Source: Acidimicrobiales bacterium (GTDB lineage: Bacteria > Actinomycetota > Acidimicrobiia > Acidimicrobiales > UBA8592). From it: a DNA stretch of 64,000 bases. The stretch covers positions 11,534-75,533 of the forward strand of contig CBDHFJ010000134.1 of NCBI GenBank assembly GCA_965262315.1, given 5' to 3'. The first letter of the stretch is position 1. Every line of letters starts with the position of its first letter. Below are positions 1 through 64,000 of the stretch, one piece after another. The position numbers and the translations under genes are program-made. Under the pieces are notes generated by a model that saw nothing but the letters and a program-made list of their open reading frames with translations, was not told the DNA's origin and did not search any database.

Positions 1-104
1 AAGCCGACGAAATCTGGTCGTCCTCGGCGGTATTTTCGAGCTAGATTTTCCCGTGCTTTCGTCACCACTTGCTGTGAACCACGGGAATCAATGGAGACAG
101 TTTC

Positions 105-1520
105 GTGTCAGCCCCCATTTTGAACCATCTCGATGCGACCCAAACCCGTTCGATCGAGGGAGAAGTTCGTCTATCCGAAGTGATCGCAGCGCTTTCCTAT
201 GCCCTGGACATCACCGAGGGACAGCCGCAGGGGCACGCGGTTCGAAGCTGCATCATCGGTCTTCGAATCGCCGACGCGGTGCAATTGAGCGAAGAACGAA
301 AGGCGGCGTTGTTTTATGCATTGCTGCTGAAGGATTTGGGATGTTCCAGCAATGCCGCCATGACTTGCTCGTTATTCCAATCGGATGATCGTATCGTCAA
401 GCGAGACTTCAAACTTGTCGACTGGACGAATCTGATGGCGACGGCCTCGTTTTCTTTGCGACACGTGATGCCGGGCACCTCCATCGTCAAGCGACTGTTA
501 AAGGTCTTTGACATGGCGCGTCGTTCGGAGGACACATCGAGGTCATTGATCAAAGTGCGATGCGAACGTGGTGCCGATATCGCGCGCATGATCGGTTTTC
601 CGGAAGCCACCTCCAAAGCGATCCTGGACCTCGACGAGCACTGGGATGGCACCGGGCATCCCCTCGGACTGAAGGGGAACGAGATTTCTCTCGAAGGCCA
701 AATCTGCTCACTCGCGCAAACGATGGAAGTGTTCATCGCGACCGATGGCATTGATGCCGCTCGCACGGTTGCCAAAGAACGAACCAACAAGTGGTTTAAT
801 CCTGAATTGGTCAAAGCGTTTCTGGGCGCCGCGAAGTACTCGTCATTCAAACAAACGATTGCCGACCCGGAGCCACGACGGGTGCTTCAAGAGCTCGAGC
901 CCGTCGATCATGTCCGCCAAGCCGACGGCGAAACGATCGATCGCGTCGCGTTGGCATTTTCTCAGGTCATCGATGCCAAGTCGCCTTGGACGCTGAAACA
1001 CTCCGAAGGCGTCGGCGATATCGCCGTTGGCATCGCGGCGACAATGGGCATGTCACCCGACAAGCAGCGTGAATTGCATCGGGCCGGACTCCTTCACGAT
1101 ATCGGCAAACTGGGCGTGTCGAACATGATTCTGGACAAGCCGGCGAAACTGACCGACGCGGAGTACGACCAGATGAAGTTGCACGCACAACACACGCAAG
1201 AGATTTTGGAACGCGTATCGTGTTTTCACGGCTTTGCCGACTATGCCAGCGCACACCACGAACGACTCGACGGCACGGGATACCACCGCGGGCTACGAGG
1301 CGAAGCAATTCCGGTCGAAGCCCGAATTTTGGCCGTCGCCGATGTCTGCGAAGCCATGACGGCGGATCGCCCTTACCGATCAGGGATGTCGGCGGAACAA
1401 GTCATTGAAATCGTCGGCGCCGAGAGTGGCACCGCGTTCTGTCCCGAAGTGGTTGGCGCGCTGCGGAAGTATCAGGACGAAACCGGACGGTTGGGAAGTT
1501 TGAAGTCGCGAAACGCTTGA
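105..1520 (+). CDS. HD-GYP family metal-dependent phosphohydrolase with two tandem HD-type modules (probable c-di-GMP phosphodiesterase/receptor)
   Basis: 471-aa ORF, GTG start. C-terminal module has LLHDIGK ... HHERLDGTGYHRGL (HD plus GYP-like, P replaced by H). N-terminal module is degenerate: LLKDLGC ... DEHWDGTGHPLGL. Confidence 0.8.
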   Translation: MSAPILNHLDATQTRSIEGEVRLSEVIAALSYALDITEGQPQGHAVRSCIIGLRIADAVQLSEERKAALFYALLLKDLGCSSNAAMTCSLFQSDDRIVKRDFKLVDWTNLMATASFSLRHVMPGTSIVKRLLKVFDMARRSEDTSRSLIKVRCERGADIARMIGFPEATSKAILDLDEHWDGTGHPLGLKGNEISLEGQICSLAQTMEVFIATDGIDAARTVAKERTNKWFNPELVKAFLGAAKYSSFKQTIADPEPRRVLQELEPVDHVRQADGETIDRVALAFSQVIDAKSPWTLKHSEGVGDIAVGIAATMGMSPDKQRELHRAGLLHDIGKLGVSNMILDKPAKLTDAEYDQMKLHAQHTQEILERVSCFHGFADYASAHHERLDGTGYHRGLRGEAIPVEARILAVADVCEAMTADRPYRSGMSAEQVIEIVGAESGTAFCPEVVGALRKYQDETGRLGSLKSRNA

Positions 1521-1598
1521 CCGACTTCCCGTGTCGCCCGGGCGTGATGCACCATTTGACAACGTCGTGCAGGACTTGCGACACGCATTACAAGCTCG

Positions 1599-1931
1599 CT
1601 ACTCGGCATTCTCCGCCGATGCGTCCGGTTGCTCCCTCTCGCGGACCAGCACGTCGTCACCGTCGATCTTGACTTCAAAAGAATCGACCTTCACGCGCGG
1701 GTTGTCGACCCACGTTCCGTCCTTGATACAAAATCGCCAAGCGTGCCAGGGACAAGTGACGGTGTGATCTTCCAAGTGCCCTTCGGCTAACGACGCCCCC
1801 ATATGGGGGCAAAGGTCGTCGATCGCGTGCCATTGACCTTCTTTCAGGAATACGGCGACCATGCGGCCGTCCACGGGGACCGCTTTGCCGACGCCTTCCT
1901 CAAAATCACTCACTTTTGCCGACCGTCTCAA
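1599..1931 (-). CDS. Rieske [2Fe-2S] domain protein (NirD-like small ferredoxin subunit)
   Basis: 110 aa. CPHMGASL ... CPWHAWRF gives the CxH...CxxH Rieske ligand pattern. Convergent with the HD-GYP gene and divergent from the radical SAM gene. Confidence 0.8.
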   Translation of the reverse strand: MRRSAKVSDFEEGVGKAVPVDGRMVAVFLKEGQWHAIDDLCPHMGASLAEGHLEDHTVTCPWHAWRFCIKDGTWVDNPRVKVDSFEVKIDGDDVLVREREQPDASAENAE

Positions 1932-2027
1932 AGTCGCTCATCGATCCGATATTCCCTTGCAAGGAGCGTGTGTTACCGTACACACTCTACCTTGCACCGC
2001 AAAATTTCGAAGTAGGCATCATCCGAC

Positions 2028-3896
2028 ATGATCAACTCGCAGCGACGCAGAAAACTCGAATCGCTCGTTTGGCCCCACGTCCAAACGCCGGCCCAATACG
2101 TCGGCGGCGAACGCAATATTGTCGTTAAAGATCACCCGTCCGTCCGAGGCAAGCTGTGTCTGGGGTTTCCGGATGCCTACACGATCGGAATGAGCCATCA
2201 CGGGCTGCAAGTCTTGTACTCTCTGATGAACCGGCGAGACGACTGGTGTGCCGAGCGTGTCTTCACGCCTTGGCCGGACATGGAAGCCAAACTGCGCGAG
2301 CATGACATCCCGCTGTACAGTCTGGAAACGTTCACCAAACTTTCCGACTTCGACGTCGTCGGGCTGAGTTTGCAGTACGAAATCAGTTCGCCCAATGTGC
2401 TGACGATGATCGACCTGGGTGGTATCCCGCTGCAATCGGTCGATCGCACCATGAACGATCCGCTGATGGTTGCCGGCGGTCCCTGTTGCCAGAATCCCGA
2501 ACCGATGGCCGACTACTTCGACGTGATGATGATCGGAGACGGCGAACCGGCGCTGCCGGCGGTTTGTGACTGTTGGATCGAAATGAAGGAACGTTACCGC
2601 CGCGCCGACGGAACGTTCGCCGGCGGCGACGAAGGACAGAAGCAACGTGAATCCGCGTTGGCGGCGTTGGCACAAAAGATGGACTGCGCCTACGTGCCCC
2701 GCTTCTACATGCCCGAATATGCCGACGGGCGTATTGCATCGATCAATCGCACACGCTCGGATGTTCCCGAAACGATCGCACCAAGCGTCATTAGTGATCT
2801 GGACGGCACGCCGCTGCCGACCAAACCGATCGTTCCCTATATCGACTGCGTGCACGATCGAATCGCCGTCGAGATCATGCGCGGCTGTCCGCACCTGTGC
2901 CGCTTTTGTCAAAGCACCGTCATCAAACGTCCGCTGCGAATCCGCGAAGTCGAAACGATCGTCGACGCCGCATGGGAGAGTTACCAAAACACCGGCTACA
3001 ACGAAATCAGCATCCTGTCGCTTTCTAGTAGCGACTATCCGCACTTCGAGCCCTTGGTCCATCGGCTTCACGAAGTCTTCCGACCTCTGGAGGTCAACAT
3101 CAGCGTGCCAAGCCTGCGAGTGAACGATCAACTTCGGACCCTGCCGATCCTGCTGGGCAGCGACCGTCGCCGCAGCATGACTCTGGCACCGGAAGTCGCC
3201 CGCGACGATATGCGAGAACAGATTCGCAAGAAAATCAAGAACAGTGATCTGATCGAAGGCTGCCGCGTGGCGTTTCAAAACGGATTCGAAAGTATCAAGC
3301 TGTACTTCATGTGTGGCTTGCCGGGCGAGCGCGTCGTCGACTTGGATGGCATCGTCGACTTGGCCGAAACGATCGCGACGGTCGGCAAAGAAGTGAATGG
3401 TCGATACGCCAAAGTCACCGCCAGCGTTTCGAATTTCGTCCCCAAAGCTCATACACCGTATCAGTGGAACGGAATGCAGCGCCGCGAATACTTTCAATGG
3501 GCACACCGTCACATGCGCGACCGACGCAAGATTCGCAGCGTCAGTGTCAAGTGTCACGACATCGAAACCAGCCTGTTGGAAGGAGTCCTCAGCCGTGGCG
3601 ACCGACGCACCGGAAAGGCAATCCGCTTGGCGTGGGAGCGCGGTGCTCGCATGGACGGCTGGACCGAGTACCTGGATTCGCAGCGCTGGTGGCAATCCAT
3701 CGCCGATGCCGGTATCGATGTCGAAAAACAAGTCCATGAGAAGTACGAACTGATGGACAAGCTGCCCTGGGATCACGTGAACGTCAAATTCGGCCGGGCC
3801 TACTTGGAAAAGAGCAGGGCAGGGCGACGGTGCAGTTGGCCGATTTGGCTGCGGCGAAATAGTCTGGATAGCGTCGTAACACATCGATCGCTCTGA
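2028..3896 (+). CDS. B12-binding-domain radical SAM protein of uncharacterised function (TIGR03960-like)
   Basis: 622 aa. EIMRGCPHLCRFCQ is the CxxxCxxC radical-SAM cluster motif. The N-terminal part is typical of cobalamin-binding-type rSAM enzymes. The last ~25 codons look out of frame; the alternative frame ends at TAG 3860-3862 (see findings). Confidence 0.8.
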   Translation: MINSQRRRKLESLVWPHVQTPAQYVGGERNIVVKDHPSVRGKLCLGFPDAYTIGMSHHGLQVLYSLMNRRDDWCAERVFTPWPDMEAKLREHDIPLYSLETFTKLSDFDVVGLSLQYEISSPNVLTMIDLGGIPLQSVDRTMNDPLMVAGGPCCQNPEPMADYFDVMMIGDGEPALPAVCDCWIEMKERYRRADGTFAGGDEGQKQRESALAALAQKMDCAYVPRFYMPEYADGRIASINRTRSDVPETIAPSVISDLDGTPLPTKPIVPYIDCVHDRIAVEIMRGCPHLCRFCQSTVIKRPLRIREVETIVDAAWESYQNTGYNEISILSLSSSDYPHFEPLVHRLHEVFRPLEVNISVPSLRVNDQLRTLPILLGSDRRRSMTLAPEVARDDMREQIRKKIKNSDLIEGCRVAFQNGFESIKLYFMCGLPGERVVDLDGIVDLAETIATVGKEVNGRYAKVTASVSNFVPKAHTPYQWNGMQRREYFQWAHRHMRDRRKIRSVSVKCHDIETSLLEGVLSRGDRRTGKAIRLAWERGARMDGWTEYLDSQRWWQSIADAGIDVEKQVHEKYELMDKLPWDHVNVKFGRAYLEKSRAGRRCSWPIWLRRNSLDSVVTHRSL

Positions 3897-3947
3897 CGCT
3901 TGGGAGTTCGAACCTACCCGAACTTCCCCCATCACCGGAGCCGATCG

Positions 3948-4112
3948 ATGAAACGCGTCACCCTTACGCTTGCAGTGCTTGTTGTTCTCGGAATGTGTGG
4001 TGTCGGCGTCCTTGCTGGCGGCCGGTTACCAGAAGAATCAACAAATTCAAACACCGGTCTTCAAGGCCATCTCCAGCGCAAGACGCTGACGCAATTTCTT
4101 GCTCTTGTGTGA
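3948..4112 (+). CDS. small hypothetical exported/membrane protein
   Basis: ORF 3900..4112 trimmed to ATG 3948. MKRVTLTLAVLVVLGMCGVGVLAGG is a signal/TM-like N-terminus. Only 54 aa. Its TGA stop is in frame with the next ORF. Confidence 0.25.
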   Translation: MKRVTLTLAVLVVLGMCGVGVLAGGRLPEESTNSNTGLQGHLQRKTLTQFLALV

Positions 4113-4145
4113 TCTCGGGCATCCAGGACCAAATCGATCCGGCCG

Positions 4146-4505
4146 ATGCTGACCACGTGGATGCGCGCACTGAACGAGCTCACTGGGGGAATGCCGATTC
4201 GAACCTTCGGGTTCCTTTCGCGTGAACCTTCGAAAAGAAGCCCGGCGAAACGATCGTCAAGAGCAGCGGCGGCATGCGATCTACGAAAAGGGGACGGCGA
4301 CATCCGACTCTGGTTTTCGTCGAATGGCAAAATCGTTAGCTTCTCGATCGACAGCGATCGACTGGCAAAAGATTGGTTCAAAGGTCCCGCCGAAACGACT
4401 TTCTATCGGGAACGCAGTGAAATGGTGCTTCGTCTGCTGCTCGAGCGTCGATTGGACGACTTGAAGCCGATGATGCACCCCGCACTATTGGAGGCCGCCG
4501 AGTGA
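4146..4505 (+). CDS. hypothetical protein
   Basis: 119-aa ORF with no motif I recognise. Same frame as ORF 3900..4112, separated from it only by TGA 4110-4112. Confidence 0.3.
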   Translation: MLTTWMRALNELTGGMPIRTFGFLSREPSKRSPAKRSSRAAAACDLRKGDGDIRLWFSSNGKIVSFSIDSDRLAKDWFKGPAETTFYRERSEMVLRLLLERRLDDLKPMMHPALLEAAE

Positions 4506-4799
4506 CGAGACGCTGAACCACATCGGTGATCTAGGCGACCAGTGGACGGGCGAATGTCGAGTCCGTCGTCGCAACCGGGTACAGAGTTTCAACGCAAGGA
4601 TGACACGCAGCAACTGATCGTCGCGTCTGAAAATTAAACGGCGACAAAGGCATCATGGATGCCACGGTGACCTTCACGTTCGATGGACTGAAAGGTCACT
4701 TGACGGCGTTCGAACTATATCAGCCGGCAAAGTGAGGCGAACTTGTTGGCGTCGGGGGTCAAGACTCGTCGCGGCAGGCTAAAGCCTGGACTCCAACAT

Positions 4800-6131
4800 T
4801 CACGCAAGAATGTCGTGCAGGACATTGCCGTGAACATCGGTCAATCGGAAATCGCGGCCGCCGCTGCGGTAGGTCAATTTCTCGTGATCGATTCCAACTT
4901 GGTGCAACACCGTTGCCCATAAATCATAGAACGTGCAAGGTTTCTCGATCGCGTGATATCCGTACTCGTCGGTCGCGCCATACGTGGTCCCACCTTTGAC
5001 GCCCCCGCCGGCCAACCAGAAGCTGAATCCATACGGATTGTGATCTCGTCCGTTGGAACCCTGCGAAAACGGTGTGCGACCAAACTCGCCGGTGAAGATG
5101 ATCAACGTTTCATCAAGGAGCCCGCGAGCGTCCAAGTCCTTGATCAAAGCGGCGATCGGTTGATCGACTTGCGTCCCCATCGCGCGATGTCCTTTTTCCA
5201 ACTCGCCGTGCTGATCCCACGGATTCGCCGCGCCTCCGGCACCGATCTTGTACGTGATGCAAGAGAGTTCGACGAACCGAACACCTTGCTCGACCAGTCG
5301 TCGCGCTAGCAGAGCCTGTCGCGCATAGGCGGCCTTGTTTTCATCGGGATCATCGACCCCGTACATCCGACGAGTCGCTTCCGTTTCGTCGGCAATGTCG
5401 CATATCTCAGGCACCGAGGATTGCATGCGAAAGGCGGTTTCATAGTTCTTGATCGATGCTTCGACGTGATCGTCCCCCGTTTGACTGGCGAAGGCTTGAT
5501 CCATCGAAGCGACAAAATCCAGTCGGGGACGCTGCCATTTGGCGGACTGCGACGGAATCACGTTGGCCACCGCTTCGGATTCGTCGGCTTTGAAGATCGA
5601 CGCTTGGTGTTGGGCCGGCAAAAAACCGCTGCTGAACAGCCCCACGCCGCCGTGAGGAGCGATCGCCCCGCCGCTCTGCAAAACAACGTAAGTCGGCAGG
5701 TTCTCGTTGGCCGAACCGAGGCCATAGCTCATCCAGGCGCCCGCGCTAGGGTGACCGAGGAAAGGAAAGCCCGTGTGGGCGACAAAGTTTCCTTGCGCAT
5801 GTTCGTTCACCGCGGTCGTTGCGGAACGGACGACCGCGAGGTGATCGGCGCGTTCGGCGATCTCGGGAAACAGGTCGCTGATCTCAATCCCACTTTCGCC
5901 GCGTGGCTTGAAATGAAATGGGCTACCGAATAGGTCACCGTTCTTGTTGAACTGGGTTCGCTCAACCTTCATCGGCATCGGTTGCCCGTGCTCTTTGCGG
6001 AGTCGCGGCTTGGGGTCGAACGAGTCGACATGTGACACGCCGCCCGACATGTAGCACAAGATAACATTCTTGGCCTTTCCGCCGGGAATTTTCCACGAAG
6101 CCGACGATTGATTTGCAAGCAGATTCGCCAA
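4800..6131 (-). CDS. DUF1501 domain protein (sulfatase/alkaline-phosphatase-like), N-terminus damaged
   Basis: 443 aa with family blocks [21 protein letters not shown] and GEFGRTP. The Tat signal [22 protein letters not shown] is encoded in frame upstream (6132-6197) but has no start codon. Sits directly downstream of the PSCyt/PSD gene, the usual planctomycete pairing. Confidence 0.85.
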
Positions 6132-6197
6132 CGCAACCAGCCCGAATCCGCTGGACGATCGACCGAGCCACCGTCGACGCGAGAACGTACCGATCGA

Positions 6198-9100
6198 CTA
6201 TCGAACATAGATAAACTCTTTCATGTTGAAGATCGAATGTGCGAAATCGACCCAATGCCGATTCGGATCTGCATCTTGACGAGCATCCTTCAATCGAGTC
6301 CGCAACGACGTCAACTGGGCACGGGTTTGAACCAACTTTTCTCGCTGTTTCTCACTGAGCAAGGATTCCAGTCGCTCTCCGAACAGAAGCTGGGTATGAC
6401 CACTGGACGCCGCAGCGATTTCTTCCTCGGTCAATGCACGATCGAAGAGTGTGGCTTCCAAGACGCGTCCGCACAGCATTCGGTTACCACCTGCCGCTTT
6501 TCCGTGACGCATTCCGAAGACGATTTCACATTCGCCGGCATCGAACGCCTGCAAATTTGTGCGGTACGGCACGCCGTATCGCCGGCCGTTTCGATAGCAG
6601 GTTACCTTGCCATCCGCGTCGTAGGTGATCGTGATGTGTACCGGTCGGACGTCCGCTTCTTGTTCATCTTCGCCTTGGAACAACTCGGTGCGGCGGTGGT
6701 TGTTGCTGCCGGCAAGCCATTGCCGGGGACGTCGCTCTGCGAAGACGATGGAGTCGAAAACGGACCCTCGCAGGTCTTGCACGGTCATCACGCCGCCACC
6801 GGATTGCTTCACGTCGTCCAACTTGCACGACGGCAACCAGAGTCTTTTGTGCCATCGGAAACTCCAGCGGACCGGTCACAGCCCACGCTTCGCCGTCCAG
6901 CATCAACGCGCCGTCACGCAACCTCGCATTGCCACGAAGTTCGACCGCACCACCCTGGATTCCGTCGACGGTCAAATCATCGAAACGCCAGTGAGCGATC
7001 GGGTTCAAACGGGCACCGTTCCGTGCGTGAATATCCTTTTTCTCGATCCGTTCGCTTGCGGATGTGATCAAACGATCTTCGATTGCCGCCAGCCGATCGA
7101 TGGTCTCCGCCAGCAGCCTGGAATCGGTTTTGGCCTGCTCGTAGCGTTGGGCCGAGTCGGCGAGAAAGCTACCGGCAGATCGCCGTTCACTTTCGGTCGG
7201 CGGTCGACCCAGCGCTTGCCGCCACATCCATTCGATGCGGGCTTCGTCGTCGCCGAGCGGCCGGGTCCCTGATCGCTCGATCGGCGAATCGTCTCGCAAG
7301 CCCGACCACTTGCGGGTCATTCATCATCATCAGCGCTTGCGCCGGAACGTTCGTCACGTCGCGTCGTCCCTTGGTGGCAAACGGTACCGGTGCGTCGAAG
7401 GTCGTCAGCAGCGGATCAAGCGCATTGCGGATCACTTTCACGTAGACGCTGCGACGGTTCGAACCGCCGGGGACAGGATCACCGAACATCGTGTCGTCCA
7501 ATTGCCCGGACACAGCCAACATGGCGTCCCGAATCGATTCGGCCTCCAAGCGACGAACCGAGTAAAATGAATACAAACGATTCTCGGGGATCGATTCGCT
7601 TTGCCATTTCCGACGGCGTAGAACTCTGCTGCCACGCTTCACTGGTGACGATGCGGCGGATCATCGCCTTGATCGACCATGCATCGGTGGTGCGAAACTC
7701 GTGGGCGAGGAAATCGAGCAACTCCGGATGGGTCGGCGTTTGGCCCAACCGCCCGAAATTGTCATTGGTTCCGACCATTCCACGTCCGAACAGGTGATGC
7801 CAAATCCGATTGACGATCACTCGCGCGGTCAAGGGATTGTCGGTGCGCAATACGTCTTCGGCGAGTCGACGACGACCGCTCAGCGTGCTCGTGTACGGAG
7901 TGGCGTCGATCGCTTCAAGAAATCGTCGCGAAACGATCTCGCCGGGCCGCTTGTGATCACCGCGGTCAAACAACGGGTGGTCAGAACCGCGCCATTCGGC
8001 GAGCGTTGGGGCACGTCGGGGGACCGGGATTTCGGTTTCCAGTTGCCGGTACCGCCGCACCAGGGCGCGGGCGTCGGAAAGGGCTTCCAGGTTGTTCGGC
8101 AAAAGTCCTTCCGCGACACAACGATCAAGCAACAACGCCTGCTCATCGGTGATCGCATGTTCTCGCCAAGCATCGATCGCCTCGTTGACGACCGACATCA
8201 GCATGAGATTGAATTCATCGCGTGAAGCCGGGGAGACGGATCGAGCTCGATCAAAAATCGGTCGCAGCCATTCGGACTCGTCTTTCGGAAAGGGCGACGT
8301 CCCCTTGGGCAGCATGACGGCTTCACGAATTCCAAACCATGACCGATCTTGATGCTTCACTTCGACGGCCGAATCATTTGCCGTCGCAAGTTCGACGTGA
8401 ATACGGTCTCCCTTCCAGTATGCGAGATCGTACTTCTGCCAACGCCAACCCGGGTCTTTTAATTCGGTCAGCGGATAAACAGTACCTCTTCGAGGATAGT
8501 CTTGCACGACATACCGAGAAATCGCGCTGCCGTCACCGTTGATGTGAAGCCAGAGTTCGTACTCGTCATCAAGGTGTCGTGGCTGCGAAGCGATGACGCC
8601 GCTGTGTTTATCACTGATCAGGTGCGAATAGATACCGGCCGGATAAACCCCGCGGACAACCTGGTCACCCGACGGATGGATCGCAAACGAACCGGCCGAG
8701 GAAACTTCGTCAATGGTTCCCGTGCCGTAGGGAAACCAATCCCGGTGATATGCGGGCTCCGATAACGGCCATCGATGAACCGCTTTCCCGGCAACGTCGA
8801 CACGAGTCGACCGATCTGCACGAGTCGCTTGAGCGATTTCTTTTGCAAGTATCGCTCGAAAGTTGTCGGCATCGTTTAGCCGTTGAATGAGGGACGACAG
8901 CAAGTCCGCTTTTTCGTCGTCCGGGCGTCTGATCTCAAACGCATCAATCCATTCGTCCGCGATTGCAGTTCTGATTTCGGCCTTAAGCCTCTCTAACTCG
9001 CCTCGATATAAATTCAAACGTTCCGGCGCGTCAATCGCGGCGCGGCCCGGACGTGTCGAGCCGATGATCCCGAACAGCGCGTAATAATCGGCCTGGCTGA

Positions 9101-10271
9101 TCGCGTCAAACTTGTGGTTGTGACATCTGGCGCACGAAACGGTAAGACCCAGGAACGCCTTGCTAAACACATTGATCGCATCATCGGTGAATCGGACCTT
9201 TTCTTCCATCGCATCGGTCGGCGTGAAACCGTGGAAAACCATACGCCAATGCGCCGTCGCCACTTGGGATTCGTTGATTCCCTGTTCTTCGTTGATGCGA
9301 GGCGACTGGAGCAAATCCCCCGCGATGTGCTCTCGCACCATTTGGTCGTATGGAACATCCGCATTAAGCGATCGGATCAAATGGTCGCGGTAGTAGTGAG
9401 CGCCAACGATTCTGGGGTCGCCTTCGCTGCCGTGCGATTCGGCGTAGCGGATCCAGTCCATCCAGTGTCGCGCCCAACGTTCACCAAAGTGCTGCGAATC
9501 GAGCAATCGATCGACGTACGATTCGTACGCGTCCTCCGACGGATCGTTTGCGAAATTTGAAACCTCTTCGGGCGTGGGTGGCAGCCCGATCAACGCGAAA
9601 GAAAGACGCCTCGCCAAAACGGTCCGGTCCGCGAGTCCGGCGGGCGACAACCCCTCGTCACTCAGCTTGACCTGAATAAAACGATCGATCGGATGTCGCG
9701 ATCCGCGCTGTCCGACGGGAGCTGGAACACTTGGTCGAACGATCGGCTGAAAACTCCACCATCGCTTTCGCTTCTCGCGAATCGCCTCCCATGAAGTCGA
9801 TTCGGCGAGGACTTCCGCCGTCGGCGGCTTGGTGCGAGGATCGGGTGCGCCCATGGACATCCACTCTTCGAAGTCCGCGATCACACGATCGCTAAGCTTC
9901 GGTCCGCCCTCGGGCATTTCGAGGCCGTCGATCTCGTGGCGAATGACCTTCACGAGCAAGCTATCGCGGGGCGTATCGGAAATCACCGAACCGGATTGCC
10001 CACCCCGAAGAAGTGCGTCACGGTGATCGAGCGACAAATCGGATTCGCTGGTCTCCGCCGTGTTGTGGCACTCGTAACAGTGCTCGACGAAAACCGGACG
10101 AATCCGGCGCTCGAAAAAATCGATCTCGTCTGGTGTCGGTTCGGCTGCCGGGCTGGTGAGCGAAAAAACAGCCACAAACAGAACCATCAGGAAGGCGTGT
10201 CGCACGATCAGAGGGATCCTTAAAGTCGCGGGCAGGGTACGCTCCATTGTAAGCAATCGCCGCCGATGCAA
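6198..10271 (-). pseudogene. PSCyt1 / PSCyt2(DUF1549) / PSD1(DUF1553) / LamG-like giant exported planctomycete protein, split into four ORFs by three 1-nt frame breaks
   Basis: ORFs 7479..10271, 7187..7642, 6664..7320 and 6198..6836 read as one ~1350-aa protein. In order it has: a TM/signal, [19 protein letters not shown] (CxxCH), [31 protein letters not shown], ..DP(E)[15 protein letters not shown].., ARIEWMWRQALGRPPT, a LamG-like block KTLVA.VQLDDVKQSGGGVMTVQ..FDSIVFAE, and the terminal FNMKEFIYVR. Frame switches lie at ~7586-7589 (GGGG run), ~7255-7275 and ~6815-6836. The ORF opens with TTG 10271; ATG 10247 is a likelier start. Confidence 0.8.
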
Positions 10272-10350
10272 CTCGGCATCTCATCCGATAAGATTGAAGC
10301 ACTGGTGCGATCCAGACACTTGCTTCAACGCCCCCCAAAACGAGGTTCTT

Positions 10351-11625
10351 ATGGCACTGATGATGCGCTGTCGACACTACGGACTGCTGGCTGTGCTCGC
10401 GACGGCGATGATCGCAGATTGTGTTGCCGAGGAACACCGATTCGTCCTCTCCAGCGTGAAGTCCAACGCCAACGAAGAAACGTTCGATCTTGACGGGGTC
10501 GTGCCGGATGAAATCGCGTCGCGATGGAAAATAGAAATGCGGACGCTGCACGGCGGCAAACAGGAAGGCGTCCGCCTGATCTCGATCGACAACGGTACGA
10601 TCACCGTCGCCGTCGTCCCGACTCGCGGGATGAGCATCCTGGACGTGAAGGATTCGAAGACCGGCGAGCGGATTTTCGGTTGGGACTCGCCCGTGCAGGA
10701 AGTGGTTCATCCGAGCCATATCGACTTTGAAAGCCGCGGCGGGCTCGGATGGCTGGAAGGATTCAATGAGTGGATGGTTCGGTGTGGGTTGGAGTTTGCG
10801 GGCCATCCCGGGAAAGACAAGTTCATCAACAACACCGGCGACGAAGCCGAGATGGACCTGACACTGCATGGAAAGATCGGCAACATTCCCGCATCCGAGG
10901 TGGAGTTGACTGTGCAAAAAGAGGCTCCGCACCAAGTCACACTTCGCGGCGTCGTTTCCGAGCGGCAGTTCTATGGGCCCAAGCTCAAACTGACGACAGA
11001 GCTTTCAATGCTGCCCGACTCTCGATCGCTAGAACTGCATGACACGATCACCAACGAGGGCGCTTCGGACCAGGAGTACCAGGTGATCTATCACACGAAT
11101 TTCGGTGTCCCGATCCTGGAAAAAGATGCAAAGGTGGTTGTGGCGGCAAAAGAAATCTGGCCGATGAACGAAACCGCGGCGGAAGGGATCAACGAATTCG
11201 ATCGGTACGGCGCACCGCAAGTTGATTTCGTTGAACAAGTCTACCTGGCGACACCACATTCGGACTCCCGCGGCGAAACCACCGCCGTGCTACACGACGC
11301 AGCGGTCCGTCGTGGTGCGTCAATAACATGGTCCACGGATACGCTCCCCTACCTGACGATTTGGAAGAACACGGCGGCGCTTCGAGACGGCTACGTGACG
11401 GGGATCGAACCGGGGAGCGGATTCCCCTTCAATCGGCGCGTCGAACGACACTACGGACGCGTCCCCAAACTCGCCCCCGGCGATTCCGAGTCGTTTGACC
11501 TGACGTTTACCTTCCTGCCGACCGGCGACGATATCAAACAAGCCGTCATGAAAATCGAACAACTATCTTCGAATCGATCGCCGATCGTGCACACAAGCCC
11601 GCCCGCAAACCCATTTCCGGAATGA
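10351..11625 (+). CDS. exported DUF4432 / aldose-1-epimerase-like (mutarotase fold) protein
   Basis: ORF 10156..11625 trimmed to ATG 10351, giving the signal peptide MALMMRCRHYGLLAVLATAMIADCVA and avoiding overlap with the divergent gene. The body resembles DUF4432/mutarotase-like proteins (LHGGKQEGV, TLHGKIGNIPA); this assignment is from memory. The stop overlaps the next start (ATGA 11622-11625). Confidence 0.5.
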   Translation: MALMMRCRHYGLLAVLATAMIADCVAEEHRFVLSSVKSNANEETFDLDGVVPDEIASRWKIEMRTLHGGKQEGVRLISIDNGTITVAVVPTRGMSILDVKDSKTGERIFGWDSPVQEVVHPSHIDFESRGGLGWLEGFNEWMVRCGLEFAGHPGKDKFINNTGDEAEMDLTLHGKIGNIPASEVELTVQKEAPHQVTLRGVVSERQFYGPKLKLTTELSMLPDSRSLELHDTITNEGASDQEYQVIYHTNFGVPILEKDAKVVVAAKEIWPMNETAAEGINEFDRYGAPQVDFVEQVYLATPHSDSRGETTAVLHDAAVRRGASITWSTDTLPYLTIWKNTAALRDGYVTGIEPGSGFPFNRRVERHYGRVPKLAPGDSESFDLTFTFLPTGDDIKQAVMKIEQLSSNRSPIVHTSPPANPFPE

Positions 11626-13106
11626 TGTTGGAACATCGAATACGGAAACCCCAGTTTCGAAGCGCGATGGCATGCCGCGCTGTCCTGCTCGTGGCAGGAG
11701 TACTTGTATCCCCGGCATCCGCGCAATCAACACGTGAAGAGGTCACAGCCGCGATGCATCGCGCCGTGACGTTCTTTCGTAAGAACGCCTCCGCCCACGG
11801 CGGCTACGTCTATCAAATCAGTGCCGATCTCTCCCGGCGCGAAGGGGAGGGCAGGGTGGGGAAGACCACCGCCTGGATCGAACCTCCGGCGACGCCGAGT
11901 GTGGGGATGGCGTATCTGAGTGCGTATCGCAGGTGCGGCGATCCAATGCTGTTGGATGCGGCGAAAGAGACGGCATCCGCCCTCGTCCGCGGGCAACTAC
12001 GATCCGGCGGCTGGGACAATCGAATCGAGTTCGATCCAACGGATCGTGCGAAGTACTCGTATCGCGTGGACTCCAGGACAGACAAGAAGACCCACAACAC
12101 GACGACGTTTGACGATGACAAGTCGCAGTCGGCGATTCGATTCTTGATGCAACTTGATCGAGAACTCGGCTTCGGTGACCCGGCAATCCACCGTTGCGTT
12201 ATCTACGCGCTCGATGCGACAACGAAAGCCCAGTATTCAAACGGCGCGTGGCCACAGCGATATAGCGAATTCCGCGAACCTTCCGGCTCCGAGCCGCTGA
12301 AAGCGTCGATTCCCGATTCGTGGCCACGGACTTACCCGGCAAAGAGATATGCGGACTACTACACGTTGAACGATAACACGCTTAGCGATTTGATCGTGAC
12401 GATGCTAGACGCATGGGAAACCTACCAAGATTCACGTTACCTCGATTCCGCAATACGCGGCGGCGAGTTCTTGTTGCGAGCCCAGCTACCGGAACCACAA
12501 CCGGGTTGGGCACAGCAATATGACCAGAACATGCACCCCGCCTGGGCTCGCAAGTTCGAACCGCCCGCAATCAGCGGCGGCGAATCGCAAGGCGTGATGC
12601 GGACACTGATGACACTCTATCGCCGAACCGCGGCCGAGACGGACAACGCCGAACGATTCCTGGAGCCGATTCCGCGTGCGATCGCCTACTTTCGCCGGTC
12701 CCTGCTGGATGACGGTCGGTTGGCGAGGTTTTACGAGATGGAGACCAACCGTCCCCTGTTCTTCACGACGGATTACGAACTCGTGTACACGACGCACGAC
12801 TTGCCGACGCATTACGGATTTATCGTGACATCGAAGCTGGACCCGATCGAAAAGGAACTCGGCAAACTTCGACGTACCGACGTCGGCGATCGATGGCCGG
12901 GCCAGTCGAGGGGAACACGAGACCGGTCGACAGAGTTTGACCGGGAGGTGACGCAATTGATCCTCAAGTTGGATCCACGTGGCGCTTGGGTGGAACCCGG
13001 GAAGCTTCGTTATCACGGTGCCGGCGACACGACGACCCACGTCATTCGCAGTGACACGTTTGCCAAGAACCTGCGGACGCTGGCCGAATGGCTGGCGGCG
13101 AAATGA
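11622..13106 (+). CDS. exported alpha/alpha-toroid protein, candidate PL10 (PelA/Pel-15E-like) pectate-lyase family member
   Basis: 494 aa with signal peptide MACRAVLLVAGVLVSPASAQ. Repeated G-G-W/aromatic motifs: HGGYVYQ, RSGGWDNR, SNGAWPQRY. TTFDDDKSQSAIRFL resembles the PL10 block xTxDNxAT..E.RFL as I remember it. Confidence 0.45.
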   Translation: MMLEHRIRKPQFRSAMACRAVLLVAGVLVSPASAQSTREEVTAAMHRAVTFFRKNASAHGGYVYQISADLSRREGEGRVGKTTAWIEPPATPSVGMAYLSAYRRCGDPMLLDAAKETASALVRGQLRSGGWDNRIEFDPTDRAKYSYRVDSRTDKKTHNTTTFDDDKSQSAIRFLMQLDRELGFGDPAIHRCVIYALDATTKAQYSNGAWPQRYSEFREPSGSEPLKASIPDSWPRTYPAKRYADYYTLNDNTLSDLIVTMLDAWETYQDSRYLDSAIRGGEFLLRAQLPEPQPGWAQQYDQNMHPAWARKFEPPAISGGESQGVMRTLMTLYRRTAAETDNAERFLEPIPRAIAYFRRSLLDDGRLARFYEMETNRPLFFTTDYELVYTTHDLPTHYGFIVTSKLDPIEKELGKLRRTDVGDRWPGQSRGTRDRSTEFDREVTQLILKLDPRGAWVEPGKLRYHGAGDTTTHVIRSDTFAKNLRTLAEWLAAK

Positions 13107-13130
13107 ATCGGCGCAACATGAATCGACGGG

Positions 13131-13163
13131 GAAATCGACAGAGAAATCGACAGAGAAATCGGA
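13131..13163. repeat. 12-bp tandem repeat gaaatcgacaga x2 plus a partial third copy, in the gap between convergent genes
   Basis: Units at 13131-13142, 13143-13154 and 13155-13163 (gaaatcgga). Related (a/g)aatcg(a/g) words also occur at 13105-13127. Confidence 0.9.
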
Positions 13164-13194
13164 TGCCCACGATGACCGGCGAAACGAGTGGACA

Positions 13195-15423
13195 TCAGGT
13201 CAAGGTCGCCGCACGAAGTCGCAGTGCGTTTGCAATCACAGAGACGCTACTGAAGCTCATCGCGGCCGCGGCAATCATTGGGCTGAGCAGCACGCCCAGC
13301 AGCGGATAGAGCAGCCCGGCGGCAACCGGGATCCCCAACGCGTTGTACACAAAGGCGAAGAACAGGTTTTGCCGGATGTTGCGCATCGTCTTGCGGCTAA
13401 GATGACTCGCCGCCGCGACACCGCGAAGATCACCACCGACGAGCGTCACACCGGCCGATTCGATGGCCACACCCGTTCCGGTCCCCATCGCAATACCAAC
13501 ATTTGCCTCCGCCAAGGCGGGAGCATCGTTGATTCCGTCACCGGCCATCGCAACCACTTGACCTGCGTCCTTCAGACGCTTCACGAAATGATGTTTGTCT
13601 TCCGGTGAGACACTGGCATGAAATTCATCGATGCCAAGTTCTTCGGCGACCGCCCTGGCAGTTGGTTCCGCGTCACCAGTTAGCATCACCACGCTTAAGC
13701 CGAGTTCGTGTAGCGTCTCGAGCGCCGCCGGAGTGCTTTCCTTGATGGGATCGGTGATGGCCATGATGGCGGCGAGCTGGCCGTCGATCGCGACATAGAT
13801 CACCGTTGCTCCTTGCGATTGATGCACGGTTGCTCGCTCGCGTCCCCATTCGACGCGTGCGATCGACCGCTCCTCAAGCAAGTCCCCATGCCCCATCAGG
13901 ACTTGATGGTTGTCAACGATCCCTTGAACACCGCCACCGGTGATACTGTCGAAGTCGATCACATCGGGGAGTGCTATTTCGTCCGACTCCGCTCGCCGAA
14001 CGACGGCCCGAGCTAATGGATGTTCGCTGCGGGCTTCCACCGCGGCTGCCAATCTCAGCACTTCGTTCTCAGACCAGTCCGCCAACGTCTCCACCGCGGT
14101 CACTTCGGGACGACCTTTCGTCAAAGTGCCCGTCTTATCGACGACGACGGTATTGACTTTCTCCATCACTTCCAGAACTTCGGCGTTCTTGATCAGCACA
14201 CCTTCTTGCGCACCACGACCCACGCCAACCATCACGGACATCGGCGTTGCCAGTCCGAGCGCGCACGGGCAGGCAATGATCAACACCGCTACCGCCGCGA
14301 CGAATGCGTGAGCCAGCCGGGGCTCCGGCCCGAACCATGCCCACCCGATGAACGCCGTCATCGAACAAACAACGACCGCCGGAACAAAATACTGAGCGAC
14401 ACCATCGACCAGCTTTTGGATCGGGGCGCGGCTTCGCTGTGCTTCCGCCACCATCTGCACGATGCGATGCAACACGGTTTCCCCGCCTACTCCGGAAACC
14501 ATCATGACCAAAGCCCCTGTCTGGTTCAGCGTTCCACCGGTGATCTCGTCGCCCACTCGCTTCATCACCGGGATCGGCTCACCGGTCAGCATCGATTCAT
14601 CCACACTGCTGCTGCCGCTAACAACTTTGCCATCCACCGGAACCTTCTCGCCCGGTCGCACCTGCAACCGATCGCCCTTTTGGACATCTTCGAGCGCAAC
14701 CTCTGTCTCACCCTGATCTGTCAACAAATGAGCCGTTTCCGGCGCAAGCTGCATCAGCTCGCGAATCGCATTGCCCGTGTGTTGTCGCGCGCGTAATTCT
14801 AATACCTGCCCCAGCAACACCAGTGTGATGATCACGGCAGCCGCCTCAAAATAAAGCGGCGGTTTCCCGTTCTCGAAAAACGCGTCCGGAACCAGGGTGG
14901 GAAATAGTACGACGCACAAACTAAACAAAAATGCGGCCAGCGTTCCCAATGTGATGAGCGAGAACATATTCAGACTTCGCGAGCGAAAAGAGTTGATCCC
15001 GCGAACCAACAATGGCCAGCCGCACCAGAATACGACGGGTGTCGCCAAGGCGAGCTGCACCCAGCCGAAAGCCGTCGTTGACATTCCTTCGGCCGGATTC
15101 CAGCCAACCATTGGCCCCATCGCCAGAACGAGCAACGGCAGCGATAAGACCACGCCGACCCAAAACCTTTGCAACATGTCACCGCAGGAGCCATCATCGC
15201 CGAGGTCGGTCACATCGACGTACTTCGGCTCCAAATCCATCCCGCAAATCGGGCAATCCCCCGGTCCGATTTGTTCGATCTCCAGGTGCATCGGACAGGT
15301 GTAGATCGCATCCGTCCCGGCCGATGCTTTCCGCACATCGGATGAGGGACCGCCGTGATGCGAGCAACAACTGCGTTCACCATCCATCGCTTCGGTCCGA
15401 TCTGCATCTCGCTGAACAGCCAT
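13195..15423 (-). CDS. copA: Cu(I)/Ag(I)-translocating P1B-type ATPase
   Basis: 742 aa. Motifs: [31 protein letters not shown], plus the TM signatures YN (FAFVYNALG) and MSFSS. N-terminus: CCSHHGG plus [24 protein letters not shown]. Confidence 0.9.
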
Positions 15424-15586
15424 AGCCGTGACGTCTTCCGGTTCAACCTCGAATCATTGCCAGCACGTTCTCCCACAGAAAGAATGTTTTCGTGTGAAAG
15501 AGACAATCTGGCCGGCGTGGCATCGACCATCATCCGGCAAAACCCATACCGTATGCCGCGGACCGTGAAATGCCAATTGCTGGGCC

Positions 15587-15632
15587 GGAAAAGGGGTCCG
15601 CGCCCCCTTTTCCTGGCGCCCCCTTTTCCTGG
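15587..15632. repeat. 10-bp-stem hairpin whose 3' arm lies in an exactly duplicated 16-mer (cgcccccttttcctgg x2)
   Basis: GGAAAAGGGG (15587-15596) pairs with CCCCTTTTCC (15604-13). The 16-mer at 15601-15616 is repeated exactly at 15617-15632, giving a second possible arm. It lies between the CDF stop (15656) and the copA start (15423). There is no clear U-tract on the minus strand. Confidence 0.6.
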
Positions 15633-15655
15633 CACCGCAACTTTTCAAACCAAGC

Positions 15656-16564
15656 CTAATCCATCGCATCCAACTGCGGCCGTGTGTGTGGTTCGATGTG
15701 GACGTGCACATCACGGACTCGCGGCATTTCGGCCAACAACTTGTTCTTGACGTCGTGTCCGATGCGGTGACCCTCATCGACCGTCAATCGTCCGTCGACT
15801 TCGACATGAATCTCGATGAAGTACTCGAGACCACTTTTTCGGACCCGCAGTTTTTCGACCTCATCGACTCCCGCGACGGTTTGAGCGATGAGCCGAACGT
15901 TTGCGACCATCGATTCGTCGGCCTGTTGATCCATCAACTCGCGTGCGGTCGAAAGAAACAGCTGGATCCCGGTGAACACAAGAATTCCGCACACACAAAA
16001 CGCGGCGATCGGATCGATGTAGGGCGCGGCGGCGCCCGTGTAGGGTGTGGCCAACAACGCGACCGCAACGACGCCCGATCCCAGCGCGTCGCTGCGGTGG
16101 TCCCAGGCTGTCGCTTTCAGCGCCGCGGAGTTCAGTCGTGTCGCGACACGGCGTGTGTACTGGTAGATCACTTCTTTGACGATCGCGCACGCCGCCGCGA
16201 TGAAGCCGGCGACAGCCGCGGGCGGTTTTAGTTCACCCCAAAATCGCTGAACTGTTTCGATCCCCAGTAGGCCGGCGCTAAAGGCTACCAACAGCGCGAC
16301 GCTCAGCCCGGCAATCGATTCGGCTTTGGTGTGTCCGTACGGATGATCTTCGTCTTCATCGATTTGCGCGACGCTGAGCGCACCTCGGACGGCCATCGCA
16401 CTTGCGACATCGCCGATCGAGTTGACGGCGTCGGCCAGTAGGGCAGAGGAACCTGTGACGACGCCGCCGACCAACTTCACGACGACCAACACCGAGTTGA
16501 CGCCGAGACCCCAAACGGCCGCCCGGCTGGCGTCCAGATAGACACGCTCGCGTCCGGCGATCAC
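15656..16564 (-). CDS. cation diffusion facilitator (CDF) family divalent-metal efflux transporter
   Basis: 302 aa. LLADAVNSIGDV and DEDHPYGHTKAESIAG are CDF signature regions. Six hydrophobic helices are followed by a C-terminal cytoplasmic domain. Confidence 0.85.
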   Translation of the reverse strand: MIAGRERVYLDASRAAVWGLGVNSVLVVVKLVGGVVTGSSALLADAVNSIGDVASAMAVRGALSVAQIDEDEDHPYGHTKAESIAGLSVALLVAFSAGLLGIETVQRFWGELKPPAAVAGFIAAACAIVKEVIYQYTRRVATRLNSAALKATAWDHRSDALGSGVVAVALLATPYTGAAAPYIDPIAAFCVCGILVFTGIQLFLSTARELMDQQADESMVANVRLIAQTVAGVDEVEKLRVRKSGLEYFIEIHVEVDGRLTVDEGHRIGHDVKNKLLAEMPRVRDVHVHIEPHTRPQLDAMD

Positions 16565-16585
16565 CGCTTCGTCACGAGGGGACTG

Positions 16586-18874
16586 ATGGACAATGGGAGC
16601 TGGATCGGTATCAGGTGGAAAGGTTACCGGCGGATGTCCCTGATTCTAACGGTCTCCCGGCCGTTTTGTGACCTACGGTTTTGCGTACTCCGCACGCAAC
16701 CCCATGCGTTTTCGCGCCCCGTCAAGCTTCAAATCCGCCCAAAACTCATGTCATCCGCAAATCCCGCAAAACCCGGTTTCGCATCCGTATCGCCGATTCC
16801 GTCGGATGTGAAAGGCCGATCGATGTTCTGGTTCGCCGCCACGACACTGTTGGGCGCGTTCTTGGTGTTCCAGGTCCAGCCGGTGATCAGCAAGTGTGTG
16901 TTGCCGTGGTTCGGGGGGACGCCGGCGGTGTGGACGACGTGCATGTTGTTTTTCCAACTGCTGTTATTTGGTGGCTACTTGTATGCTCACCTGCTGCGGT
17001 CCTTCCTCAAGCCAACCGGACAGGCGTTGGTGCATCTGACGCTGCTTTGCTGCGCGGCACTGTTGCTACCGATCGAACCGTCCGATGCATGGAAACCCGG
17101 CGGGAACGAGTCGCCTACGATCTATTTGCTGTGGATGCTTGCGGCCCATGTGGGGCTGCCCTATTTCGTATTATCCAGCACGGGTCCGTTGATCCAAGCG
17201 TGGCTCAGTTATCACGATGACAGTGATCGTGTTTATCGATTGTACGCGCTGTCCAACGCCGGCTCGCTGTTCGCGCTGCTCAGTTACCCGTTTGTTGTCG
17301 AACCGATGCTATCGGTTTCCAGCCAGAGCACGGCCTGGTCGTTGATGTTTTGTGGTTTCGTGCTTGTGCAAGGGGTCGTGGCGATTGGCTTGTTTCGCGT
17401 CGGAGATCGCGCGGCGGACAAGATGGTCGCGACGGCGACGGAATCACCCGATCGGATGGGACCGAATTGGCAGACGCGAGTGTGCTGGATCGCGCTTCCG
17501 GCTCTGGCATCGACGATGTTGTTGTGCGTGACGAATCACGTTTGCCAGGACATCGCTGTGGTACCGTTTCTGTGGGTACTGCCGCTTAGCCTTTATTTGT
17601 GTAGCTTCATCATTTGTTTCGATTCGCCGCAGTGGTATCGGCCAAAGTTGACGGCGGTGATCACGCTGATCGCGATCGCCGCGATTCAACTGAAGGGATA
17701 CGTGCCGAACCAGTTGACCCTGATTACGGAAGCCGTCGCATTCATGGTTTTGCTGATGGGCGTTTGCTTGTTGTGTCACGGCGAAGTCGCCAGACTGAAA
17801 CCCCCGACTCGACATCTGACTCAGTACTACGCGATGTTGTCCGGCGGGGGAGCAATCGGTGGTCTGATTGTCGCCATCCTTTGCCCCCTGTTACTGGACA
17901 GCTATGCCGAATTGACAATCGGCGTCAACTTGGTCACGACGCTCACGTTCTTGCTGTACTTCGCTTGCAGCGGATGGAAGACAACCTCTTACGATTGGTC
18001 CGAGGCATACCGTCTTCGGTACTGCGCCGTCGCGATCGCGGTCGTCCCGATCATCTACGGTCTGACCACGGCCAATGAAGCGACGATCGCGCGGGAACGT
18101 AACTTCTTCGGAGTTTTGCGTGTCAATGTCGATGAACACGGAAAACACTTGATTCACGGCAGCACGATCCACGGCATGCAGCGCACCGGTGAACACGCGA
18201 TGCAGCCGACGACCTACTACGGACACCAAAGCGGCGTGGGGCTGGCGATCGAGGAGCTGCAGCGAAGCAAAGATTCCTTGCGAATCGGTGTGGTCGGCCT
18301 GGGGTGTGGTGTCTTGACCGCGTACGGACGCCCCAGCGATCAGTACGACGTGATCGAGATCAACCCGGCCGTCTTGGACATCGCTCAAACGCATTTCACG
18401 TTCATGCAGAATTGCCCATCAACGATTCGTCATCACCTCGGTGACGGGCGTTTGGTTTTGGAACGAATGACGGGCGAGAAATTCGACATCCTGGTTTTGG
18501 ACGCGTTTAGCAGCGACGCGATTCCGGCGCACCTACTGACTCGCGAAGCATTCGAATTGTTTCAAGACCGCTTGCCGGCGGACGGGGTCTTGGCCGTCCA
18601 TGTCTCCAATAAACACCTCGACCTGATCCCGCTCGTTCATCGAATGAGTCACGACGCGGGATTGACGAGCCGCGTGGTGCGAAACGAAATGGACCGAGAG
18701 ATATGTATCTCGGGCGCTCATTGGGTGCTTGTCACGCGCGAGGGCCACGAGATTTGGCAGCGAGAATCGATGGCCGAGTCGCAACCCGCGACGGCGGAAG
18801 AATTGGCTCGTGCGCCGCTTTGGACCGATCAAAACCACAACTTGGTCAGCGTCCTGCGAATCTGGGGCGAGTGA
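16586..18874 (+). CDS. membrane-fused spermidine-synthase-like protein (polytopic N-terminal domain + AdoMet-fold C-terminal domain)
   Basis: 762-aa ORF. About 10 hydrophobic helices are followed by VVGLGCGVLTAY..VIEINPAV..GDGR..DILVLDAFSSDAIPAHLLT. The true start is probably ATG 16748 (MSSANPAK) or later. The TGA stop at 18872-18874 sits at the sequence discontinuity. Confidence 0.7.
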   Translation: MDNGSWIGIRWKGYRRMSLILTVSRPFCDLRFCVLRTQPHAFSRPVKLQIRPKLMSSANPAKPGFASVSPIPSDVKGRSMFWFAATTLLGAFLVFQVQPVISKCVLPWFGGTPAVWTTCMLFFQLLLFGGYLYAHLLRSFLKPTGQALVHLTLLCCAALLLPIEPSDAWKPGGNESPTIYLLWMLAAHVGLPYFVLSSTGPLIQAWLSYHDDSDRVYRLYALSNAGSLFALLSYPFVVEPMLSVSSQSTAWSLMFCGFVLVQGVVAIGLFRVGDRAADKMVATATESPDRMGPNWQTRVCWIALPALASTMLLCVTNHVCQDIAVVPFLWVLPLSLYLCSFIICFDSPQWYRPKLTAVITLIAIAAIQLKGYVPNQLTLITEAVAFMVLLMGVCLLCHGEVARLKPPTRHLTQYYAMLSGGGAIGGLIVAILCPLLLDSYAELTIGVNLVTTLTFLLYFACSGWKTTSYDWSEAYRLRYCAVAIAVVPIIYGLTTANEATIARERNFFGVLRVNVDEHGKHLIHGSTIHGMQRTGEHAMQPTTYYGHQSGVGLAIEELQRSKDSLRIGVVGLGCGVLTAYGRPSDQYDVIEINPAVLDIAQTHFTFMQNCPSTIRHHLGDGRLVLERMTGEKFDILVLDAFSSDAIPAHLLTREAFELFQDRLPADGVLAVHVSNKHLDLIPLVHRMSHDAGLTSRVVRNEMDREICISGAHWVLVTREGHEIWQRESMAESQPATAEELARAPLWTDQNHNLVSVLRIWGE

Positions 18875-18880
18875 TTCTCG
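18865..18880. other. sequence discontinuity (contig join / chimeric junction) between planctomycete-type and actinobacterial-type DNA
   Basis: Base composition, codon style and gene families all change abruptly here. The minus-strand histidine kinase loses its catalytic half at this point. Confidence 0.8.
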
Positions 18881-19710
18881 TCCGCCGCCACGACGGTGCC
18901 GTCCAGCCGGGTCGATGCCGCAACCTCCTCGACCAGCAGGTCGAGCCGGAGGGGGGCCAGCCGGGGGACGGCCTGGCCGGCCTCCAGCCGCGCCATCTCC
19001 AACAACGAGTTCACGCCGCTTCCGGCCCGTTCGGTGGCCACCTGGATCTCCGCCAGGGACCGCTGGTACTCCCACGCCTCCCGTTCCCGCGACAACGCGT
19101 GGGAGGCAGACGCCTGGATCACCGCGAGCGGGGTCCGGAGCTCGTGGGCGGCGTCGGCGATGAAATCCCGTTGCTGGCCCATGGCCGCCTTCGCCGGCTC
19201 GAGTGACCGCCCTGCCAGGCGCCAGGCGACGAACGCGGCAGCGGCGATCATCCCGATGGCCGCCAGCGAGATGCGCCACTTCAGGCCCGAGATGTCGCTG
19301 ACGAACCCGTCCATCTCGATCGCGGCCACCAGGAAGTCGTCGTTCTGCAGGTGGCGGGTCCCGGCCATCCACGGCCCGTTCTGGTCGAACCGGAAGTAGT
19401 TCCGGCCCCCGTAGGAGGCGTTGGCATAGGCGAACAGCGGCGGTTCGACCCAGGTGTCACCGATCGGCTCGAAGCTCTCGTCAGCGGTGTTGACGTACCA
19501 GGTGTTGTTGGCGAGCCAGCCCTCAGGGGCGAGCTGCTCCAGGAAGACGTCCGAGATGAGTGTGTCCAGGTCGCGCTCGGCGGACTGGACGATCCGCTCC
19601 TCGCCCGCCCGCGCGGCGAGCACCGCCATCACGATCACCGCGACGGCCAACACCGCGGTGAACAGCACCGTCAGCTGGACCCGGGTCCGGGCGAGGTTCA
19701 TGCCCGACAA
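18875..19710 (-). CDS. sensor histidine kinase, 3' (HATPase) half missing because of the junction
   Basis: N-terminal TM, extracytoplasmic loop and second TM, then HisKA with AAHELRTPLAVI. No N/G1/G2 ATPase boxes. Meaningful sequence ends at ..RLDGTVVAADE; the rest of track ORF 18829..19710 (NHSPQIRRTLTKLWF) is read-through into the other genome. TTG 19710 or ATG 19701 start. Confidence 0.75.
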
Positions 19711-19732
19711 CGGTACGGGGTGGTCGGGGCGG

Positions 19733-20401
19733 TCATCCGGTCAACTGGTAGCCGACCCCGCGGACCGTGTCGATCGGCACCTCCACGCCGGACACGGCCA
19801 GCTTGCGCCGCAGATTGGCGATGTGGACGTCGACCACGTTCGACAGGCCGTCGTAGTTGGCGTCCCACACGTGCTCGAGCAACTCGGCGCGGGTCAGGAC
19901 GGCGCCCGGGCGCCGCATCAGGTACTCGAGGAGGCTGAACTCGCGTGCGGTCAGGGGCACGACGATCGCGCCCCGCCATGCCGTGTGTGACGCAGGGTCC
20001 AAGCGCAGGTCGCCGACCTCCAGGATCGGCCCCGTGGTGTCCGGCGGCCGCCGCAGCAGTGCCCGGACGCGAGCCGCGAGCTCCAGGTAGTCGAACGGCT
20101 TCGTCAGGTAGTCGTCGGCACCGGCATCGAGTCCGGCCACCTTGTCGTTCAGACCGTCCCGGGCCGTCAGCATCAACACCGGGACACGGACCTGGCGGTC
20201 CCGCAGGCGACGACACAGCGTGACCCCGTCCCCGTCGGGCAGACCGAGATCGAGGATCACCAGGTCGTAGTCGGCATGGTCGACCGCGTGGGATGCGCCG
20301 GCCGAGGTCGTCTCCAGATCGACGGCGTAGCCCTCCTCGGAGAGACCCCGGACGAGGATCTGTCCGAGCGCGATGTCGTCCTCGACCACCAGCAGCCGCA
20401 T
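19733..20401 (-). CDS. OmpR/PhoB-family response regulator
   Basis: 222 aa. MRLLVVEDD ... LVILDLGLPDGDG receiver domain, then the winged-helix LTAREFSLLEYLMRRPG..VDVHIANLRRKL..TVRGVGYQL. Confidence 0.9.
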   Translation of the reverse strand: MRLLVVEDDIALGQILVRGLSEEGYAVDLETTSAGASHAVDHADYDLVILDLGLPDGDGVTLCRRLRDRQVRVPVLMLTARDGLNDKVAGLDAGADDYLTKPFDYLELAARVRALLRRPPDTTGPILEVGDLRLDPASHTAWRGAIVVPLTAREFSLLEYLMRRPGAVLTRAELLEHVWDANYDGLSNVVDVHIANLRRKLAVSGVEVPIDTVRGVGYQLTG

Positions 20402-20486
20402 CGGACCATGGTGGCATCACGTCGATGAAGTGAACGTGAAGGCCGCCTTCACGATCACCTCACCGTGCCGTTCGTACGGTCGGCCC

Positions 20487-21749
20487 ATGGCATCGGAATC
20501 CGCTCGCATCGCCCACCTTCTCCGCCGCGCCACGTTCGGGCCCGTACCCGGTCAGGTCGAGGAGCTGACCGACGCAGGCTACGACGGGGTGCTCGCCGGC
20601 CTCCTGGGAGAGAGCCCCCTCCCCCTCTTCGACGACCCGGTCACCGACGTGCCCGACGTGGCGAACACCGGCGAGGGCGAGGACGAGCTGATCTCGTGGT
20701 GGATCGAACGGATGCGGTCGCCATGGTCGGGTCTGCACGAGAAGATGGTGTGGTTCTGGCACGGGCACTTCACCAGCTCGATCGAGAAGTGCCCGGCACG
20801 GGCGCTGGCCGGCCAACACCGACTGGTGCGGCGCCACGCGCTGGGCAACTTCCGCAGCCTCGCCCGGGAGATGGTGACTGACCCGGCGATGTTGATCTAC
20901 CTCGACGCCGCCGGGTCCCAGGGGTTCGCGCCGAACGAGAATCTGGCGCGCGAGCTGATGGAACTGTTCACGGTCGGGGCAGGCAACTACAGCGAGGCCG
21001 ACGTGAAGGCTGCCGCACGGGCGCTGTCGGGTTGGTGGGTCGACTGGGACGCGGCCGAGGCCGGCAGGGACGAGGGCGCCGCCTACCCCGGCGCGATCCG
21101 GTTCCTCGGCCGCCGCGGCCGATTCACGCCGGCCGAGATCGTCGACGCGTTGTGTGACCTCGACGCGTGTGCAACCCACGTGGCCGCGGCGCTGCACCGG
21201 TTCCTGGTCGGTACCGAGCCCGGCCCCGAACGGCTGGAGGAGCTCGGCGCGCTGTTCCGGGCGGAACGCCTGGAGATCCTTCCGCTGGTGGCCGAGATCC
21301 TGCGTTCGGCGGACTTCGAGGCGTCGATCCACGCTCGACCCCGCTTCCCCATCGAGTGGTTCGTCCATGTCGCCAACGTGTTGGAGGTACCCGAGATCAC
21401 CGAGGAACACCTCTGGGTGCTGGTCGAACTCGACCAGCTGCCCTTCCTCCCTCCGAACGTCGCCGGCTGGCCCGTTGGGGAGCGGTGGGTGTCGCCGAGC
21501 CTGGTCCTCGCACGGGGAACCGCGCTGTTCACGATCGCCGACTCGTTGGGAGACGACGGGCCGACCACCTTCGGGTTCGACGAGGACGACCCCATCCCCG
21601 AGGTCCTGCGCCGTTGCGGCATCCACGACCCGGCGGACGAGACGATCGCCGCGCTCGACGAGGCCTACTGGGCCCCCTTCGCGGCGGAGGAGGTCAACGC
21701 CCTCCTTGTCTACCTGGCCCTGAACTCACCCGATGTCGTCCTGGCCTGA
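20487..21749 (+). CDS. DUF1800 domain protein
   Basis: ORF 20373..21749 trimmed to ATG 20487 (MASESARIAHLLRRATFGP, the typical family N-terminus). Also has WFWHGHFTSS. Immediately precedes a DUF1501 gene, the canonical pairing. Confidence 0.8.
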   Translation: MASESARIAHLLRRATFGPVPGQVEELTDAGYDGVLAGLLGESPLPLFDDPVTDVPDVANTGEGEDELISWWIERMRSPWSGLHEKMVWFWHGHFTSSIEKCPARALAGQHRLVRRHALGNFRSLAREMVTDPAMLIYLDAAGSQGFAPNENLARELMELFTVGAGNYSEADVKAAARALSGWWVDWDAAEAGRDEGAAYPGAIRFLGRRGRFTPAEIVDALCDLDACATHVAAALHRFLVGTEPGPERLEELGALFRAERLEILPLVAEILRSADFEASIHARPRFPIEWFVHVANVLEVPEITEEHLWVLVELDQLPFLPPNVAGWPVGERWVSPSLVLARGTALFTIADSLGDDGPTTFGFDEDDPIPEVLRRCGIHDPADETIAALDEAYWAPFAAEEVNALLVYLALNSPDVVLA

Positions 21750-21776
21750 CGCCGACCACCGAAACCGAGGAGCCCC

Positions 21777-23084
21777 ATGTCCCCCGCAGCCAATGACCCT
21801 GCCCCGGCCCACCCCCTGGACCGACGTCGCTTCCTGCAGTCCCTCGCGCTGGGTGCCGGCGGTGCGGCGCTCGGCCTGAGCGCCTGCTCCGACGGCGGAG
21901 ACGGGCTGCCATTCGCCAGCGCTGCCGACGAGCCGGCACCACCGACGGCCACACCGGTGCCACCCGCCCCCGTCACAGCCGTCGGACCGTCGGAGGACCG
22001 GACACTCGTGGTCATCGAGCTCGAAGGCGGCAATGACGGCCTCGACACGGTGATCCCTCACAACGACCCCCGATACGTCGACCTCAGGGCGACGGTCGGC
22101 GTCGACCCGGAGACGGTGCTGCCCATCGATGACGAGGTCGGGCTCAACCCCAATCTCGCCGGTCTGCACGCGTCAGGCGTGGCGGTGCTCGAAGGGGTCG
22201 GCATGGCCGACCCGGACCTGTCGCACTTCGAGTCGTCACGTCGCTGGTGGACCGGTGACGTCACCGGTCAGGCCACGTTCTCGACCGGCTTCCTGGGTCG
22301 GCTCTGTGACCAGCTCGCCGCCGAGGAGCCCGTCACCGGCGTCTCGGTCGGCCGTGGAGCCTCGCCCACGATGCGCAGCGACCACGCCGTCACCCTGTCG
22401 GTGCCCGACCCGTGGGCCGGTGGCGGCCTGACCGCCACCGACTGGCCGTTCGCCATGGCCGCCCGCCAGGGTCTGGCCACCATGGCATCGAGCGCGGATG
22501 GTGCCCCACTGCGGGCAGTCACCACCGAGAACATGGGACGGGCGCTGGATTTCCTGGACGTCCTGGGCTCGCTCCCGGACCGCGAGACCGACGCCTACCC
22601 GGGCAGCCAGATCTCGTATCAGCTCCAGACCTGCGCCCGCCTCCTGGCCGGCGACACCGGCATCCGCGTCCTCCACGTCCCGTGGGGGTCCTTCGACACC
22701 CACGACGACCATCGGGGCTCGCACGACTACCAGCTCAGGGAGCTCGACGAAGCCCTGACGGCCTTCCGCAACGACCTGGCCGACCTGGGGATGGCCGAGA
22801 CCACGCTGATCGCCACCACCTCGGAGTTCGGACGACGCCCTGCCGAGAACAGCAACGGCACCGACCACGGCACCGCGTCGACGATGCTCCTGGCGGGTCC
22901 GGTCACCGCCGGCCGTCACGGCGACGCTCCCTCGCTGCGAGCACTCGACGATGACGGCAATCTCGTCGCCACCGTGGGCATGGACGAGTACTACGCCACC
23001 CTGGCCGAGGCCTGGTTCGGCGTTGCGGCCGGCGACGTGCTGCCGGGCGCACCGGTCCCGATCCCGGGACTGATCCACGCCTGA
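21777..23084 (+). CDS. DUF1501 domain protein with Tat signal and lipobox-like Cys
   Basis: 435 aa. LDRRRFLQSLALGAGGAALGLSAC, then GGNDGLDTVIP, GSFDTHDDH and SEFGRRP. GAGGAG RBS upstream. Confidence 0.85.
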   Translation: MSPAANDPAPAHPLDRRRFLQSLALGAGGAALGLSACSDGGDGLPFASAADEPAPPTATPVPPAPVTAVGPSEDRTLVVIELEGGNDGLDTVIPHNDPRYVDLRATVGVDPETVLPIDDEVGLNPNLAGLHASGVAVLEGVGMADPDLSHFESSRRWWTGDVTGQATFSTGFLGRLCDQLAAEEPVTGVSVGRGASPTMRSDHAVTLSVPDPWAGGGLTATDWPFAMAARQGLATMASSADGAPLRAVTTENMGRALDFLDVLGSLPDRETDAYPGSQISYQLQTCARLLAGDTGIRVLHVPWGSFDTHDDHRGSHDYQLRELDEALTAFRNDLADLGMAETTLIATTSEFGRRPAENSNGTDHGTASTMLLAGPVTAGRHGDAPSLRALDDDGNLVATVGMDEYYATLAEAWFGVAAGDVLPGAPVPIPGLIHA

Positions 23085-23127
23085 TCCGCCGGAGGAGGGA
23101 CCCGCCGAGCGGGCCCACGGCGCCACG

Positions 23128-23159
23128 TACTCCCTGGGGAGTAGGGGCGAAGACTCCCT
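23128..23159. promoter_or_regulatory. candidate operator: palindrome TACTCCC-TG-GGGAGTA plus a third ACTCCCT half-site
   Basis: Palindrome at 23128-23143 and a direct copy of ACTCCCT at 23153-23159, 45-75 nt upstream of the ABC/two-component operon start (23202). Its function is inference only. Confidence 0.25.
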
Positions 23160-23201
23160 CGGGGGGATTCGCTCGAGGCCTCGATTCCGCACGATGGGTG
23201 C

Positions 23202-24122
23202 ATGATCGAAGTCACCCACCTCACCAAGCGCTACGGCCAGACCCTGGCCGTCAACGACCTCAGCTTCACCGTCGAGCCGGGCATCGTCACCGGCTTCCTG
23301 GGCCCCAACGGATCCGGCAAGTCCACAACGATGCGCATGATCCTCGGCCTCGACGCCCCCACCTCGGGCACGGCCACCGTCGGCGGCCGCCCGCTGGTGA
23401 CCCACGAACGGCCCCTCACCTCGTTGGGCTTCCTGCTCGACGCCGGCGCCGTGCACCCCACCCGGTCCGCCTACGACCACCTTCGGGCGTTGGCGGTCAC
23501 GAACAACATCCCGACCAGCCGGGTCGACGAGGTCCTCGACATCGTGGGCCTCGGTCAGGTCGGACGCCGCCGCAGCGGCGGCTTCTCGCTGGGCATGGGC
23601 CAGCGCCTCGGCATCGCCGCCGCCCTGCTCGGCGACCCCGAGGTCGTCATGTTGGACGAGCCGGTCAACGGCCTCGACCCCGAGGGCATCCTGTGGATCC
23701 GCCACCTCCTGCAGGACCTGGCCGCCGAAGGTCGCACCGTGTTCGTCTCGTCGCACCTGATGAGCGAGATGGAGCTCATGGCCGAGCACTTCGTCATCAT
23801 CGGCCAGGGCGCCCTCATTCGGGACATCTCCGCCGCCGACCTGCGCGCCATGGCGGTCGGCGAGAAGACCCACGTGCGGGCCGACCGCCTGAACGACCTG
23901 GTCTCGCTGATGCGGGCCGACGGTGTCGAAGTCGTCTCGGCCGACCGAGAGACCGTGAGCGTCAGCGGCCTCGACGCCGCAGCGATCGGCGCCATCGCCC
24001 GTGACCACGGCATCGCACTGACCTCGCTGATCCCCGAACAGCGCTCGCTCGAGGACGTCTTCATGAGCCTCACCGCCGATGCCGTCCAATACCACGGCGG
24101 CTCGAACCGGACGGCTGCCTGA
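23202..24122 (+). CDS. ABC transporter ATP-binding protein (ABC-2 exporter type)
   Basis: 306 aa. Walker A GPNGSGKSTT, signature-like FSLGMGQR, Walker B VVMLDEPVNGLDP. ATGA overlap with the permease gene. Confidence 0.9.
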   Translation: MIEVTHLTKRYGQTLAVNDLSFTVEPGIVTGFLGPNGSGKSTTMRMILGLDAPTSGTATVGGRPLVTHERPLTSLGFLLDAGAVHPTRSAYDHLRALAVTNNIPTSRVDEVLDIVGLGQVGRRRSGGFSLGMGQRLGIAAALLGDPEVVMLDEPVNGLDPEGILWIRHLLQDLAAEGRTVFVSSHLMSEMELMAEHFVIIGQGALIRDISAADLRAMAVGEKTHVRADRLNDLVSLMRADGVEVVSADRETVSVSGLDAAAIGAIARDHGIALTSLIPEQRSLEDVFMSLTADAVQYHGGSNRTAA

Positions 24123-25069
24123 TGACCGTCTCCGCCCCTTCCGCCCCTTCCTCCCCTCAGATGTCCACCCGAACCGACCACAGCGAGCACCCCATGACCA
24201 CCCTCACCCCCGTCCCCACCACGTCCACCCGGGCCACCCTGACCCCCGTCCCCACCGAGGCATCCATGTCGACCACCGCGGCTCCCCGCCCCACCACAGC
24301 GGGCAAGGTCCGCACCTGGAACGTCATCCGCAGCGAATGGATCAAGTTCTGGTCGGTCCGATCCACCTCCATCACCCTCATCGCCGCCGGCATCGCCACC
24401 GTGGCCTTCGGCATGATCTTCTCGGCGGTCGTCGACTCCGACGAGCAGGCCGGCCCCGCCGCCTTCCTCACCGACCCGGTGGATGTCGCCCTCGGCGGCA
24501 TCGGCCTGACCGAGATGGTGATCGGCGTCCTCGGCGTGATGTTCGTCGCCGGTGAGTACTCCACCGGGCTGATCCGCACGGCGTTCGCCTCGGTCGGTCG
24601 ACGAGGCCGGGTGATCCGGGCCAAGTCCGCCGTCATCGCCGCCTCGGTCCTCGGCGTGGCCCTCGTGGCCGTGACCGCCGCCATCGCCGCCGGTCAGGCC
24701 GTGTACGCAGGCAACGAACCCACCGTCCCGGTCACCGACGTCCTCGATGTCATCATGGGGACCAGCCTGTACCTGACCGGTATCGCCCTGATCGGCGTGG
24801 CCCTGGGCTTTCTGCTCCGGTCGACCGCAGCAGGCATCGGCACCCTGGTCGGCGGCGTCTTCATCGGCCCCAACCTGTTGAACCTGCTGCCCGACAGCGT
24901 GACCGACAGCTTCATGAAGTACCTGCCCTCCGAAGCCGGCTCTGCGATGATGACCCAGGTGTCCGATCCCGACCTGCTGAGCCGAGGCGCCGGCTATGCC
25001 GTCTTCGCCGCCTGGGTCGTCGGCCTCCTGACCCTGGCAACCGTGCTGGTCAATCGGCGAGATGCCTGA
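24122..25069 (+). CDS. ABC-2 family transporter permease with Thr/Pro-rich N-terminal extension
   Basis: 315 aa. The first ~75 aa are low-complexity, with TLTPVPT repeated twice. Then WNVIRSEWIKFWSVRST and six hydrophobic segments. The start could be an internal Met. Confidence 0.75.
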   Translation: MTVSAPSAPSSPQMSTRTDHSEHPMTTLTPVPTTSTRATLTPVPTEASMSTTAAPRPTTAGKVRTWNVIRSEWIKFWSVRSTSITLIAAGIATVAFGMIFSAVVDSDEQAGPAAFLTDPVDVALGGIGLTEMVIGVLGVMFVAGEYSTGLIRTAFASVGRRGRVIRAKSAVIAASVLGVALVAVTAAIAAGQAVYAGNEPTVPVTDVLDVIMGTSLYLTGIALIGVALGFLLRSTAAGIGTLVGGVFIGPNLLNLLPDSVTDSFMKYLPSEAGSAMMTQVSDPDLLSRGAGYAVFAAWVVGLLTLATVLVNRRDA

Positions 25070-26231
25070 CCGCCCGGCCTCGGTCCTGACCTGGCTGCGA
25101 GCCGACCCCCGACGGGTCGACGTGCTCCTGGCCCTGGTCACCGTCGGGCTGAGCGCCCTCCTGATCGGCAACGCCCCCCAGGACTTCGACACCGGCTGGC
25201 CCGAAGTGGCCGCCGGTGTCGGCGCGTTCCTCTTCGTCCTCGCCCGGCGCACCCAGCCCCTACTGCTCCTGATCGTCGGTCTGGCCTGGGGCGGCATCCA
25301 CGTCGTCGTCCTCGAGCGACCCACCCCGATCTTCTTCGCAATCCTGGTCCTGTTGGTGACGACCTGCATCCGCCTCACCCGCGGGCAGGCGATCCTCCTG
25401 GGTTCGGTGGTGGCCGGCCTCCTCTACACGTTCGGGCTGCTGGCCAACGACGCCGAGTTCGCCGACAGTCGGTCCGTGATCGGGATCGTCTGGGCGGCGG
25501 GCGCCGTCGGCATCGCCGACGCGGTCCGGTCGTGGCGGGACTACCGAGCATCCGCCGACGCGCAGGTGCGGTCAGCGGTGCTCGCCGCCGAGGCCGAAAC
25601 CCGCCAGCAGGTCAGTGAGGAGCGTCTCGCCATCGCCCGTGAGCTCCACGATCTCCTGGCGCACAACCTGTCGGTCATGAACGTCCAGACCGGCGCGGCG
25701 CTCCATCTCCTCCGCTCGGACCCGGACCAGGCCGAACAGTCCCTGACCGCCGCACGTGACGCTGGTCGCTCGGTCCTGGACGAGCTCCGCGAGCTCCTGG
25801 CCGTCCTGCGCCACCACGACGAGGACGCTCCCACCGCATCGCTGCCCACCGTCGATCAGCTCGACAGCCTGGTCGAGACCATGCGGGGGGCCGGGCTCGA
25901 TGTGACCTGGAGCCGCTCGGGCGCCCCGCGCCCCCTCGCGCCGGCCGTGTCCTTGGCGGCGTACCGGATCACGCAGGAAGCGCTCACGAACGCGGCCAAA
26001 CACGGGACGGGCACCGCCGACCTGGCCACGAACTGGGACCCGGTCGGCCTCACCATCAGTGTGGTGAACCCCGCAGGTGCCCGAGGCGGCACCGGGGCCG
26101 GGCACGGCCTCATCGGCATGCGCGAACGGGCCACGACCAACGGTGGACGCCTCAGTGCCGAGTCCACCGACGACCGATTCGCGGTGACCGCCTGGCTTCC
26201 GGCGGCCGCAGACCAGGAGACCCCGCCGTGA
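25062..26231 (+). CDS. NarL-class (HisKA_3) sensor histidine kinase
   Basis: 389 aa. Membrane N-terminal half, H-box IARELHDLLAHNLSVM, and ATPase end GHGLIGMRERATTNGGRL. Overlaps both neighbouring genes. Confidence 0.85.
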   Translation: MPDRPASVLTWLRADPRRVDVLLALVTVGLSALLIGNAPQDFDTGWPEVAAGVGAFLFVLARRTQPLLLLIVGLAWGGIHVVVLERPTPIFFAILVLLVTTCIRLTRGQAILLGSVVAGLLYTFGLLANDAEFADSRSVIGIVWAAGAVGIADAVRSWRDYRASADAQVRSAVLAAEAETRQQVSEERLAIARELHDLLAHNLSVMNVQTGAALHLLRSDPDQAEQSLTAARDAGRSVLDELRELLAVLRHHDEDAPTASLPTVDQLDSLVETMRGAGLDVTWSRSGAPRPLAPAVSLAAYRITQEALTNAAKHGTGTADLATNWDPVGLTISVVNPAGARGGTGAGHGLIGMRERATTNGGRLSAESTDDRFAVTAWLPAAADQETPP

Positions 26232-26896
26232 GCATCCGAGTGGTTCTCGTCGACGACCAGGCCCTCATCCGCGCCGGGTTCCGAGCCATCATCGACTCGG
26301 CGGCCGACCTGGAGGTCGTCGGCGAGGCAGACGACGGCGCGCAGGCCGTCGACCTGGTGCGCTCCGCTCGGGCCGACGTGGTCCTCATGGACATCCGGAT
26401 GCCCGGTCGCGACGGCATCGAGACCACCCGCGCCATCACCGACGACGATGACCTCGCAGGCGTCCGAGTGATCGTGCTGACCACCTTCGAACTGGACGAG
26501 TACGTCGTCGCGGCGATGGGCGCAGGGGCCAGCGGCTTCCTGGACAAGGGTGTCGACCCCGCCGTCCTGCTCGACGCCATCCGAGTCGTCGCCGCCGGCG
26601 ACGCCCTGCTCACCCCCAAGGCCACCCGGGCGCTGCTGGCATCCCTCGGCGACGAACCGACACCGAGCGTCGTGGACGAGGAGACCGTCGGGCACCTCAC
26701 CGCCCGAGAGCGCGAGGTCGTCGGCCTCGTCGGGCGAGGCCTGTCCAACGACGAGATCGCCGACGCCCTCTTCCTGTCGCCGCTGACGGCCAAGACCCAC
26801 GTCAGCAGGGCGATGACCAAGCTGCACGCGCGCGATCGGGCACAGCTGGTGGCGCTTGCCTTCAAGACGGGCCTGACCCGGCTCGACGAGCTCTGA
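26228..26896 (+). CDS. LuxR/NarL-family response regulator
   Basis: 222 aa. GTGA start overlap. IRVVLVDDQALIR ... VVLMDIRMPGRDG receiver domain, then the HTH LTAREREVVGLVGRGLSNDEIADALFLSPLTAKTHV. Confidence 0.9.
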   Translation: MSIRVVLVDDQALIRAGFRAIIDSAADLEVVGEADDGAQAVDLVRSARADVVLMDIRMPGRDGIETTRAITDDDDLAGVRVIVLTTFELDEYVVAAMGAGASGFLDKGVDPAVLLDAIRVVAAGDALLTPKATRALLASLGDEPTPSVVDEETVGHLTAREREVVGLVGRGLSNDEIADALFLSPLTAKTHVSRAMTKLHARDRAQLVALAFKTGLTRLDEL

Positions 26897-27066
26897 ACAC
26901 GGCGGTCCTCGGCCGCCCAGACGCTTCGACAGGTCGTCGACAGGGAGCGCCCTGATCGGTCGACGCCTCAAGAACCCTCCGCGTGGGCCGACAGGGTAAG
27001 CCTCAGCGGATTCGGCGGCCACGTCCCCCGGGGAACCACCCCAAGCCGTCGCAGCGGAGGGACACA

Positions 27067-27999
27067 ATGAAGAATCGCAGCATGCTCGGCGTCATCGCCG
27101 CCGTTCTCTTGGCCCTCGTGGGTGGCCTGCTCCTGTGGCAGAACTCCGACGACCCGGAATCGGAAGCGGCCGTCGAAGAGCCGGTCGAGGAGACTCAGGT
27201 GTTGGTCGCCAAGCGCGACATCAACGCCGGTGAGTCCGCCTCCACGCTCAGCGACAACGCGTTCGCCTTCGTCGAGCTGGTCTCGGTCCCGGTGGACCAG
27301 GTCGAGCTCGGCGCACTGACCAGCGTGGACGACCTCGCCGACCTGGCGATCGGGCGCAACGTCCTCGCAGCCACCGTCCCGCTCGGCGCTCAGATCGCCG
27401 TCGACGACTTCGTCGTCCCGGGTGAGCAGGAGCTGTCGGCCCTCCCCGACGTGGACCCGAACCTGTTCGAGGTCACCGTGGCGCTGGAGTCTCAGCGTGC
27501 CCTCGGTGGCAACATCCGCCCGGGCATGATCGTGGCCGTCGTCGGCTCCTATGACCTCGGTCCCGAGGTTGCCGAGGGCAAATCCACATCGGTGGTCGTC
27601 GCCGAATCGACGCTGGTGACCAACGTGCAGACCGAGCGTCTCTTCACCACCGAGCAGCTGAGCAACGATCCGCTCGCACCGAGCCTCGCTCCCACCAGCC
27701 GACTGTTCATCACCTTCGGCGTACCGGTCGAGGACCTCGAGAAGCTCGCCCACGTCGCCGAGTTCGGACGCATCTGGCTCGCCCGCCAAGGCGACGAGGC
27801 CACCGTCGAAGGTTCCGAGCTGAAGGTCGTCGACAACGTCGAGGTCTCCCTCGACCCCGACGCCCCCTCCAACGAGCTGCGGGTCGATCCGTTCGACCCG
27901 GACCGGGTCCTGGCCCTCGTCGAAGGTGAAGAGGGCGCAGCGGAGGGCGGCGAGAGCGCTGGAGCGAGCTTCGGCGGGCTTGACCTCGGAGACAGCTGA
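27067..27999 (+). CDS. cpaB: Flp pilus assembly protein CpaB (SAF + RcpC-like)
   Basis: ORF 26983..27999 trimmed to ATG 27067 (GGAGGGA RBS). MKNRSMLGVIAAVLLALVGGLLLW is the TM anchor and VLVAKRDINAGES the SAF-type block. Acidic C-terminal tail. Confidence 0.75.
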   Translation: MKNRSMLGVIAAVLLALVGGLLLWQNSDDPESEAAVEEPVEETQVLVAKRDINAGESASTLSDNAFAFVELVSVPVDQVELGALTSVDDLADLAIGRNVLAATVPLGAQIAVDDFVVPGEQELSALPDVDPNLFEVTVALESQRALGGNIRPGMIVAVVGSYDLGPEVAEGKSTSVVVAESTLVTNVQTERLFTTEQLSNDPLAPSLAPTSRLFITFGVPVEDLEKLAHVAEFGRIWLARQGDEATVEGSELKVVDNVEVSLDPDAPSNELRVDPFDPDRVLALVEGEEGAAEGGESAGASFGGLDLGDS

Positions 28000-28000
28000 C

Positions 28001-29626
28001 GTGGCACTGGGGCGACGCAACAAGCGCGACGAGGTCGGAGCCTCGGCCGACGCCGCCGACGACGGCCCCACGCCGCCGTCGACCTCCCTCCCCGTCGCCG
28101 ACGACGGCGGGGACCAGACCGCCGAGCCGTCGGGCCTCCCCGAGGCACCGGAGCCGGCGAGCACATGGAACGCCACCACCGACCAGTCGGTCGAGGCGGT
28201 CCCGGTCTCGCCCACGGAGCCGACAGCCGAGACCCCAGTGGCCGACGGCGCCCTCCCGGTGCCGACCGACAATCACCCCGAGCTCGTCGAGGACAACGAC
28301 GATCTCCTGCCGGTGCGGTTGGAGTCCCCGCTGCTCCCGCCGCACCTCCAGGAGCTCAAGGTCAAGGCGCAGGAAGCGCTGATCGAACGGATGGGCGCCC
28401 GGCTGTACGACCGGACGCTCACCGAGGAGCAGATCGAGTCCTACGTCGTCACCGAGTTGGGTGGCTGGCTGTTCGAGGTCGATGCCCGCATCACCGACGT
28501 CGAACGGGAGCAGCTGACCGCTGAGCTGCTCAACGACGTGCTCCGGCACGGCCCCATCGAACCCTTCCTCGAGGACGACGGTGTCTCCGAGATCATGGTC
28601 AACGGGCTGGCCCACATCTACGTGGAACGCAACGGCAAGCTCGTGCGGACGCAGTCGCAGTTCCTCACCGAGGCTCATCTGCGCCAGGTCATCGAGCGCA
28701 TCGTGTCCAAGGTCGGCCGTCGGATCGACGAGTCGAGCCCCATGGTCGATGCTCGGCTTCCCGACGGATCCCGCGTCAACGCCGTCATCCCACCCCTGGC
28801 GGTCGACGGGCCGAGCCTGACGATCCGCAAGTTCTCCAAGGACGCGCTGGGCGTCGACGACCTGGTGTCGTTCGGCACCCTGTCGCCGATGTCGGTGGAT
28901 TTCCTGTCCGCCTGCGTTCGGGGCCGCATGAACGTGCTGGTCTCGGGCGGCACCGGCACCGGCAAGACGACGCTGTTGAACGTCCTGTCCAACTTCATTC
29001 CCGACGACGAGCGCATCGTGACCCTCGAGGACGCCGTCGAGCTCCAGCTCCGCCAGGAGCATCTGGTGCGCCTGGAGAGTCGCCCGCCCAACGTGGAGGG
29101 CAAGGGCCAGATCACCATCCGCGATCTGGTGCGCAACTCGCTGCGCATGCGCCCCGACCGGGTGATCATCGGCGAGTGCCGCGGTGGCGAGGCGCTGGAC
29201 ATGCTCCAGGCGATGAACACGGGCCACGACGGCTCGCTGTCCACCCTGCACGCCAACGGACCCCGAGACGCCCTCGCCCGCCTCGAGACGCTCTGCCTCA
29301 TGGCCGGCATGGACCTCCCCGTCCGAGCGATCCGGGAACAGATCGCCTCGGCCGTCGACCTGTTGGTCCACGTCTCGCGACTCCGCGACGGCACGCGTCG
29401 CGTCACCCACATCAGCGAAGTGGTCGGCATGGAGAGCGACACGATCACGCTGAGCGACATCTACACGTTCGACTTCGACGCCGGGCTCGACATCGAGGGT
29501 CGCTACGCCGGCCATCTCCGGCCCACCGGTCTCATGCCGATGCTGACCACGAAGTTGCGCGAGCACGGCGAGGACGTCGACATGTCGATGTTCGAACCCG
29601 ACGAGGACATGGTCGGAGGCAACTGA
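28001..29626 (+). CDS. cpaF: CpaF/TadA secretion ATPase with acidic/Pro-rich N-terminal extension
   Basis: GTG 28001 lies one nt after the cpaB stop. Walker A GGTGTGKTTLLN, then RVIIGECRGGEALDMLQAMNTGHDGSLSTLHAN. The first ~110 aa are low-complexity (D/P/T/E-rich). Confidence 0.9.
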   Translation: MALGRRNKRDEVGASADAADDGPTPPSTSLPVADDGGDQTAEPSGLPEAPEPASTWNATTDQSVEAVPVSPTEPTAETPVADGALPVPTDNHPELVEDNDDLLPVRLESPLLPPHLQELKVKAQEALIERMGARLYDRTLTEEQIESYVVTELGGWLFEVDARITDVEREQLTAELLNDVLRHGPIEPFLEDDGVSEIMVNGLAHIYVERNGKLVRTQSQFLTEAHLRQVIERIVSKVGRRIDESSPMVDARLPDGSRVNAVIPPLAVDGPSLTIRKFSKDALGVDDLVSFGTLSPMSVDFLSACVRGRMNVLVSGGTGTGKTTLLNVLSNFIPDDERIVTLEDAVELQLRQEHLVRLESRPPNVEGKGQITIRDLVRNSLRMRPDRVIIGECRGGEALDMLQAMNTGHDGSLSTLHANGPRDALARLETLCLMAGMDLPVRAIREQIASAVDLLVHVSRLRDGTRRVTHISEVVGMESDTITLSDIYTFDFDAGLDIEGRYAGHLRPTGLMPMLTTKLREHGEDVDMSMFEPDEDMVGGN

Positions 29627-31128
29627 TGCATCAATCACGTCAGCGCCGGCGGAGCCTGGCGAAGCCGGCCGTGGTGCTCAGCACCGCCGCCGTGTTCACC
29701 TCGCTGCTGACCGCTCCTGCGTTCGCGCAGGACGTCGCGCAGGAGACGGACCCCGAGCTGTCCGAGCTCCCGGCCGGCCCACCCGAGACCGACACCAGCA
29801 CCGCACCCGAGGACCCCGGTGGCCTCGACTTGAGCGGCGTGGTCGAGACCGACGACGAAGGCAACATCATCTGGAACGTCGAGGCGGACACCGTCGAGGC
29901 CGACGAGGTGGTCGTGGAGCCGACCCCGATCCCCGACGCCGGCCTCACCGGCACCGGCGATGTGGACGCACCACCGACGGACGAGCCCGAAGCCGACAGT
30001 GGCGGTGGCCTGGACGAAGCTCGGGCCGGAACCGGCAACGGCATGCTGCTGGTGTTGGCGATCGGTGGCGGTGTCCTGCTCCTCGCCACGGCGGGCTACT
30101 TCCTCGTGCGCATGCGCAAGCAGCGCCAGGAAGAACTCGACCAGGTCGAAGAGGTCATCGACCCGTTGGCCAACGAGCGCCTCGCCGGCGAGTTCCTCGA
30201 ACCCGAGTACGCAGGTGCCGCCGAGGCCGGAGCCTACGAAGCGGGCGGTGCCGCGTACGCGCAGTACACCGACCCCAGCTACGCGGCGACCAACGCCATG
30301 GCGGCCTCCGAAGCGCCCCAGAACAAGCTCGACCAGATCCGCATGTCCATGGCGGACCTCGCGGACAAGGGTCTCCAGGACTCTGGCCAGGCCCACGTCG
30401 TCGCCAAGAAGCTCGAGTCCGCCGGCTCGCAGATGCGTCCGGGCGAGTGGCTCGTCATGGCGATCGCCGGCACCATCGGAGCGTTCGCCGGCGGCACGTT
30501 CCTGTTCGGCTGGCTGATCGGCGCCTTCGTCGCCGTCGTCACCGCCGGACTGTTCTGGACGTACCTGTCGCTGCGGCAGAGCGCTCGCCAGAAGGCCTTC
30601 GCCGAGGATCTGCCGGAGACCCTCCAGCTCATCGCCGGCAGCCTCCGCGGCGGCACGTCGATGATCCAGGCGATCCAGACCGTGGCCGACGAGGCCGACG
30701 CACCGACCAGCGAAGAGTTCCAGCGCATCATCACCGAGACCCGCCTCGGTCGAGATCTGGCCGTGAGCTTCCGAGACCTCTCCGAGCGCATGGGGAGCAG
30801 CGACTTCGAGTGGGTCGTCACCGCGATCGAGATCCACCGCGAGGTGGGCGGCGATCTGGCCGGGATCCTCGATCGGGTGTCGGACACGATCCGGGCCCGC
30901 AACCGGGTCCGCGGTCAGGTCAAGGCACTCAGCGCCGAGGGCAAGATGTCCGGGATCATCCTGTTCATCCTGCCCCCGGGCATGGTCGGCGCCATCTCAC
31001 TCCTGAATCGCGAGTACTTGAACGAGATGCTCGACACCACCGAGGGCCAGGTGATGTTGATCATCTCCGGTGTCCTCCTGATCATCGGCGGCGCGTGGCT
31101 GAAGCGCCTGAGCCGGTTCGTGTACTGA
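29626..31128 (+). CDS. tadB: TadB-like T2SSF platform protein fused to a ~270-aa N-terminal signal-peptide/acidic/TM module
   Basis: ATGA overlap with the cpaF stop (29624-29628). Residues 1-35, MHQSRQRRRSLAKPAVVLSTAAVFTSLLTAPAFAQD, form a signal peptide. An acidic ~100-aa segment, the TM GMLLVLAIGGGVLLLATAGYFLV and an A/Y/E-rich linker follow. The TadB core then has LPETLQLIAGSLRGGTSMIQAI. Confidence 0.8.
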   Translation: MHQSRQRRRSLAKPAVVLSTAAVFTSLLTAPAFAQDVAQETDPELSELPAGPPETDTSTAPEDPGGLDLSGVVETDDEGNIIWNVEADTVEADEVVVEPTPIPDAGLTGTGDVDAPPTDEPEADSGGGLDEARAGTGNGMLLVLAIGGGVLLLATAGYFLVRMRKQRQEELDQVEEVIDPLANERLAGEFLEPEYAGAAEAGAYEAGGAAYAQYTDPSYAATNAMAASEAPQNKLDQIRMSMADLADKGLQDSGQAHVVAKKLESAGSQMRPGEWLVMAIAGTIGAFAGGTFLFGWLIGAFVAVVTAGLFWTYLSLRQSARQKAFAEDLPETLQLIAGSLRGGTSMIQAIQTVADEADAPTSEEFQRIITETRLGRDLAVSFRDLSERMGSSDFEWVVTAIEIHREVGGDLAGILDRVSDTIRARNRVRGQVKALSAEGKMSGIILFILPPGMVGAISLLNREYLNEMLDTTEGQVMLIISGVLLIIGGAWLKRLSRFVY

Positions 31129-31141
31129 GGAGGCGGCCCAG

Positions 31142-32026
31142 ATGAACCTCATGTTCGGAATTCTCGCCTTCGGCGGCGCCGCGATGGTGCTGGTGTGGGC
31201 GGTGAGCGGTCAGCGCCAGACGGCAGAGGGCCTGACGGAGACCAACGTCCATCAGCGCTCGCTGGACACGTCGGGCCTCCAGCGCCTGATGCTGCCGATC
31301 CTGACCAAGCTCGGTCGCCACATCGCCCGCATGCTGCCCCCCGGGCGGCTCCAAGCGATGCGGCGCCGCATCATCCACGCCGGCAAGCAGATGACGTGGA
31401 ACGTCGAGAAGGCGATGGCCCTCAAGGCGCTCGGCACCATCCTCGGTGTCAGCGGCGCCCTGTTCATCCTCTCGCAGCAGCGCACGAACCTGACGATGCT
31501 GCTCGCGGCGCTGGTGGTGGGCATCGGCTTCTTCGGTGTCGACTTCTACCTGGACAAGGCCGCCGGTGCCCGGCAGCTGGAGATCCAGCAGGCGCTGCCC
31601 GACATCCTCGACCAGATCTCGGTGTGCGTGGAGGCCGGCCTCGGCTTCGACGCTGCGCTCCATCGGGCGTCGATGAGCAACGACAACCCGCTCGGTGACG
31701 AGCTCGGTCGCACACTCCAGGACATCCGCCTGGGCGTGCCACGCACCCAGGCCCTCCACGGTCTGCTCGACCGCACCGACGTCCAGGACCTGCGCCTGTT
31801 CGTCCGGGCGCTCGTCCAGGCCGAGCGCTCCGGCATCCCGATCGCTCGAGTGCTCCAGGTCCAGTCCGACGAGGTCCGCGAGAAGCGGCGTCAGGCTGCC
31901 GAGGAGCGCGCCATGCGCCTGCCCGTGATGCTGATCATGCCGCTGGTGTTGTGCATCCTGCCGTCGCTGTTCACGGTGATCATGGGCCCTGCGGTCCTGC
32001 GCATGATCCGAGAGGGCGCCGTCTGA
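31142..32026 (+). CDS. tadC: TadC-like T2SSF platform protein
   Basis: 294 aa. [32 protein letters not shown] is a typical T2SSF block. TM helices at both ends. Confidence 0.85.
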
Positions 32027-33039
32027 TGAGGTGGCTCGGCCGCATGGCCGAGCTGACCCATGGCAGGGACGGCCGGCAGACGAATCGAGAGGGTCGCGAT
32101 CAGCGTGGGGCCGGTGCCGTCGAGGCAGGCATCGTGTCGCTGCTCGTCTTCGTGCTGTTCTTCGGCATCATCGAGTTCGGTCTGCTGTGGCGCAACATCA
32201 ACGTCACCGGAGACGCCGCTCGGGAAGGCGCGATCGAGGCATCCCAGCTCACGCGCGTGAACACGTACCACACCGACGCGCTCGACCGGATGCAGCTGCG
32301 GCTCGACGGCATGCCCCGCGGGGACGCGTATCGGGTCGTGATCTTCAAGGCCGACCCCGCCACCGCCGAACCCCTCTCGGGGGAGGCGACCGCGAGCTGT
32401 CTGACCGACTGCTACCGCTGGGACTGGGACTCGGGTGCGCAGACCTGGGTCCTCCAGGGTGGCGCGAGCTGGCCGGCGGCCACCCACGACACCTGCGACT
32501 ACGTGGGCGTCACCATCTACGCCCGCTACGACTGGCTGACCGGCTTCTTCGGTCCCGACCGCGATGTCGTGGAGACGCAGGTCAAGCGGATGGAGCCGGC
32601 ACCGGGCGACGTGAACTGCCCCACCGCCGCGGCGCCGACGGTCGAACCGACCCCCACGCCGCCGCCGACCCCGACACCGACCCCCACCCCCACCCCCACG
32701 CCGACACCGACGCCCACGCCGACACCGACGCCGACACCGACGCCGCCGGCCACCCCCACGCCGACCCCGACCAGCACGCCGGACCCGTCGTGGACACCGA
32801 CGCCGACGCCGACCATCACGCCGACGCCGACACCGACCGCGACCCGCACTCCACGCCCGACGCCGTCTGCCCGCCCGACCCGGCGGCCAACCGTGACACC
32901 CACACCGACCCGGACGCCCACGCCGGGTCCGACGGCAACCCCGCGACCCACAGCGACCCCTCGGCCGACGCCGACGCCGACGCCGACCCGAACACCCACG
33001 CCGACGCCCTTCCCCACCCCACCTCCGGTGGACACGTGA
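32026..33039 (+). CDS. tadE: TadE-like pseudopilin with ~135-aa C-terminal Pro/Thr-rich tail
   Basis: ATGA overlap with the tadC stop. [25 protein letters not shown] is the TadE N-terminal motif. The globular part contains [10 protein letters not shown]. Then (TP)n-type sequence runs to the stop at 33037-33039. Confidence 0.75.
32620..33036 (+). repeat. imperfect ccg/acc/acg (Pro-Thr coding) low-complexity repeat
   Basis: Reads as [26 protein letters not shown]...[13 protein letters not shown]. It is open in several frames on both strands, which explains several long artefactual ORFs in the track. Confidence 0.9.
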
Positions 33040-33632
33040 TGCGACCGAGACCATCCCTTCGAACCCTCCGGTCCCGTCGACGAGAACACGGCCAGCGGGG
33101 CGCCATCGCCGTCGAGTTCGCCATCGCGAGCTCGCTGCTGGTCATGCTGTTCTTCGGCATCCTGGAGCTCGGCATGTTGCTGCGGACACGTACGGTCATC
33201 ACCGACGCGTCCCGAGAGGCAGCCCGTGTGGCAGCAGCACTCCCCCGCACGCCGGACTGGCAGAACAACGCGCTCGCGGCCGTCAACGGCGTGATCGCCG
33301 TGGAGAACTCCGAACTCATCGACTACGTGGTGATCTACCGGGCCGACCCGAACACCGGGCTCCCGCTGAGCGGCGAGGACATCGAGGCCTGCGTGACCGA
33401 CTGCTGGCGCTACGAGTGGGTCAGCGGCGGTTTCGAACAGAAGCTCGGCGCCGCGTGGTCCCACAACGACCAGTCGGCCTGCGGCGGCCTGTCGGACACC
33501 GACTGGCTCGCGGTGTACGTACGCGGCCACCACGACGGGCAGCTCCCCTTCCTGAACCTGGGTCGGTCCTTCTCCGACACCACGTGGATGCGCCTCGAAC
33601 CCATGGAACTGGGGGTGCAATGTCGACCCTGA
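33039..33632 (+). CDS. tadE: TadE-like pseudopilin (paralogue without tail)
   Basis: ATGA overlap at 33037-33041. RGAIAVEFAIASSLLVMLFFGILELG, then CVTDCWRYEW. 197 aa. Confidence 0.75.
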   Translation: MRPRPSLRTLRSRRREHGQRGAIAVEFAIASSLLVMLFFGILELGMLLRTRTVITDASREAARVAAALPRTPDWQNNALAAVNGVIAVENSELIDYVVIYRADPNTGLPLSGEDIEACVTDCWRYEWVSGGFEQKLGAAWSHNDQSACGGLSDTDWLAVYVRGHHDGQLPFLNLGRSFSDTTWMRLEPMELGVQCRP

Positions 33633-35404
33633 CCATCGCGGTGCGTCGCCGACTCGAGCAGGCCCGGACCCGCCTCGCCGACGACGGCGTCGCCCAGGGT
33701 GACGGCGGCTATGTCATGGTGCTCCTGGCGCTCACGTTCACGCTGCTCTTCGCCTTCGCCGGGTACTCCGTCGACGCCGGCAACTGGAACCTGCACCGCA
33801 ACGAGACCCGCACCGCGGCCGAGGCCGCAGCACTCGGAGGAGTGGCCTTCCTGCCGGACGACCTCGTCAGCGCGCAGGCCACCGCGGAACAGATCGCCCG
33901 CTTCCACGGCTACGACGACAGCGATGCCGACACCACGGTGGCGGTCTCGCTCGGCGCGGGCAACAACCAGCTCGAGGTGACCATCACCAAGGACGTCTCC
34001 AACTACTTCGTCCGCGCGATCGGCATGAACACGACGGCGATCACCGCCTCGGCCACCGCCGAGTTCGAACAGCCGGTGGAGATGGGCAGCCCCGAACACA
34101 TCCTGGGCAACGACCCCGAGAGCGGGTTCTCGCCGGACTACTGGCTGAGCATCGCGGCGCGGAACGTGCGAAAGGAACTCGGCGACCGATTCAACACCCG
34201 GCGGTGCACCAGCGGCGCGACCTACGGCTGCAGCGGCACCTGGAACAGCGGCGACGAGTACGACAACAGCGGCTACAAGTACGCGGTCCGAGTCACCGAC
34301 ACCAGCGTGCCCCTCCGCATCCAGATCTTCGACCCGGCCTGGGTGTGGACGGGCTCGACCTGCAACATCCCGAACTGGCCGACTGCCCCGGAGATCACAC
34401 ATCTCCAGTCGATCGACGACGGTTCGTACCCGGAGATCCCCGTGGGCTGGTACGACGACGCAGCATCCCGGTTCGCCGGCGGCGACACGGCCTGGTGCAG
34501 CGGCGACGACCGACCTGGCTCCAACGGGCCCGCGACCCGTTTCACGGTCCGCCTGCCGGACGACTCGCCCTGGGACGACAACGACAACACGCGGATCAAC
34601 ATCGCGGGCTGTCGACGCGAGACCTTCCCGGCCTACACCCCGACCTCGATCTACGCCGCGCCCACCGAGTCGATCTTCGAACTGCTCGACCCGCTGTCGG
34701 CGTCGACCGACAGCTGGGAGATCGACCTGACCGACGACGACTTCCCGTTCGCCGAGGTGTTCCGCCGCTGGGTGACGATCTGTGAGATCCCCGTCGGCAG
34801 CCCCTTCCTTCGCGAGGGCGACTACATCGTGCAGGTCCAGACCACCGACAACACCGCCGGCCAGAACCGCTTCTCGCTTCGGGCCGGGCCCCCGAGCGGC
34901 GCCAACGGCGTCCTCGACGTGGGGCAGGCCACGTTCTCGCGGGGCCGGCTCCCCATCTACGCCAACACCGGCTCCGCCGACATCCAGTTCTTCCTCGCGC
35001 GAGTCCCCCCGAGCTCGGGCGAACGCATCCTCGAAGTGTCGTTCTTCGACGTCGGCGATGCCGGCGCCGCCGGCATCCTGTCCATCGTTCCACCTCCGGG
35101 GTCGCTGGTCACCGGCGCCTTCACCGACTGCGACTTCACGCTGTCGGGCACGGGTCCGCTGGTCGACAGCAACTGCGCCGTCTCGGGGGTGCTGGACACG
35201 AACGGCTTCGGCGAACAGCTCGTCGAGGCCACGGTGACCATCCCGTCACAGAACGACGCGGTGAACCCGTACCTCTGCAACGTCAACGACCCGAACGACT
35301 GCTGGATCACGGTGCGGGCCCAGTTCGCGGGCGGCCTGACCGACGCCACCACCTGGACCGCCAACCTCATCGGCGACGCCGTCCGCATCATCGACGACGA
35401 CTGA
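33620..35404 (+). CDS. tadG: TadG-like (TadE/G-type N-terminus) large pilus-associated protein
   Basis: ATG 33620 overlaps the previous gene by 13 nt. GDGGYVMVLLALTFTLLFAFAGYSVDAGNWNLHRNETRTAAEAAALGG is a TadE/G-like N-terminal block. It is followed by ~500 aa of beta-rich sequence. Confidence 0.65.
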   Translation: MSTLTIAVRRRLEQARTRLADDGVAQGDGGYVMVLLALTFTLLFAFAGYSVDAGNWNLHRNETRTAAEAAALGGVAFLPDDLVSAQATAEQIARFHGYDDSDADTTVAVSLGAGNNQLEVTITKDVSNYFVRAIGMNTTAITASATAEFEQPVEMGSPEHILGNDPESGFSPDYWLSIAARNVRKELGDRFNTRRCTSGATYGCSGTWNSGDEYDNSGYKYAVRVTDTSVPLRIQIFDPAWVWTGSTCNIPNWPTAPEITHLQSIDDGSYPEIPVGWYDDAASRFAGGDTAWCSGDDRPGSNGPATRFTVRLPDDSPWDDNDNTRINIAGCRRETFPAYTPTSIYAAPTESIFELLDPLSASTDSWEIDLTDDDFPFAEVFRRWVTICEIPVGSPFLREGDYIVQVQTTDNTAGQNRFSLRAGPPSGANGVLDVGQATFSRGRLPIYANTGSADIQFFLARVPPSSGERILEVSFFDVGDAGAAGILSIVPPPGSLVTGAFTDCDFTLSGTGPLVDSNCAVSGVLDTNGFGEQLVEATVTIPSQNDAVNPYLCNVNDPNDCWITVRAQFAGGLTDATTWTANLIGDAVRIIDDD

Positions 35405-35509
35405 GTTCCTCCCGGTGCGGCGGCGGTTCGCAGCACGCTGTCCCGGGACCGCCCCGACACACCCCGGGCCGAACCCCGCCGGCGCCCGTGACAGCACTAG
35501 CGTCATGGC

Positions 35510-36328
35510 ATGGTCGAGGGGCACGCAGAACTCAACTCGGACGGCGAGGCTGCCGAAGATCCAGAGGTGACGAGTCTCACCACCGATCCCACCGTGATGC
35601 CGGGCATGCCCGATGCCGCCACGATCGCCCGATGCGAGCTCACCGTCGTGATGCCCGTCTACAACGAAGAGGCCAGCCTCGGCGCCTGCGGCGCCTCCTG
35701 GACCGACATGCTGGACGGACTCGGCGTCGACTACCGGCTCCTCGTGATCAACGACGGCTCCAAGGACTCGACGGCCGACGTGTTGACCGACCTCGCCCGC
35801 CACGAACGAGTGCTGGGCGTGACCAAGCCGAACGAGGGCCACGGGCCCACGATCCTGCGCGGCTACCGCCTGGGTGTCGCCACCTCCGAGTGGGTCTTCC
35901 AGGTCGACAGCGACGACGAGATCCCCGCCTCGGCGTTCCCTGCCGTGTGGGAAGCACGCTCGGGCGTGGACGCCGTCTTCGGGCGGCGGGTCGGCCGCGA
36001 TCAGCGCGCGGACCGCAAGCTGATCTCGAAGGTGGCGGCGCTCACGGCCCGCGTCCTGCTCCGCGGCCGGGTCACCGACGTGAACGTGCCGTTCCGCCTG
36101 ATGCGGAGCGAGGTCCTGGGCCCGGTGCTGACGTCGTTGCCCGCCGACACCTTCGCCCCGAACGTCGTGATCGCGGGCGCGTTGGGCCGGGACCGGGACC
36201 GCTTCGCCGAGGTCGACGTTCCCCACCAGGACCGCGCCGCCGGTCAGGTGTCCATCGTCGGGTGGGGCGCCATCAAGGCGGCCATCCGGTCGTTCCGCCA
36301 GACGGTCCGTCTCGCTCGAAGCGTCTGA
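35510..36328 (+). CDS. family 2 glycosyltransferase (polyprenol-phosphate sugar synthase-like)
   Basis: 272 aa. LTVVMPVYNEEASL ... LLVINDGSKDSTADVL ... VDSDDE (DxD-like). The start could be a downstream Met. Confidence 0.8.
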   Translation: MVEGHAELNSDGEAAEDPEVTSLTTDPTVMPGMPDAATIARCELTVVMPVYNEEASLGACGASWTDMLDGLGVDYRLLVINDGSKDSTADVLTDLARHERVLGVTKPNEGHGPTILRGYRLGVATSEWVFQVDSDDEIPASAFPAVWEARSGVDAVFGRRVGRDQRADRKLISKVAALTARVLLRGRVTDVNVPFRLMRSEVLGPVLTSLPADTFAPNVVIAGALGRDRDRFAEVDVPHQDRAAGQVSIVGWGAIKAAIRSFRQTVRLARSV

Positions 36329-36348
36329 GTCCCCGAATCCCGCAGCGA

Positions 36349-36364
36349 CCGGACACCTGTCCGG
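36349..36364. promoter_or_regulatory. 16-bp palindrome CCGGACA-CC-TGTCCGG (candidate TetR operator or terminator stem)
   Basis: Perfect 7-bp arms at 36349-36364. Located 21 nt after the GT2 stop and 100 nt before the first TetR start. Confidence 0.25.
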
Positions 36365-36464
36365 AAATCCCGCGCCCGGCAGGACCCTTCCTTCGACACA
36401 CCCATTTCGTAGGGTACGTTCGCTCGATCGCCGTCCGAACGGGCACACGTGGGACGGGGCGAGG

Positions 36465-37040
36465 ATGGAGAGCTTGCGGGAAGACATCCTGGCGGCAGCA
36501 GAAGCGCTGATCGAAGAAGAAGGCGTCGAGGCCTTGTCGGTGCGCGCCCTCGCCGCCCGCACCAACTGGGGGAAGTCCTCGGTCCAGACGATGATCGGCT
36601 CCAAGGACGAGCTCCTCGACGCGGTGGCCGACCGGGTGATGGAGCGCCACATCCAGGCGCTGACCGCGCTCGCCGGCGGCCCCGAGGACACCAGCGATGG
36701 CCGCTTCCGCACCACGGCCGGACTCATCATCGATTCCCCCAACCTGGCAACGGCGATGTTCGGCCGCCGCCGCCCGGACGACCTCACCGGCTGGTCGAAA
36801 CGATGGGTCGGCACCTTCAGCCAGGAGCTGGCCACCGATCTCGACACGAGCGACGAGCGGGCGCTGGCCGAGGCGTTGTATCTGTCCCATCAACAGATCG
36901 TGACGGTGATTCCCACCATCGCCGAGTCGCGTGACGTGGAGTTCGGGGGACGGTTGCTGCGGAGCACGTTCGGGCCCTTCTCCTCACTGGCCAGGGAATT
37001 CGACGCGCTGGGCGCAACGGAGGACCCGCAGCCCGGCTAG
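36465..37040 (+). CDS. TetR family transcriptional regulator (paralogue 1)
   Basis: 191 aa. REDILAAAEALIEEEGVEALSVRALAARTNWGKSSVQTMIGSKDELL is the TetR HTH region. Confidence 0.85.
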   Translation: MESLREDILAAAEALIEEEGVEALSVRALAARTNWGKSSVQTMIGSKDELLDAVADRVMERHIQALTALAGGPEDTSDGRFRTTAGLIIDSPNLATAMFGRRRPDDLTGWSKRWVGTFSQELATDLDTSDERALAEALYLSHQQIVTVIPTIAESRDVEFGGRLLRSTFGPFSSLAREFDALGATEDPQPG

Positions 37041-37128
37041 ATGGCAGGCCGCCATCCGCTTCCGCCCTGCCGCCGAGCGCGGCGTGCGGTCCGGTTGCCG
37101 GCGGGAAACGACAGGAAAGGTGGGGCGC

Positions 37129-37686
37129 ATGCGAGAAGACATCCTCGACGCAGCGGAGGCCATCGTCGCGGACCAGGGCCTCGATCAACTCACCGTACGT
37201 GCGGTCGCGAAGGCCAGCCACTACGGAAAGTCGACGATCCACTCGCGCATCGGGTCGAAGGAGGAGCTGCTCGACGCCCTCGCGGACCGGATCATGGATC
37301 GCCACATCCTGGAGGTCTCAGCCCTCGTCGGCGGGCCGGACGACACGCGCCGTGCCCGGTTCCTGTTGACGAGCGACTTCATCATCGCGGAGCCGGAGCT
37401 GGCAGCGGCGATGTTCGGCCGCCCTCGCCCTCGTGACCTCGTGGCCTGGTCCAAGCGCTGGCTCGCCACCTTCAGCGACGAGCTGAGCCGTGATCTCGCC
37501 GAACGCGACGAAGCTGCGCTCGCAGAGGCGCTGTACCTGTGTCACCAGCGCATCGTCGCCATCATCCCCACCATCGCCGCGGCAGGCGACCGGGAGGTCG
37601 GTGCGAGGATGCTGCGCAGCACGTTCGAGCCGTTCACGCTCGTGGCCGCCGAACTCGAGACACTCCGGGCAGAAAACCCCTCCTGA
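37129..37686 (+). CDS. TetR family transcriptional regulator (paralogue 2)
   Basis: ORF 36931..37686 trimmed to ATG 37129 (AGGAAAGG RBS). MREDILDAAEAIVADQGLDQLTVRAVAKASHYGKSTIHSRIGSKEELL. Collinear with paralogue 1 along its whole length. Confidence 0.85.
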   Translation: MREDILDAAEAIVADQGLDQLTVRAVAKASHYGKSTIHSRIGSKEELLDALADRIMDRHILEVSALVGGPDDTRRARFLLTSDFIIAEPELAAAMFGRPRPRDLVAWSKRWLATFSDELSRDLAERDEAALAEALYLCHQRIVAIIPTIAAAGDREVGARMLRSTFEPFTLVAAELETLRAENPS

Positions 37687-37883
37687 CAGGCCCTTTTCCC
37701 GGGTCGATTGCCACTCGACCGGCACCGATTTCGGTTAGGTTCGGAGGCCGGGCAGCGCACGTCCGCAACCAGGTTGTCACCGGGCGTGAGCACACTCGTC
37801 GTGCCACCTCGCGACGACCGTGACGCCGGATCGTCGGCCGCCCGACCAGTCGAGCCCAGCCCAGCCCGGACCCAGGAGAGCCC

Positions 37884-40295
37884 ATGGCCCGCCAGGAGCA
37901 ACTGCTCCCGTTCGCCCGAGAAGTCGTCGATGTGCCGGTCTCCGACGAGATGTCGGAGTCGTTCCTCGCGTATTCGCTGTCGGTCATCACGGCACGTGCC
38001 ATCCCCGACGTCCGGGACGGTCTCAAGCCGGTGCAACGCCGCATCCTCTACTCCATGCTCGAAATGGGCCTCCGACCGGCCAACCCGCACCGGAAGTGCG
38101 CACGTGTGGTGGGGGACACGATGGGCAAGTACCACCCCCACGGCGACATGGCCATCTACGAGGCGCTGGTCCGCATGGGCCAGGACTTCAGCCGCATGAT
38201 CACCCTGGTCGACCCGCACGGGAACTTCGGGAGCCTCGACGACCCACCCGCCGCAGCCCGCTACACCGAGTGCCGCCTCACCGACGCCGCCATGGAGATG
38301 GTGCGCGAGATCGAAGAGGAGACGGTCGACTTCTATCCCACCTACGACGGTGAGAGCACCCAACCCAGCTGCCTGCCCGGCCTGCTCCCGAACCTGCTGG
38401 TCAACGGCACCAGCGGCATCGCGGTCGGCATGGCCACCAACATGCCGACGCACAACCTGGCCGAGGTGGCGAAGGCCATCGAGCTGGTCATGAAGAAGCG
38501 CCGCCCCAAGCCGACGGTGGACGAGCTCATGGCGCTCGTTCCGGGTCCCGACTTCCCATCGGGCGGCATCGTCATCGACGACGGGCTGCGCGATGCCTAC
38601 GAAACGGGTCGCGGCTCGTTCCGTATCCGGGCCCGCATGGAGTTCGAGAAGATCACCCGCAGCCGCCAGGGCATCGTGGTCACCGAGCTGCCGTACATGG
38701 TCGGCCCCGAGAAGGTCGTCAAGCGGATCAACGAGCTGGTCGTGTCCGGCAAGCTCGACGGTGTCGTGGATGCCAAGAACCTGTCCGACCGCAAGTCGGG
38801 GCTGCGTCTGCTCATCACGCTGAAGCCCAACGTGAATCCCGAGGCCGTCGTGGGTGAGCTCTACCGCCAGACCCCACTCGAGGAGAGCTTCGGCATCAAC
38901 AACGTGGTGCTGGTCGACGGTGTGCCCCAGACACTGGGCCTCTACGACCTCTGCCGGCACTACATCGAGCACCGCTTGGACGTGATCGTCCGGCGCACCG
39001 AGTACCGCCTCCAGCGGGCGCTCGACCGACTCCACATCGTCGAGGGCCTGATCATCGCGCTCGACAACATCGACCTCGTCGTGTCGATCATCCGCGGGTC
39101 GGCCGACGTCGACGAGGCCCGCACCCAGCTGTGCGAGCAGCTCGACCTCACCGAGATCCAGGCCACCCACATCCTCGACATGCAGCTGCGCCGCCTCACC
39201 GCACTGGAGATGCAGAAGATCATCGACGAGCGCGACGAGCTCGAGGCCCGCATCGACGAGTACCGCAAGATCCTGGGATCCGAGCAGCGCCGGCGCACCC
39301 TGGTGCTCAGCGAGCTGAGCGAGATCGTGGAGGTCTACGCCACCGAGCGTCGGACCGAGATCATCGGCATCGACGACGTCCCCGTGTTCGAAGACGTCCC
39401 GCTCCTCGACGAGGAGGAGATGCCCGACACCCCGTGTGTGATCACGCTGGCCACGTCAGGCGTGGTCGGGCGAGCACCCACCGAGGGCGCCAAGCGCACC
39501 GCTCCGGGTCGCCACGACGTCATCGCGGCCACCACCCTGTCGAGCACCCACGCGTTGGTGTTCGCCATCACCTCCGAGGGGCGGGCGATGGCCGTACGGG
39601 CAGCCGACATCGCCGAGGTCGGCGGGCGATCCCGGGGCACACCCGGCGACAAGCTCTTCGGCACCAACCGTGGCGAGGAGATCCTGACCGTCGTCACGCC
39701 GGGCGAGGAGAATCTCGTCATCGTCACGGCCGGCGGCGTCGCCAAGCGGATCGCTCCCGCTGAGCTGGCCGACACCAAGTCGGGCAGGACGGTGATCAAC
39801 CTGAAGGGCAACGACAAGGTCGCCGCCGCGTTCACGTGTCCTGACGGCATCGACGTGGTCATCGTCGCCTCCGACGCCCAGGCGCTGCGCACCGCGGTCG
39901 ACAGCATCAGCCTCCAGGGCCGGGGTGCCGGCGGCGTGGCCGGCATGAAGATCCGCGAGGGCGCCTCGGTGATCGGCGCCGGCGCCGCCCTGGGCGACGG
40001 CGCCGTGGTGACCGTGTCCGACATCGGGACGGCCAAGATCACCCCGTTCGAGGAGCTCGAGGCCAAGGGCCGCGGCGGCACGGGCGTCCGCATCACCCGC
40101 TTCACCAAGGAGAAGCGCCTCACCATGGCCACCGTGGTTGGCCCCGACGCCCTGATGGCCGTGATGGCCACCGACGACGACGACAAGAAGGCCGACCCCA
40201 CCCCGGTCGACCTGACGCTGGAACCCACCAAGCGGGACCTCGTGAGCGCCAAGACCGACCGTCGGATCCTCGCCGTCGGTGTGGGTCGCTGGTAG
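37884..40295 (+). CDS. parC: type IIA DNA topoisomerase subunit A, ParC-like (no GyrA-box seen)
   Basis: 803 aa. [28 protein letters not shown], and the catalytic Tyr context [11 protein letters not shown] find no QRRGGKG-type GyrA box at the start of the C-terminal domain. The subunit A gene precedes subunit B. Confidence 0.8.
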
Positions 40296-40311
40296 GGGGG
40301 TCCAGGAAACG

Positions 40312-42345
<2,034 letters not shown>

Positions 42346-42360
42346 GCAGGACCTGATTCG

Positions 42361-42933
42361 GTGCTGATCAAGCGAGTCATCCTGGATCGGATCGCCGCCG
42401 GTGAGGTCGACCTGGTGTTCCGGCGCTGGCGGAAGCCCACCGTGAAGGCCGGCGGTCAGCTGCGGACCTCGGTTGGCATGCTCGACATCGTCGCGGTCGA
42501 CAAGCTCGGTGCCGGCCGGGTCACGGCGGCGGATGCGAAGCGCGCCGGGTACGAGAGTCGAGCGGCGCTGCTGCGTGACCTCGACTCGCGCCCGGAGGGC
42601 GACATCCACCGGATCGAGGTCAGGCTCGGGGGCGAGGACCCACGGATCGCACTCCGGAACTCGACCGACCTCTCCGACGACGAGCGAGCTGAGCTGGACA
42701 CACGGCTGGCCCGCCTGGACAAGGCCTCGAAGACGGGGCCGTGGACACGGACCTACCTGGAGCTGTTGGCGGACAACCCGCATGTGCGCGCCGAGGACCT
42801 GGCCGATGGCCTCGGGCTCGACAAGCCGACGTTCAAGAACAACGTGCGCAAGCTCAAGGCGCTGGGGTTGACCATCAGCCACTCCCCCGGGTACGAAGTG
42901 TCACCCCGCGGCCTGACGTATCTCGACCGCTGA
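42361..42933 (+). CDS. hypothetical protein, ASCH-like N-terminal barrel + C-terminal winged-helix-like region
   Basis: 190 aa, GTG start. [26 protein letters not shown] resembles ASCH-type proteins. The C-terminus [27 protein letters not shown] looks like a wHTH. Both assignments are weak and from memory. Confidence 0.4.
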
Positions 42934-42952
42934 CGCCACCGGAAGGGGAACC

Positions 42953-43570
42953 GTGGAGTACTTCGCCCAGGCAGCCGATCATCGGCGGCGCATCGCCGAC
43001 ATCCTCGAGACGCTCGACGAGGCACAGCTGGCAACGGCCAGCATGTGCGAGGGCTGGACGGTCCAGGACGTGGCCGGCCACCTCACGGCGGGGTGGAACA
43101 TCGGCAAGCTGCGGTTCATCTGGGGGGTCCTCAAGGAGCGCGGCGACTTCCACACGGCCAACGTCAAGTTCGGCAGGCAGCTCGGTGCCCGGCCCGCCGC
43201 CGAGATCGCAGCGGACCTGCGCGCCAATGCGGACGACCGGTTCACTCCCCCGGGCATCGGCTCGGAGGCACCGCTCAGCGACGCCTGGATCCATGCGCAG
43301 GACATGTTCGTGCCGCTCGAGATCGACTACCCGGTCGCCATCGACGACGTCATGCCCATCGTCGACCTCATGGTGGATCCCAAGTCCCGCAGGGTGCGTG
43401 GCAACGACCTCGACGAGAAGTACTCGTGGCGAGCCACCGACACCGACTGGGCGCACACCAACGAGGGCAAGCCCGAGGTGACCGGCCCGATGGCCGCGAT
43501 CGTCCTGGCCCTCTATGGACGCGGCAACTGCTGGGGTGTGCTGACCGGTCCGGACGGCACGCCGATCTGA
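42953..43570 (+). CDS. DinB-like / mycothiol-dependent maleylpyruvate-isomerase N-terminal-domain family protein
   Basis: 205 aa, GTG start with GGAAGGGGA RBS. LDEAQLATASMCEGWTVQDVAGHL is the typical family N-terminal block. Confidence 0.6.
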   Translation: MEYFAQAADHRRRIADILETLDEAQLATASMCEGWTVQDVAGHLTAGWNIGKLRFIWGVLKERGDFHTANVKFGRQLGARPAAEIAADLRANADDRFTPPGIGSEAPLSDAWIHAQDMFVPLEIDYPVAIDDVMPIVDLMVDPKSRRVRGNDLDEKYSWRATDTDWAHTNEGKPEVTGPMAAIVLALYGRGNCWGVLTGPDGTPI

Positions 43571-43637
43571 TCAGCCCCCGGCCGCCCCGGCATCGCTGCT
43601 CGCCAGCGGTCGGGCGGGACCTGGGTGCCGTGTCGGA

Positions 43638-44099
43638 TCAGCGGCCGTGCTTGGCCGGACCAGTGCGGCCCGGCCCGTCGATCAGCCGCGTGGTGGGTCC
43701 GGTCATCTGCTCGCCGCACTTGTCGCAGTGCAGATGCGGCGTCGCCGGCTGGCCGCAGGAGTGGACCAGCACGGTGGGCGGGCCACCCGGGGAGTTCCAC
43801 CGGTCGCCCCACTGCATGATCGCCACCAAGACCTCGTAGAGGTCGGCGCCCTTCTCGGTCAGCCGGTACTCGTGGTGGCCGGCCTCCACGGGCACACGAT
43901 GGAGGATGCCTCCCTCGACCAGGGTGTTGAGCCGGTCGGTGAGGATGTTGCGGCTGATGCCCAGTTCCTCGCGCATGGTCTCGAAGCGGTGGTGTCCGAA
44001 GAACACCTCGCGGATGACGAGCAGCGACCACCACTCGCCGACGAGCTCGAGTGAGCGGGCGATGGAGCATTCGAGATGGGCGACGGAACTTCGCTTCAT
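43638..44099 (-). CDS. HxlR-family transcriptional regulator with C-terminal Cys-rich extension
   Basis: ORF trimmed to ATG 44099 (MKRSSVAHLECSIARSLELVGEWWSLLVIREVFFGHHRFETMREELGISRNILTDRLNTL). The tail contains HSCGQPATPHLHCDKCG. Confidence 0.8.
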   Translation of the reverse strand: MKRSSVAHLECSIARSLELVGEWWSLLVIREVFFGHHRFETMREELGISRNILTDRLNTLVEGGILHRVPVEAGHHEYRLTEKGADLYEVLVAIMQWGDRWNSPGGPPTVLVHSCGQPATPHLHCDKCGEQMTGPTTRLIDGPGRTGPAKHGR

Positions 44100-44109
44100 G
44101 CATCCCACT

Positions 44110-44166
44110 CTAGTTGCTTGACGAGACTGGATGATTCTGCAAGAGTCAGTCCCGTTACGCAACTAG
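44110..44166. promoter_or_regulatory. divergent promoter region with 8-bp perfect inverted repeat CTAGTTGC ... GCAACTAG
   Basis: Arms at 44110-44117 and 44159-44166 in the locally AT-richer 98-nt gap between hxlR-like (minus) and the tautomerase-like operon (plus). Contains TTGACG. Confidence 0.3.
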
Positions 44167-44197
44167 CCCGGTCGCCCCGGGCACGCACGGAGATGCC

Positions 44198-44527
44198 ATG
44201 AGTCACTTCAGCTGCCTGATCCAGGCAGACAGCACCGCCCACCAGCGCACCGACGAACTCGAGCGGCGCCTCGCCGAGCTCCACGGTGCCCACTACCCGG
44301 GCGAGCAGGCCGACGTCGTGTTCCGCCCCGTCCCCATCGGCGCGATGTTCACCGAGGGTCGTCAGAGCACCTCGTCGATCATCACCTGCGCGGTCGACCA
44401 TCCGACCGAGTTCGAGGCCCGCGAGCGCTACATGCGCGGCGTCTGCGACCTCTGGACCGACATCACCGGCTGCACCGATCACGAGATCGTCGTCGCCGTC
44501 ACCGACCCGACGACCAGGGAGAACTGA
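44198..44527 (+). CDS. hypothetical protein, first gene of the tautomerase/SnoaL operon
   Basis: 109 aa. GGAG RBS. High GC3. No motif I can name. Confidence 0.45.
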   Translation: MSHFSCLIQADSTAHQRTDELERRLAELHGAHYPGEQADVVFRPVPIGAMFTEGRQSTSSIITCAVDHPTEFEARERYMRGVCDLWTDITGCTDHEIVVAVTDPTTREN

Positions 44528-44529
44528 TC

Positions 44530-44934
44530 ATGCCCTTCTACCACGCCACCATCCGCCCGGGACTCCTGCCCGCGGCCCAGCGAGAGGGCTTCGCCAACGA
44601 CGTCGTCGAGGTCCACTGCGGTGTGACCGGCGCACCGCCGTCGTTCGTCCACGTGCTGGTCACCGAGGACACCGCCGGCACCCTCCCCGAGGGCGCCAAC
44701 GCCATCGTGGCCGGCACCATCCGCGCCGGCCGCACCACAGCGCAGAAGGCCGAGATCATCGATCGACTCAACGCCGCGATGGCGCAGCGCAGCGGGAACG
44801 CGGTCGCCACCGTCTCCACCACGATCCGCGACGTCCAGGCCTCGTACACCATGGAGGGCGGCGAGGTGCTCCCCGAACCCGGCTCACCCGAAGAGGAGCG
44901 CTGGAAGGCGATCGGAAGCACGGTGGAGTCATGA
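44530..44934 (+). CDS. tautomerase-superfamily protein (N-terminal Pro1)
   Basis: 134 aa beginning MPFYHATIRPG. A Pro directly after the initiator Met is the catalytic hallmark of 4-OT-type tautomerases. Overall size and pattern fit the long-form family. Confidence 0.55.
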   Translation: MPFYHATIRPGLLPAAQREGFANDVVEVHCGVTGAPPSFVHVLVTEDTAGTLPEGANAIVAGTIRAGRTTAQKAEIIDRLNAAMAQRSGNAVATVSTTIRDVQASYTMEGGEVLPEPGSPEEERWKAIGSTVES

Positions 44935-45434
44935 CCACCGTCGACACCACCCCTGCCCCCGGGGCCTCGATCGACGTGGCCGGACTCCGCCAGGACCACT
45001 GGTCGGCCGACGAGCTGCGCAACGTCGAGGTCGTCGCCGAGTTCATCCAGCTCCTGATGATCGACCACGACCTCGACGGCGTGCGGGAGCGCTTCGGCGA
45101 CAGCCCGTACGTCCAGCACAACCACTCGATTCCCGACGGGATCGAAGGGCTGCTCGGCACGATCCAGACGCTCGTCAAGCGGTTCCCCGACTACACCTAC
45201 GACGTCAAGCGCATCTCGGTCGACGGCGATGTGGTCACGTTCCACTCCCACGTCACCATGCGGGCCAAGCACCGCGGCAACGGCCGCAAGGGACTGAACA
45301 TCATCGACAGTTGGCGCGTGGTCGACGGCCTGATCGGCGACCACTGGGACGCGGTCCAGCCGCTGGACCGTTCGATGCGCCTCTACGCGCTGCTCACCGG
45401 AGGCCGCGTCCGCAACGACAACGGGACGTTCTGA
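44931..45434 (+). CDS. SnoaL-like / NTF2-fold protein
   Basis: ATGA overlap at 44931-44934. 167 aa. NVEVVAEFIQLLM..YVQHN...DGDVVTFHSH...IIDSWRVVDGLIGDHWD is typical of SnoaL-like cyclase-fold proteins. Confidence 0.6.
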   Translation: MTTVDTTPAPGASIDVAGLRQDHWSADELRNVEVVAEFIQLLMIDHDLDGVRERFGDSPYVQHNHSIPDGIEGLLGTIQTLVKRFPDYTYDVKRISVDGDVVTFHSHVTMRAKHRGNGRKGLNIIDSWRVVDGLIGDHWDAVQPLDRSMRLYALLTGGRVRNDNGTF

Positions 45435-45447
45435 GCCCCGGCACGAC

Positions 45448-46137
45448 TCACGCCAGCGCGGCGTCCACCGCGGCCAGGGCATGCAGCCGTGCCGTCGGGA
45501 AGTACGGGACGGGGAGATCCTCGGCCTGCACCAGCAGCTCGATCTCGGTGCACCCGGCGATCACGCCGGTGGCCCCGGCGGCCGTCAGCCGCTCGATCGC
45601 CTGCAGGTAGGCCGCCTTGGAGGCCTCGGTGATGTGGCCCTGGACGAGCTCGGCGAAGATCACGTCGTGGATCGTCGTGCGGTCGGGTTCGTCGGGGATG
45701 CGGACGTCGAGACCCCGAGCGGCGAGCCGATCGCGGTAGAAGGGCTGTTCCATCGTGTAGCGCGTGCCGAGGAGAGCGACGGACTCCACACCGGCGGCGA
45801 TCACCGCATCGGCCGTCGCGTCGGCCAGGTGCAGGAACGGCACATCGATGGCGGCCTCGATGGCCGGCGCCACGATGTGCATCGTGTTGGTGCACAACAC
45901 GATCAATTCGGCCCCGGCCGCCTGCAGCGCTGCGGCATCACCGGCCAACAGTGCTCCGGCGCCGTCCCAGTCACCTGCCTGCTGGAGCGCCTCGACCTCG
46001 TGGAAGTCGTAGGAGCGGATGACCAGGTCGGCCGAGTGGGTGCCGCCGCGCCGACGCCGCACCTCGGTGTTGATGATCCGCTCGTACTCGATCGACGACT
46101 CCCACGACATCCCGCCCAGGAGCCCGATCCGCTTCAC
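45448..46137 (-). CDS. aspartate/glutamate racemase family protein
   Basis: 229 aa, GTG start. KRIGLLGGMSWESSIEY ... VLCTNTMH ... IAGCTEIELLV (the two catalytic Cys regions). Confidence 0.85.
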   Translation of the reverse strand: MKRIGLLGGMSWESSIEYERIINTEVRRRRGGTHSADLVIRSYDFHEVEALQQAGDWDGAGALLAGDAAALQAAGAELIVLCTNTMHIVAPAIEAAIDVPFLHLADATADAVIAAGVESVALLGTRYTMEQPFYRDRLAARGLDVRIPDEPDRTTIHDVIFAELVQGHITEASKAAYLQAIERLTAAGATGVIAGCTEIELLVQAEDLPVPYFPTARLHALAAVDAALA

Positions 46138-46138
46138 G

Positions 46139-46567
46139 TCAGACGCCCCACTTGAACGTCATCACGACCAGCATGACCGTCAGGCTCAGATGCATGACAC
46201 CGTTCAGCATCGGTTTGCGGTCCGACATGTCGGGCAGGGGCGACCAGGCCGGCGGATAGGCGAGGGCGGCGGCCCCGGTGGCGATCAGCCACACCGGCCC
46301 GGCGATCGCGAGCCAGGTCTGGGAGAAGTCGTACACGTCGCCGCTCAACCCCACCAACGCACCGCCGAACACCCCGGTCGCCAGGAGTGAGGGCGCGAGG
46401 ATCGAGGCGATGGCGTCGTCGAACGCACCGATGTCGGCGCCGGCCCGGCGAGCCCGACCGGCCACGAACGGCACCACGAATGCGGCGCCGGTGCCGAGGA
46501 TCACCGAGATGATGTGCAGCAGGTAGACGATGTCGTAGGGCGTGTCGTTGATCGCGGCGAGCACCAC
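46139..46567 (-). CDS. small integral membrane protein (4 predicted helices)
   Basis: 142 aa, strongly hydrophobic. Its stop is 1 nt from the racemase start, so the two are likely co-transcribed. Confidence 0.6.
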   Translation of the reverse strand: MVLAAINDTPYDIVYLLHIISVILGTGAAFVVPFVAGRARRAGADIGAFDDAIASILAPSLLATGVFGGALVGLSGDVYDFSQTWLAIAGPVWLIATGAAALAYPPAWSPLPDMSDRKPMLNGVMHLSLTVMLVVMTFKWGV

Positions 46568-46639
46568 GGGGAATCCTCCGGTGGAAGCGTTGTCGGTCAG
46601 CGCTTCAGTCTGTCACAGCGACCTGATAGAACTACAACC

Positions 46640-47554
46640 GTGGAATTCGATGCCGCCGACCTCAACGACAGCGGGGATCCGCCCGTCGGCGAGCCGCGGG
46701 ACCCGGACTCCCCCGAGCGCGAGGACGGGCTGCCCAGATACCTGTCGCCATCCAGCGCGTCGATGTTCCAGGAGTGCCCACGACGGTGGAAGCACCGCTA
46801 CATCGACCGCCTGCCCGACCCGCCCGGCGAGCCGGCGTTGGCCGGCACCTTCGCCCACCGGGTGCTGGAACTGTTGCTGCAGGAGCGGCCCGAGCGCCGC
46901 ACCCAGGACCGCGCCAAGGAGCTCGCCCGCGAGGTCTGGCCCGAGATGGAGGCCGACGAGGACTTCCGGGCCCTCCGCCTCAGCGACGATCAGGGCCGAG
47001 CCTTCCGCTGGCGCACGTGGCTGGCCATCGAGGGGCTGTGGGCCCTCGAGAATCCGTCCGAGGTGGTGGTCGAGGCCACCGAGCAGGACGTGCGGGTGGA
47101 GATCGGCGGGGTCCCCTTCCGCGGCATCGTCGACCGGGTCGACGTCGAGACCGACGGCCTGGTGATCGCCGACTACAAGTCCGGCCGCGCCCCCGCACAA
47201 CGGTTCGAGGAAGGGCGGCTCGCGCAGGTGCTCCTGTACGCCGCGGCCGTCGCGTCGTTGTCCGGCATCCGACCGGCGCGGGCCCGCCTGCTGTACCTGA
47301 ACCAACGCATCGTCGAGGTCGACGTCACCGAGGACAACCTCGCCGAGGTCACCGCCACCCTCCAGGACACCTGGGAACGGCTCCAGGCCGCGTGCGCGTC
47401 CGGTGAGTTCGAGGCCTGCACCGGGCCGCTGTGCGCATGGTGTCCGTTCCTGGCCCACTGCCCCGAGGGTCAGGCCGAGGTCACGACACGGGCCAGCCAG
47501 GGTCGGGTGCGCCATGACGCACCGGGCTTGGCCATCGTCGCCAAGGCCAGCTGA
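46640..47554 (+). CDS. PD-(D/E)XK nuclease, RecB/Cas4-like with Fe-S Cys cluster
   Basis: ORF trimmed to GTG 46640. FQECPRRW (N-terminal Cys), GIVDRVD ... IADYKSGR (D..DxK), QVLLYA (QxxxY), and the C-terminal CTGPLCAWCPFLAHC (CxxCx5C). Confidence 0.75.
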   Translation: MEFDAADLNDSGDPPVGEPRDPDSPEREDGLPRYLSPSSASMFQECPRRWKHRYIDRLPDPPGEPALAGTFAHRVLELLLQERPERRTQDRAKELAREVWPEMEADEDFRALRLSDDQGRAFRWRTWLAIEGLWALENPSEVVVEATEQDVRVEIGGVPFRGIVDRVDVETDGLVIADYKSGRAPAQRFEEGRLAQVLLYAAAVASLSGIRPARARLLYLNQRIVEVDVTEDNLAEVTATLQDTWERLQAACASGEFEACTGPLCAWCPFLAHCPEGQAEVTTRASQGRVRHDAPGLAIVAKAS

Positions 47555-47627
47555 CGCCACCTGCCCCGGGGGGGGTGGGAGCAGGTCGCGAGGCACGGCT
47601 GCCCCGACCCTTCGGTAGGGTTCGCGC

Positions 47628-48152
47628 ATGCCAACCCTCGTGCTCACCGCCATCGGTGACGACCAGAGCGGACTCGTGGACGCCCTGTCCGGGGTGATCG
47701 CCGCACACGGCGCCAGCTGGGACCGCAGCCACATGAGCCACCTCGCCGGGAAGTTCGCCGGGATCGTGCAGGTCAGCGTGCCCGACGGCCGAGTCGACGA
47801 ACTCGTCGCGGCCCTGACTCCACTCCAGGACCAGGGCCTCCTGGAGATCACGGCGTCCCGCGCCCCCGACGCCACCGTGGTCGACCAGTCCCGCATGGTC
47901 ACCCTCGAGCTGGTGGGCCAGGACCGTGTCGGCATCATCCACGACCTGTCGCATGCGCTCGCCGGCCTCGGCGTCAGCATCCACGAACTGCAGACCGCCA
48001 CAACCAACGCACCGATGGGCGGCGGCACCCTGTTCGAGGCCCGAGCCTTGTTGGAGGTTCCGGGTTCGATCGACGCCGGGGCCTTGCGGACGACCGTCGA
48101 ACAGCTCGGCAACGAGCTGATGGTCGACATCGATCTCGACGCCGGCGCCTGA
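47628..48152 (+). CDS. tandem ACT-domain protein (GcvR-like)
   Basis: 174 aa. LVLTAIGDDQSGLVDALSGVIAAHG and LELVGQDRVGIIHDLSHALAGLG are two ACT-type beta-alpha-beta starts. Confidence 0.65.
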   Translation: MPTLVLTAIGDDQSGLVDALSGVIAAHGASWDRSHMSHLAGKFAGIVQVSVPDGRVDELVAALTPLQDQGLLEITASRAPDATVVDQSRMVTLELVGQDRVGIIHDLSHALAGLGVSIHELQTATTNAPMGGGTLFEARALLEVPGSIDAGALRTTVEQLGNELMVDIDLDAGA

Positions 48153-48167
48153 GGAGACGACGCGACC

Positions 48168-48830
48168 ATGAAGCCGGTCTGGGACCTCCCACTCGACCCG
48201 AGCGGCATCGAGGTCGAGCTCGACAACGGCACCCACGTCCGGATCCGTCCCGGACGGCCCGATGATCGGGCCGCGCTGATGGAGGCGTTCGAGCGCTTCT
48301 CGGACACCTCGCGCTACTACCGCTTCTTCAGCGCCAAGCCCCAGCTGAGCGATTCCCTGGCCACCTCGCTCAGCCAGGTCGACGACGAACACCAGCTGGC
48401 CTGGGCGGTGTTCGACCCCGACCAACCCTCGCCGGTGGGCGATGCGTCTGGCCTCGCGATCGCGTCGGCCCGCCTGTTCGTGAGCGCCGACGAACCAGGC
48501 ATCGCCGAGGGGACGCTCGCCATCGTCGACGACTACCAGGGTCGTGGTCTCGGCCGCTTCCTCATCGAGCTCCTCATCTCCACGGCGGCGATCGACAACC
48601 TGGTGACGGTCCGCTTCGAGGTCCTGGCGAGCAACCGCGCCATGCGAGCGTTGCTCGGCAAGGTGGGCGCACACGGCCAGGCCCTGCCCGATGACCCCAC
48701 CGTGATCCGCTACGACATGCCGGTCCCCTCGCTGGACGACGTCGACCCCACGGTCGGCGCCCTCTACGTCCTCCTGCGTCGGGTCGGCCAACGCCGCCAG
48801 GGCACCGACGCCGCCCACGAGGACGGCTGA
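48168..48830 (+). CDS. GNAT family N-acetyltransferase
   Basis: 220 aa. GAGGAG RBS. YYRFFS ... IVDDYQGRGLGRFLIELL (the Q/RxxGxG acetyl-CoA site). Confidence 0.75.
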   Translation: MKPVWDLPLDPSGIEVELDNGTHVRIRPGRPDDRAALMEAFERFSDTSRYYRFFSAKPQLSDSLATSLSQVDDEHQLAWAVFDPDQPSPVGDASGLAIASARLFVSADEPGIAEGTLAIVDDYQGRGLGRFLIELLISTAAIDNLVTVRFEVLASNRAMRALLGKVGAHGQALPDDPTVIRYDMPVPSLDDVDPTVGALYVLLRRVGQRRQGTDAAHEDG

Positions 48831-48837
48831 GCCGGCC

Positions 48838-50049
48838 TCACCGGTTCTTGGACTCCAGCACTCCGTCGGCTTCGAGCGCGGCGATGGCCTCTGCGTCCAT
48901 CCCCAGGAACTCGCTCAACACCTCGCCGTTGTGCTCGCCCAACGCCGGGGTGTCATGGTCGTCCGGCGGCAGCGGATCGCTCGACTTGAACGGGAATCCG
49001 GGGATTGCCACCCGCCCGGCGAGGGGGTCGTCGACCCAGCGCACCAGACCCCGTTCGACGAAGTGCGGATGATCGAGGGCCTCACGGGGCGACAGCGAGG
49101 GGCCGGCCGGCACCCGAGCGGCATCGAGTGCGTCGAGCACCTCCTCGGTGGTCTCGAAGCCGGCCATCCACTCCTCGATGATCCGAGTCAGCTCGGCCCG
49201 GTGCTCGATCCGGTGCGGGTTGCCGATGAAGCGCTCGTCGTCGGCCAGCTCCGGCCGTCCCAAGGCGTCCCACAGGTACGGCATCTGGGCCTGCGTCAGC
49301 AGCATCAGGATCCAGCCGTCGGGGCCCTGGAACACCCCGGCCGGCGACAGCGACGGGTAGTTCCGTCCGGCACGCTTGGTCTCGTATTCGGGGTCCATCG
49401 ACGCCGCGTGAACGGCCTGCTCGTTCATGTGGAAGAGTGCGTCCACCATGGCGATGTCGAGGTGGGTGCCGCGGCCGGTGCGCTCGCGGTGGAACAGCGC
49501 GTGGCCGATGGCGGCGAACGCATGGACGCCGGCGTTCGTGTCGGCGACACCCAGACCGACGAACGTCGGCGGGCCGTCCGGATCGCCGGTCATGTGGGTC
49601 ACACCCGCCCAGCCCTGTGCGATCAGATCGAAGCAGGGGCGCTGCGCCAAGGTCCCGGTCTGGCCGAAACCCGACACCGAGGCCATGATCAGATCGGGCT
49701 TGATCTCCGCGAGCTGGGCGTACCCGAGTCCCTTGCGGTCCAGCACGCCCGGGCTGAAGTTCTCGACGACGACGTCCATGTGGGGAACCAGCTCGCGCAC
49801 GATGCGGGCCCCCTCGTCGGTGTTGATGTCGAGGCAGAGGCTGCGCTTGCCGCGGTTCTGCTGGATGTGCGCCCCGGCGCGGCGTTCGATGCGCGGTCGG
49901 TTGGAGCGGTTGGGGTCGCCGTACGGCGGCTGTTCGACCTTGATCACGTCGGCGCCCAACTCGACCAGCAGGCGGGTACAGGCGGGCCCGGCCAGATATC
50001 GGGTGAGGTCGAGCACCCGCACGCCCTCGAGCCACGGTGTCGTCGTCAT
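48838..50049 (-). CDS. family III CoA-transferase (CaiB/BaiF type)
   Basis: 403 aa. LEGVRVLDLTRYLAGPACTRLLVELGADVIKVE. ATGA overlap with the upstream SDR gene. Confidence 0.85.
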   Translation of the reverse strand: MTTTPWLEGVRVLDLTRYLAGPACTRLLVELGADVIKVEQPPYGDPNRSNRPRIERRAGAHIQQNRGKRSLCLDINTDEGARIVRELVPHMDVVVENFSPGVLDRKGLGYAQLAEIKPDLIMASVSGFGQTGTLAQRPCFDLIAQGWAGVTHMTGDPDGPPTFVGLGVADTNAGVHAFAAIGHALFHRERTGRGTHLDIAMVDALFHMNEQAVHAASMDPEYETKRAGRNYPSLSPAGVFQGPDGWILMLLTQAQMPYLWDALGRPELADDERFIGNPHRIEHRAELTRIIEEWMAGFETTEEVLDALDAARVPAGPSLSPREALDHPHFVERGLVRWVDDPLAGRVAIPGFPFKSSDPLPPDDHDTPALGEHNGEVLSEFLGMDAEAIAALEADGVLESKNR

Positions 50050-50825
50050 GCGTCGATCGTCCCTCCGTCGAGCGCCACGTCGGCGCCGTTGAGATGCCAG
50101 CCCGCCTCACTTGCGACGAAGGCCACCACGCGCCCGATGTCGATGGGGTCGGGCAGCCGGCCGGTGAGGTTCGGCATGACGTTCTCGACGGCCCAGGCGT
50201 GCACCGTGGGCCAGTCATCGCCCAGGCCTCTCTTCGTCGCGCTCCGGGTCAGCATCTCGCGAACCTCCGCGGTTGCGATCATGCCCGGGCTCACCAGATT
50301 GGCCGTGACCCCGCTGCCCCCCAACTCCTTGGCGAGCGTTCGTACCAGCACCGGGAGCCCCGCCTTCGCCGCGTAGTAGCCCGGGTTGTGGGTGCCGGGC
50401 ATGCGAGCACCGACGGTGCCGATCACCACCACACGTCCCCACCCCTGCTCGACCATCCCGGCCGTGAACGGTTGGATCACCCGGACCGAGGTCAACACGT
50501 TCCGGTCCCACTCGGCAGCCCACTCGTCCAGGCTCGTCCACGTCGAGCCGACGGGTGCGCCGTAGTTGGCGACGACGATGTCGACCGCGCCCACCTCCGA
50601 CGAGAGCGACGCGGCACCGGCGTCGGTCCCGATGTCGGCGACCACCCCCTCGCAGGAGCCGCCCGCGTCGATGATCTCCGCGACGACACCGTCGGGCTGC
50701 CCCGGCTCGAACCCGTGGACGACGACGTGGGCGCCCTCGTCGGCCAACGCCCGGGCGATGCCGGCACCGGTCCCCCGGTAGCTGCCCGTGACCAGGGCCC
50801 GTCTGTCTCGGAGTCCGAAGTCCAT
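50046..50825 (-). CDS. short-chain dehydrogenase/reductase (SDR)
   Basis: 259 aa from ATG 50825. ALVTGSYRGTGAGIARAL (TGxxxGxG) and YYAAKAG (YxxxK). ATGA overlaps at both ends. Confidence 0.85.
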   Translation of the reverse strand: MDFGLRDRRALVTGSYRGTGAGIARALADEGAHVVVHGFEPGQPDGVVAEIIDAGGSCEGVVADIGTDAGAASLSSEVGAVDIVVANYGAPVGSTWTSLDEWAAEWDRNVLTSVRVIQPFTAGMVEQGWGRVVVIGTVGARMPGTHNPGYYAAKAGLPVLVRTLAKELGGSGVTANLVSPGMIATAEVREMLTRSATKRGLGDDWPTVHAWAVENVMPNLTGRLPDPIDIGRVVAFVASEAGWHLNGADVALDGGTIDA

Positions 50826-51823
50826 CAGAGCTTGTACACCCGACGTGCGGTCCCCGCGAAGAGGTCGTGCTGTTCGGCGTCGGTGTAGTCGGCGGCCACG
50901 ATCTGGCAGGCGTTCCACAGCACCGAGTACGGCAGTGATGCCCGGTCGACGGGGAAGTTGGACTCGAACATGCACCGGTCCGGCCCGATGGCCTCGATCG
51001 CGTACCGAAGCCAGTCTCCCCAGTACTCGGCCACCTGTTCGGAGGGTGGCGGTGTCTCCAACTCGTTCCACCCCATCCCGAAGTACCACTCCATACCGAT
51101 GCCGCCGAGCTTGAGGGCGACGTTGGGGCAGGTCGCCACATCGTCGATGCCGGCCTTCCAGTCCTGGAACACCTCGTCGCGGCGGCCTGCGTAGCCGCCG
51201 ATGCCGATCGGCCCGCCGAGATGGTCGAGGACGATCTGAGTCTGAGGCACGGCCCTGGCCAGATCGGCGAGCTCGGACAGCTGTGGATGCAGCAGCCATG
51301 CGTCGAAGCTGAAGCCCATCCGGCCGAGCGTGGCCACACCGGCGCGGAACTCCTCCGTGCCCATCATCCCCGGGGTGGGGCGACTGTGCCCGGGCCGCAC
51401 CGCCGGGTCGTCGGACCACGACGTGGCGTGCCGGATCCCGCGGAAGAGGCCGCGTCCGGCGTCGTCGTGAGCGCGCAGGACCTCTTCGGCTCCGTCGCCC
51501 AACATCATGTCGGCGTGACCGACGATGCCTGCGATCACGGCGCCGCCGGCCCGGCCGGTCTCGGCCGCGCACTCGGCCACGAAGGCACTCTCGCCCACGG
51601 GCCTCAGGTGCTCGGGGCCCTCGTCGAGGTACCCCGCATGGCACTCGACGAACACGGTCTGCACGACGTTGTGGCTGCCGCCGGTCTCCTTCAGCAGATC
51701 GGGGACCAGGAAGTTCTTCCCCGGTGCCTCCCACAGGTGGTGGTGCGGGTCGACGATCTCGCGCTCGGGGTCGATCGCCGCTTCCGCCCCTGAGGCCAGC
51801 CAGTCGAATCGGTACAGGTCCAT
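50825..51823 (-). CDS. amidohydrolase-2 family (TIM-barrel metal hydrolase/decarboxylase)
   Basis: ORF 50825..51847 trimmed to ATG 51823 (GGGGGAG RBS). IVDPHHHLW ... first gene of a three-gene minus-strand operon. Confidence 0.7.
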   Translation of the reverse strand: MDLYRFDWLASGAEAAIDPEREIVDPHHHLWEAPGKNFLVPDLLKETGGSHNVVQTVFVECHAGYLDEGPEHLRPVGESAFVAECAAETGRAGGAVIAGIVGHADMMLGDGAEEVLRAHDDAGRGLFRGIRHATSWSDDPAVRPGHSRPTPGMMGTEEFRAGVATLGRMGFSFDAWLLHPQLSELADLARAVPQTQIVLDHLGGPIGIGGYAGRRDEVFQDWKAGIDDVATCPNVALKLGGIGMEWYFGMGWNELETPPPSEQVAEYWGDWLRYAIEAIGPDRCMFESNFPVDRASLPYSVLWNACQIVAADYTDAEQHDLFAGTARRVYKL

Positions 51824-51941
51824 CTCACTCCCCCGGCCCACGGCCACGCGATGTTCGCGTCAACACCCTAGAGGGTCGGACGGAACCCCTCAGCGCCCGC
51901 CTCCGGTGACCGATGGGAACCCGACCGTCAAAGGAGACCCC

Positions 51942-52670
51942 ATGTCCTTCCGCCACCTCCTCCGACTCATCGGCGTCCTCGCGTGCTCCGCCTTGGTCGC
52001 CACGGCCTGCCTGGGCGGCGATGCCGAGAGCACGCCCGAAGACCCCGCCGACGTCCTTGCGTTCGACGACGCCGACAACGTGCCGGCCCCGGCCGGCGAC
52101 ACCCCGTCGACCGAGACCGGGGACGATGCCGGGATCGACGGCGGCCAGGACCCTGCCGGTGCGGCCGGCGGCAACGACACCGACGACACCGCCCCCACCG
52201 TCGGCGACGGCATCCCGTGCGAGGGCGGCGCCTTCCCCGGCGACGACGAGTTCCGTGCAGCGCTCTGCGCGGCCCAATTCGGGCAGATCGACGTGCTCCG
52301 CGAAGGCGGCGAGGTCGACGAATCCTGGGGCCCACGCATCGCCGACGCCATCCTGGCCTATGCCGATGACCGTGAGGCTGCGCTCGCCGAGCTCACGGCC
52401 ATCGCCGAGGAGACGGCCGCGGCTGCCGCTGGCGCCGACGCCCCGGCCGCAGCGGTCGAGATTCCCGAGATCTCCGACGACCTCCGGGAGTGCACGGTCG
52501 AGGTGGGCTTCCTGATCGTGGACGCCCAGCTGAGCGGCTTCGACCCCCGAGACGTCGAGGAGTGGCAGGACCTGGTCGACGACGTCGACGACCTCGTCGA
52601 CGCCGGTGACCTCGTGGGGGCACAGACGCTGATCTGCCAGCTGCGAGACGAGATCGCCGCGGCGCTCTGA
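51942..52670 (+). CDS. acidic secreted lipoprotein, function unknown
   Basis: ATG 51942 with AAGGAG RBS. MSFRHLLRLIGVLACSALVATAC is a signal peptide plus lipobox. The mature part is D/E/A-rich with 6 Cys. Confidence 0.65.
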   Translation: MSFRHLLRLIGVLACSALVATACLGGDAESTPEDPADVLAFDDADNVPAPAGDTPSTETGDDAGIDGGQDPAGAAGGNDTDDTAPTVGDGIPCEGGAFPGDDEFRAALCAAQFGQIDVLREGGEVDESWGPRIADAILAYADDREAALAELTAIAEETAAAAAGADAPAAAVEIPEISDDLRECTVEVGFLIVDAQLSGFDPRDVEEWQDLVDDVDDLVDAGDLVGAQTLICQLRDEIAAAL

Positions 52671-52701
52671 TCCGACCGGCACCCGCCGGACGCGATCACA
52701 C

Positions 52702-53550
52702 GTGGTCGGGCGCCGACCCGACGCCATCTACGCTTGCCGCATGGCGGATGCGAGCATCCGGGTCGGTTCGCCGGCCGACATCGTCGTCACCGCGGCACCC
52801 CTGCTCATGGGCACCGTCTTGGCGGTCAGTTTGCGCTCCACCCGCGACGAGGACCACGTCTGGCGCGACCTCGGCGCAGGAGCGCTGGGCACCAGCAGTG
52901 TGCTGCCGTTCGTGCTGATCGTCGTCCTCGGTGTCGTCGTCGGCCTCGCAATGGGCCGACGGCGCGGGCCTGCACATCTGCGTGCCATCCGCGCCGCGGG
53001 CGTCACCGCCGCCGTCGCCGGTGCGGCGGTGGGCGGCGTCCACGTGGCGGCGAGGCTCACCGGTGAGGACGGGCAGGGCGAGTTGATCGCCTCCGGCGGT
53101 GTCATCGCCCGCGTGCTGGTCGCTGCAATCGTCGCCGGCGTGATTGCCGCCCCGCTCGCGATGCGGAGGCTGACCCCGGCTGCCGCGGCGACCACCACCA
53201 CGGTGCTCCTGGCGATCTTCGTGCTGCCATGGACCGCGGCATTCGACGACAACAGCCTCCACCCCACCTCCAGCCGCCTCTCCCTCGTCGCCGTCCTCCT
53301 GCCCCTGCTCGTGAGCGTGGTGCCGACCGGACGGCTTCGCGCGGTCGGCGGCCTCGCGTTCGCAGGAGCAATCGCACTCCTCGGTGTCGCGCTCGGGGCG
53401 CTGCCGTGGATTCTCGACGACGCGATGGCCTGCCACGACGACGACTGTGTCCCGCTTCCGCTGGCGGTCTCCTGGCTCCTGGTCGGCGGGCTGTGGTGGG
53501 GAGCGGCAGCGATCGGCGGCACCTGGAACGAGGCATCGGCCCGCACGTGA
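52702..53550 (+). CDS. integral membrane protein, function unknown
   Basis: 282-aa ORF with about 7 hydrophobic segments and high GC3 in this frame. The start is uncertain (GTG 52702 or ATG 52741). Confidence 0.5.
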   Translation: MVGRRPDAIYACRMADASIRVGSPADIVVTAAPLLMGTVLAVSLRSTRDEDHVWRDLGAGALGTSSVLPFVLIVVLGVVVGLAMGRRRGPAHLRAIRAAGVTAAVAGAAVGGVHVAARLTGEDGQGELIASGGVIARVLVAAIVAGVIAAPLAMRRLTPAAAATTTTVLLAIFVLPWTAAFDDNSLHPTSSRLSLVAVLLPLLVSVVPTGRLRAVGGLAFAGAIALLGVALGALPWILDDAMACHDDDCVPLPLAVSWLLVGGLWWGAAAIGGTWNEASART

Positions 53551-53589
53551 ACGGCTGCCGGCGACCCGGCACGCCGATACAGTCCCGCC

Positions 53590-54279
53590 GTGCGCTACCC
53601 CACCGTGCTGCTCGATCTCGACCACACGCTCCTCGACTCGGATGCGTCGCTCCGGCAGGCCCTCCTGGTGACGCTCGAGCACGCCGGTGTCCCCGACGCC
53701 GCCGCACACCACGACACCTTCGACGACCTGAACCGAGCCCTCTGGCGACAGGTGGAGGTGGGAACGATGACGCCGCCGGAGGTGCACGTCGAACGGTTCC
53801 GCCAGCTCGTCGACGTCGTCGGCATCGACGCCGATCCGGCTGCACTGGCCGAGCAGTACGGCCACAACCTCGGCGCGCACGGTGACCTGTACCCCGGGGC
53901 CCGAGAGCTGCTCGACCGGCTCGCCGACGTCGGCGTCACCATGGCCATGATCACCAACGGTCTGAGCGAGGTGCAGCGGGCCCGCATCGCACGGCTCGAG
54001 CTCGGCGACTACTTCGAGGCGATCGTGATCTCGGCCGAGGTCGGCGCCGCCAAGCCCGGTGGCGAGATCTTCGGGCTCGCCTTCGCCGCGCTCGGCGACC
54101 CGGACCCGGCAGGGGCGGTGATGGTGGGCGACAACCTGCCGTCGGACATCAAGGGCGGCGTCGACTACGGAATCGCCACGTGTTGGTACAACCCGCAGGG
54201 CCGGATCCGGTCCGAGGACATCGTGCCGACCCACACCGTGGCTCGGCTGGGCGACGTGGTGGACGTGGTCGTGGGCTGA
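53590..54279 (+). CDS. HAD-superfamily hydrolase (YjjG-like nucleotidase subfamily)
   Basis: 229 aa, GTG start. VLLDLDHTLLD (DxDxT), ITNG, AAKPGGEIF, VMVGDNLPSDIKGG. Confidence 0.8.
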   Translation: MRYPTVLLDLDHTLLDSDASLRQALLVTLEHAGVPDAAAHHDTFDDLNRALWRQVEVGTMTPPEVHVERFRQLVDVVGIDADPAALAEQYGHNLGAHGDLYPGARELLDRLADVGVTMAMITNGLSEVQRARIARLELGDYFEAIVISAEVGAAKPGGEIFGLAFAALGDPDPAGAVMVGDNLPSDIKGGVDYGIATCWYNPQGRIRSEDIVPTHTVARLGDVVDVVVG

Positions 54280-54393
54280 GCCGCGGCGTCTTCGTCCGAA
54301 CAAGCCCCGGACGGCGTGCCCCGTCGCCTCGGTGTGAGCGGTACCTTACGAGACGAAGCGATCCAGCGCCCGACGACCTCTCGGAGGGGAACC

Positions 54394-54687
54394 ATGTTCC
54401 GCCACACCGTGCTGCTCAAGCTGAGCGACGAGACCACCGACGCGCAGATGCGCACGATCTGCGAGGCCCTCGCCGGGCTCCCGGCCGCCATCCCCGAGAT
54501 CCGCAACTACACGATCGGGACCAACGCCGGCGACCGCCCCGACAACTACGACATCGCCGTCATCGGCGACTTCGACGACAAGGCCGCCTACCAGGCGTAC
54601 GCCGACCACCCGGACCACCTCGGGGTGATCCAGCAACACATCGCTCCGCTGCTCACCGGTCGGGCCGCCGTCCAGTTCGAGGTCTGA
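54394..54687 (+). CDS. Dabb (stress-responsive dimeric alpha/beta-barrel) protein
   Basis: 97 aa from ATG 54394 (GGAGGGGA RBS). MFRHTVLLKL ... IPEIRNYTIGTN ... AYQAYADHPDHL. Confidence 0.75.
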   Translation: MFRHTVLLKLSDETTDAQMRTICEALAGLPAAIPEIRNYTIGTNAGDRPDNYDIAVIGDFDDKAAYQAYADHPDHLGVIQQHIAPLLTGRAAVQFEV

Positions 54688-54689
54688 GC

Positions 54690-55670
54690 GTGACCGCGAC
54701 CCCCGTGCTGGCCCGCCCCGACGGGTGCCTCCTCCCGGTATCGGTGTCGCGGGTGCTGGACGACCCGGCTCGGGTGCGGGAACTCGCCCGCCGGACGGGC
54801 CCCTTCTTCATGCCCGCCCGCTACCTCGTCAATGCCGGTGCGGCCAACGACGCCAGCTCCGGGTCCGAGGAGGTCGAGGTACCGGCCCACCTGATCGGCC
54901 CGGTCTGGCGTGGTGACTGGGCCATCGACGGCGCGCCGCTGGTCGACGGGGCCGAGGATCTGCTGACCCTCGGCCCGTTCGTCGAGGGCGCGCAGACCAT
55001 GTGTGGGCCCGACGCGGTCGTCGACCCGCAACAGGTCTTCATCAACCTGACCACCCCGATGCGGGGCGTCGGCTTCGCGCACGTGGACATTCCCGAGTTC
55101 GTCGGTCGGGACCGGTCGAACGCGCCTGGCTGGCTGCTCCAGGCCATGGGCACCTCGCGGGCCTTCGAGGACGTACGCATCACCATCGTCACCGCGGTCA
55201 GTTGGTTCCACACCGGCGAGCGGGGCTACTTCCGGTACTGGCCGCGCGGGATCGACAACGAGAGCGTGCGACACGAGGACATGTGGAACACCGCGGTCGT
55301 CGGCGACAACGACTTCATGTTCCACAAGGTCGAGCGGGTCGGCCGCGACGACCAGGCGCCGGTTCAGGGCCTCACCATCGACACCACGCTGAACCACGAC
55401 GGCGACGCGTGGCAGGTGCTCGAGCAGGGCTCGAGCCTCGCCACCTACACCGACGACGACGTGCGCATCTCCCTGTCGTGGAAGGCCCGCGTCCACGCTT
55501 CCCCTGCGGCGAAAGACGCCGCCGAGTCCGGGGCCGGCGCCCTCAGCGACGACGAGATCCTGGCCCGCTTCGCCGCCGTCCTCGACGAGCCCCTCGCCGC
55601 CGACGCGCTCACCAGCCCCCTGCTCCGCGATCAACTCCAAGCCCGTTTCCCCGGGTACGCGGCGGGGTGA
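54690..55670 (+). CDS. hypothetical protein with possible HxD...H (cupin/2OG-Fe(II)-oxygenase-like) triad
   Basis: 326 aa. GTG 54690 lies 2 nt after the Dabb stop. FAHVDIPEF and DFMFHKVERV could form an HxD..H metal site. No family recognised. Confidence 0.5.
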   Translation: MTATPVLARPDGCLLPVSVSRVLDDPARVRELARRTGPFFMPARYLVNAGAANDASSGSEEVEVPAHLIGPVWRGDWAIDGAPLVDGAEDLLTLGPFVEGAQTMCGPDAVVDPQQVFINLTTPMRGVGFAHVDIPEFVGRDRSNAPGWLLQAMGTSRAFEDVRITIVTAVSWFHTGERGYFRYWPRGIDNESVRHEDMWNTAVVGDNDFMFHKVERVGRDDQAPVQGLTIDTTLNHDGDAWQVLEQGSSLATYTDDDVRISLSWKARVHASPAAKDAAESGAGALSDDEILARFAAVLDEPLAADALTSPLLRDQLQARFPGYAAG

Positions 55671-56710
55671 CGGCAACCGAGCAGGGCGACGAGCCCGCCG
55701 AGCGCTCGGGCATCGCGCCCATCGACGTCAGCCATCCGGCGGTCCCGCCCTTCGCGCCGCTCCCGTTCCTGCGTTGGCTGTGGCAGCTGACCAAGGACGT
55801 GGTGAACGAGTATCGCCGCGACGGCGTCGGTGACCTGGCGGCATCGATCACCTTCTGGACCCTGCTCTCGATCCCCGCAGCGATCCTGGCCCTGATCAGC
55901 GCGCTCTCCTCGGTACGGACGATCGTGAACACGACCGCCGCCGAGGATCTCGAGCGCGAGATCCAGGACTTCATCAACGACACCTTTGCCGAGTCCGAGA
56001 CCCTGAACAGCGCCGTGGCGGAGCTGTTCGTCGGGTCGAACGCCGGCGTGGTGACCGCCGCAACGCTCGTCGCCTTCTTCTCGTTGAGCCGCGGTTTCGC
56101 CGGCCTGATCCGGGCCCTCGATCAGGCCTATGAGATCGAGGAGGGTCGAAGCTGGTGGCACGTGCGGCTGGTCGCCATCGGCCTGGGCTTCGCCACGGTG
56201 ATCATCGCTGCCGGCTCGACCGTGGTGCTGGCGCTGCTCCCGGAGCTGCCGGGTGGCACCGCGTTCGCGGTGCTCGCGGCACCAGCGGCGTTCCTGCTCA
56301 TCATCCTGTGGGCGGCCATCCTCTTCCACGTCGGCCCGTACCACCGGACGCCGTGGCGTTACGACATCCCAGGCGCGATTCTCACCGCGGTCGGCTGGGT
56401 GGCCTCCACCCAGGGGTTCGCGCTGTACATCCGGTTCACCGATCAGGCCAACCAGGTGCAGACCACCATCGGCGCCGTCCTCCTCGGCCTGACGCTGATG
56501 TACCTCTTGAGCATCGTGATGCTCGTCGGCGCCGAGCTGAACGATGTCCTGTCCCGTCGGGCCGGTGTCGTCCAACAGCCGGTCAAGCTCCGCGAACGGA
56601 TCGAGGCCATCAAGGACCGTCTCGGCGAAGACGAGGTCGACGACCTTCGCGACGCAGACGTCGAGCCCGGCGCGGTCAGCCGGGGAACCGGGCCTGGAGA
56701 CCCTCGCTGA
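55667..56710 (+). CDS. YihY/BrkB family membrane protein
   Basis: GTGA overlap at 55667-55670. DLAASITFWTLLSIPAAILALISAL and several further TM helices. 347 aa. Confidence 0.8.
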   Translation: MTATEQGDEPAERSGIAPIDVSHPAVPPFAPLPFLRWLWQLTKDVVNEYRRDGVGDLAASITFWTLLSIPAAILALISALSSVRTIVNTTAAEDLEREIQDFINDTFAESETLNSAVAELFVGSNAGVVTAATLVAFFSLSRGFAGLIRALDQAYEIEEGRSWWHVRLVAIGLGFATVIIAAGSTVVLALLPELPGGTAFAVLAAPAAFLLIILWAAILFHVGPYHRTPWRYDIPGAILTAVGWVASTQGFALYIRFTDQANQVQTTIGAVLLGLTLMYLLSIVMLVGAELNDVLSRRAGVVQQPVKLRERIEAIKDRLGEDEVDDLRDADVEPGAVSRGTGPGDPR

Positions 56711-57734
56711 TCCGCTGCCACCCCCCGTCGACGATGGCGGCGAAGTCGGACTCCCGCCCCACGGCCACCCGTGCCCGCGGCATCCAGTCCAGGCGACATC
56801 CTGCGCCGGTCGGCCGGACCTCGTAGCGGCAGGTGTAGTCGACGACCGACGCGGGGAAGCCCGCGTCCACTCGGAGCTGAAACATCCGCTCGGCCGGGCG
56901 GTGATGCACCAGCGACTCGACCACGGTGGTGCCGTCCGCTCGCCCGAGCGTCCGGGCCACAGGCGGTCCTGGGGTGACCGCGATGGTGTCGAGCCCGCCG
57001 GGCCACCAGTCCAGGAGGCCGCCGAAATCGCCCAGGACCGTCCACACGTCATCGGGCGACGCGTCGATGTGGAGCGAGCGGTGATCGGCCCAGTCCTGGG
57101 CCGCGCCGTCGACCGATGCGGCGTCGGCGTCGTCCCGCAGGACCCACTCGGTGGTGAGGCGGCGCCCCAGCGTGTCCGGGTCGGTGAACGAGGCCGCGTC
57201 GGCGCGGATGATCTCCGCACCCTCGTCCGTGTCGAAGAATCGGGTCCGCGCATCCTCGGCACTCGGGAAGCCGACCACGGCGACCCCATCGAGGTCGATC
57301 TCGCTCCCCGGGACCACCGACAGCTGGTCGTAGTCCCACATCCCGAGGTGATGGCCGAGCGCCAGGGGGCCGTGGGTGTCCCGCCAATGCCGATGGAACG
57401 CCTCGACGGCCATGCCGTTGCGGCGGCGCACGTCGAACACCATCGACACGCCAGGGCTCGCGTGGTCGGCTCTCCACGTCACACGATGGCGGCGGAGGCG
57501 TCGGCTCAGGATCTCGGCGGTGGATGCACCCGGGATCGACCGACAGGCGTCGACGATCGCGGCGGCATCTCCGGTGGCGCGCAGCAGGGCCCAGTCGTCG
57601 CCGTCGGTGTGCACCGCCACCGCGCGAACGTCGGGGTGGGTGGCCAGTCCCGTCCCCACGGCCATCACCGCCGCCACATCGGCGGTCACGGCGATCGCAC
57701 CGGTCGTGCCGGTCGGCGCACCAGAGTCGTCCAC
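56676..57734 (-). CDS. EthD-domain + SRPBCC-domain fusion protein (start uncertain)
   Basis: 352-aa ORF. VEAFHRHWRDTHGPL is EthD-type. The C-terminal half, LHIDASPDDVWTVLGDFGGLLDWWPG ..., is SRPBCC/polyketide-cyclase-like. The first ~95 aa are unassigned, and an internal Met (MVFDV) may be the true start. Confidence 0.6.
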   Translation of the reverse strand: MDDSGAPTGTTGAIAVTADVAAVMAVGTGLATHPDVRAVAVHTDGDDWALLRATGDAAAIVDACRSIPGASTAEILSRRLRRHRVTWRADHASPGVSMVFDVRRRNGMAVEAFHRHWRDTHGPLALGHHLGMWDYDQLSVVPGSEIDLDGVAVVGFPSAEDARTRFFDTDEGAEIIRADAASFTDPDTLGRRLTTEWVLRDDADAASVDGAAQDWADHRSLHIDASPDDVWTVLGDFGGLLDWWPGGLDTIAVTPGPPVARTLGRADGTTVVESLVHHRPAERMFQLRVDAGFPASVVDYTCRYEVRPTGAGCRLDWMPRARVAVGRESDFAAIVDGGWQRISEGLQARFPG

Positions 57735-57811
57735 CGCGCTGACGCTACTGCACGGGCACTCCCTCCGGATCGGCTGGTCCGCCGACGTGAGCGCTCAGCT
57801 ACTCTCCTGGC

Positions 57812-58978
57812 ATGACGGTCACCGATTCCGCCCCGCCCAAGAAGAAGGAACGCTGGACCTTCCAGTGGAAGGAGCTCTACGACGAGGTCATCACCTCGGG
57901 GCTCTGCACCGGATGTGCCGGGTGCGTGATCGCGTGCCCGCACGACGTCATCGGGTACAAACACGAGCCGGGCCAGTACAAGCCCTTCCACCTGGAGGAA
58001 GAGCTCGGTCTCGAGAACTGCGGCCACGGCGAGAAGGGCTGCACCAGCTGCACCCGCGCATGCCCCCGCTTCCGCGACTGGGAGCCGGTGGCCGACGAGC
58101 ACCTGTTCGGCCGTGTCCGCGAGGCCGACGAGATGGCGGGCGTCTTCAAGGACATCATGCTCGTCCGCGCCAGCGACGACTTCGTCTACGAGACCGGCCA
58201 GGACGGCGGGTTGGTGTCGGCCATCCTCATCTGGTGCCTCGAGAACAACGTGCTCGACGGCGCTCTGGTGAGCGGCCTCGAGGGCGGCGAAGACGGCGGC
58301 GGCTGGAAGGCCAAGCCGATGGTGGCCACCAATCGCGACGAGGTGCTGGCCGGTGCGGGCAGCCGCTACACCTACTCGGCCAACACCATCGCCTACGACG
58401 AGGCCATGGAGAAGGGCCTCTCCAAGCTGGCCCTGGTGGGCATGAGCTGCCAGACCTCGATCGGGCCCGTCATGTGGCACCGCAAGGTCGGCAAGGTGTC
58501 CAAGCCGATCAAGCTCAACATCGGCCTCTTGTGCTCCAAGAGCTTCGACGACGCGATGTTCGACGAGCTGTTCTGGGTCAAGTACGGCCTGCACAAGGAC
58601 GACATCGCCAAGATGAACATCAAGGGCGTGTTCCAGGTCTGGATGAAGAACGGCGACTACCACGAGATCAATCTCAAGGAGTGCCACGCCTGGACCCGCG
58701 AGGGCTGCAATCACTGCCCGGACTTCGCGGCCGAGCACGCCGACATCTCCACCGGAGGCATCGGCGAGCTCACCGACTGGACGCTCACCATCGTGCGCAC
58801 CGAACTGGGTCGGGCGATCATCGAGGCCATGGCCAAGGACGGTGTGATCGAAACCCGCCCCGGCGACGACGACCCGGGTGCCATCGCGTTGATGCACAAG
58901 CTGGCCGAGAAGTCCCGGTCGCGTTGGCCCGATTGGGCTGCCGGCGAAGCCCGCCTGGGCCTGCCCACCAAGAAGTAG
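57812..58978 (+). CDS. coenzyme F420 hydrogenase/dehydrogenase beta-subunit family protein (FrhB/FdhB-like)
   Basis: 388 aa. CTGCAGCVIACPHDVI and GCTSCTRACPRF are Fe-S motifs. TGQDGGLVSAIL, SRYTYS and LVGMSCQ are family blocks. Confidence 0.75.
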   Translation: MTVTDSAPPKKKERWTFQWKELYDEVITSGLCTGCAGCVIACPHDVIGYKHEPGQYKPFHLEEELGLENCGHGEKGCTSCTRACPRFRDWEPVADEHLFGRVREADEMAGVFKDIMLVRASDDFVYETGQDGGLVSAILIWCLENNVLDGALVSGLEGGEDGGGWKAKPMVATNRDEVLAGAGSRYTYSANTIAYDEAMEKGLSKLALVGMSCQTSIGPVMWHRKVGKVSKPIKLNIGLLCSKSFDDAMFDELFWVKYGLHKDDIAKMNIKGVFQVWMKNGDYHEINLKECHAWTREGCNHCPDFAAEHADISTGGIGELTDWTLTIVRTELGRAIIEAMAKDGVIETRPGDDDPGAIALMHKLAEKSRSRWPDWAAGEARLGLPTKK

Positions 58979-58987
58979 CGGGTCCAC

Positions 58988-60046
58988 GTGGCCTCCGCGC
59001 CGACGCCACGCCCCACGTCGCTTCTCCACGATCATCTCGACGGCGGCCTGCGCGTGGCCACCATCGTCGACATCGCGGGCGAGATCGGCTGGGTCCTCCC
59101 CCACGACGACCTGGATGACCTGCAACGGTGGTTCACCGCGGGCGCGGAGACGGGCGACCTCCTGCAGTACCTGGCCACCTTCGAGCACACCCTCGCGGTC
59201 ATGCAGACCGAGGCACACATCGAGCGCGTGGCGTACGAAGCCGCGGTCGACCTGGCCGCGGACGGCGTGGTCTACGCCGAGGTCCGCTTCGCACCCGAGC
59301 TCCACCAACAACAAGGGCTGCCCCTGGAAGATGTCGTGGCCGCGGCCACCGCCGGGTTCCGACGAGGCGAGGCGGCGAGCGCAGCCGAGGGTCGGCCCAT
59401 CACCGTGGTGGCGATCCTGTGCGCGATGCGCACCGAGGGACGCTCGCTCGAGATCGCCCAGCTCGTCGACCGGCTGCGGGACGAGGACGACAAGGTGGTG
59501 GGCTTCGACCTCGCCGGCGCCGAGACCGGCTTCCCGCCGTCGCTGCACGCCGAGGCCCTCGAGTTCGCTCGTCGTCGCCATCTCAACATCACGCTCCATG
59601 CCTCCGAGCCGCCAGACCTCGAGCTGATCAGCGACGCGCTCGCCCATGGCGCGCATCGGATCGGCCACGGCGTCCGCCTACAGGCCGACATGACCATCGC
59701 CGACGGCGAGGTCGGGGCCATGGGGCCCCTCGCGACGTTCGTGCTGGACCGCCAGGTCCACCTGGAGATGGCGCCCACCTGTCACGTGCAGGTCGGGGCG
59801 GTGCCCGACCTGGCGACGCACCCCATCGGGCCGATGCTCCGCGCCGGGTTCAACGTGGGCGTGAACACCGACAACCGGCTGATGAGCCACGTCATGCCGT
59901 CGACCGAACTCGAACTGGTCCGCACCACGTTCGACCTGTCCGACGACGAGATCGGCCGTCTGGTCCGCAACGGCATCGAGGCCGGTTTCGCGCCACTCGA
60001 GACGCGCCGCCGCATCCTCGACTCGCTGGACGCCGCTCAGCCGTAG
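58988..60046 (+). CDS. add: adenosine deaminase
   Basis: 352 aa, GTG start. LLHDHLDGGLR, VVGFDLAGAE, TLHASE, NTDNRLMS. Confidence 0.85.
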   Translation: MASAPTPRPTSLLHDHLDGGLRVATIVDIAGEIGWVLPHDDLDDLQRWFTAGAETGDLLQYLATFEHTLAVMQTEAHIERVAYEAAVDLAADGVVYAEVRFAPELHQQQGLPLEDVVAAATAGFRRGEAASAAEGRPITVVAILCAMRTEGRSLEIAQLVDRLRDEDDKVVGFDLAGAETGFPPSLHAEALEFARRRHLNITLHASEPPDLELISDALAHGAHRIGHGVRLQADMTIADGEVGAMGPLATFVLDRQVHLEMAPTCHVQVGAVPDLATHPIGPMLRAGFNVGVNTDNRLMSHVMPSTELELVRTTFDLSDDEIGRLVRNGIEAGFAPLETRRRILDSLDAAQP

Positions 60047-60882
60047 GCAGCGTCGGGAAGCGGCCGCCGCCACACGGTGGCCGCGGCCCCGAGACGTCGA
60101 CCGGCGTCGACCGCTCGACTGATGTCGGCGTGGCGATACCAGTCATCGAGGAAGGCCGCAATGAAGGCGTCGCCACAACCCACCGTGGTCCCGACCACCG
60201 GAACGGCCTCAACGGGGAAACGTTCAACGATGCCGGAGCGGCCATCGGCGACGATCACGCCGCGGGACCCCAGCGTGACCACCAGGACCACGCCCAGGTC
60301 GTCCGCGGCGCCGAGCAGTTCGTCCACCTGCGGGTCGTCGGGGTCGCCGGGCCAGCCGACGAAGGCCAGGTCGAGCGCGGCGGCCGTCGCCCGGAAACGA
60401 GCCGTCGTCATGTGCCGGAAGTCGAGGAAGTCACCCGAGACCGTGGATGCCTCGAAGAGCCCGGTGTCGGCGAGCCGCCGGACCTCGGCATCGACGACGT
60501 CGACCAGCACAGCGTGTGTGGGCGCCCCCGCGGCGATGGGCGCGACCTCGGCCGCGGTCAGCCGGAGCTCGGCGTTGACCCCTTCGACGAAGCCGTCCAT
60601 CCACGGCTGGCCGTCGGACCGGAACTCGATGTCGATCGACGACGACACGCCGGCCACGGCGGCGTCGGCGCTGAGCGCGATGCCGTGGCGCGCGGCGAAG
60701 CCCGCGAAGACGTCGGTATCGGCGACCCCGAACCGGCCGACCAGCACGACCGCTCGCCCGAGCGTCGCCCAGTGGTATGCCATGTTGACCACGCCCCCAC
60801 CGGGGAGGCGCAAGCCCTCGTCGAGGTAGTGGTCGATGGTGAGCGGCCCGATCAGCAGCGCCGGCGACGACACGTCAGACAC
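60037..60882 (-). CDS. PfkB-family carbohydrate/nucleoside kinase
   Basis: 281 aa, GTG start. The C-terminal GTTVGCGDAFIAAFL is the PfkB anion-hole/ATP motif. Its 3' end overlaps the add 3' end by 10 nt (convergent). Confidence 0.75.
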   Translation of the reverse strand: MSDVSSPALLIGPLTIDHYLDEGLRLPGGGVVNMAYHWATLGRAVVLVGRFGVADTDVFAGFAARHGIALSADAAVAGVSSSIDIEFRSDGQPWMDGFVEGVNAELRLTAAEVAPIAAGAPTHAVLVDVVDAEVRRLADTGLFEASTVSGDFLDFRHMTTARFRATAAALDLAFVGWPGDPDDPQVDELLGAADDLGVVLVVTLGSRGVIVADGRSGIVERFPVEAVPVVGTTVGCGDAFIAAFLDDWYRHADISRAVDAGRRLGAAATVWRRPLPDAAYG

Positions 60883-61585
60883 CTCGGAGCGGTTCGTTCC
60901 GCCCTGACCCGAGCTCGACGAACCGGTCGTATCGCACTTCGATGAGCTTCGCCATCTGCCAGAACGCCTCGACCGAGAGGTGCGCGCAGCCTTCGAGGTG
61001 ATACCACTCCTGGCGCTGGGGCAGCGTCGTGATCAGCAGCGGATCGTGGACCGGCACGACGGCCGGGCTGAGCATGAACCCGAGCGTCTCGGGCGTCCTG
61101 ATCTGCACGAGCCGATCGCCCGCCATACCGAGGGCTCGGGGGACGCGATGCGAGTGGCCGGTGTCGGCGTCGACGAGATCGACCGGCACGTTCGCCGCCG
61201 TCACCGCGTCGGCGTCGTGTGGTCCGGTCAGCTCGGCGATGACCCGACGCACCGAGATGTCCTGGTAGTGGTTCGCCCCTGGACCGGGCTGGGCGTAGTC
61301 GTCGTCGTAGACATTGTCGATGCTGTGGTCGTAGACGTTGCCGCACTCGGTGGTCAGCCACTCGACCAGCTCGGGACGCTGTCGCAGGTGGGCCCGGTAC
61401 GACGCCTCGTACTCGGCGATGGCCGTGCCGAAGTCCACCGCTCGACCCCGGACGATCCACGCCCACCGCCACCCGTCGGGGCCGAACCGCTGGTCCAGGA
61501 GTTCGTGGCGGCGGCGCTTGTCGTCACCGGTGAACCCCGGTGCGCCGATCGGGATCCAGTGTCGGGCGAGGAGAGCGTCGCTCAT
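60875..61585 (-). CDS. conserved-looking hypothetical protein, co-transcribed with the PfkB kinase
   Basis: 236 aa. High GC3. 8-nt overlap with the kinase start. No motif recognised. Confidence 0.55.
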   Translation of the reverse strand: MSDALLARHWIPIGAPGFTGDDKRRRHELLDQRFGPDGWRWAWIVRGRAVDFGTAIAEYEASYRAHLRQRPELVEWLTTECGNVYDHSIDNVYDDDYAQPGPGANHYQDISVRRVIAELTGPHDADAVTAANVPVDLVDADTGHSHRVPRALGMAGDRLVQIRTPETLGFMLSPAVVPVHDPLLITTLPQRQEWYHLEGCAHLSVEAFWQMAKLIEVRYDRFVELGSGRNEPLRGV

Positions 61586-61767
61586 CGGGAGATCGTACCG
61601 GTGGCCTGCTCGCAGGTTGCTGAGGTTCGGCAGTGTTCTCGAGGCGGCCGGGCGCCGGCCACGCCAGGGGCTCTCCTTCCGGGACCTGCCGGTTCCCGCA
61701 CGTCTCGTGAGCGGGATGGCGGATGAGGTGAAGGCCGCGTGGATGGGTGCCTGGTCGTGCTGCGGGC

Positions 61768-61783
61768 GCTGAAGAACTTCAGC
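61768..61783. repeat. 16-bp perfect palindrome GCTGAAG-AA-CTTCAGC (possible terminator stem or operator)
   Basis: Located 7 nt downstream (minus sense) of the lipoprotein stop at 61790-61792 and ~185 nt upstream of the next minus-strand start. No U-tract. Confidence 0.3.
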
Positions 61784-61789
61784 ACCCTG

Positions 61790-62281
61790 CTAGAGCCCGG
61801 AGCGTTGCCGGATGCAGGTCCGCACCAGCTCGGCGACGTCGTCGGTGAGCGCCTCACCGGCACGGAGATCGTCCTCGATCTCGGTGAAGGCGTCGAACGC
61901 CGCGTCGTTGCGTGCGTCGAAGAAGCCATCCGGGTCGTCCGGGGTGACGTCCTGGTTGACCTGATCGCGGACGAGCTCCTGCGAATGGGAGACCAACGAG
62001 GTGTACGTGCAGCCGCACACCTGAAGAAGGCCGGCGCGCTGCACCGGCTCCAACGCCGGGATGGTCTCGTCGAACCCCTTCACACAGCCCGTCAGGAAGT
62101 TCCGCTGCACCTCGGGGACCGCAGCGGGATCCTCACCGTCCAACAGCGCCGCCTCGAGGTCGGGATCGATGGGAGCGGGGTCGGCGTCGAAGCCCGAGGT
62201 CGTCACGTCGTCACCACACCCAGACGCGAGGAGGCCGAGCACGAGCAGGAGCCGGCCCAGCCGGTGAATCAGGTGATGCAC
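61790..62281 (-). CDS. secreted lipoprotein, 4-Cys family (paralogue A)
   Basis: GTG 62281. HRLGRLLLVLGLLASGC is the lipobox. Shares VQRNFLTGCV, CGCTY, AAFDAF and a C-terminal Cys with the upstream paralogue. Confidence 0.65.
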   Translation of the reverse strand: MHHLIHRLGRLLLVLGLLASGCGDDVTTSGFDADPAPIDPDLEAALLDGEDPAAVPEVQRNFLTGCVKGFDETIPALEPVQRAGLLQVCGCTYTSLVSHSQELVRDQVNQDVTPDDPDGFFDARNDAAFDAFTEIEDDLRAGEALTDDVAELVRTCIRQRSGL

Positions 62282-62679
62282 CCGTCCAGAATGCTCTGGA
62301 TGTTGGCGGGAATCACACCGGTCTCGGACTCCAGGGCGTTGTTCAGGTCCTTGAAGGCATCGAACGCCGCCTTCTCGGCCTCGGTGGGAGTCGCGCCGGT
62401 GAAGTTCTCCCGGTAGAAGGCCACGATGCCCTCGTAGGAACACTCGCACGACGCAGGCAGGTCGTTGGCACCGCTGAGCCGAGGTGTGTCGGCCAGCACG
62501 CATCCCTCGAGGAAGTTCCGCTGCACGACCGGCAGGAACTCGGTCTCGGTGTCGAGCGCGTTCTGCAGCTCCTCGCTGACGCGGACGGGCTGCTCGTCGA
62601 ACCCCTCGGGCTCACCGCTGCTGCCACACGCGGTCAGCACCAGGAGGGCAACCATCGGAACGGCCAGACGCTTCAACAT
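62269..62679 (-). CDS. secreted lipoprotein, 4-Cys family (paralogue B)
   Basis: ATG 62679. MLKRLAVPMVALLVLTAC is the lipobox. Contains VQRNFLEGCV, CECSY, AAFDAF and LDGCIT. Overlaps paralogue A by 13 nt. Confidence 0.65.
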   Translation of the reverse strand: MLKRLAVPMVALLVLTACGSSGEPEGFDEQPVRVSEELQNALDTETEFLPVVQRNFLEGCVLADTPRLSGANDLPASCECSYEGIVAFYRENFTGATPTEAEKAAFDAFKDLNNALESETGVIPANIQSILDGCIT

Positions 62680-62738
62680 GGCGCCCCACGCTACCGCCCC
62701 GACCGCCCCAACCGGCGCGCCCGCGGCGACGATGCCGC

Positions 62739-63416
62739 CTACCCGTTCGAGCTGGTGGCGATGGCGCGGGCGCGGTCCAGGACCTCGTCGAACATGGCCG
62801 GGGTGAGGCGGCCCGTGAAGGTGTTCTGCTGGCTCACGTGGTACGAGCAGAGCAGGGTGCGGCCGTCGGCGAGCGGCACCTCCACGCCATGCCCGAACTT
62901 GGGCCGCGGCGTGATCCCGAGCTCCTGGCAGGCCGCCGCGTACCCGATGTTTCCCAGCACCAGGTACACGCGAGCTCGGGCCAGGGCGACGAGCTCGCGC
63001 TCGAGGAAGGGGCGGCAGGCCGCGCGCTCGTCGGCGGTGGGCTTGTTCGCCGGAGGGGCGCACTTCACGGGCGACGTGATGAACGCGCCGGTCAGCGTCA
63101 GGCCGTCGCCGGGCCCGACCGACTCGGGTTGGGAGGCGTACCCCGCACGATGAAGGGCGGCGTACAGGAAGTCACCACTCCGGTCGCCGGTGAACATTCT
63201 GCCGGTGCGATTGGCGCCGTGGGCTGCCGGGGCCAGTCCGATGACGACCAGCTCGGCCGCCGGATCGCCGAACCCGGGAACGCCGCGCCCCCAGTAGTCC
63301 TGATCGGCGTAGGCGGCCCTCTTGTCACGAGCGACCTGCTCGCGCCAGTCGACCAGTCGGGGACACCGGCGGCACGCGGACACCTCGTCCGCCAGGATCG
63401 TGAGCTGGTCGGCCAT
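62739..63416 (-). CDS. uracil-DNA glycosylase, family 5 (UdgB-like, Fe-S)
   Basis: 225 aa. CRRCPRL, then GLAPAAHGANRTGRMFTGD (GLAPA rather than the family-4 GEAPG), then SYHVSQQN. Confidence 0.8.
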   Translation of the reverse strand: MADQLTILADEVSACRRCPRLVDWREQVARDKRAAYADQDYWGRGVPGFGDPAAELVVIGLAPAAHGANRTGRMFTGDRSGDFLYAALHRAGYASQPESVGPGDGLTLTGAFITSPVKCAPPANKPTADERAACRPFLERELVALARARVYLVLGNIGYAAACQELGITPRPKFGHGVEVPLADGRTLLCSYHVSQQNTFTGRLTPAMFDEVLDRARAIATSSNG

Positions 63417-63494
63417 GGGCCGCCGACGCTATCGCCGAGCTGCGTCCGGTGCGACTCCGTCGACCGGGCCCGAGCCCGGTAGGTTGAACGCATC

Positions 63495-64000
63495 ATGGCT
63501 GCCCGAAGCTCCTCCACCACCACGCGCACTGCCAAGAAGCGAACGTCCAGGACGTCGGCCCCGACCGGCCCCAAACCGACCCTGGTGCTGATGGTGCGCC
63601 ACGGCCAGACCCCCACCACCGGGGCGGTGCTGCCGGGTCGGGCGAAGGGGCTGCACCTGGGCGAACAGGGACTGGAACAGGCCCGGGTCGCCGGTGAACG
63701 GATCGGTGCGCTCGGCAAGGTGCGCGCGGTCTATGCGTCACCCATGGAGCGGACACAGGAGACGGCAGCGCCCATCGCCAAGGCGTGCAAGCTCCGGGTC
63801 CGGACGGTCAAGGGCCTCATCGAATGCGACTTCGGCGACTGGACCGGCAAGAAGCTCGCCGACCTGCGGAAGTTGCCCGAATGGCGCACCGTGCAGCGCT
63901 ACCCGTCCGGCTTCCGGTTCCCGCGCGGCGAGTCCTTCGGCGAGATGCAGACCCGCATGGTCGACGCCATCGGCGGCCTCGTGGCCAAGCACCCCGGCGA
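63495..64000 (+). CDS. histidine phosphatase (phosphoglycerate-mutase-like) family protein, 3' end beyond the window
   Basis: Not in the ORF track because there is no stop inside the window. My own translation from ATG 63495 gives MAARSSSTTTRTAKKRTSRTSAPTGPKPTLVLMVRHGQTPTTG...VYASPMERTQETAAPIA...FGDWTG. This contains the RHG catalytic motif. Confidence 0.75.
   Translation, partial: MAARSSSTTTRTAKKRTSRTSAPTGPKPTLVLMVRHGQTPTTGAVLPGRAKGLHLGEQGLEQARVAGERIGALGKVRAVYASPMERTQETAAPIAKACKLRVRTVKGLIECDFGDWTGKKLADLRKLPEWRTVQRYPSGFRFPRGESFGEMQTRMVDAIGGLVAKHPG

Follow-up and report, generated by a model that had tools for sequence, protein, structure and literature searches.

A probable inter-phylum chimeric contig joining planctomycete-type and actinobacterial-type DNA inside a sensor-kinase gene

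Chimeric contigs derived from misassembly are a recognised, relatively rare class of error in metagenome-assembled genomes (MAGs) (PMC8201837). The locus described here lies in a window of 64,000 nucleotides (the whole stretch of DNA that was analysed) and shares with the inter-genome chimeric contigs of the GUNC paper (PMC8201837) the presence of two sources in one contig, a lineage and composition that change abruptly at a single point, a gene cut at the join and the absence of biological boundary elements. It differs from them in its long arms (≥19 and ≥45 kb), in the affiliation of the two sources with different phyla and in that one arm ends exactly at a stop codon.

Horizontally acquired genomic islands are comparable in their sharp compositional step and in the foreign-looking genes on one side of it. 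In contrast to them, the window has no integrase, tRNA or direct repeats and consists of ordinary collinear chromosome and not of cargo; neither block reverts inside the window, and the composition is wholly unameliorated. The gene at the join resembles classical two-component kinases (HisKA and HATPase_c, with an OmpR-type regulator) in its transmembrane (TM) segments, its HisKA with the H-box (HELRTPL), the adjacent regulator and the 86 % identity to full-length relatives. Unlike these, it lacks the catalytic HATPase_c and carries in its place 15 residues read off the opposite strand of an unrelated gene.

Position of the junction and lineage of its two sides

A single change point in GC content was placed by maximum likelihood at 18878 (log-likelihood gain 393 nats; 2-unit support interval 18734-18905), and homology to relatives narrowed the break to 18874-18877, i.e. 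to ~18,875. Nucleotide alignments to relatives of the left side ended at 18870-18874, those of the right side began at 18877/18878 (at 18878 in the case of contig L004), and past each homology limit the identity was about 30 %, which corresponds to random sequence. GC content was 0.578 left of the junction and 0.694 right of it, and GC3 rose from ~0.68 to ~0.90, with ranges over real genes of 0.63-0.71 on the left and 0.86-0.94 on the right. The tetranucleotide profile flipped within the same 2-kb step as the GC content, and the tetranucleotide correlation between the two blocks was r = 0.73. The abrupt discontinuity that had been reported at about this position from inspection of the sequence was thus borne out by GC, GC3 and tetranucleotide profiles together with the homology limits, and nucleotide composition switches at a point, as in a chimeric contig. 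Both blocks extend to the ends of the window, which itself is a part of a contig of 117,391 bp. Coordinates of the features are given in Table 1.

Table 1. Features on both sides of the junction (positions within the window)
Feature	Position	Strand	Evidence or remark
Left block, Pirellulaceae-type (Planctomycetota) chromosomal DNA	1..18874	.	Collinearity and composition match with L001
DUF1501 gene	4800-6131	-	Domain content
PSCyt1/PSCyt2/PSD1 gene	7479-10271	-	Domain content
Complete fused MFS/spermidine-synthase-like gene	16586..18874	+	Natural stop codon TGA at 18872-18874
Junction bases TT	18875..18876	.	Assignable to neither parent; left homology over by 18874, right homology from 18877
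Right block, Acidimicrobiales-type (Actinomycetota) chromosomal DNA	18877..64000	.	Collinearity and composition match with L002
Kinase ORF, whole	18829-19710	-	HisKA as sole domain; HATPase_c absent
Spurious read-through tail NHSPQIRRTLTKLWF*	18829..18876	-	Antisense to the 3' end of the spermidine-synthase-like gene
Genuine kinase part, 275 codons (TM segments and HisKA)	18877..19701	-	Homology to P0002
OmpR-type response regulator of the cut kinase, intact	19733..20401	-	Response_reg and Trans_reg_C

The left block was collinear with a Pirellulaceae-like contig (L001) over positions 3511-18870 at 75-82 % nucleotide identity, and agreed with it in composition (GC 0.578 vs 0.586; tetranucleotide r 0.98). 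The order of the PSCyt1/2 and PSD1, DUF1501, DUF4432 and Pec_lyase genes was the same in both. The public gene call for the MFS/spermidine synthase, P0121, matched the window at 100 % (start at 16823, 683 aa), and its relatives P0122 (87 %) and P0123 (81 %) likewise have the C-terminus LVSVLRIWGE. All named best matches of this gene belonged to Pirellulaceae/Planctomycetota (Rubripirellula, Stieleria, Novipirellula, Rhodopirellula and Roseiconus). The first-pass annotation had assigned the PSCyt1/PSCyt2/PSD1 gene, its DUF1501 partner and the spermidine-synthase fusion to families typical of planctomycetes, and both the domains and the named matches agree with this assignment. Downstream of its own spermidine-synthase gene, L001 continues undisturbed with seven more planctomycete genes, of which the first encodes 310 aa.

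The right block was collinear with Acidimicrobiales-like contigs, in the case of L002 over 18877-23048 and 26966-33551 at 78-81 % identity, again with matching composition (GC 0.694 vs 0.690; tetranucleotide r 0.99). Two further relatives of this side, L004 and L005, were retrieved by a ferrochelatase search and showed 79 % nucleotide identity; the search yielded such relatives only, and no continuation of the right-hand genome itself. The genes are those of an ordinary chromosome, among them a type IIA topoisomerase A/B pair, and gene families named when an actinobacterial origin was proposed were found: a tad locus without a secretin match, MDMPI_N (the mycothiol-type DinB protein) and an FrhB-family protein. 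Taxonomy was read from the source names attached to homologous proteins; by these names the kinase matched Acidimicrobiales/Actinomycetota MAGs and the ferrochelatase family carried Acidimicrobiales/Actinomycetota names. The named best matches of the two flanks therefore fall in different phyla, in agreement with the originally suggested split, and the two sides of the contig represent different lineages.

The interrupted sensor kinase

The kinase ORF contains HisKA (PF00512, 51.9 bits, residues 179-245), i.e. the phospho-acceptor domain, and HATPase_c was not detected in it, while nearly all of the 119 other homologues listed possess this domain. Homologues with HATPase_c are 383-408 aa long, and the missing 3' third corresponds to ~110 codons encoding that domain. 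Residues 1-276 were 86 % identical to P0002 (388 aa, HATPase_c present). Similarity to homologues ends after VVAADE; from there on the homologues read LDEVIVSADYSLLRQAL, where the window kinase has the tail NHSPQIRRTLTKLWF, which shows no similarity to them. GC3 of the tail was 0.75 vs 0.94 in the genuine kinase part. The earlier observation of a kinase with HisKA and no ATPase domain, its sense ending at AADE where composition changes and then running into the antisense of the left-hand gene, was accordingly correct in each detail. The apparent "kinase without ATPase domain" and its 15-residue tail are best explained as products of the join and not as a real protein.

The adjacent regulator was 91 % identical to its L002 counterpart and of equal length (222 aa). 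Neither the regulator nor the kinase fragment (86 % to L002) shows frameshifts or decay, hence the truncation of the kinase has no evolutionary age. In L002, L003 and L004 an intact kinase of 387-389 aa is followed by a ferrochelatase, and L005 has the same kinase-ferrochelatase arrangement, cut at its contig end. Relatives of each side, L001 on the left and L002, L003 and L004 on the right, thus run undisturbed past the breakpoint.

Origin of the junction

The sequence comparisons argue that the junction is very probably an inter-phylum chimeric contig, produced as an artefact of assembly or scaffolding. Two unrelated genome fragments of one sample would have been joined end to end during the building of the 117,391-bp contig, one from a Pirellulaceae-like planctomycete, ending just past the stop codon of a gene, and another from an Acidimicrobiales-like actinobacterium, beginning in the middle of a sensor-kinase gene. 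We infer that no such molecule exists in nature; as to the route of the join, an error in the assembly graph, a chimeric long read and scaffolding or merging with no Ns inserted are all conceivable. From the sequence, an artefact had been preferred to a real inter-phylum transfer at the outset, and this preference is supported by the lineage split, the undisturbed relatives and the absence of a mobile-element signature. The composition of each side is that of its own lineage, without amelioration. Several points weigh against an artefact: the window is one uninterrupted deposited contig with no Ns; the break sits 0-2 nt past the natural stop codon of the left gene, a position for which a random misjoin has a chance of ~0.2 % (a post hoc figure); and no shared parental k-mer was demonstrated. 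Misassembly is also described as rarer than mis-binning (PMC8201837), which counts in the same direction. As regards the k-mer, neither a shared one nor microhomology was visible at the junction using relatives, which at ~80 % identity may miss one present in the real parents; extended shared sequence is not expected as the cause of the join, given that the two sources are from different phyla.

If the junction is an error, this must lie within the deposited contig, as a misassembly or as scaffolding with no Ns at the join, since seven window proteins from both sides (positions 105 to 63416) each occur on exactly one NCBI/ENA contig, in every case of 117,391 bp, and the public gene call P0001, a singleton cluster known from this contig only, combines residues from either side of the junction. 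P0121 is located on the same contig. Among the artefacts initially considered, an assembly chimera therefore stands, whereas contig concatenation and pure bin contamination do not. It is highly unlikely that the window was stitched from two database records, with the contigs of a bin concatenated at file level; the boundary would then be a record end and the case one of mis-binning. The join is blunt, leaves no more than two bases unassigned and truncates a gene on one side in the manner of a contig end, all of which would suit this reading, yet a gene is called across the junction and all proteins looked up are on one contig. The end of a record was consequently rejected as the nature of the boundary.

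A genuine and very recent inter-phylum transfer is improbable. It would have brought 19 kb or more of Pirellulaceae chromosomal DNA into an Acidimicrobiales kinase gene or, conversely, 45 kb or more from an actinobacterium to a place beside a planctomycete spermidine-synthase gene, through illegitimate recombination without a mobile element. In favour of it, gene calling ran through the junction within one deposited contig, the break is placed on one side at the end of a gene, and both organisms, being in one assembly, are evidently of one habitat. Against this, searches for the signatures of mobile elements were negative: neither a tRNA nor an Rfam family was found at the boundary, no integrase or transposase was present among ~60 ORFs scanned, inspection for repeats at the boundary gave nothing meaningful and repeat and terminator scans at the junction did not exceed chance, while plasmid or phage similarity spanning the junction was absent and generic response-regulator matches were the only ones obtained. 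These scans agree with the first-pass annotation, which had seen no tRNA, integrase, transposase or terminal repeats there, and they show at the boundary neither the integration machinery or target nor the similarity to known mobile DNA that would be characteristic of a genomic island. Moreover, both blocks are long stretches of ordinary chromosome, each collinear with its own relatives and, on the right, with type IIA topoisomerase genes; amelioration is nil, and the cut kinase and the orphaned regulator are undecayed.

The junction was found on one contig only in all collections searched. Neither 185,579 species-representative genomes nor JGI metagenomes contained its 50-mer, and a left-flank 30-mer and a right-flank 33-mer had no exact match in genome and metagenome collections; the junction is thus not reproduced in independent data, which is weak evidence, the parent strains themselves being absent from these collections. 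Furthermore, no ferrochelatase of the 117,391-bp contig was among the best 120 database matches, and so, within the reach of detectable ferrochelatases, the missing half of the disrupted locus is not located elsewhere on the contig, where a simple insertion would have left it. A real junction would mean that tens of kb of ordinary chromosomal DNA had been integrated very recently and with no element involved, and were caught before amelioration or decay with one end at a gene boundary; for this we see a very slim chance.

The least probable reading, to which we give hardly any credence, is a native low-GC (or high-GC) genomic island in one organism, with both sides of the same taxon. Genomic islands do show compositional steps of ~10 GC points; here, however, the best matches of the two sides are in different phyla and their collinear relatives are different, composition does not return to a host-like value within 19 kb on one side and 45 kb on the other, and a gene is cut at the boundary.

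Implications for the use of the contig

The chimeric reading has practical value as a data-quality flag and low biological interest; a real junction would mean that integration of chromosomal DNA between phyla, on a large scale and with no mobile element involved, had been observed directly, which is rare. An NCBI/ENA contig holds DNA of two phyla, together with the fictitious public protein P0001, composed of the N-terminal part of a kinase and antisense-derived residues. Gene-neighbourhood inference across ~18,875 is unsafe, as the first reading had warned, because the join is almost certainly an error of assembly or scaffolding; lineages and collinear relatives differ on each side. No conclusion on synteny, operons, taxonomy, pangenomes or horizontal transfer that is drawn across 18,875 would be right, and lineage checks of the bin at contig level would be misled in either direction.

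It should be added, in favour of the artefact, that frame disruptions were confined to the left block, where 2 of ~12 genes were affected vs 0 of ~45 on the right. The right block was screened for frameshifts with a GC3 frame-plot, and as many frames are open in DNA of 69 % GC, cases were settled by the completeness of Pfam domains. The imbalance suggests that consensus quality or read depth differs between the two sides.

Composition and gene order on either side of the junction

Sliding GC content divided the window into two compositional blocks, with values of 0.55-0.61 up to 19,000 and 0.66-0.73 thereafter (1-kb windows), and the climb was placed at about 18,750-18,900 with 200-base windows. 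A single change-point model had its maximum at 18878 (2-unit support interval 18734-18905), with a gain of 393 log-likelihood units and mean GC of 0.578 on the left versus 0.694 on the right; the window sequence contained no Ns. Every 4-kb tetranucleotide profile up to 18,000 was left-like, with the switch to right-like profiles coming at 18,001, and GC3 of evident genes was 0.86-0.94 on the right versus 0.63-0.71 on the left. By these measures, the compositional step, as abrupt as the first-pass annotation had described it, is real, sharp and well above noise.

The relatives fetched first were a Pirellulaceae-like contig for the left block (L001; ENA, 124.8 kb) and two Acidimicrobiales-like contigs for the right block (L002; ENA, 31.5 kb, and L003; NCBI GCA_041156825.1, 73.8 kb). 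The left block resembled L001 (tetranucleotide r 0.98; GC 0.578 vs 0.586) and the right block L002 (r 0.99; GC 0.694 vs 0.690), whereas the two blocks correlated with each other at r 0.73; against these relatives, no drift of either block towards the other was seen in GC or tetranucleotides. Gene order in L001 (DUF1501, PSCyt1/2-PSD1, DUF4432, Pec_lyase, CDF transporter, fused spermidine synthase) matched that of the left block, where the first-pass annotation had named the PSCyt1/PSCyt2/PSD1, DUF1501 and spermidine-synthase-like proteins, and L001 carried seven more genes past the synthase. L002 presented the right block reversed (tad genes, DUF1501, DUF1800, response regulator, kinase) and continued past the kinase with ferrochelatase, Fpg and transglycosylase. 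A complete kinase followed by ferrochelatase was also found in L003 and L004, and in L005 a partial kinase adjoins ferrochelatase at the contig end (L004 and L005 being further Acidimicrobiales-like contigs). Save for clean indels, window 3511-18870 was collinear with L001 and 18877-33551 with L002, so each block is a normal stretch of chromosome from its respective lineage and simply stops at 18,875. This collinearity and the named matches of each flank, taken apart, agree with the planctomycete-type and actinobacterial-type assignments made earlier.

Features of the two blocks (strand and remarks where available)
Feature	Position	Strand	Remarks
Homologue of L001 254-aa gene	3948-4732	+	three frames; several single-base indels vs L001; no clean ORF
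DUF1501 gene, left	4800-6131	-	beside PSCyt/PSD1; family match 466 bits
PSCyt1/PSCyt2/PSD1 gene	7084-10271	-	frames -3, -1, -2; intact L001 homologue 1066 aa
Extra 2.5-kb piece	13100-15657		left-block composition
P-type heavy-metal ATPase gene	13195-15423	-	HMBD domain; between Pec_lyase and CDF-transporter genes
Fused MFS/spermidine-synthase-like gene	16586-18874	+	complete; named relatives in Pirellulaceae
Cut sensor-kinase ORF	18829-19710	-	HisKA sole domain found
DUF1501 gene, right	21777-23084	+	beside DUF1800; family match 96 bits
Cassette	23049-26965		between DUF1501 gene and tad locus; missing from L002; ABC ATPase, ABC-2-type permease-like, HisKA_3 kinase, LuxR-type regulator
Tad/Flp pilus locus	26983-35404	+	RcpC/CpaB-like, T2SSE ATPase, two T2SSF, TadE-like, Tad/TadG-like
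TadE-region ORFs	31699-33632		unusual codon-position GC; overlapping open frames
Type IIA topoisomerase genes	37884-42345	+	A-then-B order; 17-nt overlap; 803 and 688 aa; candidate gyrase or second, topo-IV-like enzyme

The genes at the junction and the position of the break

Named relatives of the fused MFS/spermidine-synthase product came from Rubripirellula, Stieleria, Novipirellula, Rhodopirellula, Roseiconus and Pirellulaceae MAGs (62-68 % identity). Its ending, ...LVSVLRIWGE, is shared with the two closest relatives, P0122 (87 %) and P0123 (81 %), so the gene is complete, with the TGA at 18872-18874 as its natural stop; the junction scan found no terminator 3' of this codon. Homologues of the kinase ORF, the named ones from Acidimicrobiales or Actinomycetota MAGs, have 383-408 aa with HisKA and HATPase_c, and the lack of an ATPase domain noted earlier was reproduced. 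Likeness to them stops after ...RLDGTVVAADE, where they go on with ...LDEVIVSADYSLLRQAL... and the window ORF reads NHSPQIRRTLTKLWF*; as the first-pass annotation had recognised, this tail is the antisense of the final codons of the left-hand gene. Its GC3 is 0.75 vs 0.94 over the genuine 275 codons.

With blastn, window 15658-18870 matched L001 at 80.7 % and 18877-19762 matched L002 at 79 %. In anchored alignments with gapless extension, identity to L001 was 80 % as far as the stop codon and 31 % past it; identity to L002 was 83 % as far as 18877 and dropped to 30 % on the other side. The alignment of L004, the fourth relative, begins at 18878. These limits place the break between 18874 and 18877, with TT at 18875-18876 as the only bases assigned to neither side.

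Origin of the junction

Both junction genes had 100 % matches, P0001 (290 aa, chimeric tail included) and P0121 (683 aa), each from NCBI and ENA and lying, like seven more window proteins at positions 105 to 63416, on one 117,391-bp contig. The window is part of this one deposited contig and the public gene call P0001 crosses the junction; therefore, of the artefacts suggested earlier, a boundary between separate records and mis-binning alone are both ruled out, and a chimera inside the deposited contig is the one supported. The last 15 residues of P0001 are fictitious. The junction 50-mer was missing from species-representative genomes and JGI metagenomes, as were its flanks, so that this shows absence of the strain only.

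No tRNA, tmRNA or Rfam family match was found, and no integrase, transposase or recombinase among ~60 ORFs across the window; repeats around the junction were short and at chance level, so the boundary is as free of such elements as had been claimed. Plasmid and phage matches to a 7.9-kb junction-spanning query showed generic response-regulator similarity only.

The first-pass observation was thus reproduced in composition, gene content, cut kinase and breakpoint, and its preference for an artefact over transfer is supported in this narrower form. An inter-phylum chimeric contig is the best explanation, because both blocks look native, show no amelioration and are collinear with their respective relatives, the blunt join cuts a gene without decay, the boundary has no biological element and the junction is known from one contig only. 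Misassembly into chimeric contigs is a recognised class of MAG error, described as rarer than mis-binning (PMC8201837). The join would have been made in the assembly graph, via a chimeric long read, or by a scaffolding or merging step leaving no Ns.

What counts against an artefact, and in favour of a genuine, very recent inter-phylum transfer, is that the break lies 0-2 nt past the natural stop of the left-hand gene, for which a random misjoin has a chance of ~0.2 % (a post hoc figure). This position could reflect a tendency of contig ends to lie where conserved coding sequence meets strain-variable intergenic DNA. Had planctomycete DNA been inserted in the kinase gene, the other half-locus (HATPase_c part, ferrochelatase) would be expected farther along that contig; with the L002 ferrochelatase as query, none of the best 120 proteins listed (~55 % identity and up) lay on a contig of 117,391 bp. 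The result speaks against a second boundary close by, but is compatible with loss or a longer insert. We regard transfer as very improbable. DUF1501 genes occur on both sides of the junction, at distances of 13 kb and 3 kb, and for that reason probably played no part in forming the join. In practice, inference across 18,875 is unsafe, and the junction is of low biological interest.

Frame disruptions and variable segments

Two left-block genes had broken frames against L001. The PSCyt1/PSCyt2/PSD1 gene switches frame near 7588, where a run of G has one additional base, and again near 7260; its ORF as read is 930 aa long and the PSD1 domain is truncated, from either indel error or pseudogene formation. 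The other is the homologue of the 254-aa gene. In the right block, all eight comparable genes kept one frame against L002, and ORFs of ambiguous look had full-length domains. The difference (2 of ~12 genes on the left vs 0 of ~45 on the right; Fisher p about 0.04 by our own arithmetic) suggests a poorer consensus on the left, and with it lower depth, or else real pseudogenes there, and is supporting rather than decisive.

The Pec_lyase and CDF-transporter genes flanking the extra 2.5-kb piece are adjacent in L001. The Tad/Flp locus had no secretin match, as reported before and in keeping with a cell that has a single membrane. The cassette upstream of it is probably ordinary strain-level variation, since all its genes look intact.

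Follow-up and report, generated by a model that had tools for sequence, protein, structure and literature searches.

A tad operon without flp and tadZ in a marine Acidimicrobiales genome represents a conserved subtype that probably works with a Flp pilin encoded elsewhere

The canonical Tad loci, flp-tadV-rcpCAB-tadZABCDEFG of Aggregatibacter actinomycetemcomitans and pilA-cpaA-F of Caulobacter crescentus, comprise a secretion ATPase (TadA/CpaF), the platform proteins TadB and TadC, RcpC/CpaB and the minor pilins TadE, TadF and TadG with TadV-type leaders. A different arrangement has been described for the actinobacterium Micrococcus luteus, whose tad-1 cluster (Mlut_07500-07560) reads tadA-tadB-tadC-tadE/F-tadG without flp, tadZ or tadV, and whose pilin-like genes in this cluster are of the TadE/F type only, with G/xxxxE[FS] leaders (Angelov et al. 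2015; PMC4322843). The Flp filaments of this organism require tad-1 together with the flp-bearing tad-2, its single tadV is unlinked, an arrangement termed typical of actinobacteria, and the authors were inclined to give the flp-less cluster an accessory function other than making the fibre (PMC4322843). TadE/F/G proteins assemble into priming complexes at the tip, and the genes for a minor-pilin set can lie apart from the major-pilin gene (PMC12075869). The Tad-like Kil system of Myxococcus xanthus, with its interchangeable minor-pilin 'Tips', keeps the major pilin away from the machinery genes and has scattered TadE/F/G-like minor-pilin sets, and a large TadG-like protein whose C-terminal domain is modular was proposed as the tip backbone (PMC12075869). 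A further actinobacterial locus without a secretin is Rv3654c-Rv3660c of Mycobacterium tuberculosis, the 'helicase/secretion neighbourhood' of TIGR03815/03816/03819. For tad loci of the Acidimicrobiia specifically we found nothing relevant among the papers that a literature search listed.

Here we report a tad operon from an Acidimicrobiales MAG of a marine actinobacterium (completeness 86.6%, contamination 6.9%, 184 contigs) that carries this operon as one of four or more tad (type IVc pilus) loci. The window, that is the whole stretch of 64,000 nucleotides that was analysed, belongs to a contig (C134) that is chimeric upstream of ~18.9 kb; the operon is embedded in more than 45 kb of contiguous actinobacterial sequence, and the assembly runs unbroken across the upstream boundary of cpaB. 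Other contigs were placed in the same organism via binning, and their GC of 69-70% agrees.

The operon occupies positions 27067-35404 of the plus strand and consists of cpaB, tadA, tadB, tadC, two tadE genes and tadG, all intact and translationally coupled (Table 1). The first-pass annotation had proposed seven consecutive, mostly overlapping tad genes, and Pfam and NCBIfam profile searches uphold these identities. The cpaB stop and the GTG start of tadA are separated by 1 nt and tadB and tadC by 13 nt, tadE2 and tadG overlap by 13 nt, and 1-nt overlaps join tadA/tadB (29624-29628), tadC/tadE1 (32024-32028) and tadE1/tadE2 (33037-33041); the earlier coordinates and the tightness of these junctions stand, whereas the sequence of the last three is TGATG and not the 'ATGA' given before. 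The flanks were correctly described as unrelated in function, with DUF1501, an ABC transporter, a HisKA_3 kinase and a LuxR-type response regulator upstream, and a GT2 glycosyltransferase, a TetR regulator and gyrA/gyrB-like topoisomerase genes downstream. The GT2 gene also follows tadG in the syntenic loci of close relatives (L055 and L056), and it could just conceivably be linked to the operon in function, for example through glycosylation of the Pro/Thr-rich TadE.

Table 1. Coordinates of the tad operon genes and adjoining features in the window
Feature	Position	Strand	Size	Profile match or content
Intergenic region upstream of cpaB	26897..27066	.	170 bp	no ORF with pilin motif
cpaB/rcpC-like	27067..27999	+	310 aa	PF16976 RcpC 4e-07, 30.4 bits vs cut-off 28.8
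tadA/cpaF secretion ATPase	28001..29626	+	541 aa	PF00437 T2SSE 5e-65
tadB platform protein	29626..31128	+	500 aa	PF00482 T2SSF 5e-22, residues 334-458
tadC platform protein	31142..32026	+	294 aa	PF00482 T2SSF 9e-22 and PF19359 DUF5936
TadE-like minor pilin 1 (TadE1)	32026..33039	+	337 aa	PF07811 TadE 3e-09
TadE/TadF-like minor pilin 2 (TadE2)	33039..33632	+	197 aa	PF07811 2e-12; NF041390 TadE_Rv3655c weak
TadG-like large minor pilin	33620..35404	+	594 aa	PF13400 Tad 7e-06
GT2 glycosyltransferase	35510..36328	+		PF00535 3e-15; directly 3' of tadG

CpaB has an N-terminal transmembrane segment and an acidic C-terminal tail, its ATG is preceded by GGAGG, and its match to TIGR03177 CpaB (7e-11) lies under the cut-off. 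TadA finds its best NCBIfam match in TIGR03819 (TadA family), at 340.8 bits against a cut-off of 373. TIGR03819, the family of the M. tuberculosis locus, is the nearest one, but membership was rejected on this score and because the genuine locus of that type in this genome lies on contig C105; the operon represents a different subtype. Two features had escaped the first-pass annotation. TadA has an acidic, low-complexity N-terminal extension of ~110-160 aa, and the single T2SSF domain of TadB is preceded by a signal peptide at the N-terminus, by an acidic extracytoplasmic region and by one additional transmembrane segment. The platform is split, TadB and TadC being two separate single-T2SSF proteins. 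TadE1 combines a class-III leader (G/AGAVEA) and a pilin-like head with a Pro/Thr-rich C-terminal tail of ~130 aa, the leader of TadE2 reads ...GQRG/AIAVEF, and the motif scan places a Glu at +5 in both. TadG has a hydrophobic helix at its N-terminus and a small beta head, and its C-terminal module (~400 aa) is rich in beta structure and contains many conserved Cys; its 53 homologues are TadG-related where named. A Foldseek search of the PDB with the AlphaFold model of TadG (pLDDT 88.7) gave no match at E <= 1e-3; what resemblance there was, to CBM and jelly-roll folds, was weak.

That Flp, TadZ, the prepilin peptidase and a secretin are missing from the locus, as had been noticed at the outset, is borne out by motif and profile searches. 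A six-frame, stop-to-stop scan of the window for the class-III signal-peptide motif (G-xxxx-E-[YF] plus a hydrophobic run) recovered the two TadE genes only, and whole-genome Pfam searches placed no Flp_Fap, DUF4244 or Peptidase_A24 match on the window's contig. A hidden flp in the locus was rejected because the motif scan, the Pfam Flp_Fap and DUF4244 profiles and a custom Flp HMM (--max) came back empty for the window; the sole C134 match of this HMM was the TadE2 frame, at E = 2.6. No TadZ/CpaE is encoded between cpaB and tadA or anywhere in the window, and phmmer with the TadZ of contig C150 gave one borderline match on the window's contig (E = 0.001; C134:90437-91621), outside the window. 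Neither the locus nor the window holds a TadV-type A24 prepilin peptidase. The secretin (RcpA/CpaC; PF00263) has no match in the whole genome, as expected for a monoderm actinobacterium.

Searches over the source genome located Flp/Fap, A24 and CpaE/TadZ genes on other contigs. A second tad locus, on C150, has the order flp-flp-cpaB-tadZ-tadA-tadB-tadC, with two tandem flp genes (Flp_Fap scores 55.2 and 45.1 bits), a TadZ and a complete motor and platform of its own; C51 carries another tadZ. The third, M. tuberculosis-type tad locus on C105 holds the one DUF4244-type pilin along with a CpaE-like gene and a nearby helicase-like ORF. The sole A24 peptidase of the genome (C56:18405-19103), a short TadV-type protein (232 aa) that lacks a methyltransferase domain, overlaps the stop of aroE and is followed by an aroB-like frame that was recognised by eye from its translation. 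The first-pass annotation had offered two alternatives, and these positions support the first of them: the parts absent from the operon are, judging from the gene content of the bin, unlinked and encoded at other sites.

In comparison with the canonical Tad loci, the operon retains the ATPase, platform, RcpC/CpaB and minor-pilin components but lacks flp, tadV, tadZ, the secretin, TadD and RcpB in a monoderm host, where flp, tadV and tadZ functions reside at other genomic sites. M. luteus tad-1, compared here by gene order and content from the published description, is the more similar: both are actinobacterial, have no secretin, share the order tadA-tadB-tadC-tadE/F-tadG and leave Flp to a second tad locus and tadV unlinked. 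Unlike tad-1, the operon opens with cpaB/rcpC and encodes a 594-aa TadG, a Pro/Thr-rich TadE and an N-terminally extended TadB. M. luteus also has no TadZ at all, whereas the host of the operon encodes it at tad loci elsewhere. The scattered minor-pilin sets of the Kil system are paralleled by orphan tadE-tadG-tadE clusters on C1, C50, C23 and C154, and its remote major pilin and modular TadG-like protein have counterparts here as well; that system, however, belongs to a diderm with a secretin, serves predation and fits several tips to one machine, while the host of the operon has several machines and several tips.

The architecture is conserved. A synteny survey of near relatives, as suggested with the first-pass annotation, found the seven-gene order without flp and TadZ repeated in three loci (L028, L054, L056) and partially in three more (L027, L029, L055). 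The flp-less upstream boundary recurs with different upstream neighbours in L028, L054 and L056, and cpaB-tadA-tadB-tadC-tadE-tadG, likewise without flp, occurs in two other families (G034:C111 and G077:C58). Measured against L028 and L056 (dS ~0.55-0.7), omega is 0.08-0.23 across all seven genes and the operon is, by this estimate, under purifying selection; together with the intactness of the genes these values argue against decay. It had been conceded at the outset that the locus would lose its peculiarity if the same architecture were the norm of the clade, with flp, tadV and tadZ at second sites, and this is essentially what was found, given its recurrence in the clade and the M. luteus precedent.

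None of the examined loci of this subtype encodes TadZ. In a TadA tree the TadZ-less loci cluster with moderate support (87/87), the TadA of the window lying inside the group; within it, the tie of the window locus to flp-bearing or flp-less members is a polytomy. At some TadZ-less loci of this type, among them L044 and L045, flp occupies the position that matches the 170-bp region upstream of cpaB in the window. Members in G107 and G034 have flp ~90-160 bp upstream of cpaB, and in G052 an A24 peptidase follows tadC directly with flp 2.3 kb away. This linkage of flp or A24 peptidase implies that the locus type is Flp-dependent. Near relatives with the operon encode Flp pairs elsewhere in five of five genomes, and G034 has at least five Flp matches. 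Among the surveyed genomes none was found that has this locus type and no Flp at all; in G077, which is only 75% complete, no Flp scored above the cut-off and a looser search turned up one truncated Flp-like match, located where a contig ends. In their mature form, the C150 Flps share 45-67% identity with Flps beside TadZ-less loci and 23-46% with those beside TadZ-bearing loci of other genomes, which for such short sequences is weak evidence of compatibility.

We consider it probable, at roughly two chances in three, that the operon is a conserved TadZ-less tad subtype working with Flp encoded elsewhere in the genome. This reading starts from what is observed, namely the gene identities, the genomic sites of the missing parts, the conservation of and selection on the architecture, and the linkage of flp or tadV in other genomes. 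The split arrangement as such is ordinary and already documented in Actinobacteria. The operon would supply the motor (TadA), the split inner-membrane platform (TadB, TadC), CpaB as an alignment or conduit protein and three minor pilins; the single TadV-type peptidase of the genome would mature these minor pilins as well as the Flp major pilin from elsewhere, most likely from the tandem pair on C150. A TadE/TadE/TadG trimer may then form a priming tip complex atop the TadB/TadC platform, below which TadA would polymerise Flp through the CpaB ring and the cell wall. In a monoderm the secretin would be unneeded, and TadZ, the polar-localisation hub, is presumably dispensable for this subtype. 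Several points weigh against this reading. Use of the C150 Flps by this machine is what we infer, and C150 owns a complete motor and platform; the assignment of all parts to one organism rests on the binning of an incomplete, contaminated MAG with a chimeric contig; a dedicated flp could sit in the unassembled 13%; G077 combines the same locus type with no Flp above the cut-off; the M. luteus authors preferred the accessory role; and the support for the TadZ-less clade is moderate, its inner relations forming a polytomy.

The strongest competitor, which we nevertheless regard as unlikely, is an accessory, non-fibre machine, in which the operon builds a short TadE/TadE/TadG pseudopilus or wall-spanning structure without polymerising Flp, guiding or priming the Flp pilus of a TadZ-bearing locus so that the loci depend on each other, as in hypothesis (ii) for M. 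luteus tad-1. The complementary content of the loci speaks for it, since C150 (and C51/C9) carry flp and tadZ without minor pilins in cis and the operon carries minor pilins without flp; so do the maintenance of the flp-less form under purifying selection in several families, the long Pro/Thr-rich TadE1 tail, which could span the wall, and M. luteus, which needs both clusters and whose TadE/F went undetected in sheared filaments (PMC4322843). The TadZ-bearing loci, however, could be served by the orphan minor-pilin clusters, and their counterparts in other genomes (L040, L041) have their own tadE-tadG alongside; flp or tadV in cis at other TadZ-less loci argues for a subtype whose motor and platform act on Flp. 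For these cis-linked genes, and with Flp present in all five relatives, the second alternative of the first-pass annotation, a fibre-less variant built around decorated TadE/TadG proteins, is not favoured. A bolder version, in our view just as doubtful, is a two-motor division of labour, with the operon as a dedicated primer or conduit machine that would assemble the TadE/TadE/TadG complex alone, its Pro/Thr-rich TadE crossing the wall, and that is obligatorily coupled to a TadZ-bearing, Flp-polymerising machine; if true, such a division of labour in monoderm Tad biogenesis would be conserved across Acidimicrobiales and would explain the dependence of M. luteus on two loci.

It is quite improbable that the operon merely lost its own flp and/or tadZ to the assembly, as unassembled or mis-binned sequence, or that it is a decaying remnant with recent flp loss. 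An 86.6% complete MAG in 184 contigs leaves room for such gaps, and in other MAGs the tiny Flp genes are found at the ends of contigs (G077:C296, G125:C549), but the operon lies well within contiguous sequence, the flp-less boundary recurs beside different neighbours, and seven intact genes at the omega values given above speak against decay. Least credible is a non-Flp Tad filament with a TadE-like protein, such as the 197-aa TadE2, as its major subunit: both leaders carry the Glu at +5 and several lineages have no flp in cis, but we know of no TadE-type protein that serves as a major pilin, TadE-type genes stand in many copies beside Flp-bearing loci within this order, and Flp is present at other TadZ-less loci of this type.

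If the preferred reading of a TadZ-less subtype with remote Flp holds, an apparently fibre-less Tad operon would be part of a multi-locus system rather than a new apparatus. Annotation pipelines that make cis-encoded flp, tadZ and tadV a requirement would under-call such actinobacterial loci or mis-class them as 'generic'. The survey defines a TadZ-less tad subtype in Acidimicrobiales in which the linkage of Flp and TadV is variable and with which scattered minor-pilin ('tip') clusters share genomes. These loci form a ready-made set for comparative work on the question that M. luteus raises, namely why a flp-less tad cluster is needed beside a flp-bearing one.

Seven tightly packed genes on the plus strand (window 27067-35404) constitute the tad locus, and Pfam and NCBIfam profiles bear out the names given to them in the first-pass annotation (table). 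Their junctions comprise one 1-nt gap, three TGATG 1-nt overlaps, one 13-nt gap and one 13-nt overlap; the junction coordinates reported earlier stand, but the label 'ATGA' should read 'TGATG'. The seven genes are one translationally coupled operon. At its N-terminus TadB (500 aa) has a signal peptide, an acidic stretch of ~120 aa and an additional transmembrane segment; TadA carries an acidic, low-complexity extension at its N-terminus, and TadE1 closes with a Pro/Thr-rich tail of ~130 aa. A GT2 glycosyltransferase gene lies straight after tadG in the window (35510-36328) and in two close relatives (L055:2484-3245 and L056:12018-12740), and glycosylation could possibly connect it with the TadE1 tail. 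In the AlphaFold model of the large TadG (pLDDT 88.7), the N-terminal helix is long, the beta head small, and the C-terminal module rich in both beta structure and Cys; the PDB yielded no significant match to this fold.

Genes of the window operon and tad-related features elsewhere in the source MAG (G000; C, contig)
Feature	Position	Strand	Remarks
cpaB/rcpC	27067-27999	+	PF16976, barely over cut-off
tadA/cpaF	28001-29626	+	T2SSE 5e-65; top NCBIfam match TIGR03819, under its cut-off
tadB	29626-31128	+	single T2SSF domain
tadC	31142-32026	+	T2SSF + DUF5936
TadE-like 1	32026-33039	+	PF07811
TadE-like 2	33039-33632	+	PF07811
TadG-like	33620-35404	+	PF13400
C150 tad locus (L008)	G000:C150:41154-49475		flp-flp-cpaB-tadZ-tadA-tadB(VWA)-tadC, then KaiC/DnaB_C-like ATPase
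C51 + C9 tad locus	C51:3-3479 + C9:11094-13386		cpaB-tadZ-tadA / tadB-tadC; near copy of C150 locus, split at contig ends
C105 M. tuberculosis-type tad locus	G000:C105:182964-186535		CpaE-like gene, tadA, tadB, tadC, DUF4244 pilin, tadE
Orphan tadE/tadG clusters	G000:C1:51879-55788; C50:8194-11551; C23:~19300-20700; C154:~16000-16800		no ATPase or platform nearby
Sole A24 peptidase of genome	G000:C56:18405-19103		232 aa, TadV-type, no methyltransferase domain

The lack of a pilin, an A24 prepilin peptidase and the ParA-like TadZ, claimed from the first reading, is real. When all 64 kb were scanned from stop to stop in six frames, class-III leader motifs turned up in the two TadE genes only, and whole-genome searches placed no Flp_Fap, DUF4244 or A24 peptidase match on the contig of the window (C134). 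A custom Flp HMM found no Flp-like ORF on C134, where its sole row was the TadE2 frame (E = 2.6). With 1 nt between cpaB and tadA there is no room for TadZ, and the C150 TadZ used as a phmmer query gave a single, borderline match on C134 (E = 0.001; C134:90437-91621), outside the window. Upstream of the operon lie a DUF1501 gene, an ABC transporter, a HisKA_3 kinase and a LuxR-type regulator, and downstream the GT2 gene, a TetR gene and gyrA/gyrB-like genes. The transporter, kinase and response regulator genes (window 23202-26896) separate DUF1501 from cpaB; a relative 88% identical lacks them, and DUF1800-DUF1501 immediately precede cpaB there (L056:757-3380). Composition profiles give a GC content of 57-59% at window 1-~18,900 (C134 1-~30,400) versus 68-72% across the remaining contig, and the operon with its immediate flanks is wholly within the actinobacterial part.

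The source genome, whose tad loci were mapped by phmmer, Pfam and ORF inspection, possesses four TadA genes and many TadE genes, and the earlier proposal that the missing parts are unlinked is supported: flp and tadZ reside on C150, a DUF4244 pilin (64 aa, G/QTTAEY, 29.2 bits) on C105 and the A24 peptidase on C56. The last overlaps the aroE stop codon within a housekeeping string, alaS-ruvX-mltG-aroE-A24-aroB, the neighbours being named by eye from their translations. A genome-wide search for a secretin was negative, and ComEC was found. The C150 TadB (712 aa) combines an N-terminal signal peptide with a von Willebrand A domain, C9 repeats the TadB-TadC-ATPase string of C150, and no flp was seen in the C51 + C9 near copy, which is broken by contig ends. 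This near-duplicate, together with two ORFs of identical displayed sequence and length (C15:5993-6616 and C81:747-1370), suggests that the MAG either includes redundant strain sequence or is contaminated. Near the C105 locus lies a large ORF (189467-191833), helicase-like by eye. A parallel to the orphan minor-pilin clusters is seen in the Kil pilus of Myxococcus, whose 'Tip' clusters are interchangeable.

The nearest published case is Micrococcus luteus, in which tad-1 (tadA-tadB-tadC-tadE/F-tadG) has pilin genes of TadE/F type only, tad-2 encodes Flp, TadZ is absent, and the one tadV gene lies unlinked, a situation the authors term 'typical ... in other actinobacteria' (PMC4322843). In the Myxococcus Kil system TadE/F/G homologues build priming tip complexes, with a large TadG-like protein proposed as backbone, and major- and minor-pilin sets may be encoded apart from the machinery (PMC12075869). 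Denise et al. report that systems sometimes have prepilin peptidases in common, and that many actinobacterial Tad-like systems miss strict models, the usual components not being identifiable (PMC6668835). In the light of these parallels the window locus fits a known pattern, although it differs from M. luteus tad-1 in possessing cpaB, in its decorated TadB and TadE, and in the presence of TadZ at other loci of the genome. We favour, with a probability of roughly 0.68, the view that this conserved, TadZ-less Tad operon supplies the motor, the platform, CpaB and the tip proteins TadE/TadE/TadG, and draws Flp and the single TadV from other genomic sites. The main alternative, which is less likely, follows a proposal made for M. 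luteus tad-1: an accessory machine that builds only the minor-pilin structure and acts jointly with the Flp-bearing locus.

Full-length TadG homologues (57-88% identity) end the same operon in three relatives (L028, L054, L056), with partial operons in L027, L029 and L055. Upstream neighbours vary, from DUF1800/DUF1501 (L056) to ferrochelatase (L054), and GT2 and topoisomerase genes recur downstream, which shows cpaB to be the true left boundary, with no flp. Omega values of 0.08-0.23 for all seven genes against L028 and L056 (dS ~0.55-0.7) indicate that selection maintains the operon. It is accordingly improbable that a dedicated flp was left unassembled in this MAG (184 contigs totalling 4.96 Mb; completeness 86.6%, contamination 6.9% as judged from marker genes), or that the locus is decaying. 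A synteny survey of 120 sampled genomes of the order extended the flp-less order cpaB-tadA-tadB-tadC-tadE-tadG beyond these near relatives, which are labelled Acidimicrobiales or Acidimicrobiia, to two other families (G034:C111 and G077:C58).

Tad loci of the compared genomes fall into two types. Type A carries tadZ between cpaB and tadA, usually with tandem flp and frequently with a divergent tadE-tadG pair (L040, L041, L049, L050, L053); in L050 the TadA match is broken by one TGA and one TAG (G017:C74:1296-2819) and may represent a pseudogene or sequencing error. Type B lacks tadZ and has an N-terminally extended TadA (window, L028, L035, L044, L045, L046, L047, L048, L052); these nine proteins form one group in the TadA tree (87/87 support), which resolves solidly only into four pairs. 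In type-B loci L044 (G107) and L045 (G034) flp lies ~90-160 bp upstream of cpaB, and in L052 (G052) an A24 peptidase directly follows tadC, with flp 2.3 kb away. On this gene content the TadZ-less subtype appears to be a genuine Tad system relying on Flp and TadV, TadZ absence being a subtype trait and flp linkage a variable one. The variant apparatus with no fibre, entertained from the first reading, is hence not favoured, and a TadE-type fibre subunit, despite the leader motifs of both TadE proteins, is very improbable. In agreement with such reliance, all five near-relative genomes with a window-type operon encode Flp on other contigs, typically as a tandem pair like that of C150; G034 has several Flp genes, and G077 (75% complete) a single truncated candidate at a contig edge. 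The mature C150 Flps share 45-67% identity with type-B-adjacent Flps versus 23-46% with type-A-adjacent Flps of other genomes, which hints, weakly, that a type-B machine could use them. In M. luteus, Flp filaments and transformation need both tad-1 and tad-2, for a reason the authors leave unexplained (PMC4322843); the window locus and its relatives provide a comparative framework for this two-locus dependence of actinobacterial Tad pili.
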